Positions 1-64,000 of a DNA stretch of 64,000 nt are shown piece by piece. The notes beneath the pieces are model-generated. The model ran no database searches, was not told where the DNA came from, and saw only the letters and a program-made list of their open reading frames with translations. The position numbers and the translations under genes were made by a program. Each line of letters begins with the position of its first letter. The first letter of the stretch is position 1. The stretch covers positions 30,318,001-30,382,000 of the forward strand of contig NC_135824.1 of assembly GCF_964213995.1 (NCBI RefSeq), read 5' to 3'. This DNA is from Mustelus asterias (lineage: Eukaryota).

Positions 1-80
1 AATCCAAGTTGTTCATTCTGCTTCTCTCTCCACAGATGTTGCTGGACCAACTGAGGATTTCCAGCATTTTCTGTTTTTGT
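1..80 (+). mobile_element. PLE terminal-repeat fragment (family 2)
   Basis: ctctccacagatg...tttccagcattttctgtttttg matches the copies at 18349-18528 and 53595-53692. Confidence 0.55.
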
Positions 81-565
81 CGCCATGCAAAGGGTTTTAT
101 GATCTTGGTCGATGGATAGGAAATAACGTCAAGAATAAAATAAACATTTTCCCAAAGGAAAGGAGGCGATGGGGGTGAGAATCGAGGGCAACAGCTGACA
201 GACATTACCCCCAAAAGTGCTGCATTCCCGCAGTGACCTGTGATAGGTTTCAGTTCAAAACAATCTCTTATGCAGCTGAGGAAGGGACAAGAAAGAATCT
301 AAAAATGCTGCTAAAATCTATTGTTCTTCAAGGAACTGTGTCGGTTTAAGAAGCAAGATTTGTTTCCCAGAACAATACAGTTCCACACAGTTCCTTCTCT
401 TCACTCTGGGGAATGTAAATCTCTGCAACAGAAGCTGTTCCCTCATGACTTTACGAAGAAAATCACTTAAACTTGGAAAATATTTTTCCAAAGATTGCTG
501 GCACCTGCTCAACATGACATCAGTGTGCGACTGAGAATTTCAACTCATCCGTCATGTTTACAACT

Positions 566-1392
566 TGGGAGAGGGAGGGATTTAGAGAGAGAGAGAGAGG
601 AGGGAGAAAGAGAGAGGGGAGGGAGAGAGAGAAGAAATGGAGAGAGAAAGAGGAGGGAGAAAAAGAGGGGAGGAATAGAGAGAGGGGAGGGAGAAAGAGA
701 GGGGAAGTAGAGAGGGGAGAGAGGGGAGGGACAGAGAGAGGGGAGGGAGAGAGGGGGAGGGAGAGAGAGAGGGGAGGGAGAGAAGGGGAAGGAGAGCAGG
801 GGGAGAGAGGGGGGGAAGTAGAGAGGGGAGAGAGGGGGGAGAGAGGGGGGGAAGTAGAGAGGGGAGAGAGGGGGGAGGGAAGAGGAAGGAGAGGGGAAGG
901 GAGAGAGGGGATGGAGAGAGGGAGAGAGAGAGGGAGGGAAAGAGGGAGAGAGAGAGAGAGAGGGAAGGGGGAGAGAGAAGCGAGGCAGAGGGGGAAGGAG
1001 AGAGGGAAGATAGAGAGAGGAGGGAGGGAGGGAGAGAGGAAAGGCGGAGAGACAGGGGAGAGCGGGAGAAAGGAGAGGAAGAGAGGGAATGGAGATAGGG
1101 AGGGAGAGAGGGAGAAGGAGGGAGGGGGAGAGGGGAAGAAGGGCGAATGGGGAGGTAGAGAGCAGAGGGAGAGAGGGGAGGGAGGGAGGGAGAGAGGGGA
1201 AGGAGAGCAGGGAGACAGAGAGGGGAGAGAGGGAGATGGAGAAATGAAGAAAGGGAAGGTGGGAGGGGAGGGAGAGAAGGGAGAGAGGGCAAAGTGAGAG
1301 GGGAGTGGGAGGGAGGAAAACAGAAGGTAGACAGGGAGAGTGGAAGGGATGGAGAGAGGGAGGGAAGGAGAAAACTAACAAAGGAGGGAGGT
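566..1392. repeat. Polypurine (GA/GGA-rich) low-complexity tract, about 820 bp
   Basis: Almost entirely G and A on the + strand. Confidence 0.97.
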
Positions 1393-2227
1393 TTTGAGAT
1401 TTACAAATCTAAAAAATACAAGCATTCACCTTTAACCTTTAACCCATGCCTGGTTATCTCTGAATTGCTGCAATGATCAGGTATTAATCCCCGAGACAAG
1501 CCAGAAAAGGATTTAATCAGAAATCAGAGGGAAGAAGTTTCAGAAATGTTTAGCAGACATTCTAGAATAATGCATCATAATATTCTCACGTCATTATGAG
1601 CAGTGGGTTCATGATCAGGTGACAGGATTAAAGGATCCCAGGAACATCGCAGTGTCCCAGCATTGATAGGACAGGCCGGATGGGAAACTGTTTTGTTTTT
1701 AGCAAGAAATAAAATGGGTCCAATATTCAAATTCAGGATGGATTTGTTAATTTGAGGGGGCGATTGCGTGGAAGCTGAGGTCAGAGGGTAACTCAGGCAG
1801 CAAACGTTACAAGGCACATGATTCCCACCCAGCAGGAACTCCACAGGGAAAATTTTAACATTGTGTTAAATCTGTCTCCAAACGCAGTGATGGCAGCACC
1901 GACATGATCGATAGGAGTTTGTCAATTCCAGCTTGGGCAATAAATACAGCACGGCCTGTGGGTTTGGAGAGCAAAGAAATCATTGAAAAAAATCATTGGC
2001 CACTCTATTTCTATAGCTCATTAACTCAGATGGTGAAAGTGGCAAAGTTCATTCAAACATCATCTATTAAAGTGGCTCCTTCTTGCAGAGCTGGACAGCC
2101 ACTTGGAGATTGTCATTTTATACAGTGATTAGCATGGCCCCAGAATGCTCTAAGTCTTTCACAGCCAATGAATTATTGTTGACGTCTTGTCACTGTTACT
2201 GTGCAGGCCGACATAGCCACTGAAGTT

Positions 2228-2535
2228 TTTAAAGTTTATTTATTAGTCACAAATAAGGCTTACATTAACACTGCAATGAAATTACTGTGAAAACCCCCTA
2301 GTTGCCACACTCCGGCACCTGTTTGGGTACGCTGAGGGAGAATTTAACATGGCCTATGCACCTAACCAGCACGTCTTTTGGACTGTGAGAGGACACCAGA
2401 GCACCTGGAGGAAACCCAAGCAGACACGGGGAGAACGTGCAAACTCCACACAGACAGTGACCCAAGCTGGGAATCGAACCCAGGTGTCTGGCGCTGTGAG
2501 GCAGCAATGCTAACTACTGTACCCCCGTGCCGCTC
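2228..2535 (-). mobile_element. tRNA-derived V-SINE (HE1-like), tail type B
   Basis: A/B-box head, V-like body and tail ending ...tgtgactaataaataaac. Confidence 0.85.
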
Positions 2536-2580
2536 CAGCAGGTGAGGGAGGTTAGACTCGGGTCATCCAGTTCCTCTGTT

Positions 2581-2677
2581 CTTGACCTTATTGACCTCTT
2601 GACCTTATTGACCTCTTGACCTTATTGACCTCTTGACCTTATTGACCTCTTGACCTTGCTGACCTCTTGACCTTATT
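2581..2677. repeat. 17-bp tandem repeat (CTTGACCTTATTGACCT), about 5.7 copies
   Basis: Read directly; one variant unit at 2649-2665. Confidence 0.95.
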
Positions 2678-2679
2678 CC

Positions 2680-3290
2680 CACCGAGCTGCTCACCACCTC
2701 CTTTCCACTGCTGGGCTTATAATCTGTTCCTTCTCCCACTGTTCCCCTCCCTTTCAAAACCGCTGCCAGTCTCCATGCCACAACTCTTCTGGATTTGCTG
2801 ACTGCTGCCTACCTCAAACCCAGTTTTACTCCTCAAAGCCCTTGAGTGTTTTGTCTCCTGGCCCCGTTCCCACCTCCCCCCGCACTGCTCCCTGCTTCAG
2901 CCCCTTCGATCAAGTTTCTGTCCCTGTCACGGCATCGCAGCGTCGCTCATTAAACCACAAAGGGCAGTCTCTGCAACGGTGACCATGAGCCGCTGTCCCT
3001 ACTCATCCTGCTTGACTTCTCCTATGACATGGGTGACCTTCCCAATTTGTTCCCATGTTTTCCATGGTCTAACAATGGGACAACTCCCTCTTACTTACAA
3101 GTGCAGCAACGGCATCTGTAGGAGTAGGGGGGGAGCTCCCCATTCCACCACCATGTCATCCATTCTTGACTCCCTTCCCATCCGTTACTACATGCAGCAC
3201 CTTCGCGACATCATCCACTTTTATGGAATCAGTTTTGTGTTCACTGATAACACCCAGCTTTAGATCTTCTCCACTTCTCCCAATCCCTGC
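2680..3290 (+). mobile_element. Highly decayed L2-like LINE RT remnant
   Basis: Pyrimidine-rich; ends in FTDNTQL, resembling YADDTQL. Confidence 0.5.
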
Positions 3291-3964
3291 CATCCCTCTG
3301 TTATATATTGTATCTCAGAGCAATGCCAAGATTACACTCATGTCTAAGTGTACAACAGGTTCCTTTACAAGAGTTTAAAAGTATCTCGGCCATCACAAAA
3401 TGTCTGCAGCCCCATGCTTGCAGTTCTAGTGGCTTCTGTGGTGTCTGTTTACTTTGCTCAGAATCCACACCCAGGCTTAACTAATTGAGGACAGTAAGCA
3501 TGGATCAGTTACCAGACTTTCAGAATCGAACACAAAACAAGTTAGCAATTAACAGTATTCCTGCCTCTTCACTGTTGGACTCCTGTCCGACGTGCAAAAG
3601 TGCTGGAATTTTCTGAGGTTCACACCGGGAATCCGACATTTATTGGGTGGGATTTTATAGCCTCACTTGTCCCAAAACTGTAAAACTGAACTTTCCATGG
3701 TCCGCCCCTCACCCACTGCGATTCCAGTGGCGGATGGGACGGTACAACTCTGGCCATTGTGTCCGGAGTGGAAGACACTGTAAACTCCCAGAACTCCACT
3801 TCGAGCCCCTTCCATGTCACTGTACAGCTGCCAACCCCCCAGTGTTGTCCTGGAGTCTCCAGGAATTAAAGATTAATCTCCAGGACACTGCTGTGTGCGA
3901 CTCTGGAGAGAAATCATCGGGACATTAAAAAGGGTTTATATTTTTAACATTTCCTTGGAGCACT

Positions 3965-5150
3965 TAAGACCATAAGACCATAAGACATAGGAGCGGAAGT
4001 AAGGCCATTCGGCCCATCGAGTCCACTCCACCATTCAATCATGGTTGATTTCAACTCCATTTACCCGCTCTCTCCCCATAGCCCTTAATTCCTCGAGAAA
4101 TCAAGAATTTATCAATTTCTGTCTTGAAGACGCTTAACGTCTCGGCCTCCACAGCCCTCTGTGGCAATGAATTCCACAGACCCACCACTCTCTGGCTGAA
4201 GAAATTTCTCCTCATCTCTGTTCTAAAGTGACTCCCTTTTATTCTAAGGCTGTGCCCCCGCGTCCTAGTCTCCCCTGCTAATGGAAACAACTTCCCTACG
4301 TCCATCCTATCTAAGCCGTTCATTATCTTGTAAGTTTCTATTAGATCTCCCCTCAACCTCCTAAACTCCAATGAATACAATCCCACGATCCTCAGACGTT
4401 CATCGTATGTCAGGCCTACCATTCCCGGGATCATCCGTGTGAATCTCCGCTGGACCCGCTCCAATGCCAGTATGTCCTTCCTGAGGTGTGGGGCCCAAAA
4501 TTGCTCACAGTACTCCAAATGGGGCCTAACCAGTGCTTTATAAAGCCTCAGAAGTACATCCCTGCTTTTGTATTCCAAGCCTCTTGAGATAAATGACAAC
4601 ATTACATTTGCTTTCTTAATTACGGACTCAACCTGCAAGTTTACCTTTAGAGAATCCTGGACTAGGACTCCCAAGTCCCTTTGCACTTTAGCATTATGAA
4701 TTTTGTCACCGTTTAGAAAATAGTCCATGCCTCTATTCTTTTTTCCAAAGTGCAAGACCTCGCACTTGCCCACGTTGAATTTCATCAGCCACTTCTTGGA
4801 CCACTCTCCTAAACTGTCTAAATCTTTCTGCAGCCTCCCCACCTCCTCAATACTACCTGCCCCTCCACCTATCTTTGTATCATCGGCAAACTTGGCCAGA
4901 ATGCCCCCAGTCCCGTCATCTAGATCGTTAATATATAAAGAGAACAGCTGTGGCCCCAACACTGAACCCTACGGGACACCACTTGTCACCGGTTGCCATT
5001 CTGAGAAAGAACCTTTTATCCCAACTCTCTGCCTTCTGTCTGACAGCCAATCGTCAATCCATGTTAGTACCTTGCCTCGAATACCACGGGCCCTTATTTT
5101 ACTCAGCAGTCTCCCGTGAGGCACCTTGTCAAAGGCCTTTTGGAAGTCAA
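3965..5150 (-). mobile_element. CR1-clade LINE, 5'-truncated, relatively young (RT C-terminal part)
   Basis: ORFs 4969..5229 (DFQKAFDKVPH) and 4051..4962 (LGPQLF, FADDTK, RDLGV, LVRPHLEY); short tandem 3' tail at 3965-3990. Confidence 0.95.
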
Positions 5151-5210
5151 TCTTTCCCTTTACCAGATAAGAATACTGAAAATGGGGGGAAAAAAGGGTG
5201 TTTGGTGGAC

Positions 5211-6443
5211 AAGTATCTGGATGGAACACTTGCCTTTATCAATTGAGGCATAGATTACAAAAGCAGGGAAGTCATGTTGGAGTTGTATAGAACTTTGGTG
5301 AGGACACAGCTAGAGTACTGTGTGCAGTCTCTGGTTGCCACATTATAGGAAGTGTTAGCGCGAGTGGGTGAACACGACCACTTCGGACTCAGAGTCAGGT
5401 TCAACAGCGGTCCAGCTTTATTGACGTCGACGGAGGTGCAATCAGGACATACAAACAGCACTGTCCCGAAAGCACTCTGAAGGCCTGCCGCAATGGGCTA
5501 CCGTTATACTCGAACTTTGATACGTTGTATGATTCAAATGTTAATGTTTTGTTTACAGTATTTGACTCTGACCATTCTGTGGTTGATGTGTTAAGTCTGG
5601 TGATTGCCCAGTCTAGGGAGGTGATAATTGTTTGAGATCTCCGGGGTTTCTTATACAATAGGTGTTTAATTGGATATCAGGAAGTCTTCCAAGTCTCGGA
5701 GGCCTTCTGAAGTGTTTGATAAGGGCTTCCTGATATCCTTGGAGCCAATTTAATTAAATGGAAGGTTATGCTAATGTGAGTTCCTGACTCCCTTTGTCTG
5801 CCTTGTTTCTGCATTTTAAAAGACCTGCTTGTCTGTTCACACTTTGTGCCTGGGTGCTGCTTTGTCCTGTTTCATTTATTTGATTTTATTCTAAGAAATA
5901 TTTAATCTAAGGAATCACAGAAATTTGTGTCCGCTTACAGAAGGATGTGATTGCACTGGAGGGGGTGCAGAGGAGATTCACCAGGATGCTGCCTGGGATG
6001 GAACATTTAAGTTATGAAGAGAGGTTGGGTAGGCTTAGGTTGTTTTCATTGGAGGCAGAGAAGACTGAGGGGCGACCTGATTGAGGTGTACAAGATTATG
6101 AGGGACATAGAGTGGATAAAGAATAGCTGTTCCCCTTAGTTGAAGGGTCATTCACCACAGGACATAGGTTCAAGGTGAGGGGCAGGAGGTTTAGGGGGGA
6201 TGTGAGGAAAAACTCTTTTACCCAGAGGGTGGTCACGGTCTGGAATGCGCTGCCTGGGAAGCTGGTAGAGGCGGGTTGCCTCACAGCCTTTAAAAAGTAT
6301 CTGGATAAGCACTTGACACATTCAGGGCTATGGGCCAAGTGCTGGCAAGTGGGATTAGGTGGGAGTTCAGGTGTTTCTAATGTTTCAGTGCAAACTCGAT
6401 GGGCCGAAGGGCCTCTTCTGCGCTGTATAGTTCGATGATTCTA
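5211..6443 (+). mobile_element. CR1-clade LINE 3' fragment interrupted by a solo LTR
   Basis: Decayed RT C-terminus (RGDVRKNSFTQRVV..WNALP) and a gatgattcta tail. Confidence 0.88.
5353..5939 (-). mobile_element. Solo LTR (587 bp) with 4-bp TSD
   Basis: TG...CA termini with near-perfect 8-bp inverted ends (TGTTAGCG/CGCTTACA). GAAG is duplicated at 5349-5352 and 5940-5943. AATAAA on - near 5417. Removing it restores the CR1 sequence. Confidence 0.85.
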
Positions 6444-7266
6444 TGACATCACAGTCAAGCCATCATTCAATTGCTTTGCAGTTGACACAGGAAGGAGAAA
6501 TGTTACAAGGGTGTATTGCTGCAATATTGGCTGGGGCATTTTGGGCAAATCATGTGACGGAATCTCCAGGAATGCACTCAGTCGCAGTTGGCAACCCAAT
6601 GTCACTGCCTCAGGATGAATCAGACTTCTTGGCTTCCAAATTGAGCCCACTTTCCAAACTCCACAGCCTCAGAAAGAGACCACCCAGCTCCTGGATCTTG
6701 GTGGTCAGATACACGAGAACAGCGGCCATGTAGGCAGGGGCCGTGAGGGAGGGAGTTCCAGGATTTTGACTCCGGGGCAGTGAAAGAGATGGTGAGTCAG
6801 GATGGGGTGCAGCTTGGTGAGGTGATGTCTGCAAGCGTGTAGACCCTTGTCCTTCTATTTGGTAGAGGTCACGGGTTTGGAAGATGCTGTTGCAGAGCCT
6901 TGGTGAGTTGCTAGCTTTCTTATACACTCTTAAATTTAATTCCACTGCACTGTTACTTCTCAATGGTGTCACATTGGTGTTACTTATATAGGGTGGCACG
7001 GTGTTAGTGGTTAGCACTGCTGCCTCACAGCTCCAAGGACCCGGGTTCAATTCGCGGCTTGGGTCACTGTCTGTGTGGAGTTTGCATCTTCTCCCCATGT
7101 CTACGTGGATTTCCTCCGGGTGCTCCGGTTTCCTCCCACAGTCCAAAAGACGTGTTGGTTAGGGTGCATTGGCCATGCTAAATTCTCCCTCAGTGTACCC
7201 GAACAGGCACCAGAGTGTAGTGACCAGGAAATTTTCACAGTAACTTCACTGCAGTGTTAATGTAAG

Positions 7267-7455
7267 TCATGATGTTGTAAGTATTCGCATTCCAACCATT
7301 ATTCATGTAAATTGAGTCTGTGTCTTTATAAGTTCTGTTTGTGAACAGAATTCCCACTCACCTGAAGAAGGGGCTTAGAGCTTCGAAAGCTTGTGTGGCT
7401 TTTGCTACCAAATAAACCTGTTGGACTTTAACCTGGTGTTGTTAAACTTCTTACT
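7267..7455 (+). mobile_element. PLE pLTR fragment (family 1) with 13-bp TSD
   Basis: Matches 62740-62914. TSD at 7254-7266 and 7456-7468. Confidence 0.85.
7359..7395 (+). ncRNA. Minimal type I hammerhead ribozyme motif
   Basis: cac-CTGAAGA-a-ggggct tag agcttc-GAA-AGCT-T-gtg. Confidence 0.65.
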
Positions 7456-8289
7456 GTGTTAATGTAAGCCTACCTGTGACACGAATAAAACTTAATTATT
7501 GACTATTTCTTCACCACGTGCGCTCCCTCCCTCACCCTCGGCTGTGTCCTTTTCCCCAGAGTTGGTGAAGACATTATTTCCTTGAATTCCCAAATGCTTC
7601 CAATCACCGATGATCGATCTCGAACGAAGACAATTGCTTTCACAATTTTAACAAGCAGCGATGGTTTTTGAGTATATTTGAATACTTCTTCCCACCCCAA
7701 AACATAATGAATAGAGTCATAAAGTCATAGAGGTTTACAGCATGGAAACAGGCCCTTTGGCCCAACTTGTCCATGCCGCCCAGTTTTTACCACTGAACTG
7801 GTCCCAATTGTCCACATTTGGTCCATCTCCCTCTATACCCATCTTACCCATGTAACTGTCTAAATGCTTTTTAAAAGACAAAATTGCACCCGCTTCTATT
7901 ACTACCTCTGTCAGCTTGCTTCAGACACTCACCACCCTCTGAGTGAAACAATTGCCCCTCTGGACAATTTTGTATCTCTCCCCTCTCAGCTTGAACCTAT
8001 GCCCTCTCGTTTTAGACTCCCCTATCTTTGGAAAAGGGAACCTCGTTTCAGATGACACCATTTGAAATCAGAGCAGCGTTGGACACTCACTCACTGCCTT
8101 CTGTAAACGCTGAGGGATTTCGGAATGTTTCTGCCAGGATCCTCCCACCTCTATAATATTGACTACCCCTGCCTCAGCTTAGCTCGTACTGAGATACCCA
8201 TCCATACCATTGTCACCTTTAAACTCATTCCCGAATTCATTTCACCAGCTTTACCCCCTCCATGAACGGTTGTGCATCCTAATCTATTC

Positions 8290-8640
8290 TTATCCATTCC
8301 TGGGACATGGGTGTCGCTGGCTGTCCAGCATTTATTGCCCATCCCTAGTTGCCCGAAGGCAGTTGAGAGTCAACCACATTGCTGTGGCTCTGGAGTCACA
8401 TGTAGGCCAGACCAGGTAAGGATGGCAGATTTCCTTCCCTAAAGGACATTGGTGAACCAGATGGTACTTTCCGACAATCGATAATGGTTTCATCAGTAGA
8501 TTCTTAATTCCAGATATTTTTTATTGAATTCAAATTCCACCATCTGCCGTGGCGGGATTCGAACCCTGGTCCCCAGAACATTGGCTGAGTCTCTGGTTTA
8601 ATAGGCTGGCGATAATACTACTAGGCCATCGCCTCCCCAC
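8290..8640 (-). mobile_element. tRNA-derived SINE, third type (gggcaataaatgctgg tail)
   Basis: Same family as 14978-15585 and 44400-44740. Confidence 0.8.
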
Positions 8641-9409
8641 CCATCATGCTCTTGGCTCTCCTTGTGCATGTCCTTGCTCCCAGTGTGCAAATTTTAAAAA
8701 TATCAGCCTTGTGTTGAATGCTTTCCAGTTTCTCCTCTTCTGTAACCGCCTCCACCAATGGTGAGGCATCTTGGAAACGTGGGCCTAGAAATTCAGTTGT
8801 GCTGCGCCTGTTTGCCAGGCACTGAATGGGCACCAAATCTCCCGCTACATCGGGCAGCAAATACACGCCAACTACTGGGCAGAAGAGCATTGGCCACCAA
8901 ATCAGCACAGATGAGATAAGTAGGCGGGGCAAGTGGCTGAGGCACACACAAATACAAGCTCCAATGCCTTTTTTGAGTCTCTGTCCCCTCCAGTAGTCAG
9001 TGCTGGACTGGCCGCATTTAGGAAAGCGGTGTGCAGCCTAACTGGAGGCCCTTAAACAGGCCACCACCAAAAAGATGTACCTCAAAGGCATATCCCGATT
9101 TGTCCCAGCTTCATCCTGATTGCCCCCTTTTGCCTCCTCACCTACCGCCACCCCTGCCTCTGGCCCTCCACCTCGCTCACCTCCCCTTCCCTGTCATGCA
9201 CTCTTTTCTGGGGAGCTGCCCTTTCCGGGAATGAATCATAGAATTCTGACAGTGCAGAAAGAGGCCATTTGGCCCATCGAGCCTGCACCGACCACAATCC
9301 CCATCCCAGGTGACTAAAGCTCCCTGGTCTCCAAACAGCGAAGCCTGAGGCCCAATATTTGGTTCACTTCAGGGCCGAACGGTTCGGGGTTCTTCCTGGT
9401 GCCCCATCT

Positions 9410-9741
9410 TAGGGTTGCCAACCCTCCAGGATTGGCCTGGAGTTGCTGCTGTGTGCAACTCTGGAGGAAAATCATTGAGACATGGAATAAGTTGTTTTCC
9501 ATTGTCATTTTATTGCAACTTTTCTCCAGGTATAAAAATATCAAAAATGGGAAATAAAAGGTTGTTTAGCTGACAGCCAAGCATCATCCAATTGGGGAAC
9601 AAGTCTTTTTGCTTTTCAATTCATGTCGGAAGACCGTACATCACAAGGATGGATGTGTTGGTGGAATGATGCCTGGAGAGTGGGGGGAAAATCATGTGAT
9701 GGAACCTCCAGGAATACAATTAATCGCAGTTGGCAACCCTG
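9410..9741. mobile_element. hAT-like MITE
   Basis: TIRs AGGGTTGCCAAC / GTTGGCAACCCT; TSD not recognisable. Confidence 0.7.
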
Positions 9742-10138
9742 CACCCAAACCATCAATGATATTTTAGCCTTGTTCATGCACCTTGCATATTTGTCCACCA
9801 GATGTCAGCATTACACAGTTTTCTCAGAATTATTTATTTGCATTCAGGAATTCAGGCAACAAATCTGCTTTATGGATTTTTGCTCACTAGAGATTATTTC
9901 TACACAATACTGAAGGAATCCTCGATGTGCTAAACATGATAAAGAAACCTATGGGATTGTGGGTGTATTTAACTTTATTAACATTTAAAACTTCTGTTTT
10001 CAGACCAGATGTAATTGAATTTTGTGTTTGGATTGATATTTATTAACATCCAACAGGCAAGCGAGCTCAGTTGCTAGATAATGGGACCGGCAATCACAGG
10101 GTTATTACTTCAAGCCCCACCTGGGGTGGTGATTTTTA

Positions 10139-10462
10139 GGGTGACACAGTGGTTAGCACTGCTGCCTCACAGCGCCAGGGATGCGGGTTCAATTCCGGCC
10201 TTGGGTCACTGAATGTGTGGAGTTTGCACGTTCTCTGCTGGGTTTCCTCCGGGTGCTCCAGTTTCCTTCCACAGTCCGAAGTACGTGCGGGTTAGGTGGA
10301 TTGGCCGTGCTAAATTGCCCCTTAGTGTCCCAAGATGTGTAGATTAGGGGGATTAGCGGGGTAAAGACATGGGGTTACAGGGATAGGGTCTGGGTGGGGA
10401 TTGTGGTCGGTGCAGACTCGATGGGCCAAATGGCCTCCTTCTGCACTGTCGGGATTCTATGA
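10139..10462 (+). mobile_element. V-SINE (HE1-like), tail type A (CR1-like)
   Basis: Tail gactcgatgggccaaatggcctccttctgcactgt...attctatg resembles the CR1 3' end at 6390-6443. Confidence 0.88.
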
Positions 10463-10834
10463 TCCATTGTCAGTAATTTGATCTATTTGACTGTAGGATT
10501 TTACATGAAACACATTAAATGTTGTTTAACAGATCAAACGCCTTTGCAAATCTGGGCCGTAGATCTCCAATGTCAAAATGTAATAGGGGTGGAAAACTCC
10601 CTACACGCTTGTCAGGATATCCTGAATTGGCCAGGTATTCTTTATTGACTGAAAGTGGGTTGATTTCCAGAATTGAGTGTGGTAAGTCTTGGAACAGTTT
10701 GCAAATTTGCGGCAGGGATTCAGGTAACTGGAATGCTTTTAATCAATCAGTGCACTGTTTACACAGGGATTCGGGGGAAGTCATCAACTTGGTGCGGCAT
10801 TTGCTCAATTCCTTCACTGGGAGCATTAGATAGA

Positions 10835-11035
10835 GTGCGCTCAGTTGGCTGTACAGCTGGTTTGTGATGCAGAGCGAAGCCAACAGCGTGGGTTCGATTC
10901 CCGTACTGGCTGGGGTTATTCATGAAGGTCCCTCACCTGAGGTGTGGTGATCCTCAGGTTAAATCACCACCGGTCAGCTCTCCCCCTCAAAGGGGAGAGC
11001 AGCCTATGGTCATCTGGGACTATGGCAACTTTATC
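10835..11035 (+). mobile_element. Short tRNA-derived SINE (distinct family)
   Basis: A-box gctcagttgg and B-box ggttcgattcc; related head near 46100. Confidence 0.6.
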
Positions 11036-11142
11036 TTGTTACTCACTGAGCCCAGACTAATGGCCAAAGGACAGAATAGTGAGGGGTCAAAACTCTCAGG
11101 GGTGGGGGCATTGCCCTGTGAATACTGCACCCTGGGAGAAAA

Positions 11143-11352
11143 TGCTGCCATCAGGCTTTTGAATGGACCCACCATATATTAAGATGATCTTTCTCTACAC
11201 CCTAGCTATGACTGTAACACTACATTCTGTACCCTCTCCTTTCCTTCTCCCATATGTACTCTATGAACGGTATGCTTTGTCTGTATAGTGCGCAAGAAAC
11301 AATACTTTTCGCTGTATCCCAAAACATGTGACAGTAATAAATCAAATTCAAA
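11143..11352 (+). mobile_element. Rex1/Babar LINE 3' tail
   Basis: Matches 12390-12560. Confidence 0.8.
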
Positions 11353-11957
11353 ATTTGCCTTCTCTTTACAACACTCCATCATAGAATCATTCCCGCACAG
11401 GCCATACAACCCATCAAGTGTGTGCTAGTTGTCTGTCGAGCAAGTCTGTCACTCCAATTCCCTCAATTTAACCTCACAGACCTGTAAGTTTATCTGCCTC
11501 AAATGCACATCTAAACTCCTTTGAAATCACTGGTTGTCTCTAGTCGTAGGCCTGCTGCGTAAAGAAAATTCTTCCTCACAGTCCGCCACCCCTCCGCCCC
11601 CGACCAAAACCTTATGCCTATCTGTGACCCCGCGACTTTGTACCATCAGCTAATGGGGACAGCCTCTGTCTATTTTATCTGAACCTATCATAAACTTGGA
11701 CACCTCCATCAAATCTCCCCTCAGTCCCTCATAGGATTACAAATAAAACATGAACCAGCTATAAATTTGCTGCGGTCAGTTTTCAGTGCAAGAACTATGG
11801 TCACTGTTTAGAGATTTTCTAACTCCAATCTCAAATATTTGAAAAACCAGCCAGAAAACTGACACCTATTCAAAGACTTCATTTTGCGCAAATCACTACT
11901 CTGGGACTGACTCACAGAAATGGTGGCATGGTGGTTAGCACTGCTGCCTCACAGCTC

Positions 11958-12560
11958 AAATTTCTAGGTGTCCAGATCACCAACAACCTGTCCTGGTTCC
12001 TCTATGCCGACATTATAGTTAAGAAAGCCCACCAACACCTCTACTTCTCAGAAGACTAAGGAAATTTGGTATGTCAACTATGACTCTCACCAACTTTTAC
12101 AGATGCACCATAGAAAACATTCTTTCTGGTGTAGCACAGCTTGGTCTGGCTCCTGCTCTGTCCGAGACCACAAGAAACTACAAAAGGTTGTGAATGTAGC
12201 CCAATCCCTCACGCAAACCAGCCTCCCATCCATTGACTCCATCTACACTTCCCTCTTCCTCGGAAAAGCAGCCTGCATAATTAAGGACCCCACGCACCCC
12301 GGACATTCTCTCTTCCACCTTCTTCTGTCAGGAAAAAGATACAAAAATCTGAGGTCACATACCAACCGACTCAAGAACAGCTTCTTCCCTGCTGCTGTCA
12401 GACTTTTGAATGGACCTACCTCGCATTAAGTTGACCTTTCTCTACACCCTAGCTATGACTGTAACACTACATTCTGCACTCTCTCCTTTCCTTCTCTATG
12501 AATGCTATGCTTTGTCTGTATGTTAATACATGTGACAACAATAAATCAAACCCAATCAAA
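11958..12560 (+). mobile_element. Rex1/Babar LINE 3' fragment inserted in a V-SINE (head 11922-11957, remainder 12561-12818)
   Basis: KFLGV..., IIKDPTHPGHSLF.LL.SGKRY...RLKNSFFPAAVRLLN is typical of the Rex1 C-terminus; (tcaaa)n tail. Confidence 0.85.
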
Positions 12561-13069
12561 TCCTGGGTTCGACTCCTGGCTTGGGTCACTATCTGTGTGG
12601 AGTTTGCACGTTCTCCCCATGTCTGCGTGGGTTTCCTCTGGGTGCTCCGGTTTCCTCGCACAGTCCGAAAGACATGCTGGTTAGGTGCATTGGCTGTGCT
12701 AAATTCTGCCTCGGTGTACCCGAACAGGTGCTGGAGTGTGGCGACTAGGGGAATTTCACAGTAACTTCATTGCAGTGTTAATGTAAGCCTACTTGTGACA
12801 CTAATAAATACACTTTAAACATCAAATAATATTCCTGTTTTTCCATTTTGTTCTGATATTGCACAATCATGGTAAGTAATGACCAAACTAATCATTGTTA
12901 CGCCCCGCTCATCCCCCGTGTCCCAGTTAAAGCACTAGTGGTCGTACACTGGCCTGACACACACAGCTTGCACATTCAAACCACATCCAAGAGCCTCAAA
13001 GACACAATCTCGACTGATAACCAAAGCAGGATGGAAAAGTTGCTGTTTCCCATGAGATGTTAAACGAAA

Positions 13070-13702
13070 AGTTTAAAGTTTATTTGTTAGCCAATGAAGT
13101 TATTGTGGAAATCCCCTAGTCGCCACACTCCGGCACCTGTTCGGGTACACCGAAAGAGAATTTAGCATGGCCAATGCACCTAACCAATACGTCTTTCAGA
13201 CTGGGGGAGGAAACCGGAGCACCCGGAGGAAACCTAAGCAGACACAGGGAGAAAGTGCAGACTCCGCAAAGACAGTAACCCAAGCCAGGAATCGAACCGG
13301 GGCACCCAGCCAGATCTCTGTTCACTGCAGCGGGACTGGAAAATCTTGTTTGCGTGAATGGCCGGAGAAATTCGGTCAAAGCGTCATAATGTTTAAAGTT
13401 TATTTATTTATAGTCACAAGTCGGCTTACCTTAACACTGCAATGAAGTTACTGTGAAAATCCCCTAGTCGCCGCACTCCAGTACCTGTTCGGGTACACTG
13501 AGGGAGAATTTAGCATGGCCAACGCACCTAACAAGCACATCTTTCTGACTGTAGGACGAAACTGGAACACCCGGAGGAAACATTCACAAACATGGTGAGA
13601 ACATGAAAACTCGGCACAGACAGTGACCCAAGCCGGGGTTTGAATCTGGGTCCCTGGTGCTGTGAGGTAGCAGTGCTAACCACTGTGTCACCGTGCCGCC
13701 CC
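13070..13702 (-). mobile_element. Two V-SINEs, tail type B (13070-13305 and 13393-13702)
   Basis: Family match by eye. Confidence 0.85.
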
Positions 13703-14137
13703 TAGCGCCGTGTCCATCCTCGAGGTGGAGAAAAAACTTCCAAAGCTTCTTGTTTTGGTGAATATTTATCCCTGAACCAACTATTTTACAAAGCTCATTC
13801 TCGCACTCCCTGTTTGCTGTGTGCAAACTGGCTGCTGCATTTCTCTGCAGTTCAGAGGTATTCAATTGGTTGCAAAATGCTTTGGGTTGTCTTAACGGTT
13901 TGACAGGTGCTTCGTCAATGCAAATCCTTTCCTGGTGCTGCTGAAACGTGGCTGTAGACGATGGGGATGTCCCAAGGGGAAGGAGGGGGGTCTCGTTATA
14001 GGCTACATTTTCATTTCACCCCCAGCACACACCTTCTGATGCCCTGGTCCTGATGAAGGCTGACAGAGCGGGACAATTCCTTCAGTCTTCTGAGCTCATC
14101 TGCCTATTTAAAACTGCTCCTTGTTCCACAAGTCTCC

Positions 14138-14458
14138 ATAGAATCCCTACAGTGCAGGAGGAGGCCATTTGACCCATCGAGTCTGCACCAACCACAATCC
14201 CTCTCAAATTCTATCCCCTTGGCCTCATGCATTTACCCTGCTAGTCCCCCTGACACTAAGGGGCAATTTAGCGTGGCCAATCCATCTAACCCGCACATCT
14301 TTGGACTGTGGGAGGAAACCGGAGCACCCGGAGGAAACCCACGCAGACACAGGGAGAATGTGCGAACTCCACACAGACAGTGACCCAAGCCGGGAATCGA
14401 ACCCGGGTCCCTGGCGCTGTGAGATAGCAGTGCTAACCACTGAGCCACCGTGCTGCCC
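14138..14458 (-). mobile_element. V-SINE, tail type A
   Basis: Full-length family match. Confidence 0.88.
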
Positions 14459-14977
14459 ATGCACTGGGTGACACAGTGGTGAGCACTGCTGATGCACTGC
14501 CGGCGTTTCGCTCAGGGTGAATGGCAGGCTCCCTCTCAGTGATGGGCTTCTTGCTGGGAGACTCTGCAGCACTGGGGAAATTATCCCTGATCTAGGGACA
14601 TGCCCCATCAAGATAGCACCCAATAAATCCGCTCATTCTTCAGCTGAAGTCCGTCTTAACACATTCAAGAGAATTGTCCGTCTCCCGCAAGAGAAAAATC
14701 AGAGCAACCAGTTTTCAAAGGTCTCACAAAACGCGTACTGTCCCCCTCAGTCCGGGACACCTCAAATCAGAATTTAAGCCTTATTTTGTTAAGGAAGGTT
14801 GATTTGATGAAACAAGGCAACTGCACACAAAAATACCACATGCACACAAACTCCAAACGTTGCAGGGTGTGAGAACAATGAAAGACAGTTACATCTGTAG
14901 TGATAAACTGCATTCAGTGTGAGAAACATCACCAAGTCTGTGAAATCCAACACTTTGCAAGATTCATTCATGCTGCG

Positions 14978-15585
14978 GGAGGTGATGGCCTGGTGGTATT
15001 ATCGCTACACTGTTAATCCAGAAACTCAGCTAATGTTCTGGGGATCCGGGTTCGAATCCCGCCACGGCAGATGGTGGAATTTGAATTCAATAAAAAAATT
15101 AAGTATCTGCTGATGACCATGAAACCATTGCCGATTGTCAGAAAAATCAATCTGGTTTAAAGTTCATTTATTAGTGTCACACAAAGGCTTACGTTAACAC
15201 TGCAATGAAGTTAGTGAAAATCACCTAGTCACCCCACTCTGGCATCTGTTCAGGTAGAGAGAGAGAATTTAGCATGGCCAATGCACCCAATCAGCACGTC
15301 TTTTGGACTGTGGGAGAAAACTGGAGGAAACCCAGACACAGGAAGAACATGCAGACTCTGCATAGACAGTGACCCAAGCTGAGAATCAAACCCGGGTCTC
15401 TAGCACTGTGAGGCAGCAGTGCGAACCACTGTGCCACTGTATTCACTAATGTCCTTTAAAGAAGGAAATCTGCCATCCTTACCTGGTCTGGCCTACATGT
15501 GACTCCAGCAACGTGGTTGGCTCTCAACTGCCCTCCAAGGGCAACTTGGGTGTGCAATAAATTCTGGCCAGCCAGCGACACAGTG
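14978..15585 (+). mobile_element. Third-type SINE with nested minus-strand type B V-SINE (15157-15440)
   Basis: The host resumes at ttcactaatgtccttt after the insert. Confidence 0.8.
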
Positions 15586-17305
15586 TCGGTCTTCACGGTA
15601 GAGGACACAAATAGCTTACCGAAAATTGACGGTCGTGGGACTGTAGGGGGTGAGGTCCTTAAAATGATTACCATTACTAAAGATGTTGTGCTTGGTAGGC
15701 TAATGGGACTAAAGATAGACAAGTCCCCGGGCCCGAATGGAATGCATCCCAGGGTAATGAAAGAAATGGCAGAAGTAATAGCGGATGCGTTGGTTGTAAT
15801 TTATCAAAATTCGCTGGACTCTGGGGAAGTGCCGGCTGATTGGAAAACAGCTAATGTGATGCCACTGTTTAAAAAAGGAGGTAGACAAAAGGTGGGTAAC
15901 TACAGACCGGTTAGCTTAACGTCCGTAGTTGGGAAATTGCTGGAGTCATCATTAAAGAAGAAATAGCAGGACACCTGGAAAACAATGGTTCGATCAAGCA
16001 GACGCAGCATGGATTCATGAAGGGAAAGTCGTGTTTGACGAATTTACTGGATTTTTATGAATATGTAACGAGTGCGGTTGACAGAGGGGAACCGGTGGAT
16101 GTGGTGTTTTTGGATTTCCAGAACGCGTTCGATAAGGTGCCTCACAAAAGGTTGCTGCAGAACATTAAGGTACACTGAGTTGGGGGGTAAAGTGTTAGCG
16201 TGGATTGAGGATTGGCTATCTAACAGGAAGCAGAGAGTTGGAATAAATGGGAGCTTTTCTGGTTGGCAGTTGGTGACCAGTGGCGTGCCGCAGGGATCAG
16301 TGCTGGGGCCTCAACTGGTTACCATATACATAGACGATCTTGAGGAGGGGATCGAGTGTAGGGTAACAAAGTTTACGGATGACACAAAGATGAGTGGGAA
16401 AGCGAATTGCGTGGAGGATGCGGAAAGTCTGCAGAGAGATTTGGACAGGCTAAGTGAGTGGGCAAGGATCTGGCAGATGGAGTATAACGATCACATGTGA
16501 GAGGTTATCCACTTTGGAAGGAATAATAGTAAAATGGACTATTTAAATAGTGAAAAATTACAACATGCTACTGTGCAGGGGGACCTGGAGGTCCTTGTGC
16601 ATGAATTGCAAAAATTCAGTTTGCAGGTGCAGCAGGTGATCAAGGCGGCAAATGGAATGTTGGCCTTTATCGCGAAGGGGATGGAGTATAAAAGCAGGGA
16701 GGTCTTGCTGCAACTGTACAGGATACTGGTGAGGCCGCATCTAGAGTAGTGTGTGCAATTTTGGTCCCCTTGTTTGTGAAAGGATATATTGGCCTTGGAG
16801 GGAGTACAGAGAAGGTTCAACTAGGTTGATACCAGAGATGAGGGGGTTAGCTTATGAGGAGAGATTGAGTAGATTGGGCCTGTACTCGTTGGAGTTTAGA
16901 AGGCTAAGGGGAGATCTTATAGAGACATATAAGATAATGAAGGGGCTAGACAGGGTAGAGGCAGAGAGATTCTTTCCACTTAGAAAGGAAACAAGAACTA
17001 GAGGATACAGCCTCAAAATAAGGGGGAGTCAGTTTAGAACAGAGTTGAGGAGGAACTTCTTCTTCTCAGAGGGTAATGAATCTCTGGAATTCTTTGCCCA
17101 TTGAAGCAGTGGAGGCTACCTCGTTAAATATATCTAAGACACAGGTAGATAGATTTCTGATCAATAAGGGAATTAAGGGTTATGGGGAGCGGGCAGGTAA
17201 GTGGAACTAAACCACTATCAGATCAGCCATGATCTTATTGAATGGCGGGACAAGCTTGAGGGGCTAGATGGCCTACTTCTGCCCCTATTTCTTATGTACT
17301 TATGA
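15578..17305 (+). mobile_element. CR1 LINE ORF2 (RT) fragment, frameshifted, with 3' tail
   Basis: KSPGPNGMHPRV.KE, NYRPVSLTSVVGKLLE, SGVPQGSVLGP, FTDDTK; several stops and frameshifts; cttatg tail. Confidence 0.95.
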
Positions 17306-18347
17306 CACCCATATCCCACTAATGAATAAAAAATAAGCCAACCAGCAAAATAAAAAGACGACAACATTGAGGTCTGAATATTGTACATTTAAACAGGATG
17401 GCTTTTGCCTTTTGCACTGTACTTTTTGAGAATGGAAAATTTGATACAGGCAGAGAAACATCTTTTTTTGCCTCGTTTTGATTTCATTACAGGTTTAAGT
17501 TTTATTTCAGAGTTCCAGCCTCCGCTGTATTTTGCTTTTATTTGCATGACTGAAATGGTCATCAGCTACTTCACTCATAATAGGAGAATACCGGGGAAAA
17601 CAAATTCACTCCAAATGGAAGCTTCACTTTACTCTTCAATGAGTTATCTTGAACAAGGGACCTGTGGAAGAAAACCGGAGCACCCAGAGGAAACCCACGC
17701 AGGCAGGTGGAGAATGTGCAGACTCCGCACAGACAGTGACCCAAGCCGAGAATCAAACCCGAGTCCCCGGCGTTGTGAGGCAGCAGTGTGAACCACTGTG
17801 CTACCGTGTTCACTAATGTCCTTCAGGGAAGGAAATCTGCCGTCCTTACCTGGTCTGACCCACATGCGACTCATCAGTTCACTTGTACAGTTCTGATAAA
17901 GCATAGTTTGAATGGCGAACAGTTGCATTTTTAAAATCAAGAATGCTTTATTAAGACTTAACAAATTACAGCTGCTAAGAGAAAAATACATTTTGAAATT
18001 TTATCTACGTTTCGACCATTTGCAGTAATACAATTTCACAATGAAATTAATGGACAAATCCAGTTGGTGTGTATAAAGTAACATACATGGCAAAGCAAAC
18101 AAGATACATGATAAAATCATTCCATGTTCATCGCATTAATATCAAGGCATTTTATCTGAGTATTTGGAGAAGCCAGTAATCTTTCGGAATAGTTCAGATT
18201 AAACATAGGGAAGCTTTCAATGTCACTGGTAACTAATTTAATCCAAATTGTGATGGTTATTCCTGATTAATAATAGTGTTGCCAATTCAATAAATAGTTA
18301 CATAAATCACGGTCATAAATTAGTAGGCACGGATTAATCTTCTGCAT

Positions 18348-18528
18348 CAAAAACAGAAAATGCTGGAAAATCTCAGTACGTCTGACAGCATCATTAGGGG
18401 ACGGTGTGTCATCCAGACTCGAAACATTGGCTCTATTCTCTCTCCACAGATGCTGTTGGACGTGCTGAGATTTTCCAGCATTTTCTGTTTTTGTTTCAGA
18501 TTCCAGCATCGGCAGCATTTTGTTTTTG
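18348..18528. mobile_element. PLE family 2 inverted terminal-repeat insertion
   Basis: Inverted arms of about 45 bp (18348-18391 and 18449-18493); only the right arm has a ~35-nt extension. Partial hammerhead remnant gactc-GAAACATT-ggct. Confidence 0.7.
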
Positions 18529-18834
18529 TCATAATCTTAAATTAATGCTTAAATTCAACGGACATCAAATGTAATCGCACATCGAATGATGCCTCCTAAA
18601 ACATATTGCTGACAGACCAATCTTCTAAAGCAAGATATTGGTGGAGTTCTAAGATGAAGGGGAAATCGTAGATATCTATGAGCAGTTCCAGAAAATCAGA
18701 TTGAGTTGGCAGTAGGATGTAAAACACCTCCAAAGTTACAACTCATTTTGAAGGGTTCCTCCGACGTTTTGTTTTGAGATTCAACATTGCACATTATCCA
18801 GGATTACTACAATCTACTTCTCGATTAGTTTTTA

Positions 18835-19130
18835 AGTTTTCAGTTTATTAGTGCCACAAGTAGGGTTACATTAACACTGCAATGAAGTTACTGTGAAAAT
18901 CCCCTAGTCGCCACACTCCGGCACCTGTTCGGGAACACGGAGGGAGAATTTAGCATGGCCAATGCATCCAACCAGAACATCTTTTGGACTGTGGGAGGAA
19001 ACCAGAGCACCCGGAGGAAACCCACGCAGGCACGAGGAGAATGTGCAGACTCCGCACAGACTGTGACCCAAGTCGGGAATCGAACCTGGGTCTCTGGCGC
19101 TGAGGCAGCAGTGCTAACCACTGTGCCATG
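18835..19130 (-). mobile_element. V-SINE, tail type B
   Basis: Family match. Confidence 0.85.
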
Positions 19131-20823
19131 ATCTGACCTTTCAGTCACTGGAGCATCATGTTCCTACTCTGTTGTGTCACTTTTGTTGCTGCGGGCTGGT
19201 GGATAGCTATTTTCTTTGAATTATCGGGAGTCACTCAAGATCTCATAAAGCAGCTAAACAGAGTTAACTTGCATTTTGGCATTGCAAGAATTTATGTAAA
19301 ACACCGCAACACCCAAATTATTCAGGATATGGAATTCTGTTCATTATCTTCAATGAATTATTAGTGAAGGACTGAAAGCTTGGTAGCAGTTTGTCCTCCT
19401 TTCTATCTCAATAATAGATGAAATATCTCCCAATCAAGATCTGGAAAAGCCTCGTGTCTTGATTATTTTGTTCTTTTCCTTGTGTGCGTTTGTTTTCTGA
19501 GGGGACCCAGAGCGCGAAAATGCTGGGTGCAGAGTAAACAGAGTTTTCCTACTGAACCCAGGGAGGCCCAACCCAGAAGAGGTGAAGTGATTTCTAAGAA
19601 AGGAACATTGTGCGATGTTAAAATGGAGAAAACACTGGATAACTGTTCACTACCTTATTTCAGAACCCTATAAATTTTCCACGCACAATGGATACTATTT
19701 GCGTGCTGAAATTAGTCCAAAAACAACTTGCGCGAGATGCAAGCACGCATTGTGTGAACGTTTCAACTGAAATGGGCCACAAAGCCATTTTGCTTGTGCC
19801 CATTATCCTGATTTCTGCGGCTACAGGCATTAATCAAACGTGCCTCTGAGGTGACATGCAAAGATTCAGAGGTATGCGAAACGACTGTGCACTTTTGAAA
19901 ACACTTTTGGGAGTGTTTTAAGTCAGGTTCAGTGGCCCAGGAAGAATGGAGCTATTCAGTCACTCTTGAAAGAACAGGGGGAGCGGGGGATAGAGGCTGC
20001 CAAAGAAAAAGGGTGTATCACAAGAATCAGGCTTGTGGGTTACTGAGGAAGGACAACATGGCCATTCTGAAAGCAAGACACTACATGACACGAAGGAGAA
20101 TTGACCACAATTATATAAATAACTACTGGACTGGGAGCTTGTGCCATGTGCAGGCAGCATCACATTAACACGGTTAGCCACACATGCCTTGCTGACTAAA
20201 AGCTAGAGATTTCAAAGATCGTTCAATGGGAATATGAATACCTGTGAAAACAAAACTGTGCCTAACCAATTCATTCTACAGAAAATGCTGAGCTCCCGAG
20301 GGTTTCTGAAGTAACATTGGTCACAAGAACAGAGCCTTCTGCTTGGGATCCCAATACACGTGAAAAGCCACCACACTACCTGAAGCCCCAAACATAAGCT
20401 GAGATCTCTGCACAAGTGTCCTTTCAATCTACTCTTCCCATAGGAATGGCTGCCACTGGTCCAAGCTGGGACCTGTTTTAAGTGTGGACGGACAGCAGCC
20501 AAGCTCAAGGATTGGTTAGCATTGGAGCTCAACAAAATGGATGACGCTGCACTTAACCAGAAGATAGTGGTACGCTCTCCCTTACTTGCCCCGTAATATA
20601 GACAACACCATTTTAAGGACATTAGATTTCAGAGTTACATGAAGTTAAATGGAATGACCATCAGCCCGATGGCTGGGTAAATGTGACTGAATATTTCTGA
20701 TGACCAAGACATCACAACACCATGGACTGCCAACTCGTAAAGTATAGCAGTGAACATAAGACACATAAGAAATAGAAGGCTGGTTGGCCCTTGAACCCGC
20801 TCCGTCATTCAATATGATCATGG

Positions 20824-21021
20824 TGTGGAGTTGCCGGCGTTGGACAGTAAGTAGTCTCACAACACCAGGTTAAAGTCCAACAGGCTTATTTGGTAGCACG
20901 AGCTTTCGGAGCGTTGCCCCGATTCGTTGCCCAGACTCACCTGATGAAGGGGCAACGCTCCGAAAGCTCATGCTACCAAATAGACCTGTTGGACTTTAAC
21001 CTGGTGTTGTGAGACTACTTA
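20824..21021. mobile_element. PLE family 1 inverted pLTR insertion with 14-bp TSD and hammerhead motif (+, 20937-20973)
   Basis: Inverted arms of about 70 bp; TSD caata(t/c)gatcatgg at 20810-20823 and 21022-21035. Confidence 0.85.
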
Positions 21022-21299
21022 CAATACGATCATGGCTGATCTTCCACCCCACTCTCCCGCCCAATCCCCACATCTCCCGATTCCCAAGAAGTTCAATCCT
21101 GAGAAAATCTATGAACGGGAACAAATCAAGTTTCTCATCGTGCTGACATCATGCAGTTAATGAATGGAAGCTAATGATTTTTTCTTTAAATAGAACACAG
21201 CGCATCGAACGTTACCCTGCAGGGTCAACGTAAAATAAAACAACAGGATGGCTGTAGGTAATCTGCTATTAACATAAAGGAAGAACGCCAAATCAGCTT

Positions 21300-21740
21300 A
21301 GCTGTGGCTCAGTGGTTGTATTTGCACCTCAGATGGTCAAAAGGTTGCAGGTTCAAGTCCCCACTCCAAGTACATGATCTAAGCTGGCACTCCAGTGCAG
21401 TACTGATGGGAGTGCTGCACAGTTCAAAGTCCTGTCTTTCAGGTGAGCTCTTGAACCTGTTTGCCCTCTCGGGTGTGGGTAGAGGATCCCGTGCAACTGT
21501 TCAGAGGAACAGCTGGGGACTTCTCACCTGTGTGGTGGCCAATATTTATCCCTCAGCACAACACCAATAAACAGATTACCTGGCCATGATCAGATCGCTA
21601 TTTGTGGGATCTTGCTGTGCGCAAATGAGCTGCCACGTTCCCTACATTACAACAGCAACTACACTTAAAAGAAAAAGTACTTCATTGGCTGTTAAACCCT
21701 TTGGGGATGTCCTGAGATAAAGGTGCTATATAAATGAAAT
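21300..21740 (+). mobile_element. DeuSINE-like (SacSINE/AmnSINE-related) element
   Basis: tRNA head, Deu-like ggccaatatttatccctca segment, gctatataaatg tail; related copy at 56095-56400. Confidence 0.65.
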
Positions 21741-21879
21741 ATTTTTTAAAAATGAGACCACAAAGCTGGACTTTAAATATAGACCACAAGCAGTGTTTAA
21801 CCTGCACTGCAATAAAAATCAGCAGACCTGTAGCCGAGGATGGTTTAACGCGCTGGACATTGTTGCCAGGAAGGTGTCC

Positions 21880-22290
21880 AGTCAGGCAATGAAGAAAAGA
21901 CACTTGGTTCTGGCCCTATCTAAAAGACAGGTCTTAAGCAGTGCCTTGAAGGAGGAGAGTGAGGCAGAGAGGTGTACAGAGGGAATTCCAGAGCTTGGGG
22001 CCTGGGCATGGCCACCAAGGATGGTGGGACTGAAACTCAGGATACACAAGAAGCCAGGATTAGAGGAGCACAGAGATCGCAGAGAGTTGTGGAGCTGGAG
22101 GAGATTACTGAGATAGGGAGGGATAAGGCCACGGAGGGATTTAAAAACAAGGATGGTAATTTTAAAATCAAGACATTGCTCAGCCAGGAGTCAATAAAGG
22201 TCAGAGCAAAGAGGTGCTGGGGGAAAAGAATATGGAATGAGTTGGGACATGGGCAGCAAAGTGTCAGATGACCTCAAGTTTATGGAACCA
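21880..22290 (-). mobile_element. Decayed L2-like LINE 3' fragment
   Basis: Purine-rich antisense pattern (gggaattccagagc...) typical of L2 ends. Confidence 0.5.
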
Positions 22291-22918
22291 TAGATCAAGT
22301 TGCATTTTTAGAAAATAATTGAGTGATTTCTCTGATCATTGATCTGAATGGGATGAGGCAGTCTATAGGGGAGTTTCCAGAATGGTTCTCTACTGAAGAA
22401 ATCTATTAGTGTGCTACAGTGCTAGAAAAGTAACAGCCATCAGTATTCAACAAGGAGGGCCCAATCAAATAGTCATGTTTCGGTGGACCCCAGAAGTCCC
22501 TGTTGCTGCAATTTAATCTTACATCGAAAATCTTCAGTAAAAAGCTGTTGGGTTTACACTCAAAAGGTTGGAGTTTCACAGTTCCTGGCGCAGTTCACCA
22601 AAGGAACTGTATTATCCACCGTCGTGAAACTCCACCCGAAAGAATGTAGAACAAGGAAACACAAGGAGGGGAATTAAATGTAGAAGCATAGAAGTTCTTC
22701 AAACCCAAAGTGCTATTTAAAAGTGTCCAGTCATTCATTATACAGACATGTGCCCATCGCGGTTGTGTTTTGGTGGCAGGTAACTTTGGTTGGTGCCAGC
22801 AGGCTGAAAAATTCCATTAATAAACCTGATTACGAGCCACCCTATGACACTCAGACAGCAGGAAACAAACACAACTCAGAGCTAATTCTGCACTGGCAAA
22901 TATGACAAAAGGAGGGAA

Positions 22919-23415
22919 TGTGAAGTTGTACGAACTAAGGAATAGCATGATGGGAAAATTGGTCAGCTATTTGGTACAATATAAGCAAGGCTGACTCCGC
23001 ATAACTTAAGGCTGTATGAATAAATAAAAGAAAAGGTCAGGGATGACGGAGTCACCGACCTTCTGCTGTTACATCAAAGGACAAGATAAGGGTATGAATG
23101 ATGAGACAAAGAGTTCAAGGAGGTCAGCAAGTTATGACATGATTAATGACATTGCTTATGATTCTATTACTAATCGAATTCCTGAATATGCTCTGGTCAT
23201 GCAAACTGATAATGATTATGTATAAATACTGAACTGATTCTTTGTGTAATTGTGGACTTGGAGGAATTAGCAAGTTATACCAACTGCTCTCTGAACTCAA
23301 GTTTTCAGCCAAAGCTGCATGCAGTCTTTCGGAAATAAAGGCTAGTTAATTAGTCAAAACGAATTTTGTTGAGTCTTTCTATCAGTCAAGAAGCAGGAAA
23401 GTTTCCACTTCAACA
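22919..23415 (+). mobile_element. Probable solo LTR (about 497 bp)
   Basis: TGTGAAGT...ACTTCAACA inverted termini; TATAAA near 23221; AATAAA near 23334. TSD unclear. Confidence 0.55.
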
Positions 23416-23618
23416 GTGAGTTATGGCCACAATGCTCCCAGCAGCACAGGATTATTCCACATACGTGCTGCAATCTATACCGAAACGGTCAGAGTTAGCC
23501 GCACAAATCTTAACGTTGAGAAAACAAACCACGACATCTGGGCTTTTGTGTAATGCACAACACATTTCTTCACCCAAGGAAGTTGTGGAAGCAGAATTTA
23601 ACTGCTTTAAAAGATCAA

Positions 23619-24034
23619 GGTTGGAATTTTCCTGTCCCGCCCACCACGGGAATTGGAGCAGGCAATGGAAAGGTCCGTTGACCTCGGATGGGATTTTACG
23701 GTTTTGGGATGAACAGGGCTGTAAAATACCATCCCAGAAGTTTTCAGTAGATCATGAAGTCGCAGATCCTCAAATACATATAAAATATTAAGCTCAAATG
23801 AGTTTTCTTCTGAGGAAAATACTTAAGTAAAGCTTGAGATGTAAAAGGGGCAAAGAGTTAAAATCTGATTTGCAACTATTTTTATGTCAACTCAGGATCA
23901 TAGGTAGGGTGGAAGGTTCCAGTCACGCTCACCCCAAAACCAGAATATCCCACCCAAGGTCGACGGACCTTTCCATGGTCCAGCCCTCACCCACTATGAT
24001 TCCCGTGGCGGGTGGAATGGGAAAATTCACCCCA
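23619..24034. mobile_element. Two short GC-rich MITEs in opposite orientation (23619-23735, 23905-24034)
   Basis: Shared core ccacgggaat...atggaaaggtccgt.gacct.gg.tgggat; related copies near 3602-3790 and 56405-56528. Confidence 0.65.
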
Positions 24035-24412
24035 TAATATCTAGTTCTGGACAAACAACCAAATAGGACTGTTGCTGATGAGACTGAGCAGGTCAGGCAG
24101 TATCTGCCATGTGAACACAAGACTTGAGGTTCTGGAGGAAGGATTCTAGATTCTGTGCTCTCACCGGGTGCAGACTGTTTCTAACGTGCCCTGTTTATCT
24201 TTCAGTATCCGAACATCCAAACTGTACAGGTGATACGGGGATTTACTCCAAGTCCATAGGATGGATGGATAACAAAAGGAAATGAAAGAGAAAGGCAAGA
24301 TCCAAGAAAATAGATGAGACTAGCAATAAACTAAAGAGTGACAGTGATTGCACAAGGAACAATTTCAAAACTAGAATTTCAGAGTGAAGCATAGCTTTGA
24401 ATATTCATTCTA

Positions 24413-24666
24413 AGTTTAAGTTTATCATCACCTAGTCACCACACTCTGCCACCTGTTCGGGTACACTGAGGGAGAATTTAGCATGGCCAATGTGCACCTA
24501 ACCAGCACGTCTTTTGGACTGTGGGAGGAAATCAGAGCACCTAGAGGAAACCCATGCAGACACAGGGAGAACGTGCAAACTCCACACTCCACATAGACAG
24601 TGACCCAAGCCGGATCCCTGGCACTGTGAGGCAGCAGTGCTAACCACTGTGTCACCGTGCCGCCCT
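24413..24666 (-). mobile_element. V-SINE, tail type B
   Basis: Family match with deletions. Confidence 0.8.
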
Positions 24667-26028
24667 GGATTGAGGGTTGAAAATAATGGCAGGGTGGGAA
24701 GTTATAAGCATGGACTCTCATGGATAGTATATCCAAGCAACAATATAACAATTGGTCAGCTCTGTCCCAATGTTTGCCATTCAAGCTTACTTCAACCTGC
24801 GATCGCATTCCATAACACAGAAATAAGGCTAAACTAGGCTGAAAATCATATTTGTTAATGTACATCTTCAAAAAGGTTCACCTTAATAGATTTCAACAAC
24901 GCAGAACAACAATGCTAAACAAATTGATGAATAGTTTTGAAGTTTGAAATTTGCATGGCTAATTTTTAGTGGGATGATGAATGACAAGAACAGGAGCTAA
25001 AGCAACCATGTAGACGTAGCACAGAAAGCTGCTATGTTACACCTAGCAAACATTCTCCACGATTTACTTAACCAAGTACTTTTGGCCAGAAATGACAAAA
25101 TCTCCATTGTCCCGCTTGCACAATGTCAATAGCATGATGATGAAAACCCCACAAAACGCTTTTGTTTCAGACAAACACATTCATCGAATTCACAGCAACA
25201 GTATCAGAATGGTTCTGACCCACTGATGTAAGATTTCAGTGATATCAAGACAGAGTCAATTAGACCACATAGGATACAGTTCAGAGCAGTATGGGCAATT
25301 TATTCTATGAAGACTTCACCATATGAACTACTGTATAGCACACCAGCCACGTTTCACTGTAGGAGCACATTAGCTGCTGCATGCCCAGTGTAAATGAGGA
25401 TGCAACTGGAACATTGGCTACGCTGCAAGAGGGAGAAGTTAGAATTCAGCTAGGGTCTTAGACTGACAAAGAGTCATAAAGATATACACAATTCCCTACA
25501 ATAAACAACTGCCATATATCACTGTTATCTTTGATTTGGTACATTGTACATCGAGCTCAGACACCTACATTTTAAAAATCATCCTGTTTTGATTGTGCAA
25601 AAAAAGCAAAACAATTGAACAATAAATTATTTTGTACACACATCCATCAGTGTGTGCGGACTGATGCACGAGAAGGCAGTAGCTTAAATCATGTTTGAAT
25701 AACATGTTTTTCACATAGTGAAAGTAGACAGAAAATTCCACATCAGAAACACCGTGCGTCAGACATACAATCTGAGGATTACACAATATTCTTTGCAGTA
25801 AAGCTTTACCAAATCGGGCTTTTAATTACCTTCAACTGGGATTACGCTCTCGATTCCTCACAAAAGTTTACTTTTTTTTCTGAGAATGTTAAAAATGATC
25901 ACTAAATACAAAAAGCAGTCTATACTGGAGGGACGTGGGAACACGTATAACACATTCACTGTTCTGTTTCTTCTCACACAAGATTTGCAAGCAATCTTGG
26001 ATGAATATATTATTCTTATTGAAAAACA

Positions 26029-26034
26029 TTTATT
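26029..26034 (-). promoter_or_regulatory. Candidate polyadenylation signal AATAAA of the ELL gene
   Basis: tttatt on +, about 680 nt past the stop in AT-rich repeat-free sequence. Alternatives: ATTAAA near 25820 and AATAAA at 25299-25304. Confidence 0.45.
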
Positions 26035-26716
26035 TGACACACTCATTTGGGATCAAACGAGGAGAAACAATTTCTGACGGATTTAAGAGCGAACTAAGGC
26101 AAAAGCAAAGGTCACTAAAAAACACATACTAGTGTTATTCCCAAGAAGAAACACCTTAAGGCAATATTACTGCGAAACGGATTACTTTTGTCTTAAATAT
26201 CACAACGATGTTGCCTGAAGCTATAAATGCAGTTGATTGTAACCTTAGGTGATGAATTTATAAACAGAAATGTGCACTGCATATAAAGATTGGCCCCATA
26301 AAATGCATGGCAGACTTGCGTTTTAAATTCATATTAAGGCATCTTCGAGGAGAAAAATGTTTTCCAAAGTACACCGACAGTACTTTTTTCTGGTTTTGTG
26401 TTTTATGTAGTACATATATATACACTGCAAAAATATATAGACAACATGCAGCTTCTGGCTCAGTTCACATTGTCAATCACAGGTATTCAAACCTTGCTGC
26501 TAGCACTGAGATCTTCAGTTCTTCATTAGCAGGTCGCAACTCTTCAATGATCAAACTGCAATGGTCAAAAGGTTTCTATTCTTTAAAAAAAACGCTAAAA
26601 ATTGTCCTTCTTGAAAGTCATTTTCCAGACAAATAGGCTCTCCTGTGCTGTGTCCAGAAGCAACTGGTTGCTTTTAACATTTGGAAAAACAAAGGAAGTC
26701 TTGGCAGTGAACATCA

Positions 26717-26824
26717 TCATGACATGTCGTTTGGGTCATATTCCAGAATTAACTGTTTGATGTGTGCTAGCTTCCGGTGCAGGTATTCACAGCGAACCTT
26801 TTCTTCCCGATATGTAGGGTGGGT
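26717..26824 (-). CDS. ELL3: ELL-family terminal coding exon with stop
   Basis: aacag|ACC...TGA, followed by a second in-frame TGA. THPTYREEKVRCEYLHRKLAHIKQLILEYDPNDMS*. Confidence 0.96.
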   Translation of the reverse strand, partial: THPTYREEKVRCEYLHRKLAHIKQLILEYDPNDMS

Positions 26825-27294
26825 CTGTTTTAAAAAGAAATAATATTCACTTTCATATAATTGGCAACAACACAAAATTCAACAAATAGCTTGTGCCGAG
26901 AACCACTATCTAATTTCACAATGTGCATGAGGGATCCTGGCTTGATTCATTGTGTAGCTTCTCCACCTATTGTCGAGCTCATATTGTTAATTTGGAAATA
27001 TAGTGATGGAAGAGCACAAGCTGACATGGACATTGATGACACGAGTGATACAGAATGGAAGAGTTAGAGGGAAAGTTTAGCAACAGGATTTAGGCATTGA
27101 ATAAATCTGGAGAGCTGGATTAAAGAGCTGGGGACAGAAAAACACAAAGTGGAACTGGCGAAAGCTGAGAATATCTGCATTATAAAGGAAGCAGTTGATA
27201 TTGATGCACAATATCATCCTCTTAAAAGCATTTTGAAAATACCCCATTTCCCAGGCAAGTTAAAGGAAAACATGAAATCACAGAATTTTAGAGT

Positions 27295-27782
27295 AGAATC
27301 ATGGAACCCCTACAGTGCAGGAGACCATTCAGCCCATAGAATCTGCACCGACTCTCTAACAGACTATCTTACCCAGGCCCTCTTTCCCCCGTCCTATCCC
27401 CACACATTTAGCATAGCTAATCCATTTAATTTACACGTCTTGGGACACTGAGGAATTTTTTTTTAAAATCATACCAATCCACCTAACCTGAACGTCTTCA
27501 GACTGTGGGAGGAAACTGGAACGCCCAGAAGAAGCCCAAGCAGACACAGGGAGAACGGACAAACTTCACACAGATAGTCACCCAAGGCCAGAATTGAACC
27601 CGGGTCCCTGGTGCTATGAGGCAGTAAGAAGTTTAACAACACCAGGTTAAAGTCCAACAGGTTTATTTGGTAGCAAAAGCCACACAAGCTTTCGAGGCTC
27701 TGAGCCCCTTCTTCAGGTGAGTGGGAATTCCACATCATGTCCACGCTATGAGGCAGCCACACTGTATCACCATGTGCTGCCC
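27295..27782 (-). mobile_element. V-SINE, tail type A, with PLE insertion
   Basis: Head split at duplicated GCTATGAGGCAG. Confidence 0.8.
27625..27744 (-). mobile_element. PLE family 1 pLTR fragment with 12-bp TSD and hammerhead motif (27682-27720)
   Basis: Minus strand: cac-CTGAAGA-a-ggggct cag agcctc-GAA-AGCT-T-gtg. TSD at 27613-27624 and 27745-27756. Confidence 0.85.
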
Positions 27783-27996
27783 CCAGCACTCGTGTCATCA
27801 ATATCCATGTCAACCTGCACTCTTCCATCGCTATTTCTAAATTAATATGAACTCAACAATAGGTGGAGAAGCTACACAATGAACCAAACCAGGATCCCTC
27901 ATGCACATACATTCTGGTTCAACTCTGGCCTTGGGTGATTTTACAAGATCAAGGAAAACAGGTAAACCTCTTTCTCCCCAAAAATAAGTAACCTAC

Positions 27997-28041
27997 CTTT
28001 TTAAACTTCCTATATTCTTCAAATATTTGGTCTTCCACCAT
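27997..28041 (-). CDS. ELL3: ELL-family exon (exon 11 equivalent, 45 bp)
   Basis: tttcag|ATG...AAG|gtaggt, phase 0 to 0. MVEDQIFEEYRKFKK. Confidence 0.93.
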
Positions 28042-28746
28042 CTGAAATACAACAACATCAATAAAATAGGCTTCTATTTCTTACATTTAAGCATACCAAC
28101 ACAACATAAACTTTTCAATCTGTTTCAGAAATTAAGCTCAAATGCAAAACTAGCACCTTCCCCATTTTGAAATATCAATTCAAAGGGAAGAAACTTGCTT
28201 GAATATTGAGATGTTTAATAGACAGAAATGGTTCTGGCAGGCACCAACACCAATTCAAAATTTCAGTATACATTACAATAAAGATTAAATAGGTCATTCC
28301 TACACTACCAATTTTAATTTCACCAAGTTTATTTAAAATGAGAGGCGTTGGCTATGCAGTTCTAGAGGAATTCAACCGTTTTTATTTAGTCAAACATGGT
28401 TTAAAAACACGAGGAACCAATTCATAGAAAATGGAAGCAGTCCTTTCCAAGAAAAGAAAGCTTCATCAATCTGAATTAAAAAGGAAATGTTTAAGGGAGG
28501 ATGCTCAGATTGCAGCCCTGGGCCACATTCAGCTGTGACGTCCTGACAATCTGGCTCCTGAAGTTCAAGCCACTCAGTTCTACTGTTACGGTTTACGTTT
28601 CTTACTTGCAGGCTTATCCTGTTTGAGGGCTGTAACCTGCAGGTTTAGAAAGAGTCGCCTGTACCACTTAAGTCTCACAGGAGGACAAATCCTAAAGCAG
28701 ATCAAATCCCAAATTTCTATCCCCATTCTGTGGCATATCAACTAAT

Positions 28747-29331
28747 CGTAGAATCCTACAGTGCAGAAGGACACTATTCGGCTCATTGAGTCTGCACCAA
28801 CCACAATCCCATCCAGGCCCTATCCCCATAACCCCATGCATTTATTCTAGCTAGGTCCCTGACACGTAGGGGCAATTCAGCATGGCCAATCCACCTAATC
28901 CGCACATCTTTGGACTCTTAGAATCTTAGAAACCCTACAGCACAGAAAGAGGCCATTCGGCCCATCGAGTCTGCACCGACCACAATCCCACCCAGGCCCT
29001 ACCCCCATATCCACCCATTAATCCCTCTAACCTACGCATCCCAGGACACTAAGGGGCAATTTTAGCATGGCCAATCAACCTAACCCGCACATCTTTGGAC
29101 TGTGGGAGGAAACCGGAGCACCCGGAGGAAACCCACGCAGACACGAGGAGAATGTGCAAACTCCAGGAGAATGTGCAGACTGTGGGAGGAAACCGGAGCA
29201 CCCGGGAGGAAATCCACGCAGACATGGGGAGAACGGGCAAACTCCACACAGACAGTGACCCAAGCCGGGAATCGAACCCGGGTCCCCTGGTGCTGTGAGG
29301 CAGCAGTGCTAATCACTGTGCCACCTTGCCG
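28747..29331 (-). mobile_element. Tandem type A V-SINEs, one with an internal duplication
   Basis: Partial copy 28747-28917 and full copy 28918-29331. Confidence 0.85.
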
Positions 29332-30133
29332 CTGGCAGCTGCAGTGCTACAGCAGTCCTCAGTTTCTCCACGCTCCTCTGGGCACTGTGGGCAGCTGATG
29401 GAAATTACTCCTCTACTTTTCAAACTTGTGCACTTTCCTGGAAAGTTAAACTTCTTTGCAAAATGACAGTAATTTTTTTTAAAACCATTCCATGATGTAA
29501 TTTTAGGCCTTACACTTATTGAACTTATTTTTTTAAAAAAGGGAGCCTAGGCATTGTCAAATTGTGGTGGAATAGTCAAAAAGCAAATATGAGGCCGATG
29601 TTCTATTGGCTAAGAGGAATCCAATTTTTATTATTATACTGTAATGAGAGCAGTTAAAGTCAAAGTGATGCAGCATTTTATGGTCGATTTGCATCTTTAT
29701 TCTTTAAATACAAAGTCTGACATGGTGTACAATGAACATTTAATTATGTTGTTCTAGCTCTTTAGCATGCCTGAATTGGTGTCAATCAGGTGTGAAAGTA
29801 GCTGAATATCATTCTATTTTAATTAATTCCCTCCTCTCCTTCAATAATTTAAAGACAATAGGCTTACTAATTTAACATACTTCACTTGCACAGATATAAA
29901 TCAACGTTAAAAGTAATATTTAATACATTTAGGAAGGCACACAATTATTTAAACTTACAAACACAAGGTGCCCCCTCCCCCAACCCCTTAGTGGCCATGT
30001 TATCAGTCAACCAGTTTGTATAATACCTCAGGAACAGGTGAAGTTTAAGGAGAGGGAGAAGACTGGGAGTGGTGGGGGTTGAGTGAGTGAGAGAGAATTG
30101 AACAGCACAACCTAAGAATTTGCATTCTCTTAC

Positions 30134-30305
30134 CTTGTATTCCTTTGTTCCTGGGCTAAGTGTTTTGATTTTTGATCCCAACTGTATGAATTGCTGAGTT
30201 ATGTTTCCAATTCTTGCATGAAGATCCCGATATTCGCTGTATTCTGCGTTGAAATCGTTCCGATAGTTTTGACACATTTCTAAAGACATAACGGCAGTAT
30301 ACTTT
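30134..30305 (-). CDS. ELL3: ELL-family exon (exon 10 equivalent, 172 bp), occludin/ELL domain
   Basis: ttgcag|A AAG...AAG|gtaaga. KYTAVMSLEMCQNYRNDFNAEYSEYRDLHARIGNITQQFIQLGSKIKTLSPGTKEYK. Confidence 0.96.
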
Positions 30306-31237
30306 CTGCAAAAATAATGTTGCTGTTACCTCCAAGCTTTCAAAAGCAGATAAATAAATCGATGCAGACAAACTTAAAATTGATGAATCTTTGCTCAGGC
30401 TCTAAAGCACTTCAGTCATGTGTGGTAAATTTGATAAGGGGCATTTCAGGAGGTGGTAGGGGGATTTCTCTGGTGTACCCGTTCCTTTATAAAATTCTTG
30501 AGTTTCAATTTATACTGATTTACATCTATTGTCAACCCACACTATTCACTACATCCCAAAGGTGAAAGTTTAATCAGACTTTGTCCCTCCCATTTTTAGA
30601 TGCTGCACACGGATCATGGTGTGGGGTGTAGCATTCTCTGCTGCGTTCTGTCCAACACAAAAAATACTTACATATCCAAAACTAAATGAGGAAGTATTTG
30701 GAACAAAATGAAGTGCCCAAAAAAAGTTTATTTGGCAACACTAAATCTCCTCCTTCAACTTTCAACGACACGTTAAAGGAACCACTCTAGGGGATTTACA
30801 AACCGACAATATCTACTTGTCAGCTAACTGGTAGAATTAATAACATTCTCCTAGGGTGCAGAGAAACGATTACAGAAAATCTCCCCAGAAAGAGAGGGGC
30901 TGCAGCAAAAGCGTGCAATATTTCAGCAAAAGTTAGAGCTAAATGGATAGGGCATTTCTGCAAATGTCAAAATGATTTTACTGGCCACACCTGAAAAAAC
31001 CTGCGCACTAAATATATTTTAGCTCAAGGTTTATAAAAATGATACAATAGGAACCCAGAATTTCCAAGACAGTTCTATGAAGGCATTTGGATAATACTAC
31101 CAGCCTATTATGTAGAGATTTGCATCTAATTTTACACGCCTTGCAAATAGTCACTTGGCAGCATGGAACTAGAATATTGCTATCAGGACAAATACAAGAA
31201 TTCCTAATGTCAAATTATCACAAAAAATATATATTAC

Positions 31238-31790
31238 GGGAGAAAAGGTGCTGATTGGCTAATCAGAGTCAATTTGCCAAGCAAAGTGTTGCCATGGAGA
31301 AAACAACACGGAGCTGCAGGCTCCCCAAGCCCCCCAAAAGCGACACTTTTTTTTGGTACCTTTTGGTAGTTTATTCCTAATCAAAAATCCAATTTAGTCC
31401 AATCAGAGTCCCTACGAGGGACAAACCAGGCCCAAGCTGACAAGACAGGATATACATCCCATCTTGGGCTCGATCAAAACAATATCCGAGCTGACAGGAC
31501 AAGGCATTGCACTCCCTCCTGGGTTTGACCTGAGCTTCACGTTAGCCAAAATCCACACACCCATTCTCTGCAAACAAAAGGAATATATTCAAGCCTTACA
31601 ACTTTTTTGAAGTCACCTAACTTGGGTTACCTATAGTTCCTCGTCGCTTCTTCCATGGCAAAACCTCACTTGCCAATGAAACAGCACCCTCTTCTCCTGC
31701 AGTGATCATTTGAAATTTGGCATTTTTACATTTGTTCTGATGAGTGCAAGATGAAAAGCTTTGGCAAGATTAATCTTTTCACCTTGTAAA
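31238..31790. mobile_element. Old probable PLE family 3 remnant with inverted segments and decayed hammerhead (+, 31732-31767)
   Basis: 31239-31300 is loosely inverted to 31648-31697; ttgtt-CTGATGA-gtgcaagat-GAA-AAGCTT-T-ggcaa. Confidence 0.55.
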
Positions 31791-32099
31791 TAATTATAAC
31801 ACGTAAAGACTATCCCTTTAACCATGGAAGGTGGGCAGCTTGACATTGGATCAAATTAAATCCAGTAAAATAAAACAAAGCTTTGCCTGAGTTGTGTGAC
31901 TTTCTTCTCGGATGTTGCATTCTGCTGTCCCAATAGCCCCCAATATCCAGTCAAGTGCTGAAGAAGCAATCTAACTAGGTATGGCTTCAAACCTGGGGCC
32001 ATCCATGTGACAACCTGACCAATGCCACTCATCTGAACAACAAGCTTAAATTCTGAAAAGCTCCAACAAATCAGGAGTCTCCACTAAATTTCCTTTCTG

Positions 32100-32402
32100 T
32101 TTAAAGTTTATTTATTAGTGTCACAAGTAGGCTTACATTAACACTGCAATGAAGTTACTGTGAAAATCCCCTAGTCGCCTCACTCCCACGCCTATTCTGG
32201 TACGCCAAGGGAGAATTTAGCATGGTCAAAGCACCTAAACCAGCGCATCTTTTAAACTGTGGGAGGAAACCGGAGCATCCGGAGGAAACCCACACAGACA
32301 CAGGGAGAACGTGCAGATTCCCCAGTGACCCAAGCTGGGAATCGAACCCGGGTCCCTGGCGCTATGAGGCAGCAGTGCTAACCACTGTCACCGCGCCACC
32401 CC
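32100..32402 (-). mobile_element. V-SINE, tail type B
   Basis: Family match. Confidence 0.85.
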
Positions 32403-33083
32403 TAAATACTTTTTTCAAAATTTGCAATTATTTAACATAGCAAGCTGATTTCGAGCTGCAGAACCTACCAATTGTGGAACTGTAGTTTATCAGAAAAACA
32501 ATCAGCTACCATTTCCTTCTCCAGCAGGGGTCAGTAATAAAAATATTAATGGGTAAGGATGAAGGATGTGAGCTAACACCAGCAGATGGCACCAATATTA
32601 GACAGAATGAGAAACCGGGAGGATCACGTCAAATTATAAACTGCCTCAAGATGACCATACTCTGGAACGATACTACTGAATACCTAGCTCTTGTATTCCT
32701 GAGAAGGTTTGATCGATGCTTTCAGGGATTATGTTTTTTCTTACTCCAGGAGACTAGAATCTTGGAATTAGCCAGTTAGAATGCATTACAGGGCTGTGAC
32801 AATCGTCCTATTCACTTCTGCAAATATGTGCCAACCCACTCAATTATGAAACACCGTCAACAAGGAAGCTGTCTACTCTTCTAGCAGCTGAGCTTAGAGG
32901 GGTCAACAAAAAGCCAACACGCCAGATCAACTTTAGTTCAATGACACAATGGGTTTAAGACAGCCAGTCACCACACAAGCAGCAGAACACAATATAGCTG
33001 TCAATGTTCGCAGTGTTATACATACATAAAGTTTCAAATTATATTGAATACTTCTAATAAACAAATTTAAAACTTTTGCATTA

Positions 33084-33392
33084 TTGAATTCTACAGTGCA
33101 GGAGGCCATTCGGCCCATCGAGTCTGCACCAACCACAATCGCACCCAGGCCCTATCCCCATAACCTCACGTATTTACTCTGCTACCCTGACACTAAGGGG
33201 CAATTTAGAATGGCCAATCCACCTAACCCCGCACATCTTTGGACTGTGGGAGGAAACCAGAGCACCTGGAAGAAACCCACGCAGTCATGAGGAGAATGTG
33301 CAAACTCCAAACAGCGATCCAAGCCGGGAATTGAACCGGGTTCCTGGCGCTGTGAGGCAGTGGTGCTAAACATCGTGCCACTGTACTGCCCA
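33084..33392 (-). mobile_element. V-SINE, tail type A
   Basis: Family match. Confidence 0.85.
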
Positions 33393-34137
33393 TATCTTCA
33401 AGCAGAACAACTATAAATTTTCAAAGAACAAAGAACATTACAGCACAGGAACAGGCCCTTCGGCCCTCCAAGCCTGCACTGACCATACTGCCCAACTGAA
33501 CTAAAACTCCCTACCCTTCCAGGGACCATATCCTTCTATTCCCATCCTATTCATGTATTTGTCAAGACGCCCTTTCCACTACGTTTCTTGACATTTGAAC
33601 AGAGAAAACAGTAAGTGACATCTTGAGGACACAATGCAGTAGAATTCCCCATTATGATCTCCAAGTACATTTTCCTCATTCTTCAAATGTTCCACAGTCT
33701 TCACATATCAATAGGAATTTGCCCATCTACGTGGGATGGGTCATGGTAACTGACATTGTTGCTCTTTTTGGTTCAAAATTTAGTGATGTGAACTTTCTCC
33801 CTCACCATGATCCTCAGTTCTATTCTCCAGAGGAAGTCACAACATCCGGAATACATGTGCCACCAGCAGAATGCACATGTCAAACTCTTAATCCCAGCCA
33901 TCTCACTGCAACATATGGGACTGGGAGAAGGTTGTGCGTATGAAAGTGTACTGCATTCAATGATATGGATGATAACACTAGGGTGCAACGAGATACCTTT
34001 ACCAATTTCCAAATTCAAATAGAAATATGCAAAGAAAACTGGCAGTGAACCTCTTTGACTTCAACTCAAAGATAAAGACCATGATCAAGCAACCTCGCCT
34101 TTCACATAAACAACATACAGGAAAATGTAAAACAACA

Positions 34138-34737
34138 AAGAAACTAGAAGCAGGAGTAGGCTACTCGGCCCTTCAAGCCAGCTCCGCCGCCATTCATTCT
34201 GATCAAGGCTGATCATCAAATTCAATGTCCTGATCTTGTCTTCTCCCCCAAATCCCTTTAGCACTGAGAGCTATATCTAATTTCTTCTTGAAATCAGATG
34301 TTTTGGCCTCAGCTACTTTCTGTGGTAGTGAATTCCACACATTCACCACCCTCTGGGTGAAGAAATTTCTCCTCACCTCAGTTCTAAAAGGCTTACCCCC
34401 TTTTCCTCAAACTATGACCCCTTGTTCTGGACTCCCCCACCATTGGGAACATGCTTTCAGAATCTACCCTGTCTAACCCTGTTAGAATTTTATAAGTTTC
34501 TATGAGATCCCCTCTCACTGCTAAACTCCAGTCTCTCCTCATATGACAGACCTGCCATCCCAGGAATCAGCCTGATAAACAACCTTCGCTGTACTCCCTC
34601 TAAATAGCAAGGACATCCTTCCCCAGATAAGGACACCAAAACTGCATACAATGCTCCAGGTGTGGCCTCACCAACGCCCTTTCAATTTCAGTCAAACATC
34701 TCTTCCTGTACTCAAATCTTTTCGCTATGAAGGCCAA
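34138..34737 (-). mobile_element. Decayed CR1 3' fragment
   Basis: Similar to 3990-4590. Confidence 0.8.
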
Positions 34738-35469
34738 GAAGGAAAACCTACAAAAAATTGGAAACTTGAATTAAAAAGTAAAACTACATGGCACCTGCAG
34801 GAGAAAACGCAACTCACAATACTCTGGTTACGCAACTTTCAGTAATACTTCATGTCACTAATACACCTTGGCAGATCCGGGACATTCCTTCGCCTTACTG
34901 GGTTGGGTTCCTCAGCAACACCACAACAGTGTGCAAGCTGTTTAAACTGACCAACTCTGAGATTTGCACCATGTCAATGAAGGGAAATCTTGCCTTTAGC
35001 ACTACCTCCAAAACGAGCACTGAGTCAAGGCTTTGTCATCACCATGCTCTGTACCCTGCCTGATGTTCCACTTGCCTGGTCGACTGAGCCTGGGTCCTTC
35101 TATCCGAAAGAGCCAAAATGTTCCAAGCCAGGAATACCTTGCACCCCAGACAGACTTTTCCATGAAAGAGGGCAGATAATTTGATCATGCTAGGAATTCA
35201 TGTTGAGATCACTTAAGCCATACAAATGCTTAAATATCTGTCTCTGATTGCCATAATCTTGCTGTCATTTCACTAACAGAGCAGCGACAGAGGCACTCAC
35301 AATGCACTCAATGTAAATGAATTGTATGCAATGCCACCATGATAAGACAGGTGCATATAGGATAGCCGCATCCGACAGAGGGCACCTTTATACTCCATGT
35401 TGTGGACCCAGTGGATTGCCTGGTTCAGGTTTTTCTCAAATTGCCTTCAAGGGGACAAGGAGAATTGAA

Positions 35470-35868
35470 GAATCATAGAATCCCTACAGTGCAGAAGGAG
35501 GCCATTTGGCCCATTGAGTCTGCACTAACCACAACCTAACCAACCACAACTTACAACCCTTACCCATATCTGCAAAGATGAGAAAGAAGTTTGAAACCCC
35601 TTCAAAACCTAAGTGCAAGCCCTATGCCCGTAACTCCACTTATTTACACTGCCAGTCCCCCCTGACACTAACGGGCAATTTAGCATGGCCAATCAACCTA
35701 ACCTGCACATCTTTGGATTATGGGAGGAAACCGGAGCACGCGGAGGAAACCCATGCAGACATGGGGAGAATGTGCAAACTCCACACAATCACCTGAGGCC
35801 GGAATTGAACCCGGGTCCCCGGTGCTGTGAGGCAGCAGTGCTAACCACTGTTCCACCATGCCATCCCG
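35470..35868 (-). mobile_element. V-SINE, tail type A, containing a 68-bp copy of nearby unique DNA
   Basis: 35550-35617 equals 36045-36112 with one mismatch. Confidence 0.85.
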
Positions 35869-37822
35869 GCCACTGTGCCACTGTGCTGAGAAGGGATTTG
35901 GAAGGCAGAGAGATAGACAGCTGACCAGTTCCAACAATCAGCTGTACAAACCAAAAAAAAGAAATCCTCAAAGAATATAAATGAATCGGCCCTCAGAGTT
36001 CTACACCCCAATCACTTGTTGCCCAAGCTAACTCGCATCTACTCCTTACAACCCGTACCCATATCTGCAAAGATGAGAAAGAAGTTTGAAACCCCTTCAA
36101 AACCTAAGTGCAGACATGACACATTGGTCAATACGAACGATGGCTCAAGTACCAGAAAACACATTTACATCAGGCTGTCACTGGAACATAGAATCATAGA
36201 AATTTACAGCACAGAAGGTAGCCATTTGGTCCATCGTGGCCTACTGGCTACATAGGAATGGAAGAACAACAGTAAACAAGCCATTCAGACTCTCGAGTTC
36301 TAAATGAATGATCAGTACGCCAGCTCCATTTACCAGCTTTTCTCCACTTGTGGCGATAGCTTTACCTAACAAATAAAATCTATTCTCAACCTCTGAAATT
36401 AATCGATCCAGAATCAGAGCCTTTCGGAGGAGCTAATTCCAGTTTCACCCTTGAGAGAGCGTCTGATTGTTATCCAGTGATTTAACAGGTCTTTGCAAGA
36501 CACCCTAGCATGGAGAAGAGTAATTGACAATGGGAACAATTAGACAAAACTAAATCTCTAATTTACTGGGGGTATACCTGCAAGCATTTTAAAATGCACA
36601 CCAGGTTCCTTCCACCCACGTCCGTACACTGCAGAGTCAGTTAGTGACATCAACACCTTGCTCACTTACTCAATTGTGGAATCATTTGATGCCAAAATAG
36701 CTGGCAAAGCCTTCAATCTTAACAGCTTTTTGATCATTACCAGATAAGGAAGTGACAACCCCTGGGATACAAATGCCTCTCCCTCGAGGTTTAAATCAGC
36801 ACAGCGCATTATGCAGCTGGTGTGTTTTAAATGGTCATTATTAAATAAATAAAACCCCTGCCACTGCACAAGTCCCTAGCTACTCTAACCACCAGGGAAG
36901 GCAGGCACAGCAAGAGCAATAACGTACGGCGATGTGAACACATATCATAGGTACAAATGCCATTTCATGAAAACCTTTAACCAAGGCAAATCCTTTCCAC
37001 TGAAGTTTACGGACGTTAATTGAAAGCAGGCAACACAAGTCTTCAAAAGTTGAATTTAAAAATCCTTGAATATCTCAACTTAGTTAACTCCTTGGAATTT
37101 GAAAGAGAAAACAAACTTGATGGAACTAGGAACTTTTAACCATTGTGAGGTCTAAGAAAGAAATAATATGAAGTTGCTCCAGAACAAGACTGCATGTCAG
37201 AATGGGAGAAGAGCCCTAAATATGCATTTGTTTTAAAAAGAACAGCATTTCTAAGTGTCTCTCCTTCTTTCTCCCTCATATATATATATATATATATAGA
37301 CAAAGAATCAACTTAGGCATTTTCAAAATGCAGCGCAGAACATTATTGGTAAAGAGCAAAATAATCCACTGTTCTAGGTGAAAGAGCTTTCTCCTATTTG
37401 CTGCTGACTCAAGACGGTGATGTTTTGTGGAAGGTCTCTTACAATTAAGTCTCGAAGACACCCGCAAAGAACAGCACAGCCTTCTGTGCTGTAAACTTCA
37501 ACTGGTTAAATTTACTACAGATATTCAGATCTCCCACCTTCAAGGTGTGAATTACGCTGCATGGAATTTTTCTGGTGCTTGACCAGTCAGCAGGATAGAG
37601 TTCCTGTTGCAGTGTGTGCACCAATGTAATGCAGGCAACCATGTCTTTCAGCAGCAGGGAGCCTTTATTCGGCAGACCAATGGCATTTTATATTTTAAAT
37701 CTGTCAGATAGAAACCATACTGATTGTCAACATGCATTAAACTGCAGATACACGGCAATAGTGCCTTCACTAAATATAGCAATTTCCTAATGCAAATATT
37801 TTACTGAATTAATACTACTCAC

Positions 37823-37886
37823 AATAAATAGTCAGGCATTTCCACTGTTGAACTAGCAGTTGCAGATGTATTTGTGGTTTCATGCT
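37823..37886 (-). CDS. ELL3: ELL-family exon (exon 9 equivalent, 64 bp)
   Basis: ctacag|AG...TT|gtgagt, phase 1 to 2. HETTNTSATASSTVEMPDYL; PDYL starts the occludin/ELL domain. Confidence 0.9.
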
Positions 37887-38986
37887 CTGTAGATAAGATC
37901 ATACAGGTTATTTGACTATCTAAAATATTAAATGTCAACGGACTTACTAATTGCCAATAGTAATTACATGGCTATTTTTTGGTAATAGACATTGGTAGCA
38001 ATGTATGATTGATTTCCTTTAAAGACTTCACTGGTAACAGCTGCTTGGGTTAATGGATCTTCGCAGTTATTTATTGTCAGTAATCAGCAAAATGAAAAAA
38101 GCTTTGGCACTTTGTGTACACAGTTAAAAGCAAACATACTTCACTGCATCTGTCACATTTCACAGAACCATGGACACAATGTTTGAACAGCTAAGGTAAC
38201 TGGAAGTAGAAAGACTAATTAATCTCTTTTGCTGTCAAACTTACACAAGAACATACCGGTTAGTTCCTACTGGTTTTGAGTAATATTTCTGCAAAGCTAA
38301 ACTGAGTAGCATATTTTATAAAAGATACTGTTAAAATAAGGCTTCATATTTAATCTTAATTCATTAATTAAAAAAGTGAAAAACATCTGCAATTATGTTG
38401 ACGATTGCATCAGTCATTGCTGTTGTGAGTGCAGCAACTATTCAAGTTGCACAATTTATGCAGATTAAGGGGCTTTTGCACTTTTAAGATGAAATTGCAT
38501 TCAGCAACTCCATTTGTACTCAATCCACTTTTCCTTGCTCTCTGATCTATTGAAGAGCAGTCAGTATTTAATTATAACCCTCATTATTGACTAAGGGGCC
38601 CTGTGACTTCTAGGAGTAAGAGCAGGCCATTCAGCCCCTCAGCCTCTTATGCCTCCAATTAGAAGATGGTGAATCTTCATCTCAGCCCTATTTACTCACC
38701 TTATTTCTAACATCTCTTTCTACTACTGCCCGACAAAATCTATTTTGTAGACCAGTTTCATTAGCGTTAAGATGCAGGAGGGGAAGGAAGCAAGCAGTTA
38801 TCAAGACCTGTGTTAAATTCTTTACCATTTAAAGTTGTGTTGAAAAATGTTAAAAATTACCTGAAAGTGACACGTTTTTAGTTACAACATTTTCTAATCA
38901 TTCATCTAGTCATTGATAGTTTGGAGATTCACAGCACTGCAAAATCTTATCATAAATTTAAAAACCCTTCGTGACACAAATGTTAC

Positions 38987-39488
38987 CTTCAACATCCTCT
39001 TTGTCCCGTTTTCCGACCCGATGTATCGGACTCTCCTTTAGCCACGTTCTTGCTTCTGGTTTTGTGTGCTCTCTCATTTTCTCTTTGTGCTTTTTGGACT
39101 TCTTTCTAATGTGACTGGCAGAGAGTTCCAGATCTTCTGCATGGGGATAAGCTGTCTGTTCTAAACTCGCTTGGGCAACTGGATTCCTAGGGCTACCAAC
39201 GATATCCCTGTTGCCTTTGAATTCTTTATCATTTCTGCTCGAGTCACTTTTTGTGGAGTTGCTGCACTTTTTAAATGGTTCATTAAACTCATTTTGACAC
39301 ACGGGCAGTGAAGTGCGGGTTTTCTGGAAGTCAGTTTTAACTGTTACACAGGAATTTGCAGTGGCAGTAAGGCATGCTGAATTAGGAAGATGTCCATTCA
39401 AAACAGGATGTGGATGACCCTTGGATTGTAAGACTTTACTTCTCTTGGTCGTGTGAGAATCTGTCCGTTCTGAAGGCACTGGTCGTTT
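38987..39488 (-). CDS. ELL3: ELL-family exon (exon 8 equivalent, 502 bp) with Lys-rich NLS-like motif
   Basis: ttccag|AAA...G|gtaaca, phase 0 to 1. Lies in ORF 38958..39524 and contains RKKSKKHKEK as in ELL/ELL2. Confidence 0.9.
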
Positions 39489-40425
39489 CTGGAATAAGGA
39501 CACATTTTTTTTAAAAATGAACATAGCTGCAATCTTTTAACCATGTCAACAAATTCTTTGTGGTCGTGACAAAAGCTATATCACATTTCACAGGCAACAT
39601 AATGTAGGAGACAATTTGCATGTTGACTACCCAACTTCACCGTTGACTTACTTCCACAGTTATGCATTGATTGACAGAAGGGATGACAATGGTGTACAAG
39701 TTACTTTTTTAAAAATTCTGAATGCAATGAGTAGCTACTCCGAGCAATACTGCTACCAGCCAGTAGCAATGTTTCCCCGTGTATTTATTACAAGTAGATC
39801 AACAATTTAAAAAAAAACAAGGTTGAACCATTAAATGTTCCCAGTTTCATCCTTGGCCAATTTAAAGTACAACCATAAATCAACTATGGCATTAGAAGTG
39901 TCAGGTTAAACATGTCTGGGCAAGAGTGCCAAAGTACAATTCATGTTTTTGGATTGAAATGTAATGCAAGCAGACTAGTTTAAAAATCACTAACATATTT
40001 GGCTGCAGAGATTCGTTGCAATGAATGGGAGAAGGGGGGGGGGGGGGGGGGGGAAAGAGGCAAGGGCGCCGAGCGAGGCGGGGGGCAGAAGGCAAGGAGG
40101 CCGAGCGAGAGTATATCTTCTTATACCGATTCTGCATCATCAGTTTATACTTGCACACGTATATATATTACAGATATATGTAGAACAGTCCACTTCCACT
40201 CAGATTAAAACTAACCCCAAATTCCATGTTTGTTCACTTTGGCATTTTCAAAGATCCCAATTCTCACTAAAACTTCACATTTTAATACCAAGGAAACGTG
40301 AACAAGGCGACCATTCTATTAAAGCTCAATGGAGCTCCCCAAATATCCAGAACATATTTTTCAGTTGCAGCAGACAAGTTACTGCAGGAAATGACATAAA
40401 AACAATCATAAATTTGACTCTTTAC

Positions 40426-40540
40426 CAACAAAGAATTTTTGACAGGGCTCGATTGTGGTGAGGTTTCCCCTGAGGACTTCTGGAATGGAGAACTGAGTTG
40501 AAAACTCTTGGTTTGACTCGAATGTGATGGTCGCCGTTTC
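40426..40540 (-). CDS. ELL3: ELL-family exon (exon 7 equivalent, 115 bp, Ser/Pro-rich linker)
   Basis: ttgtag|G AAA CGG...TTG|gtaaag, phase 2 to 0, fitting both neighbours. KRRPSHSSQTKSFQLSSPFQKSSGETSPQSSPVKNSLL. Confidence 0.8.
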
Positions 40541-40749
40541 CTACAACAAAGAGACATTGGTCAGAGAGAGTCTAAAAATATAAAATAAACAGAGGTTTTG
40601 TCAAATATGCTGCTGTATTCACCATTGCATACAAAGTAGTATCGAGAGCAGCAGACATGTGAATTGAATCCTTCATATTCCTTAAATTATTTTAATACTA
40701 ATGGTTTGCAATGAACCTCACCATTACAGCAACTACGAAGGCAGAGCTT

Positions 40750-41345
40750 CTAAACCCATGCATCTAGAAGGACAAGAGCAGTGGGTACCTGGGAACACAA
40801 CTACATGAAGGTTCCCCTCCAAGTCAATCACCATCCTGACTTGGAAATATATCGCCATTTCTTCGTTGTCGCTAGGTCAAAATCTTGTAACTCCCTTCCT
40901 ATCAGCACAGTGGGTGTAACTACACCTCAGGGACTGCAGCGGTTCAAGAATGGAAGCTCAGCATCACTTCTCAAAGGCAACTAGGGATGGGCAATAGATC
41001 ATAGAACCCCTACAGTGTAGGAGGCGGCCATTCGAGTCTGCACTTTCCACAATCCTACCCAGGCCTTATTCCCGTAACCCCACATATTTACCCTGCTAAA
41101 CCCCTGACACTAGGGTTAATTTAGCATGGCCAATCAACCTACCCCACACGTTTGTGGGAGGAAACCGGTGCACCCAGGGGAAACCCATACAGAATGTGCA
41201 GACTCCACACAGACAGTCACCCGAGGCTGGAATTGAACCCGGGTCTCTGGCGTTGTGAGGCAGCAGTGCTAACCACTGTGCCACCATGCCGCCCAAATAA
41301 ATGCTGGTCTAACCAGCCATGGCCACATCACGTCAATGAACAAAA
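40750..41345 (+). mobile_element. LINE 3' fragment split by a minus-strand type A V-SINE (40997-41294)
   Basis: Matches 42270-42550; ends aataaatgctgg...aatgaa. Confidence 0.75.
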
Positions 41346-41744
41346 AAAGGCGCAAGCAGTGGCATGAGTTCAATCTGAATTAGCATGGGCAATTGACAAG
41401 AGAGAAAATCCTCATGATTGGTGCAATGTTCTTTTACAGACCACATGGTGCTAATTAGAAAACAAAAACATTGTGCAGTCACATCCTTCACAGTCAATTT
41501 GTGGCCTGCACACCACGTTATTAACTGATCGCTACCAGTGATAGGAATGCTACAATTGGTCTCAATGCCATCAGGCTGGTGAGTGGATCATTAATTAGCA
41601 AGGTTCCCTGGTCTGGATCAATATTCAATGATCCCTGCTGAAGGTTTATGTGCATAAATTTAGGTGAAAGCAGGATCAGAATCTGCTACAATACCATTAG
41701 CCATAGAACTCTACTTCAATATAAATCACTGCCTTCAGTGGGGG

Positions 41745-42555
41745 CTAAAAATGAGGTGTCAACCCGGTGAAGCTACAATACAGGACACTTGCATGCCAAA
41801 AGGCTAAGCAGCAAGTGATAGCCAGATCTAAGGATGCCACAATGAACAGATCAGATCCAAGCTCTGCAATCCTGCCACACCCAGTTGTGAATGAGGGTGG
41901 ACAATTAAAACAGCTCACTGGGAGGGGGAGGCTCCACAAACATCCTCAAGGATGGGGCAGCCCAGCACATCTGTGCAAAAAATAAGGCTGAAGGCACTAG
42001 CAACAATCTTCAGCCAGATGTGCTGAGTGGATGATCCATCTCGGCCTGCTCCTGAGATCCCCAGAGTGACTGATGCTAGTCTTCAGCCAATTCAATTCAG
42101 TCCATGTCATATCAAGAAACAGTGAAAGGTATTGGATCTTGCAAAATGCTGCTTGATTGGAATCCAATCCACAAACATTCACTCCCTCCACCATCAATGC
42201 ACAGTGGCAGCAATGTGTACCAATGCACTGCAGGAACTCACCAAGGCTCCTTAGACAGCAGCTTCCAAACCCACGACCACTATCAACTACAAGGACAAGG
42301 TCAGAAGACACATGGGAACACCAGCATCTGGAAGTTCCCCTCCAAGCCACTCACCATCCTGGCTTTGAAATATATCGCCGCTCTTTCACTGTCGCTGGAA
42401 CTCCCTCCCTAATAGCACTGTGGGTATATCTACACCACAGTCCATGATTCAAGAAAGCAGCTTACCACCATCTTCTCGCGAGCAATTAGGAATGGGCTAT
42501 AAATACTGGCCTAGCTTGAGATGATCACATCCCACGAATGAATATTTTAAAAAAG
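41745..42555 (+). mobile_element. Internally deleted LINE fragment sharing its 3' tail with the third SINE type
   Basis: Tail gcaattaggaatgggctataaatactggcc resembles the SINE tail at 15540-15580. Confidence 0.65.
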
Positions 42556-43547
42556 GGTATGACAAATGTAGTGAATGGATTTTTCACAATTGTTTTCTCA
42601 ATGGAATACTAAGATGCCACCATAATAAATGAATCACATGCTTATAAAAGCGAGTGGAATATGCAACGCAGAAACTGAAAGAATAAAGTATTAATCAGAC
42701 TGAATCAGATGAGATATATATTTTCAAGTAACGAAGGAGGAGGAAATGAATGATACTTTGGTCAAAACATTATTGCACACCATATAAACTGGAATAATAT
42801 CAGAGGACTGGAAGATTGCAAATGTGGTTCAAATATCCAAAACAGTGAACAAGAACCTGTTAAGGTGTAGGCCAGTTAGCCTCCCAATCACAGTGGGAAA
42901 ACACAAAGAACATTGCACATAATGAATATTTGAGGAGTACAGAAATGTGGAGCACAGGTTTAGAATTAAAAGGCCATACCTAGCAAGATGGCTGGAATTT
43001 TATGAAGGGGTAATGATGTTACAGGACATGGGTAATTCAGTATATATAGTTTACCGGGATTTTCAAATGGCATTCATTATTTCATGTGAGGTATGAGTGA
43101 GTTACGCAATTCAGCCCCTTGAGCCTGCTCCACCATTCAGTAAGATCACAACTGATCAGATTGTGGCCTTCACGGCACTTTCTTGCCCGTCTCACATAGC
43201 CCTCGACTCCCTTGTGAATCAAAAGGATTTCACAAAGTTCTTTATGCAAAATTAGTAAGGAGAATGAAGGCCCATGAAATAGATCAGCCGGTGAGTTAGA
43301 TACGGTGTCCATAACTGTTGTGCATGCTTCAAGTGCCATACCATAAACAATGGTGAAATGTGAAGGAAAGTCAGATCACTTGTGGAAACAGCCTGAATAA
43401 ATTATAAATGGTCTCAACTGCAACTACTCAAACTATCAAAATGTAACAGTGCTAATGGGTGGTTTTTTTGTTAGCTCGAAGCAATTTCTGGCATTACTCA
43501 GCACAAAACTGTTCTGAATTTGGCAATCTCAATCTGAGGCTCAACAG

Positions 43548-43836
43548 TTTAAAAGTTTATTTATTAGTGTCACAAATAGGCTTACATTAACACTGCAATG
43601 AAGTTACTGTGAAAATCCCCTAGACGCCACACTCCGGCGCCTGTTCAGGGACACTGAGGGAGAATTTAGCATGGCCAACCCACCTAACCAGCATGTCTTT
43701 CAGACTGTGGGACGAAACCAGAGGAAACCCACGCAGACACAGGGGGAACATGCAGACTCCGCACAGTGACCCAATGTGGGAATCGAACCCGGGTTCCTGG
43801 CGCTGTGAGGTAGCAGTGCTAACCACTGTGCCACCT
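43548..43836 (-). mobile_element. V-SINE, tail type B
   Basis: Family match. Confidence 0.85.
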
Positions 43837-44399
43837 TCAGGATGACCTCTGTTGGAATTGGTAAATATTAGACTATATTTACCAACGGTGCTCTTCCCAG
43901 AGTTCAGCTGCGGCAATGGAGAAAAGTTCATGCTGCATTCAGACATGCCATACCCATCCTAGGAGCGCTTGATGTTGACACTGGGTAACCAAAATGGAAA
44001 ATCGCTCCATTTCCCAGCACTACTAACTCTCACCTTCACAAGCACAATATTTTTTCACCATTCAGTAAACTAAGTTTAAAAAAACCTCAGCATCTACCAT
44101 GTTTATTTGTACCTCAAATATGTTTGAAAATGCTCATTCAGTTTGCACTTGGTATTAATGCTACCAAATTGTATTCCCACAAAGTAGTCGAAAGACGGGC
44201 AAACAAATTACTGTTAGCTACCCAGGCCAAATGTTCAGTCTAAATTTCCTGATACTTACTGGAAACAAAATTATTTAATTGCACAAAAAAATGACAACAA
44301 AAGGGTGAATACAGAGTGTGACCATGAGGTACGCAACGTATTGTATGTTTTGATGGTACACCTTATAAAGCAAGAAACAGTACAACTTTTGTTTTATAC

Positions 44400-44740
44400 A
44401 TTAATGGGACATGGGCATCGCTGGCTGGTCAGCATTTATTGTCCATCCCTAGTTGCCCTTGTTCAGAGAGTTGAGAGTCAACCACATTGCTGTGGCTCTG
44501 GAGTCACATGTACGCCAAACCAGGTAAGGATGGCAGATTCCCTTCCCTAAAGGAACCAGATGGGTTTTTCCAACAATCGACAATGGTTTCGTGGTCATCA
44601 GTAGATTCTTAATTCCAGATATTTTTTTATTTAATTCAAATTCCACCATCTACCATGGTGGGCTTCAACTCTGGGACCCCAAAACATTAGCTGAGTTTCT
44701 GGATTAATACTCTAGCAATAATACCACTATGTCGCCCCTG
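44400..44740 (-). mobile_element. Third-type SINE
   Basis: Matches 8290-8640. Confidence 0.8.
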
Positions 44741-45529
44741 AGTACAACTATAGAAATGTGAACATTTAGATTTCCTCAATCTTTGAATTGTGAATGCTGA
44801 CATTTTGTTTTCCACTGGCTAAATAAACTGTTCTGACCTGGCACTTTATTGTTGCTTACATTCTGTTATTAATGTGCACTTAGTCAGCATTTATTGAAGA
44901 TTGGAGAAAGCCCATATCTGGTGTACCATTTCAACAAGTACTCCTATCACATACACAGTCCCTGCAGCAGTTGTGGGTGTTCACTGTGTTACTCCACTGA
45001 CACATGTCGACTGACTGGCCTGTGATCCGAGAAAGCAGACTGTCTTAAATGTTCTCGACAGATCCAGACAAACACAAATTACTGTGGGAAAGACTTACGG
45101 GCATAAAGTTTTTAAAGGTTTTCTGGTAAAGCAAACTTTTATGGTAAATAGGACAAAAACAGTTTGCTCACCACAGATTACTGGAAAGTCCCAGGCATGA
45201 GATTTATAAACTGTAATTCAACCACAGAGCCCATTGGTAGATATTAAAGGGTTTTCACAGACAAAACATGTGAACTATAACTTCACATCCTTGATGACTC
45301 AGATGTCTTGGCATAGTTCTGGATTTCTTCATATTTTTATTGTGTTTGCTGGACACACAAGAAACTCGAATTATACAGCTGGAGCTAATATATAAAAGTA
45401 TTCTGACACCATCTTTTACAGTTCCATGTGCTAAACTGGAGGTCAAGGAAGATGGAATTTCAATTAAATAAGTAAAGTAAACCCCTAATACTTCAACAGT
45501 ACATTTGATTATTTTACTTAAGACAAAAC

Positions 45530-45845
45530 GGGGCAGCAAGGTGGCACAGTGGTTAGCACTATTGCCTCACAGCGTCAGGGACCAGGGTTCAATTCCCGGC
45601 TTGGGTCACTGTCTGTGCGGAGCCTGCACGTTCTTCCCCCCCCGTGTCTGCGTGGGTTTCCTCTGGGTGTTCTGGTTACCCCCCACAGTCCAAAAGACAT
45701 GCTGGTTAGGTACATTGGCCATGCTAAATTCTCCCTCAGTGTACCTGAACAGGCACCAGAGTGCGGCGACTAGGGGATTTTCACAGTAACTTCATTGCAG
45801 TGTCAATGTAAGCCAACTTGTGACATTATTAAATAAACTTTTTTA
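45530..45845 (+). mobile_element. V-SINE, tail type B, full length
   Basis: Family match. Confidence 0.88.
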
Positions 45846-47004
45846 AAAATGGCAAGACAGAAAATCTTCCTGGGTCCTTCTGAATCTTTGAAGGAAGTAT
45901 TATAGTGCTGACATCCAATAACATAATTCAATCCAGTTTAAAATTAAGACAGTTTAATGTGCTGCGTAACTTGCAGTTAGTCATTGAACCAAAATAAAGA
46001 TATTCACATTTCAAGGATTGAGTGGAACTACATATTAATTAATGTAACAGCGGAAGTGCATGCTGTTATTTTATAAGGCACGCCATCAAAATAGGGGGGT
46101 TGGTTCGCTCAGTCGACTAGGTGGCCAGCATGCGAATCAGAATCACATTAACAGAACAGATTTGATTCACGTTCTGGCCGAGGTAGACTTGGGACCTGCA
46201 AAGGGAAGCCACCACCAATAAAGATCAGCAAACAAGGACATGCCATCACAAAGGAAGTTGGTAGATGGCCCGTCAGCTGGAGCCCAGTCTAACAAATTAA
46301 GGGTCTCTTTTTACCTTTGCTGCTATTTTACCAGCGACTGGGGGGCCCTCCACTGCTGGGGAGACTACCAGCTCGATCTTGGCAGCCTCTGACATGGAGG
46401 AACCTTCCTTTATGGGCACTTCTGGCCTACAGTGGGGGCACTGTCAACAATTACGTTGGTGTGTGACAAATGTATATTTTTAAAAAACTTGTTTATCAAT
46501 AACAATTAACTTCTTGGCATTAAGACACAGGTCCGTTTAGACAGTTTCATCTCAATAGCAGCAATATAGCACGAGTATAATACTTATTATAAACCAGAAT
46601 TCTTACCACTAATGGTTTACAGTACCATGGAAGACTTCCTTATTGAGTTCACATGACATCACAAGAATAGAATCCCTACAGTGCAGAAGGAGGCCACTTG
46701 GCCCATCGAACCTGCACTGACAACAATCCCACCCAGGCCCTATCCCCGTAACCCCAACTATTTACCCTGCTGATGGCCCTGACACTTAGGGGCAATTTAG
46801 CATGGCCAATCAACCTAACCCGCACATCTTTGGACTGTGGGAGGAAACTGGAGCATCAGCATGGACTGGTTTGACAACTATTACAGAAGTGAAACTGACA
46901 AGCCTGGTCAATGCCTCTAATTGATCTCTAAATATACCTATGTAAACACTTCTGCATTGGTCAGGCCTAGCTGTCAAAGCTAGGAGGCTAGGAACACATG
47001 AAGT

Positions 47005-48220
47005 AAGTGTGGAATACAAGGTAAGTAGAAAGAAACTTAAGCAAGGAGTAAGAAGAGCTAGAAGGAGTCATGAAAAAGCATTGGCCAGCAGGATTAAGGA
47101 AAATCCCAAGTCTTTTTACACATATATAAAGAGCAAGAGGGTAGCCAGGGAGAGGGTTGGCCCACACAAGGACAAGGGAGGGAATCTAAGTGTGGAGCCA
47201 GAGGAAATGGGCGAGGTATTAAATGAGTACTTTGCATCAGTATTCACCAAAGAGAAGGACTTGGTGGATGATGAATCTGGGAAAGGATGTGTAGATAGCT
47301 TGAGTCATGTTGAGATCAAAAAGGAGGTTGTATTGGGGTTCTTGAGAAACATCAAGGTAGACAAGTCTCCAGGGCCTGATGGGATATACCCCAGAATACT
47401 GAGAGAGGCAAGAGGGGAAATTGCTGGGGCCTTGAGAGAAATCTTTGTATCCTCACTGGCTACAGGGGAGGTCCCAGAGGATTAGAGAATAGCCAATGTT
47501 GTTCCTTTGTTTAAGAAGGGTAGCAAGAATAATCCAGGTCATTACAAGCCGGTGAGCCTTATATCAGTGGTAGGGAAATTATTGGAGATATTCTTCGAGA
47601 CAGGATTTATTCCCACTTGGAAATAAGTGGATGTATTAGAGAGGCGCAACATGGTTTTGTGAAGGGGAGGTCGTGTCTCACGAACTTGATCGAGTTTTTC
47701 GAGGAAGTGATTGATGAGGGTAGGGCAGTGGATGTTGTCTACATGGACTTCAGAAAGGCCTTTGACAAGGTCCCTCATGCAGACTGGTGCAGAAGGTGAA
47801 GTCGCATGGGATCAGAGGTGAGCTGGCTACATGGATACAAAACTGGCTCGGTCAAAGAAGACAGAGGGTAGCAGTGGAAGGGTGAGTTTCTGAATGGAGG
47901 GCTGTGACAAGTGGTGTTCCTCAGGGATCAGTGCTGGGACCTTTGCTGTTTGTAAGATATTATATATATATATATTTTTTTTTGCGGACGACACAAAGGT
48001 TGGTGGATTTGCGGATAGCGATAAGGACCATCAGAGGATACAGCAGGATATAGATCAGTTGGAGACTTGGGCAGAGAGTTTAATCCGGACAAATGTGAGG
48101 TCATGCATTTTGGAATGTCTAATACAGATAGGAAATATACAGTAAATGGCAGAACCCTTAGGAGTATTGATAGGCAAAGGGATCTGGGTGTACAGGTACA
48201 CAGGTCACTGCAAGTGGCAA
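47005..48220 (+). mobile_element. CR1 LINE ORF2 fragment, decayed
   Basis: IKENPKSFYTYIKSKR, KSPGPDGIYPRILRE, QHGFVKGRSCLTNL, YMDFRKAFDKVPH, FADDTK. Confidence 0.92.
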
Positions 48221-48478
48221 TGCTTTATAGGAGTGTGGTTCAAATAGATATACCTGGAGACCAATTACAGTCTAATTGCTGCAGGAATTTTCTGTAGGTT
48301 GACAGCTGCTTATAAATCCCAGACACCAGGCCTTGGGTGAGAGGCTAAATTAAGGTCTGAAAACTTAGCATGAATCTCCACTTTTAAAAACTTGCAACAT
48401 TTTGAAGTGCATGGTCTGAAGCATGAGAAAAGTATATTTGATGCAGGCTTAGGTAAGAACAGGTGTATAAAAGTATAC

Positions 48479-48603
48479 CTTATTAGGTGTCTTCGAATCA
48501 ATTGCCTTTCCTCCTCACTATAGCCAGGCCAATCCTGTTGGATTTCCTTGTAGAGCTCATCTTTTAGTGTATAGCTGCTGTCTTTTGCATTTAACTTTGC
48601 TAC
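48479..48603 (-). CDS. ELL3: ELL-family exon (exon 6 equivalent, 125 bp)
   Basis: tttag|GTA...AG|gtatac, phase 0 to 2. VAKLNAKDSSYTLKDELYKEIQQDWPGYSEEERQLIRRHLI contains the ELL DWPGYSE motif. Confidence 0.95.
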
Positions 48604-49269
48604 CTAAAGGCAGAACACAAGATGTATGCTTAGAGCAGAATAATCCAAACAAGCAAGTGGATACCGTAAAAGAGGTTTTGAAACTGTAATGACATTGAAT
48701 TACTATTCAAAGTAGGTTTGTTAGTGTGGATGATTGGGGAAAGAAAAGTCATTCAAATATTTTTCAGAGTATGTTCCAACAAAATAAACATTGCAATAAA
48801 GCATATCAAGTTTAATTTCAATGAAGTGTAAATAATTCACCATTGGAAAGAACACAAAAACATGCCCGCACAATGCAAATACTGAACCAAACCTATTTCA
48901 CGTTGACATCAATATTGCTGAGTTAAAGATATGCTGCTGCAAATTGCTCATTCTACAATGCTGATTGTATTATTTGGACACTTCTCTGAATGAACTTAGT
49001 AATGTAAAACATTGGATTCAGTTACAAACATGTTTTTAAGATCACCAAATGAACAAGTTGATGAGGTTAGGTGTTTTTGTTTTGCAGAGGATTATCAGGA
49101 CATGGAACGTCACATTAGAAACACAGACCATAAGATGTAGGAGCAGAAGTAGGCCATTCAGCCCATCGAGTTTGCTCAGTCATTCAATGAGATCATAACC
49201 AATCTGCTATGACCATCTTCAATTTAACTTTCCTGCCTTATCCCATAACCCTCGACTCACTCCCTAATT

Positions 49270-49567
49270 AGAACCGTGGAAACCCTACAGTGCAGAAGGA
49301 GGTTATTCAGCCCATCAAGTCTGCATTGACTCTTTGAAAGAACACCTTACCCAGGCACAATGCCCCCTCCCTCTCACCCCACACATTTACCATGGCTAAT
49401 CCACCTAATCTACACATCTTTGGACTGTGGGAGGAAACTGGAGCACTCAGAGGAAACCCGCAGACATGGGAAGAACGTGCAAACTCCACACAGACAATCA
49501 CCCAAGGTTTGAATCAAACCTGGGTTCCTGGCACTTTCAGGCAGCAGTGCTAAGCACTGTGCCACCC
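49270..49567 (-). mobile_element. V-SINE, tail type A, nested in a CR1 3' fragment (about 49125-49705)
   Basis: Family match; CR1 tail sequence on both sides. Confidence 0.75.
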
Positions 49568-50807
49568 TGTCAATCTCAGCCTTGACCCAGCCACCACAGC
49601 CCTCTGTGATAAAGAATTCCACAGATTCACTACCCTCAAAGGAAAAAATACTTGTCATCTGTCTTAAATGGGTGACCCCCTTGCTCTGAGATTATGCCCT
49701 CTGACTGCGCACTAAACTGGAACATCAGTATTTGCCACAAGGGCCAAATCGACCTGACTCCTCAATGCATCAACATCAACTGGAAGGCTGAAGTGAGGAG
49801 TGTGTTGGGTACAGACACAACAACTCTTGATGAATTAATCTCAGACAGAATAACTTACTTCATCTTGTCCAGTGCTCCTGACATTGAAGCCAATATCTAG
49901 CCCAACAATGGGATGGACAACATGGCCAGTATAAACTACATCCCCAGAACAAATTTTTAAAAACTAGAACTTAATGATATACTTTGCAAGATTGCTTGAC
50001 ACAGATGTCTCTGTTGTCACCACAGGCCATCAAAATTCTGATAAGCCATGAAAATCAATAAACTTTTTACATGAACTTATTCAAGTTTTTTTTGTTTTAA
50101 ATGCTATAACTGAACTAAAATGTGAAATGGATATTGTATAGGTTTGATCACCGACATTAATGTTTCATAATGGGATTTGTTACATTATTTTCACAGCTGA
50201 AACACTTCCGTAGATGATCTCAACCTGCCAAACTTTCATACACTTATTTCCAATTCCCTAATGGTAACGATTTGGGAGAACAGTCTTAGCGTTGCCTTTG
50301 CAAATACTGTATCTACTTGATCATTTAAAACAGCTTAAAATGAGTTAAAAGCTGTGATTTTGCTGATAAGAGCTATCTCTAAGCATAGTAAGCCAATTTC
50401 AGTTGCACACGAACGTGGGTTTCCTCCGGGTGCTCCAGTTTCATCCCACAGTCCAAAAATGTGCAAGTTAGGTGGATATGCCATGGTAAATTGCCCCTTA
50501 GTGTCACAAAGATGTGTGGTTAGATGGATTAGCCATGGTAAATGTGCAGGCTTATGAGGATAGGGTAGGAGTGGACCTGGCTAAGATGTTCTTTCGGAGA
50601 CGCAGTGCAGACTTGATGGGCCAAATGGCCTCCTTCTGCACTGTAGGGATTCTATGATTCTACATGAAAGCATCAAAGCAATCTCTTTGATATTTCAACC
50701 AACACTACCATTAAGTGGCCATTTATCTCATGGCTGTGGCATTTTGCACAAATCGTCTACAAAACAACAAAAACATTACAAAAAAATTAACTGGTTGTAA
50801 AATATGT

Positions 50808-50921
50808 CTGATGTGGAGATGCTGGTGTTGGAGTGGGGTGGGCACAGTAAGTCTCACAACACCAGGTTAAAGTCCAACAGGTTTATTTGGAATCACAAGC
50901 TTTCGGAGCACTGCTCCTTCT
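50808..50921 (-). mobile_element. PLE family 1 3' end with tail, truncated inside the hammerhead core
   Basis: Reverse complement of 62833-62950; stem II and GAAAGCT are present, CTGANGA is not intact. Confidence 0.8.
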
Positions 50922-52449
50922 GCAGAATCTATTCGATTTTTAAAGTTTTTTTGAAAGAAAACCTTATTTTGACTTTAGACATTTCAATTCCTGGTCAAAA
51001 AATGGCTACTGAATTATTTTCAAAAAGCATTGATGAACAAACCACAAAAGCAGAATGATTGAATGCTGAGAATGCCATTCTAAATAAAAGATAAAAAGTG
51101 TTGATTTTAAATTTTAACTATGGGTTAAATGTTGATGTAAGCTATGTATCTGGAAATAAGGTCTGTAGACAGATACATGGGCCTTGCATAAACTAATGCA
51201 CACTATTTGAATTTAGGTATTCCTCACAGCACAGCTGCTATGTTTACACATAGTGGATGCTGTGTACTAAACATCAACTTCATTTTGCCAAAAGTTGCAT
51301 TTGAAATGGGCTTCACTAGAACCCCATTAAATGAGAGAAAATACAGGCTTATTCTGATAGCTCTGAGGGCTTTAAGATCTTAAATAGTTCAACTTGATTA
51401 ATATTTTAGATTTCAAAATATCTCAAAAGATTTTGAAATTATTTGTACTGTCCAGACCTATGCAAAAACAATTAAATCCTAAAGTTCCAAATTATGCATG
51501 CACTCCAAAGATGCACAAGTTAGGTTGATTGGCCATGCTAAATTGTCCTTTAGTGTCCCGGCATGAGTAGGTTACAGGGATTAGTAGGTAAATATGTGGG
51601 GTGACGGGGATTGGGTCTGGGTGGGATTGTTGTTGGTGCAGACTCGATGGGCTGATGGCCTCCTTCTGCACTGTAGGGATTTTATGATTCTATGATTCTG
51701 ATGCAAAAAGCAAGCTAAACCATCAGTATATCTCTCCAGCTTGTGGGGAAATCTGTAGTTTTACAAGATTAGGACTTTATACAACGTGATGCATATTCTA
51801 CTACTTTGCTTTATGGTGGAATGCCTCACATCTGGTGTACCTTCAAGAGCATAAAGTCTAATTTGTAATTAGGCACAATCGAGATTGATTAGAGGCAAAT
51901 TTCCTCTTAGCAACACTTTTCTACACTGCCTTTTGTTACTGGCAGCTTCCCATTGAATCCAGAATGAATGCCTGTTGTTCTGTGAATATATTTAAGCCAA
52001 TCTGGTGTTTATGTGACGTTAATCATCCATAAGCAATACTGCCCAATGTGATCAACATGCTAGATGCAATAAATATGTAAAGCAATAGTTAAATTTCCAC
52101 AGGATGTGAACATGAGAATTATCTGTTAAAAGATAAATACGAATTGCAGTTGTCTGAACAAGCGTTTTTTTGACTTGAGATGTTCAATCTGTTGGGTAAA
52201 AGTAATTAAGATATGCCTTTGCATGGCTATGATATTTTATATGTATTTGCCTAAATATGCAACCATATTTAGATTCAGAAAGAGATAGACACAGTGAGTA
52301 AAATGCTATAGCTGGTGATGTTCCTACAACGTTGGTCATTGGGAATTCTATGCCTATTAACTATGCATATTATGTGCTTCAGTGGCACAATTGGTTAGCA
52401 CATGGTACTAATACAGCAGTGTGCCAGCTGGCTACGCTAAGGTTGTGAC

Positions 52450-52745
52450 TGCTGCCTCACAGCGCCAGGGGCCTGGGTTCAATTCCAGCCTCGGGGTACT
52501 GTCTGTGTGGTGTTTGCACATTTTCCTCGTGTCTGCGTGGGTTTTCTCCGGGTGCTTCGGTTTCTTCCCACAGTCCAAATGTGCGGGTTAGGTTGATTGG
52601 TCCTGCTAAACTGACTCTTAGTATCAGGGGGATTAGCAGGGTAAACACATCTGGTAATGGGAATAGGGCCTGGGTGGGATTGCTGTTGCTGCAGGCTTGA
52701 TGGGCCGAATGTCCTCCTCCTGTACAGTCATGATTTTATGATTTC
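52450..52745 (+). mobile_element. V-SINE, tail type A
   Basis: Family match; partial + copies also at 50413-50663 and 51500-51700. Confidence 0.8.
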
Positions 52746-53169
52746 TTCTAACTGTGGTTGCAACACAAATAGACAGAGTAATTGGCATTATTGTTGAAGT
52801 GTTTTGCATTCGAGAATTTTTTAAAATACATTTTGCATGCGGGATTAGAATTTGACTTTGGATGGTACAATAAGTAAAAAGCAAAGCAATAGTTAAATTA
52901 TCACAAGATAATTTGCATAAAAATAAATCTCAACTACAACTGCTAATTACTCAGAACAAATATCAGCATGTATTGATTTGAGATATTGAATCTGTAGGGT
53001 GAATATGCTTATTAAAAGTGATGAAATGTTTGTTATTCCTTTACACAAAGCAACTTCCTCAGACATTTGAAACCAAGCACTGGGCTGAGTTGCTAGCATT
53101 ACAAACTGAATTCAGGGGGGGAAAAGGTGCTTTGATGGCTAGCAAAGTCTGTCAATTGGTCTGTTTTTT

Positions 53170-53440
53170 GAGTTTTAGCGTCACTAATAGGCTTACATTA
53201 ACACTGCAATGAAGTCACTGTGAAAATCCCTCGTCGCCACACTCTGGCGCCTGTTGGAGTACACTGAGGGAGAATTTAGCATGGCCAGCATGTCTTTCAG
53301 ACTGAAGGGGGGAACCGGAGCACCCAGAAGAAACCCATGCAGACACGGAGAGAACGTGCAAACTCCACACAGACTGTGACCCAAGCCAGGAATTGAATCC
53401 GGGTCCCTGGCACTGTGAGGCAGCAGTGCTAGCCACTGTG
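53170..53440 (-). mobile_element. V-SINE, tail type B
   Basis: Family match. Confidence 0.82.
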
Positions 53441-53594
53441 TTGGTGGTGATGTGTTGGTGGTGATGGAAGGGTTTCCCCAGAGCAGGGCAAGGAAGTAAA
53501 GCAATGGGACAGGTCAACTGTTCACAGGGATTTCCTTAAGCAGGGTTGCAAATGAAAAAAAAAAGTGGTCCAGGCAGTAGCAATGCTTCCATTG

Positions 53595-53692
53595 AAACAA
53601 AAACAGAAAATGCTGGAAAATCTCAGCAGTCTGACAGCATCCGAGGAGAATAGAGCCAACGTTTCGGGTTGGGATGACCCTCTGTCAGAGCT
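53595..53692 (-). mobile_element. PLE family 2 pLTR fragment with variant hammerhead motif (53654-53692)
   Basis: Minus strand: agct-CTGACAGA-gggt catccca accc-GAA-ACGT-T-ggct. Confidence 0.65.
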
Positions 53693-53969
53693 GGGTTTTG
53701 CTTTTATGTTTCTATTGAGTTGGGCCATTAAATCTAAGAGAGGGGTCAGGCCAGGGAGTAAGGTTGTAAAATGGGTTGAGTGCCAACGTGGTTTTCTTGG
53801 AGTGAGGTTGGGAATTTTTTTTTGAAACTACATCTGGAGTTGGAATTAGAATTAGGTGAAAACAGGAGAAGTAAACAATGGGAGAATTTTGAATAAAAAT
53901 AAAAAGCAAAACTTGTGAAATAACAAACAAAGGTTGGCAGACGTTAACTGATTAGAGTGGAGAGAGCAC

Positions 53970-54270
53970 TGAATCCCTACAGTGCAAGAGGCCATTCGGC
54001 CCATTGAGTCTGCACCGACAATGATCCCACCCAGACCCTATCCCTATAACCCCATATATTTACCCTGCTAGTCCCCCTGACACTAATGGACAATTTATCA
54101 TGGTCAATCCACCTAATTCGCACATCTTTGGAATGTGGGAGGAAACCGGAGCACCCCGAGGAAATCGACGTAGACACAAGGAGAATGTGCAAACTCCACA
54201 CAGAAAGTGACCCAAGGTTGAATCGAACCCAGGTCCCTGGCGTTGTGAGGCAGCAATGCTAACCAGTGTG
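53970..54270 (-). mobile_element. V-SINE, tail type A
   Basis: Family match. Confidence 0.85.
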
Positions 54271-55490
54271 TTAATCATTAATATAATCTATTCAAAGCAG
54301 TAGAAATTACAACGTTGAAATAGTTAAATGCCTCAAGGCACATTGGACAGAAGGTGTCAATATCTCTTGGCATTACCATTGCTACAAACGTGTTATTAAA
54401 TTCGGACGATAAAAAAATAAGACATGGGTGTGTCTGTGCACAAGAAGAAGGGTACACATTGCAGTGATGTTTCTAGTTAGAATAACAACTCTTGAGAATA
54501 GGCACTGGTGAAAGGATTTGGAGTTGTTTATATGCACAAACATGCTCATCATGAAAACGTCAATTAAACCAATACTGAATTAAACTGCAAAACAGATGGA
54601 CTGTCAGCTATTCCCAGAAAACAGGCAGGTAAAAATAGTGGAATGGCAAACATCATGTCCGCTGTGGCTCTGTTGTCAGGTTACAGATACTTTTTACATT
54701 TAAGTACTGAACGCTGCCAATTGTTCCTACTGGCAAGGAGCCTCTTCCTCCAGGTTATATTCCCTTTGAAATTAATTTGTGTTAATTAATTATGTGACTA
54801 CCAATTAGCATCTTATTTTTTTACTCTTAAGGTTTCTTAATAGTATGTCAGAGCGTCTGTTACTTCTGGAAATAGATTTCCACTAAACCCTTGCTCAGTC
54901 TAACCAGAACACCTGCAACATTTTCTCAAGAGGTGGTTTTTGTAACATTGTAAAGGATTTTTTTGTGAGAACAATGTGTGAGCATAATAATTGCTCCAGC
55001 AGTGAGAGGGGGCTTCTTTTATATCTGCATGGAGTTAGTTACATATTTTGAGTTTTATAAACTGAAGAGTTTCAAAGACAGAATTCACTGAACACTAGGA
55101 AAACAAAAACAAGGTTTGAATGACATATTTTAAGGAAACACTGAAAAGACGATGGGACACGTTCAAAATCTGCATACTTAGATTAACCAAAGCAATTCAT
55201 TTTACAGAATTGCACAGGCTGAAATGTATCAGAAAATTGAGAAGTACATAAATATTTGTGACAATCTTATCAAAAAACATTTAGTAATGGTACATTTAAT
55301 GACAAACAGAATATTGAGTTCCATTAAATAATTCTATAAAAATATTTGGAAATATACTAACATACATTACAGAAACTTGTGCAAACATGCCATATTATTC
55401 CTCTGCTTTGAATTATCTGCTGTGTTATAGAAGTATAGCAGAACAGGAGGGAAACATGGGCTACAATTTACCTCCAATCATTCCTGAAAA

Positions 55491-55640
55491 GTAAGTAGTC
55501 TCACAACACCAGGTTAAAATCCAACAGGTTTATTTGGAATCACGAGCTTTCGGAGCGCTGCTCCTTCATCAGGTGAATGGAGAGGTTGTGTTCACAAACA
55601 CGGCATATTTAGGCAAAGGCACAATTGCAAGATAATTACT
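55491..55640 (-). mobile_element. PLE family 1 pLTR fragment (tail-less)
   Basis: Reverse complement of about 62760-62912. Confidence 0.8.
55540..55576 (-). ncRNA. Minimal type I hammerhead ribozyme motif, intact core
   Basis: tcac-CTGATGA-a-ggagc agc gctcc-GAA-AGCT-C-gtga. Confidence 0.78.
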
Positions 55641-56602
55641 TGATAAGATAATTAATTACAATTGTGTCTATATATATTCTATATATGCCGTGGATATATA
55701 TATCCTATAATAATTGGATACTAGACTCAGATAGATGATCATTCTATCTGGCTTCTACAACTTGTGAATTTTTTTGTTTTTCAAATTTGTGAATTCTGAA
55801 AAATGCAGAATTACATTAATAGATTAACGTGCGGAACTACTGAAACTGGTCTTAAATTTTGGTGCAGAAATTATGCAACTTTAACACTATGGCGCGGTAC
55901 CTTATTAGAAGGGCAATATTTAGATTCATAGTAAGGATCAATTCTTAAAAATGGAGTTAAAATTATTATAATTCATAGCTATCAATGTGAACAACTGTTT
56001 TTTTTTTCCTGAATTTTGTTCCTATAATTCAGCTAGAGCACCCTACTTGCTTCATTGGACATCTTTTGGATTACAATGGCTTCCAACTTCAATCGTGCCA
56101 GCATGGCTCATTGATAGCTCTCTTGCCTCTGAGTGACAAGATAATGGCTTCAAATAGAGCCGGAGCTGCTGTCTTTTCAATGAGTCATTAAACTGAGGCA
56201 CAGTCTGTTCTCTCAGGTGGATCTACTTGGCACTATTGCAAGATGACCAGCGGATCCTGTTGGTGTTCTGGCAAATATTTATTCTGGCAGATGTTTATCC
56301 CTCAATCAACATTCCCAAAGCAGATTAATCTCAATGCTGTTTTGGGTGACATTGCTGTGTGCACGTTAGCTACCTCGATTCCCTATGCTACAATAGTGAC
56401 TATCGCCGGAATTCTACCGCCTCGCCCGCCACGGAATCGGAACGGGCGAGGGGCACACAACGGAAATGTCTGTTGACCTTGGGTGGGAATTTCCGGTCTC
56501 GCTCGAGCGAGGCAGTAAAATCCCGCCCTGTGTGTCAAAAATTATTTCATTAGCTTTGTAAAGGCAGTATACAATTTCAAGTTCTCACTTTGATTTTCTC
56601 AC

Positions 56603-56868
56603 CTGGTCCAATACAAACGACAGTTCAGCTTTGTCCTTTGGGTTTGCTTTCTCTCTCTCCAACCATAGAATAAGTTCAGGCTTTTTATATGGCTTCAAAG
56701 CCAAAAGGTGGATGACACGATCTTTAAGAGGCTTTTGGCTAATCGTACTGACATAGTTTTTCTTCACCCCATAGCACGGATTCATGGTTGGAGAATGTCT
56801 TCTCAGTGGAATGCCATCAGCAGCTTGGCTTGTGGTCTGCTTTCGACTATGGACTGGCTTTCGCACAC
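56603..56868 (-). CDS. ELL3: ELL-family exon (exon 5 equivalent, 266 bp)
   Basis: cctag|GT...CAG|gtgag, phase 1 to 0. Contains QKPLKDRVIHLLALKPYKKPEL, a hallmark of the ELL central domain; overlaps ORF 56585..56866. Confidence 0.95.
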
Positions 56869-57002
56869 CTAGGAAGCAAAGCTGGATTTTAAACAGTGAT
56901 AAACATGCTGGGTAAAATCAACAAGGCCTTATTAAAGGAAGATTAAATGGGTTGCAGTGAATTAGTAAGCTACTGAATTGGCTTCTGTACCACAAATAGT
57001 TA

Positions 57003-57210
57003 CAACAGCTTCTTCCCTGCTGCCAGACATTTGAATAGACCTACCTCACATTAAATTGACCTTTTTCTATACCCTAGCTATGATTGTAACACTACATTCT
57101 GCACTCTCCCCCTTTCATTCTGAACGTATGCTTTGTCTGCATAGCGCGCAAGAAACAATACTTTTCACTGCACACTAATACATGTGACAATAATAAATCA
57201 AATCAAATAT
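57003..57210 (+). mobile_element. Rex1/Babar LINE 3' tail
   Basis: Matches 12375-12560. Confidence 0.8.
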
Positions 57211-58918
57211 AAAACTGGCCACGCATACTGGTGTAAAAGCTGAATTTTTAAAACAATTATTTTAAGCCAAAAGACATATTGCCGATTTTTGCATGGGTAA
57301 TATTTTTGAGAGGTTGACATGAGTGTTTGGGTTTTCCACAATGAATGGACAGGGTGACCACTAGTGGCTATGAAGCTGAGGTTATGCCAAAATATTTTAA
57401 ATAGTTTTTAAACCCACTATAAAAGGAAGCCAACGTCTGTTAAACTTTCCAAAGCCGTAACCATATACTGCTGCAAAAATAACACCAGTCTGTAATTGTG
57501 TGTGTATTTTATAAAATTATTCTTCCTTTACTAGTTTTTGAGTGATACATCTGTCAGCCCACCTTATATTATTGCATTATGCAAAGTTCCAGTCAATATT
57601 CTCACCCCTTTAAAATGAAAATAAATCAGCATTTATGTCAGCGACTCGTACATCACTATAATTATCTCTTAGGAGTTATTTTTTGTTACCCACATTTAGT
57701 ATTGGTTGGTTTCACTCTTGCCTTTCCAGTTGTAGCCCAAGCATTAAAAGCAATAGCTTCTCTTTTCCCAGATCCACATAACCCTTTAGTCATGACATTT
57801 TTGGGCTTTGTTCCCTTAAAGCCGGGGTCTAATCTCACATGAACAGTGAAAATTCCCAGCTTCTCAGGTCAAAAGTCAACTTTTACATGGGATTGATTTT
57901 TACATGAGTATATACAGTAACTCAAAGTTGAACGTTAAAGTATGGCTTGTTTTTACAATTACTCAACGGCAGGAAGCATGAGTTCCAAGTAGCATTTTTA
58001 TATTTGGAACAAAAACGTGCAATTTATTATGAACTGCAAAATGATTTCAAGTTGTTATTTAAAATGGAGTGTACAGTTTAATGATTTACATTTCATATCT
58101 TAAAATATTTGAATTGGAATGCAGTACGACAGCAGTTTTCAAAGTCATGTGTTCTTCCTCTGCAAAAACTATGTAAATTAAAAAGAGGAATAGGTGCGTA
58201 CATAAATTTACGCATTGGCATTGACTCCTATTCAGCATTACCTATTAATTATGGGTTTAAACATAGCCATTTACTCGACAGAAAACATGTCGTATGTGAC
58301 GTAGCTTATGAGAAAATTAAATCCAGCAGCTAAATGCCCATATTACCTTGAATTATGTCTGTCACTTTGTGTAGCAACTGTTCAGTAAACTAACTGGTGA
58401 TCACTCCTAAAGGATGCAGTATTTTCCATTGGAAAGTAGAACAATTACATAATACAATTATGATAAAGTTGCATATAGGTTAAGGGGCCACTTTGTCCCA
58501 GCTTTATTTTGTGACCAGAACGAAGTTGAAGCAGCACCATTGCGCCGGTTGAGCAAATAACATGTTATCAATACTTATATTATTCTGCAATTTTAAGCGA
58601 TTAATTAAATATATTTAACCAGGTGCGCAATCGTACATTTTTGCCAGTTAAAATAAATGAGGAAATATTTATCGGTAATTATGACAGATATAATATTTGG
58701 GGCAAAGATGCTACAGCTGCATTTCCGTGACCAGGCACAATTGCGTTTTCAACCAACTTGCCAAGTTAGAAATTCAGCAACAAACCACAAGCACCACAGG
58801 GCATATTTCCATAGGAATCAAATTATGAGACTAACTATCTGACAAGAGGCCAGTATATTTTGTTGAATCAAGCATTACGTGTGTACAGACTATCACTTCA
58901 TTAGTGTGACATTTATAC

Positions 58919-59082
58919 CTTGACATGACGACTCTGGTTTAATTTCTATAGTTGTTCGACTCCATGATTCCTTCTCTACTTGTGACATTCGTTCTCGAGT
59001 CATCTGGTAAGAGTCATCAGTGGCACAAACTGTGATTTTATCTTGAATACTCCCCAGGCAATCAAGTTGGTCTCTTTCAAAA
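58919..59082 (-). CDS. ELL3: ELL-family Pol II elongation factor, coding exon equivalent to ELL2 exon 4 (164 bp); first exon visible in the window
   Basis: ccag|...|gtataa, phase 2 to 1. Encodes [49 protein letters not shown], containing the ELL N-terminal motif [19 protein letters not shown]. Family call is firm; ELL3 paralog call is inferred from the C-terminus. Confidence 0.93.
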
Positions 59083-59361
59083 CTGGTTTAAACAACAAAA
59101 GCAGAACAAAACCAAGACTCAGCAACATATCCTTCAACAAGTATTAACCAGTTCCAAAATATTCTATTCTTTTGTTAAACCTTCAATAAAAATAAAATCT
59201 ATACAAAGCCATTTTAAAAATAATTTGTCATATAAGCACACACACAAAATCGCATCATTAGAAAGCAGAAAAATCTCAAAGTGATGCAATTGTACTTTAA
59301 TACGAGATTACCTATCTTCTATTATGATTGTTCTCGTTCTCTGAAGTTCATACAATAAAAT

Positions 59362-59648
59362 ATAGAATCCCTACAGTGCAGAAAGGAGGGCATTCAGCCC
59401 ATCGAGCCTGCACCTGACACCGTAACCCCATGTATTTACCTTGCTAATCCCCCTGACATTAAGGAGCACGGCCAATCCACCTAACCTGCACATCTTTGGA
59501 GTGTGGGAGGAAACGGGAGCACCCGGAGGAAACCCACGCAGACATGAGGAGAATGTGCAAACTCCACACAGACAGCAACCCAAGGCGGGAATTGAACCCA
59601 GGTCCCTGGCGAGGCAGCAGTGCTAACCACTGTGCCACCATGCCACCC
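59362..59648 (-). mobile_element. V-SINE, tail type A
   Basis: Family match. Confidence 0.85.
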
Positions 59649-60567
59649 ATTCACTCTGGAATGCTCACATACAAATAATGCATTGACCGCACAATGGTTG
59701 AACTATTGATATTCCTATCCACTGGGTCTACCATCATTATCTGCAGATCATCAATCCTTCAAATCAAAAGAATTAATAAATAAACTGAGAAAAACACAAG
59801 AAACCTGAAAATTAAAAACATCAACTGGCTTGCTGAGAAGCAAACGTAAGTCTAATAAGTTGTGACCTGAAGGGACCTAACTTTTTCCTCAGTTTCTAAG
59901 CAGTTCGCATGAATTTGGACACAGTCCGCACCAATTACAATGTCCACAGTTAAACAGTAATTTACAACAGCCAAAGCGATAACCACGGCTTATTTGCATG
60001 AGCATTGGTTATTTGTAGTTCAAATTATCTTAAGTGCTCTCGTTGTTTCAGATAGATGCAACGCTGCTTACTCACTGTATGAATGAAGAACACAAAAAAC
60101 CCATACTTAAAAAATGTATTTATGAATATATGTATTCACAGAAATAAATGAACAATAATTCTCAGCAGCTGAAATTTAGTGTTCTATTTAGGCTCTTGGG
60201 TTGTTTAAATTGTTTGATAAAGTGGTTAGGATTTGTGTATATTTTCCTCCTCTTTGGATCTCGTTGAAATATTCCATCTGCTAATGGCTGTTCCTGAATG
60301 ATGGGTTCTGCTCCTTGCTCTCCAAGCTCCTGATGACTGTGTCCAGGGTGAGATTAAGGTTGCAGTCCTTGGTCAGGTCTACATATGACAGTATGGATTG
60401 TTGTTCAAGTAGCAGTTGTGTCCATGTGAGAAAAGGTGGAATGACTCCCCTACTCTCCCACTCCGAGTTTGACCATAACAGGGTCTTTTAAAGAATTTAG
60501 AGGGAATGTGCTTCACTGATTCTGCAAGAGTCCCACTATTTACACTGAGGTTGCAAAAAAGACCCAC

Positions 60568-60840
60568 GTTCAATTCCAGCCTCGGGTGATTGTCTGTGTG
60601 GAGTTTGTGCATTCTCCCCGTGTCTGCGTGGGTTTCCTCCGGGTGCTCCGGTTTCCTCTCACAGCCCAAAGACCTGCAGGTTAGGTTGATTGGCCATGCT
60701 AAATTGCCCCTTAGCGTCAGGGGGATTGGCAGGATAAATACATGGGGGTTACAGGGATAGGGCCTTGGTAGGATTGTTGTCCGTGTAGGCTTTATGGGCT
60801 GGATGGCCTCCTTTTGCACTGTAGGGATTCTATGATCCTA
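60568..60840 (+). mobile_element. V-SINE, tail type A, head truncated
   Basis: Family match. Confidence 0.82.
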
Positions 60841-61735
60841 ATTATTCAGACAGTTTTCGTAGGTTAAACAAAGAACAAGGCAACTTTAATGAAACGATTT
60901 CTCAAGTTTAAAGACTAGATAAATGCAACCACCATTTATATGGTAACACACATTGGTCTGGGCCTACACACACAGCAGTACAGATGGCAGAAAGAGGGGA
61001 CAGGCTTATAGGATTTTTTTTTCTAGTTTAAGATAAAACAAAGGAGTATAAGTTTAGCTGCTCCTCGGCTGGTCTCAATGCGGTGGCTCAATGTTTTGGC
61101 CATTTTGTTCAGTTGTTCTCCTGGGTGTAGTTGTATGGTGCAGGGTTCCATATTTTTGAGAAAAGATCTTAGTTCGCAGTTAGTTTTACTTCTCAAAATG
61201 ACCACTTTGCAAAGCAGGCACAGCACGTCCACGAGAGAGAGAGAGAGAGGGGAAGAGGAAAAGAGCACACAGCTTCAATCAGCCAGTGTTCAATACAGCA
61301 TTGTCTTTTTCACCCCTTCCCTGCTTGATAAAGCCCATGAAATATCTTGCTAGTAGTATATTCTGGACAAAGTCTATTAGTTCACATCTGCTGCAGTTAT
61401 CCTTTCGGAACAGGTACTTGTATTTTGATGTCTTATCTCAGAAACATTTGAAAAGTCTCAGCATGGTATGAATTGACAGGGGGGGAATGGGGCCTTTCAT
61501 ACTTCCCACGGGGTTGAGTGTCTGTCTTCATACCATTTGGCGGAATGTAAAAGTGTGTGTATTGCAGAAGTCTGGGCAGTTTGCCCAGTGTCTGTATTGG
61601 GTCCCAGTTTTTAAAAACAACCCAGCCAGCAAAAGAAGAATTCAAAAGTGTATCTTCAAAAAGCACATTCTCAGAACATAGCAATCGAATCGGGGCATTA
61701 TGCACGCTGACAAGCAATGCCAACATACAGCATTA

Positions 61736-61955
61736 TGTGGAGATGCCGGCATTGGACTGGGGTAAACACAGTAAAAGGTTTAACAACACCAGGTTAAAGT
61801 CCAACAGGTTTATTTGGTAGCAAATGCCATTAGCTTTCGGAGCCCTGCTCCTTCGTCAGATGGTCTGACGAAGGAGCAGCGCTCCGAAAGCTAATGGCAT
61901 TTGCTACCAAATAAACCTGTTGGACTTTAACCTGGTGTTGTTAAAACTCTGACTG
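61736..61955. mobile_element. PLE family 1 inverted pLTR insertion with 14-bp TSD
   Basis: Near-perfect palindrome of about 82-bp arms centred on 61861-61863; TSD AACATACAGCATTA at 61722-61735 and 61956-61969. Confidence 0.9.
61827..61863 (-). ncRNA. Minimal type I hammerhead ribozyme motif, intact core
   Basis: ccat-CTGACGA-a-ggagc agg gctcc-GAA-AGCT-A-atgg. Confidence 0.78.
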
Positions 61956-62518
61956 AACATACAGCATTACCATTGCTGCAAACACACTCAGTATATAGGC
62001 AGTGGGAAGTGTACCACAAATATTAAATGCTTACTTATTGGCATCCATACACGTTACTGAAATATCTTCATGCAAAAGAGTTCAAGTGCAAGGAAGATGC
62101 CTCAACTGCGTGCGCGCGCACGCACACACACGCACACGAATTGATCACTAAAGGTAATGACGAAAGGAAAGATCACATTTCAAGCCTGACCAATAAATAT
62201 GTGGTCTTTTGAAAAAGGCTCATGCATTAAGAGTATGTATGAAAAATTGTGCCCCGCGTACCATAAATGGATGAAGCACCGGGCTTAAAATTCACATGTG
62301 GTGCGATAGTATCCTGAACTCCACATGAATTCAAAACACTCCACTTATATCACAATAAGCCCCTGACAAAACTTCTTCAGACTGAAACAATGGGTTGAAT
62401 TTTAAACGTTCTCACGTGCCAGAGTTGGGAAAGGGTGAGTAGAGCACAAGGAACCCCAATGTTGAGTTCCCCTCAGATGTTCTGGAGATTTAACTGCAGG
62501 TTCTCCTGCCATACACAG

Positions 62519-62951
62519 GCATTCTCCAAGGCGGCCTTCACGACACACGACAGCGCAGAGTCACTGAGCAGAGACCGATAGACTCAGTTCCGCAAACATG
62601 AGGACGGCCTCAACCGGGATCTTGGGTTCATGTCACACTATCTGTAACCCCCACAACTTGCCTGGACTTGCAAAATCTCACTGGCTGTCCTGTCTGGAGA
62701 CGATACGCATTTCTTTACTCTGTGCTTAATGCTCTCTCAAGACTCGCATTCCAATCATTATTCATTATTCTGTAAATTGAGTTTGTGTCTTTATATGCCC
62801 TGTTTGCGAGCAGATCTCCCACTCACCTGACGAAGCAGTGCTCCGAAAGCTAGTGGCGTTTGCTACCAAATAAACCTGTTGGAATTTAACCTGGTGTTGT
62901 TAGACTCCTTACTGTGTTTACCCCAGTCCAACACCGGCATCTCCACATCAT
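62519..62951 (+). mobile_element. Penelope-like retrotransposon 3' end: GIY-YIG C-terminus, pLTR with hammerhead, 37-nt tail
   Basis: ILQGGLHDTRQRRVTEQRPI / QFRKHEDGLNRDLGFMSHYL* with one frameshift; GLN motif typical of PLE endonuclease ends. Hammerhead at 62823-62856 has a shortened stem II. CATACACAG is duplicated at 62510-62518 and 62949-62957. Confidence 0.82.
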
Positions 62952-63020
62952 ACACAGCCCCAACAGACAACAGCTTCGCGACTGCTCAGAAGACCTCATA
63001 CTTTCACATCCTCAAGACGA

Positions 63021-63345
63021 TGGGTGTCACGGTGGCACAGCGGTTAGCACTGCTGCCTCACAGCACCAGGGACCCGGGTTCAATTCCGGCATTGGCTCAC
63101 TCACTGTCTGTGTGGAGTTTGCACATTCTCCCCGTGTCTGCGTGGGTTTCCACCAGATACTCCGATTTCCTCCCACAGTCCAAAGATGTGGGAGTTAGGT
63201 TGATTGGCTGTGCTAAATTGCCCCTTAGTGTTGGGGCATTAGCAGGGTAAGTACTGGGATAGGGCCTGGGTGGGATTGTCGTCGGTGCAGGTTTGCTGGG
63301 CCGAATGGCTTCCTTCTGCACTGTGGGGATTTTATGTTTCTATGA
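63021..63345 (+). mobile_element. V-SINE, tail type A
   Basis: Family match. Confidence 0.87.
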
Positions 63346-64000
63346 AAGTCACCTGAGATCTTGGGAAACATCTTTCAATGGGAAAACACAACTCCCCCTC
63401 AACATCGCTCACACCGATTCCTGAAACAATATGAGGCAATGGAAAATATCATGACTCCATTTGCAAAGAGATGCCAGAGGGTCAACCCCAAGTCTTCTGC
63501 TGGTTCAACCGGTGCTTCACAAAACCCTCCAAATTAATTTTAACTTAATGTACAAATAGAGTAGTGCCCTAAGGTGTCATCCTGTAAACACTACTAGAGT
63601 TAAGACAGGCCAGGGTCACATGCTGAGGAAATAGAGTGATTAATGCTGATATTTTTAACATTACAATGCTACCAACCCACAACGTCACCTAATTCTGCAA
63701 TACGTAAATGCCCAAGCCACATGTTGGAGAAGTTATTTGCTCAAATCCCTTAATAAATAGAATCCTGGAACAAGTACATCCAGGTACCTAGTTACCAGAT
63801 AGATCTACTAATGATTGTTCATCAACAGTTAAGTTTAATTTTCTATTTGTGATATATAGAGTCATTACAGTACAGGAGGATACTTTTTGGCCCATCAGGT
63901 CCATGTCAGCTCTGTGGATCAATCTACTCAGTCCTATTTCCCCTTTACTATTCCTGTGACTTGGCAACTCTACAGTTCTCCAAATTTGCAGAAGTTTATC

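Follow-up and report, generated by a model that had tools for sequence, protein, structure and literature searches.

Minimal type I hammerhead motifs in the terminal repeats of an abundant Penelope-like element of the shark Mustelus asterias

A stretch of 64,000 nucleotides of the Mustelus asterias genome (NC_135824.1, positions 30,318,001 to 30,382,000; hereafter the window) carries, on both strands, several copies of a short motif with the layout of a hammerhead ribozyme. We asked what kind of element these motifs belong to, whether their core and stems have been maintained as those of a ribozyme, and how so small a motif might cleave.

A hammerhead motif recurs in the window

The focal motif lies on the minus strand at 55540-55576. 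Stem I, formed by TCAC (55576-55573) and GTGA (55543-55540), is followed by the core CTGATGA (CUGAUGA in the RNA, 55572-55566), an extra A (55565), stem II (GGAGC, 55564-55560, with GCTCC, 55556-55552, enclosing AGC), GAAA (55551-55548) and GC-U, with C17 at 55544. Cleavage is predicted between 55544 and 55543. The sequence, a descriptor match and a check of the pairing identify an intact minimal type I hammerhead, and the layout given in an earlier sequence-only reading was borne out by the sequence itself. The descriptor accepted a copy as intact when stem I had at least 3 bp and stem II at least 4 bp.

The pattern CTGANGA-N5-30-GAAAGCTH had seven strict matches in the window; over 100 shuffles the average was 0.07 and the maximum 1, and a chance match was rejected. 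An Rfam scan of the window at E values up to 10 returned six matches, with no hammerhead family among them. The sequence-only reading had listed six places (7359, 20937, 27682, 55540, 61827 and 62823). The pattern was present at all six, but the stems are kept in only four (the 7362, 27686, 55544 and 61831 copies). In the 20941 copy the first stem I pair is a C.A mismatch, with the G retained in its inverted arm, and the 62827 copy has lost 3 nt of stem II. Absent from that list was a strict match at 61865(+), the inverted arm of the 61831(-) copy. Anchoring on the 3' flank, approximately 55 nt of which are common to all window copies, revealed further damaged ends: a degenerate one at 50898(-) and a truncated arm at about 20820-20927 (minus strand).

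The motifs belong to a Penelope-like element

The 62827 copy comes after a GIY-YIG C-terminal fragment, and full units elsewhere in the genome carry the motif in both repeats; the link to Penelope-like elements (PLEs), already made from the letters, held. A full unit is pLTR-ORF-pLTR and spans 3,016 bp. In three such units (L093, L098 and L099) the motif is present in both pLTRs, at a distance of 3,016-3,017 bp. The ORF has 912 codons from stop to stop and encodes 892 residues from the ATG. A 535-residue part matched RVT_1 above the cut-off (E = 4e-8) and GIY-YIG just under the Pfam cut-off of 22.6 (score 20.4, E = 6e-4); the GIY-YIG motif residues including CCHH are directly visible in the translation, and a C-X4-C-X2-C linker (CxxxxCxxC) precedes the nuclease in the translations. 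A PDB sequence search with the ORF at E values up to 0.01 gave no match. The ATG, at which the optional tail ends, follows the predicted cut at a distance of 97 nt. The element is young and intact, with an open ORF and copies about 98% alike.

Both anatomy and layout are those of endonuclease-bearing PLEs. The single ORF has RT followed by a C-terminal GIY-YIG with CCHH, and we observed partial tandems, an inverted 5' copy, a tail at one end and target duplications, all of which, like the CX2-5CxxC linker, are described for Neptune/Nematis-type EN+ elements (PMC8557442, PMC3846280). Such a linker is ascribed to the Neptune and Nematis clades but not to Penelope/Poseidon (PMC8557442); by this motif our element would fall with one of the former two. 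In the CCAT subfamilies, the youngest, the base after the cut site opens a short upstream frame (ATG, with a stop six codons on; L093:4723-4743), 97 nt before the main ATG. At L096:7486-9008 and L107:7562-9802, fold-backs of one subfamily have inserted at or beside the end of another subfamily's copy.

Insertion stubs in the window and in the genome

The focal motif is held by a 5'-truncated pLTR stub (55490-55636, minus strand), for which neither a tail nor a target-site duplication was found. Of the seven window insertions, five are flanked by target duplications of 11-15 bp when one mismatch is tolerated. Two solo stubs with intact hammerheads are located at 7264-7460 (plus strand; hammerhead 7362-7392 with a 6-bp stem II and a 3-bp stem I; 15-bp duplication, one mismatch) and 27622-27730 (minus strand; hammerhead 27686-27716; 12-bp duplication). 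Between the target duplication and these two stubs, at 7252-7283 and 27730-27756, are a few bases resembling the start of an inverted tail, as if a second fold-back arm had been begun and then dropped. The fold-back insertion 61731-61955, with a 14-bp duplication at 61722 and 61956, joins two pLTR ends on opposite strands: a tailed minus arm with an intact hammerhead (61831-61859) and a plus arm (61865-61893) without the 5' strand of stem I. A second fold-back, 20818-21022 (14-bp duplication, one mismatch), combines the broken plus-strand motif 20941-20969 with a tailed minus arm truncated within stem II. The remaining two are a PLE 3' fragment (62519-62952, plus strand), comprising a frameshifted GIY-YIG C-terminus, 3' UTR, the hammerhead 62827-62852 and a tail, with an 11-bp duplication (one mismatch), and a degenerate tailed stub (50809-50926, minus strand) with an altered core and no 5' strand of stem I.

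The focal stub lies in an intron of an ELL-family host gene (26738-59090, minus strand), between exons 56591-56863 and 48475-48606. Further exons are at 58890-59090, about 30120-30300, about 28000 and 26738-26812, with one at 38958-39536 placed by open frame only, and the first exons extend beyond the window end to G000:C24:30432323. The gene is approximately 87 kb long, and two further ELL paralogues are present on C6 and C26. Three intact hammerheads, the 55544, 61831 and 27686 copies, lie in its introns on the sense strand, the last of them in the final intron. The persistence of intact sense copies in introns suggests that they have little activity in pre-mRNA. As for other features of the window, two abundant families of what we take to be tRNA-like SINEs are found among about 20 window places (families D3-D20), fragments of presumably CR1/L2-like RT are present at 4051-4968, 15460-16500 and 46946-47485, and 569-1305 is a 700-bp purine-rich (GA) low-complexity tract.

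Genome-wide, a stricter pattern gave 128,414 matches in 3.68 Gb, and one in the reversed control. A blind sample was taken as 80 stretches of 10 kb at round coordinates (800 kb, with limited power on rare breakpoints). It contained 30 strict matches and 66 pLTR ends, which extrapolates to approximately 300,000 ends in the genome, many of them only about 135 nt long. Forty of the 66 ends formed 20 tail-out inverted pairs; exactly one tail was present in 18 of the 20 and two tails in none. A transcript through such a pair, with its motifs on opposite strands, would fold into a long hairpin. Junctions between pLTR and ORF numbered at least 1,598 by an exact pattern, so that, set against the 128,414 motifs, about one motif in 100 heads an ORF and could find a partner 3 kb further along. 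The majority of copies are stubs, either solo or fold-back, and probably inert, and few loci offer two same-strand copies within one element.

So many short ends, together with the three sense copies in ELL, could point to an independent non-autonomous ribozyme element, similar to a retrozyme or a SINE, or to co-option of the dispersed copies for cleavage of host pre-mRNA, for example that of ELL. We hold this to be very improbable. Stub haplotypes match ORF-bearing subfamilies, only 23 of 51 ends (in the first 60 stretches of the blind sample) were intact, and motif strands are balanced genome-wide in a count that ignores genes. Retrozymes are described as short head-to-tail arrays (PMC7229834), and an array of this kind was rejected, as such repeats occur neither in the window nor in the 800 kb sampled from 3.68 Gb, where the four same-strand neighbours were 1.8-8.7 kb apart.

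Core and stems across copies

As the copies are not independent, genome counts and a tree were used rather than a covariance model. For the first stem I pair, counted where H17 is A or T in order to avoid CpG decay, we found C-G 57,771 times, U-A 35,728, U.G 2,152 and C.A 935 among 96,586. TCAC/GTGA of the focal copy and CCAT/ATGG of the 61831 copy had been read as covariation. The counts established CCAT/ATGG as a true subfamily, and its origin as a by-product of inversion at 61860 was rejected. A tree was built from the 516 columns 5' of the motif. Of 92 long copies, it included 60 whose homology extends to the motif, with no more than four from any haplotype; some rare copies among them had been chosen for carrying mismatches. 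On this tree the switch is a single event, not 35,000, and the counts reflect descent. Stem I does covary, but this amounts to one event.

Stem II was said to keep its pairing despite sequence changes. Each of the 22 variants that recur at no fewer than three places has 4-6 pairs; the 62827 copy, which lacks 3 nt of the stem, does not conform. Pair 3 is A-U, G.U or G-C, pair 4 is G-C, A-U or U-A, and several types also occur at position 6. The 10.1-11.1 pair is G-C in 20 of the 22 variants and G.U in two, and the extra A between 9 and 10.1 is present in 266/268 copies of this family (family 1). Helix I, with 3-4 bp, is at or just below the published range of 4-5 bp, and helix II has 4-6 bp, the published criterion being longer than 4 bp (PMC4209133). 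In a 10-row alignment that included broken copies, pairing stood at 89.7% and three pairs had changed on both sides; 57 of 500 shuffles scored as high, which is not significant alone.

The CUGANGA, GAAA and UH elements required of a minimal hammerhead are present. Between subfamilies the core is unchanged, and loops, N7, H17 and stems have changed. The base at the cleavage site, claimed never to be G, conforms in the window, but genome-wide G occurs in 1,074 of 129,488 matches (0.8%), the level of stray mutation. We then counted columns with changes common to at least two loci. The core had one in 16 (G12, a CpG site), compared with 84/202 in the UTR (Fisher p = 0.006), 7/55 in the 3' flank (p = 0.67), 25/105 at third codon positions (p = 0.19) and 27/210 at first and second positions (p = 0.70). 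The core is therefore held about as tightly as coding sequence and no more than the flank, and DNA- or protein-level constraints may contribute. The excess of core conservation and covariation expected by the sequence-only reading was found in part: stems are compensated and the core is above the UTR, but it is not above the 3' flank.

A flank conserved as much as the core raises the possibility of a passenger hammerhead, or of a relic, kept in sequence by an overlapping promoter, RNA start or protein-binding site, with cleavage no part of the element's life. We judge this improbable. The variation sits where a hammerhead permits it (N7, loop 2, compensated stems, and an H17 that is never G in a subfamily), and base pairing is not something that a promoter is expected to keep.

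A palindromic stem III in two PLE families

Stem III had been described as the palindrome AGCT without a loop, and GC was indeed found in 23 of 23 descriptor matches (600 kb). Across family 1, positions 15.2-16.2 are GC in 257 of 268 copies; invariant as it is within the family, the palindrome is uninformative by itself. Genome-wide, 10,063 matches have a base other than G at 15.2 (control 143), and by manual count about three-quarters of 100 matches listed belong to a second family, with ACGU or CpG-decay forms of it. In this family 2, stem III is ACGU in 24 of 40 copies and a CpG-decay form in the remaining 16. Family 2 is another, older PLE whose protein is about 30% identical to that of family 1 (E = 2e-26), with stems I and II of its own and a different 3' flank; its genomic copies have a decayed GIY-YIG ORF upstream. 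Broken fragments of it are present in the window at 53593-53693(-), 18348-18498 (a fold-back) and 22-80(+). The exchange of G-C and C-G between the families, again one event, retains the palindrome, and this favours a shared stem III. That the palindrome is kept in so distant a family with a different flank also argues against a passenger.

AGCU leaves no room for a loop, and stem III would thus form between two copies. An AGCU duplex alone contributes only -3.9 kcal/mol, and protein help for the shared helix is therefore probable. For the 55540 monomer, the predicted fold with stems I and II has an energy of -11.5 kcal/mol (z = -0.80 relative to shuffles); a motif of this size is not expected to outdo shuffled sequence, and it did not. 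For the subfamily of the 7362 and 27686 copies, the lowest-energy fold is a rival hairpin over the cut site; it is a 2-nt gain after that site (27674-27726(-), 7352-7404(+)) that makes this hairpin over GAAAGCU the lowest in energy, and the predicted hairpin could act as an off state.

It is also conceivable that the ribozyme works as a protein-folded monomer, the palindrome being just the 15.2-16.2 pair of a two-pair stem III that the element's protein holds, so that no RNA partner is needed. We consider this unlikely, as A15.1-U16.1 plus a G-C pair without a loop cannot close in a single strand for steric reasons. The rarity of same-strand partners (1,598 junctions against 128,414 motifs, and 40 of 66 ends in opposite-strand pairs) would suit a monomer, as would the anole Poseidon hammerhead, which cleaved only upon addition of its protein (PMC11167929). 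On the other hand, that protein is predicted to be a dimer and may bring two RNAs together, and minimal hammerheads showed low activity as dimers and none as monomers (PMC4209133). Among Xenopus dimer elements, one of nine cleaved and eight did not (preprint 10.64898/2026.07.22.740005).

Where the stubs begin

The 5' ends of insertions were mapped by gapped alignment in a blind sample of 64 ends from 44 insertions. Sixteen of the 64 begin 1-9 nt 5' of C3; the next 120 nt contain 13 starts, and the 46 nt on the 3' side of this bin contain 12. Counted per insertion, 12 of 44 have an arm starting 1-9 nt before C3; among the 24 insertions whose longer arm ends between -45 and +129, 12 do so in the 9-nt bin (p = 5e-10, the bin having been chosen from a prior lead). 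The same bin holds four of nine window ends, as well as the starts of two of six pLTRs that continue into the ORF. At the cut site we found none of the 64 blind ends, a sample compatible with a few percent. A set of 347 copies, drawn from all loci and biased to whole motifs, contains one ambiguous copy that starts at the cut site within a base.

That no 5' ends collect at the cut site speaks for a passenger, as do observations on other elements. In anole RNA-seq no reads ended at the cut site and catalytic mutants were without effect on insertion in vitro (PMC11167929), and Naiads thrive without canonical hammerheads (PMC8557442). Our preference for a functional hammerhead rests on the placement of variation and the retained pairing described above.

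In the ACTCAC subfamilies, 24 of 40 copies have a TATA-like box 29-32 nt upstream of the A of ACTCAC; none of 57 copies of the youngest, CCAT, subfamilies has one at -29 to -32. The pile-up of 5' ends suggests a transcript that begins at this point and is copied without having been cleaved; alternatively, stalling or fold-back at stem I may account for it. A G precedes the first base in eight of ten copies at one position (p = 0.008, the position having been chosen after looking), and in copies without a close inverted arm the counts are 7/19 versus 9/57, the inverted arm itself being G-rich. We regard an untemplated, cap-derived G at the stub start as a weak lead. Parts of the pLTR are covered by RNA contigs from sequencing runs of four organisms; contigs show neither starts nor ends, and these are uninformative on expression and cleavage. 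In PLEs of other animals, a rotifer pLTR has an Inr-like and TATA pair (PMC3846280), and Drosophila Penelope has a TATA-less internal promoter (PMC2377424).

Taking the pile-up as an RNA start, we tentatively propose, as a reading that is open to real doubt, that the main RNA may start at the first bases of stem I, approximately 30 nt behind the TATA-like box. The ribozyme would clip off a capped leader of 35-37 nt and so switch the message off, and the 135-nt stubs would be mass-produced by reverse transcription that proceeds from the tail as far as an uncut 5' end.

Discussion

Taken together, it is quite probable that the motifs are minimal type I hammerheads in the pLTR of one very abundant PLE lineage, likely to cut its own RNA slowly and only upon pairing of copies or protein-assisted folding. 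By analogy with the published class, the two motifs in a transcript of a full unit would share a 4-bp AGCU helix. Selection would have acted on master elements, and the dispersed copies, including those of the window, may be decaying and probably silent stubs left by target-primed insertion, for which uncut RNA would mostly have served as the template.

The family is an additional member of the minimal hammerhead class of metazoan PLEs, as the sequence-only reading had recognized. That class is likewise of type I, with the extra nucleotide between 9 and 10.1, G10.1-C11.1, a palindromic 15.2-16.2, a short helix I, copies in both pLTRs, mostly solo copies and some close opposite-strand pairs (PMC4209133). 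It has been described in fish Xena, Poseidon and Neptune and in coelacanth, Xenopus and reptiles (Cervera and De la Pena 2014, PMC4209133); no shark is named in the text or supplements examined. The copy number of 128,414 compares with about 4,000 in coelacanth and about 9,000 in Xenopus, and helix II has 5-6 bp here versus 7-8 bp in Schistosoma (PMC4209133).

The anole Poseidon element PAc is similar in that the hammerhead lies in its pLTR and two 3' end points exist, one tailed and one tail-less, and uncut RNA is its main template (PMC11167929). The PAc ORF, however, begins within stem II and contains the cut 26 nt from its start, and the PAc clade is without the linker Zn finger that the element here possesses (PMC11167929). 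Non-LTR retrozymes also have type I hammerheads and a PLE ancestry (PMC7229834; 10.64898/2026.07.22.740005) and have been reported in one chondrichthyan (10.64898/2026.07.22.740005). Axolotl retrozymes reach up to 120,000 copies (PMC7229834), a number similar to that found here, but in a genome of 28 Gb and not 3.68 Gb.

PLEs occur in all vertebrate lineages studied (PMC4350176), the name hammerhead derives from the shark (PMC6155905), and the function of PLE hammerheads has been described as still unclear (PMC8557442). A literature search on hammerheads and PLEs in sharks, with Repbase and most subscription journals outside its scope, gave no paper describing this family. Both the class and its dimer model have been published before, as have the inverted copies and the tail, and the fold is not new. 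Small hammerhead variants cleaving as dimers were reportedly described by Luense, Weinberg and Breaker in RNA Biol 14:1499; like the present motifs they have a diminished stem III and a PLE association, and the dimer cleavage reported for them is what the present motifs would also require.

The value of the family lies in a young intact element, two lineages with swapped palindromes and more than 100,000 insertion ends, from which one can determine where the RNA starts and what proportion of templates had been cut. The AGCU and ACGU lineages constitute a natural specificity test of the dimer model. Long genes in this genome carry several sense-strand intronic hammerheads, which are apparently tolerated. 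If the RNA start proposed above is correct, this genome would preserve, in its hundreds of thousands of stub ends, a fossil 5' RACE of a Penelope transcript; these ends would also identify uncut RNA as the template in vivo.
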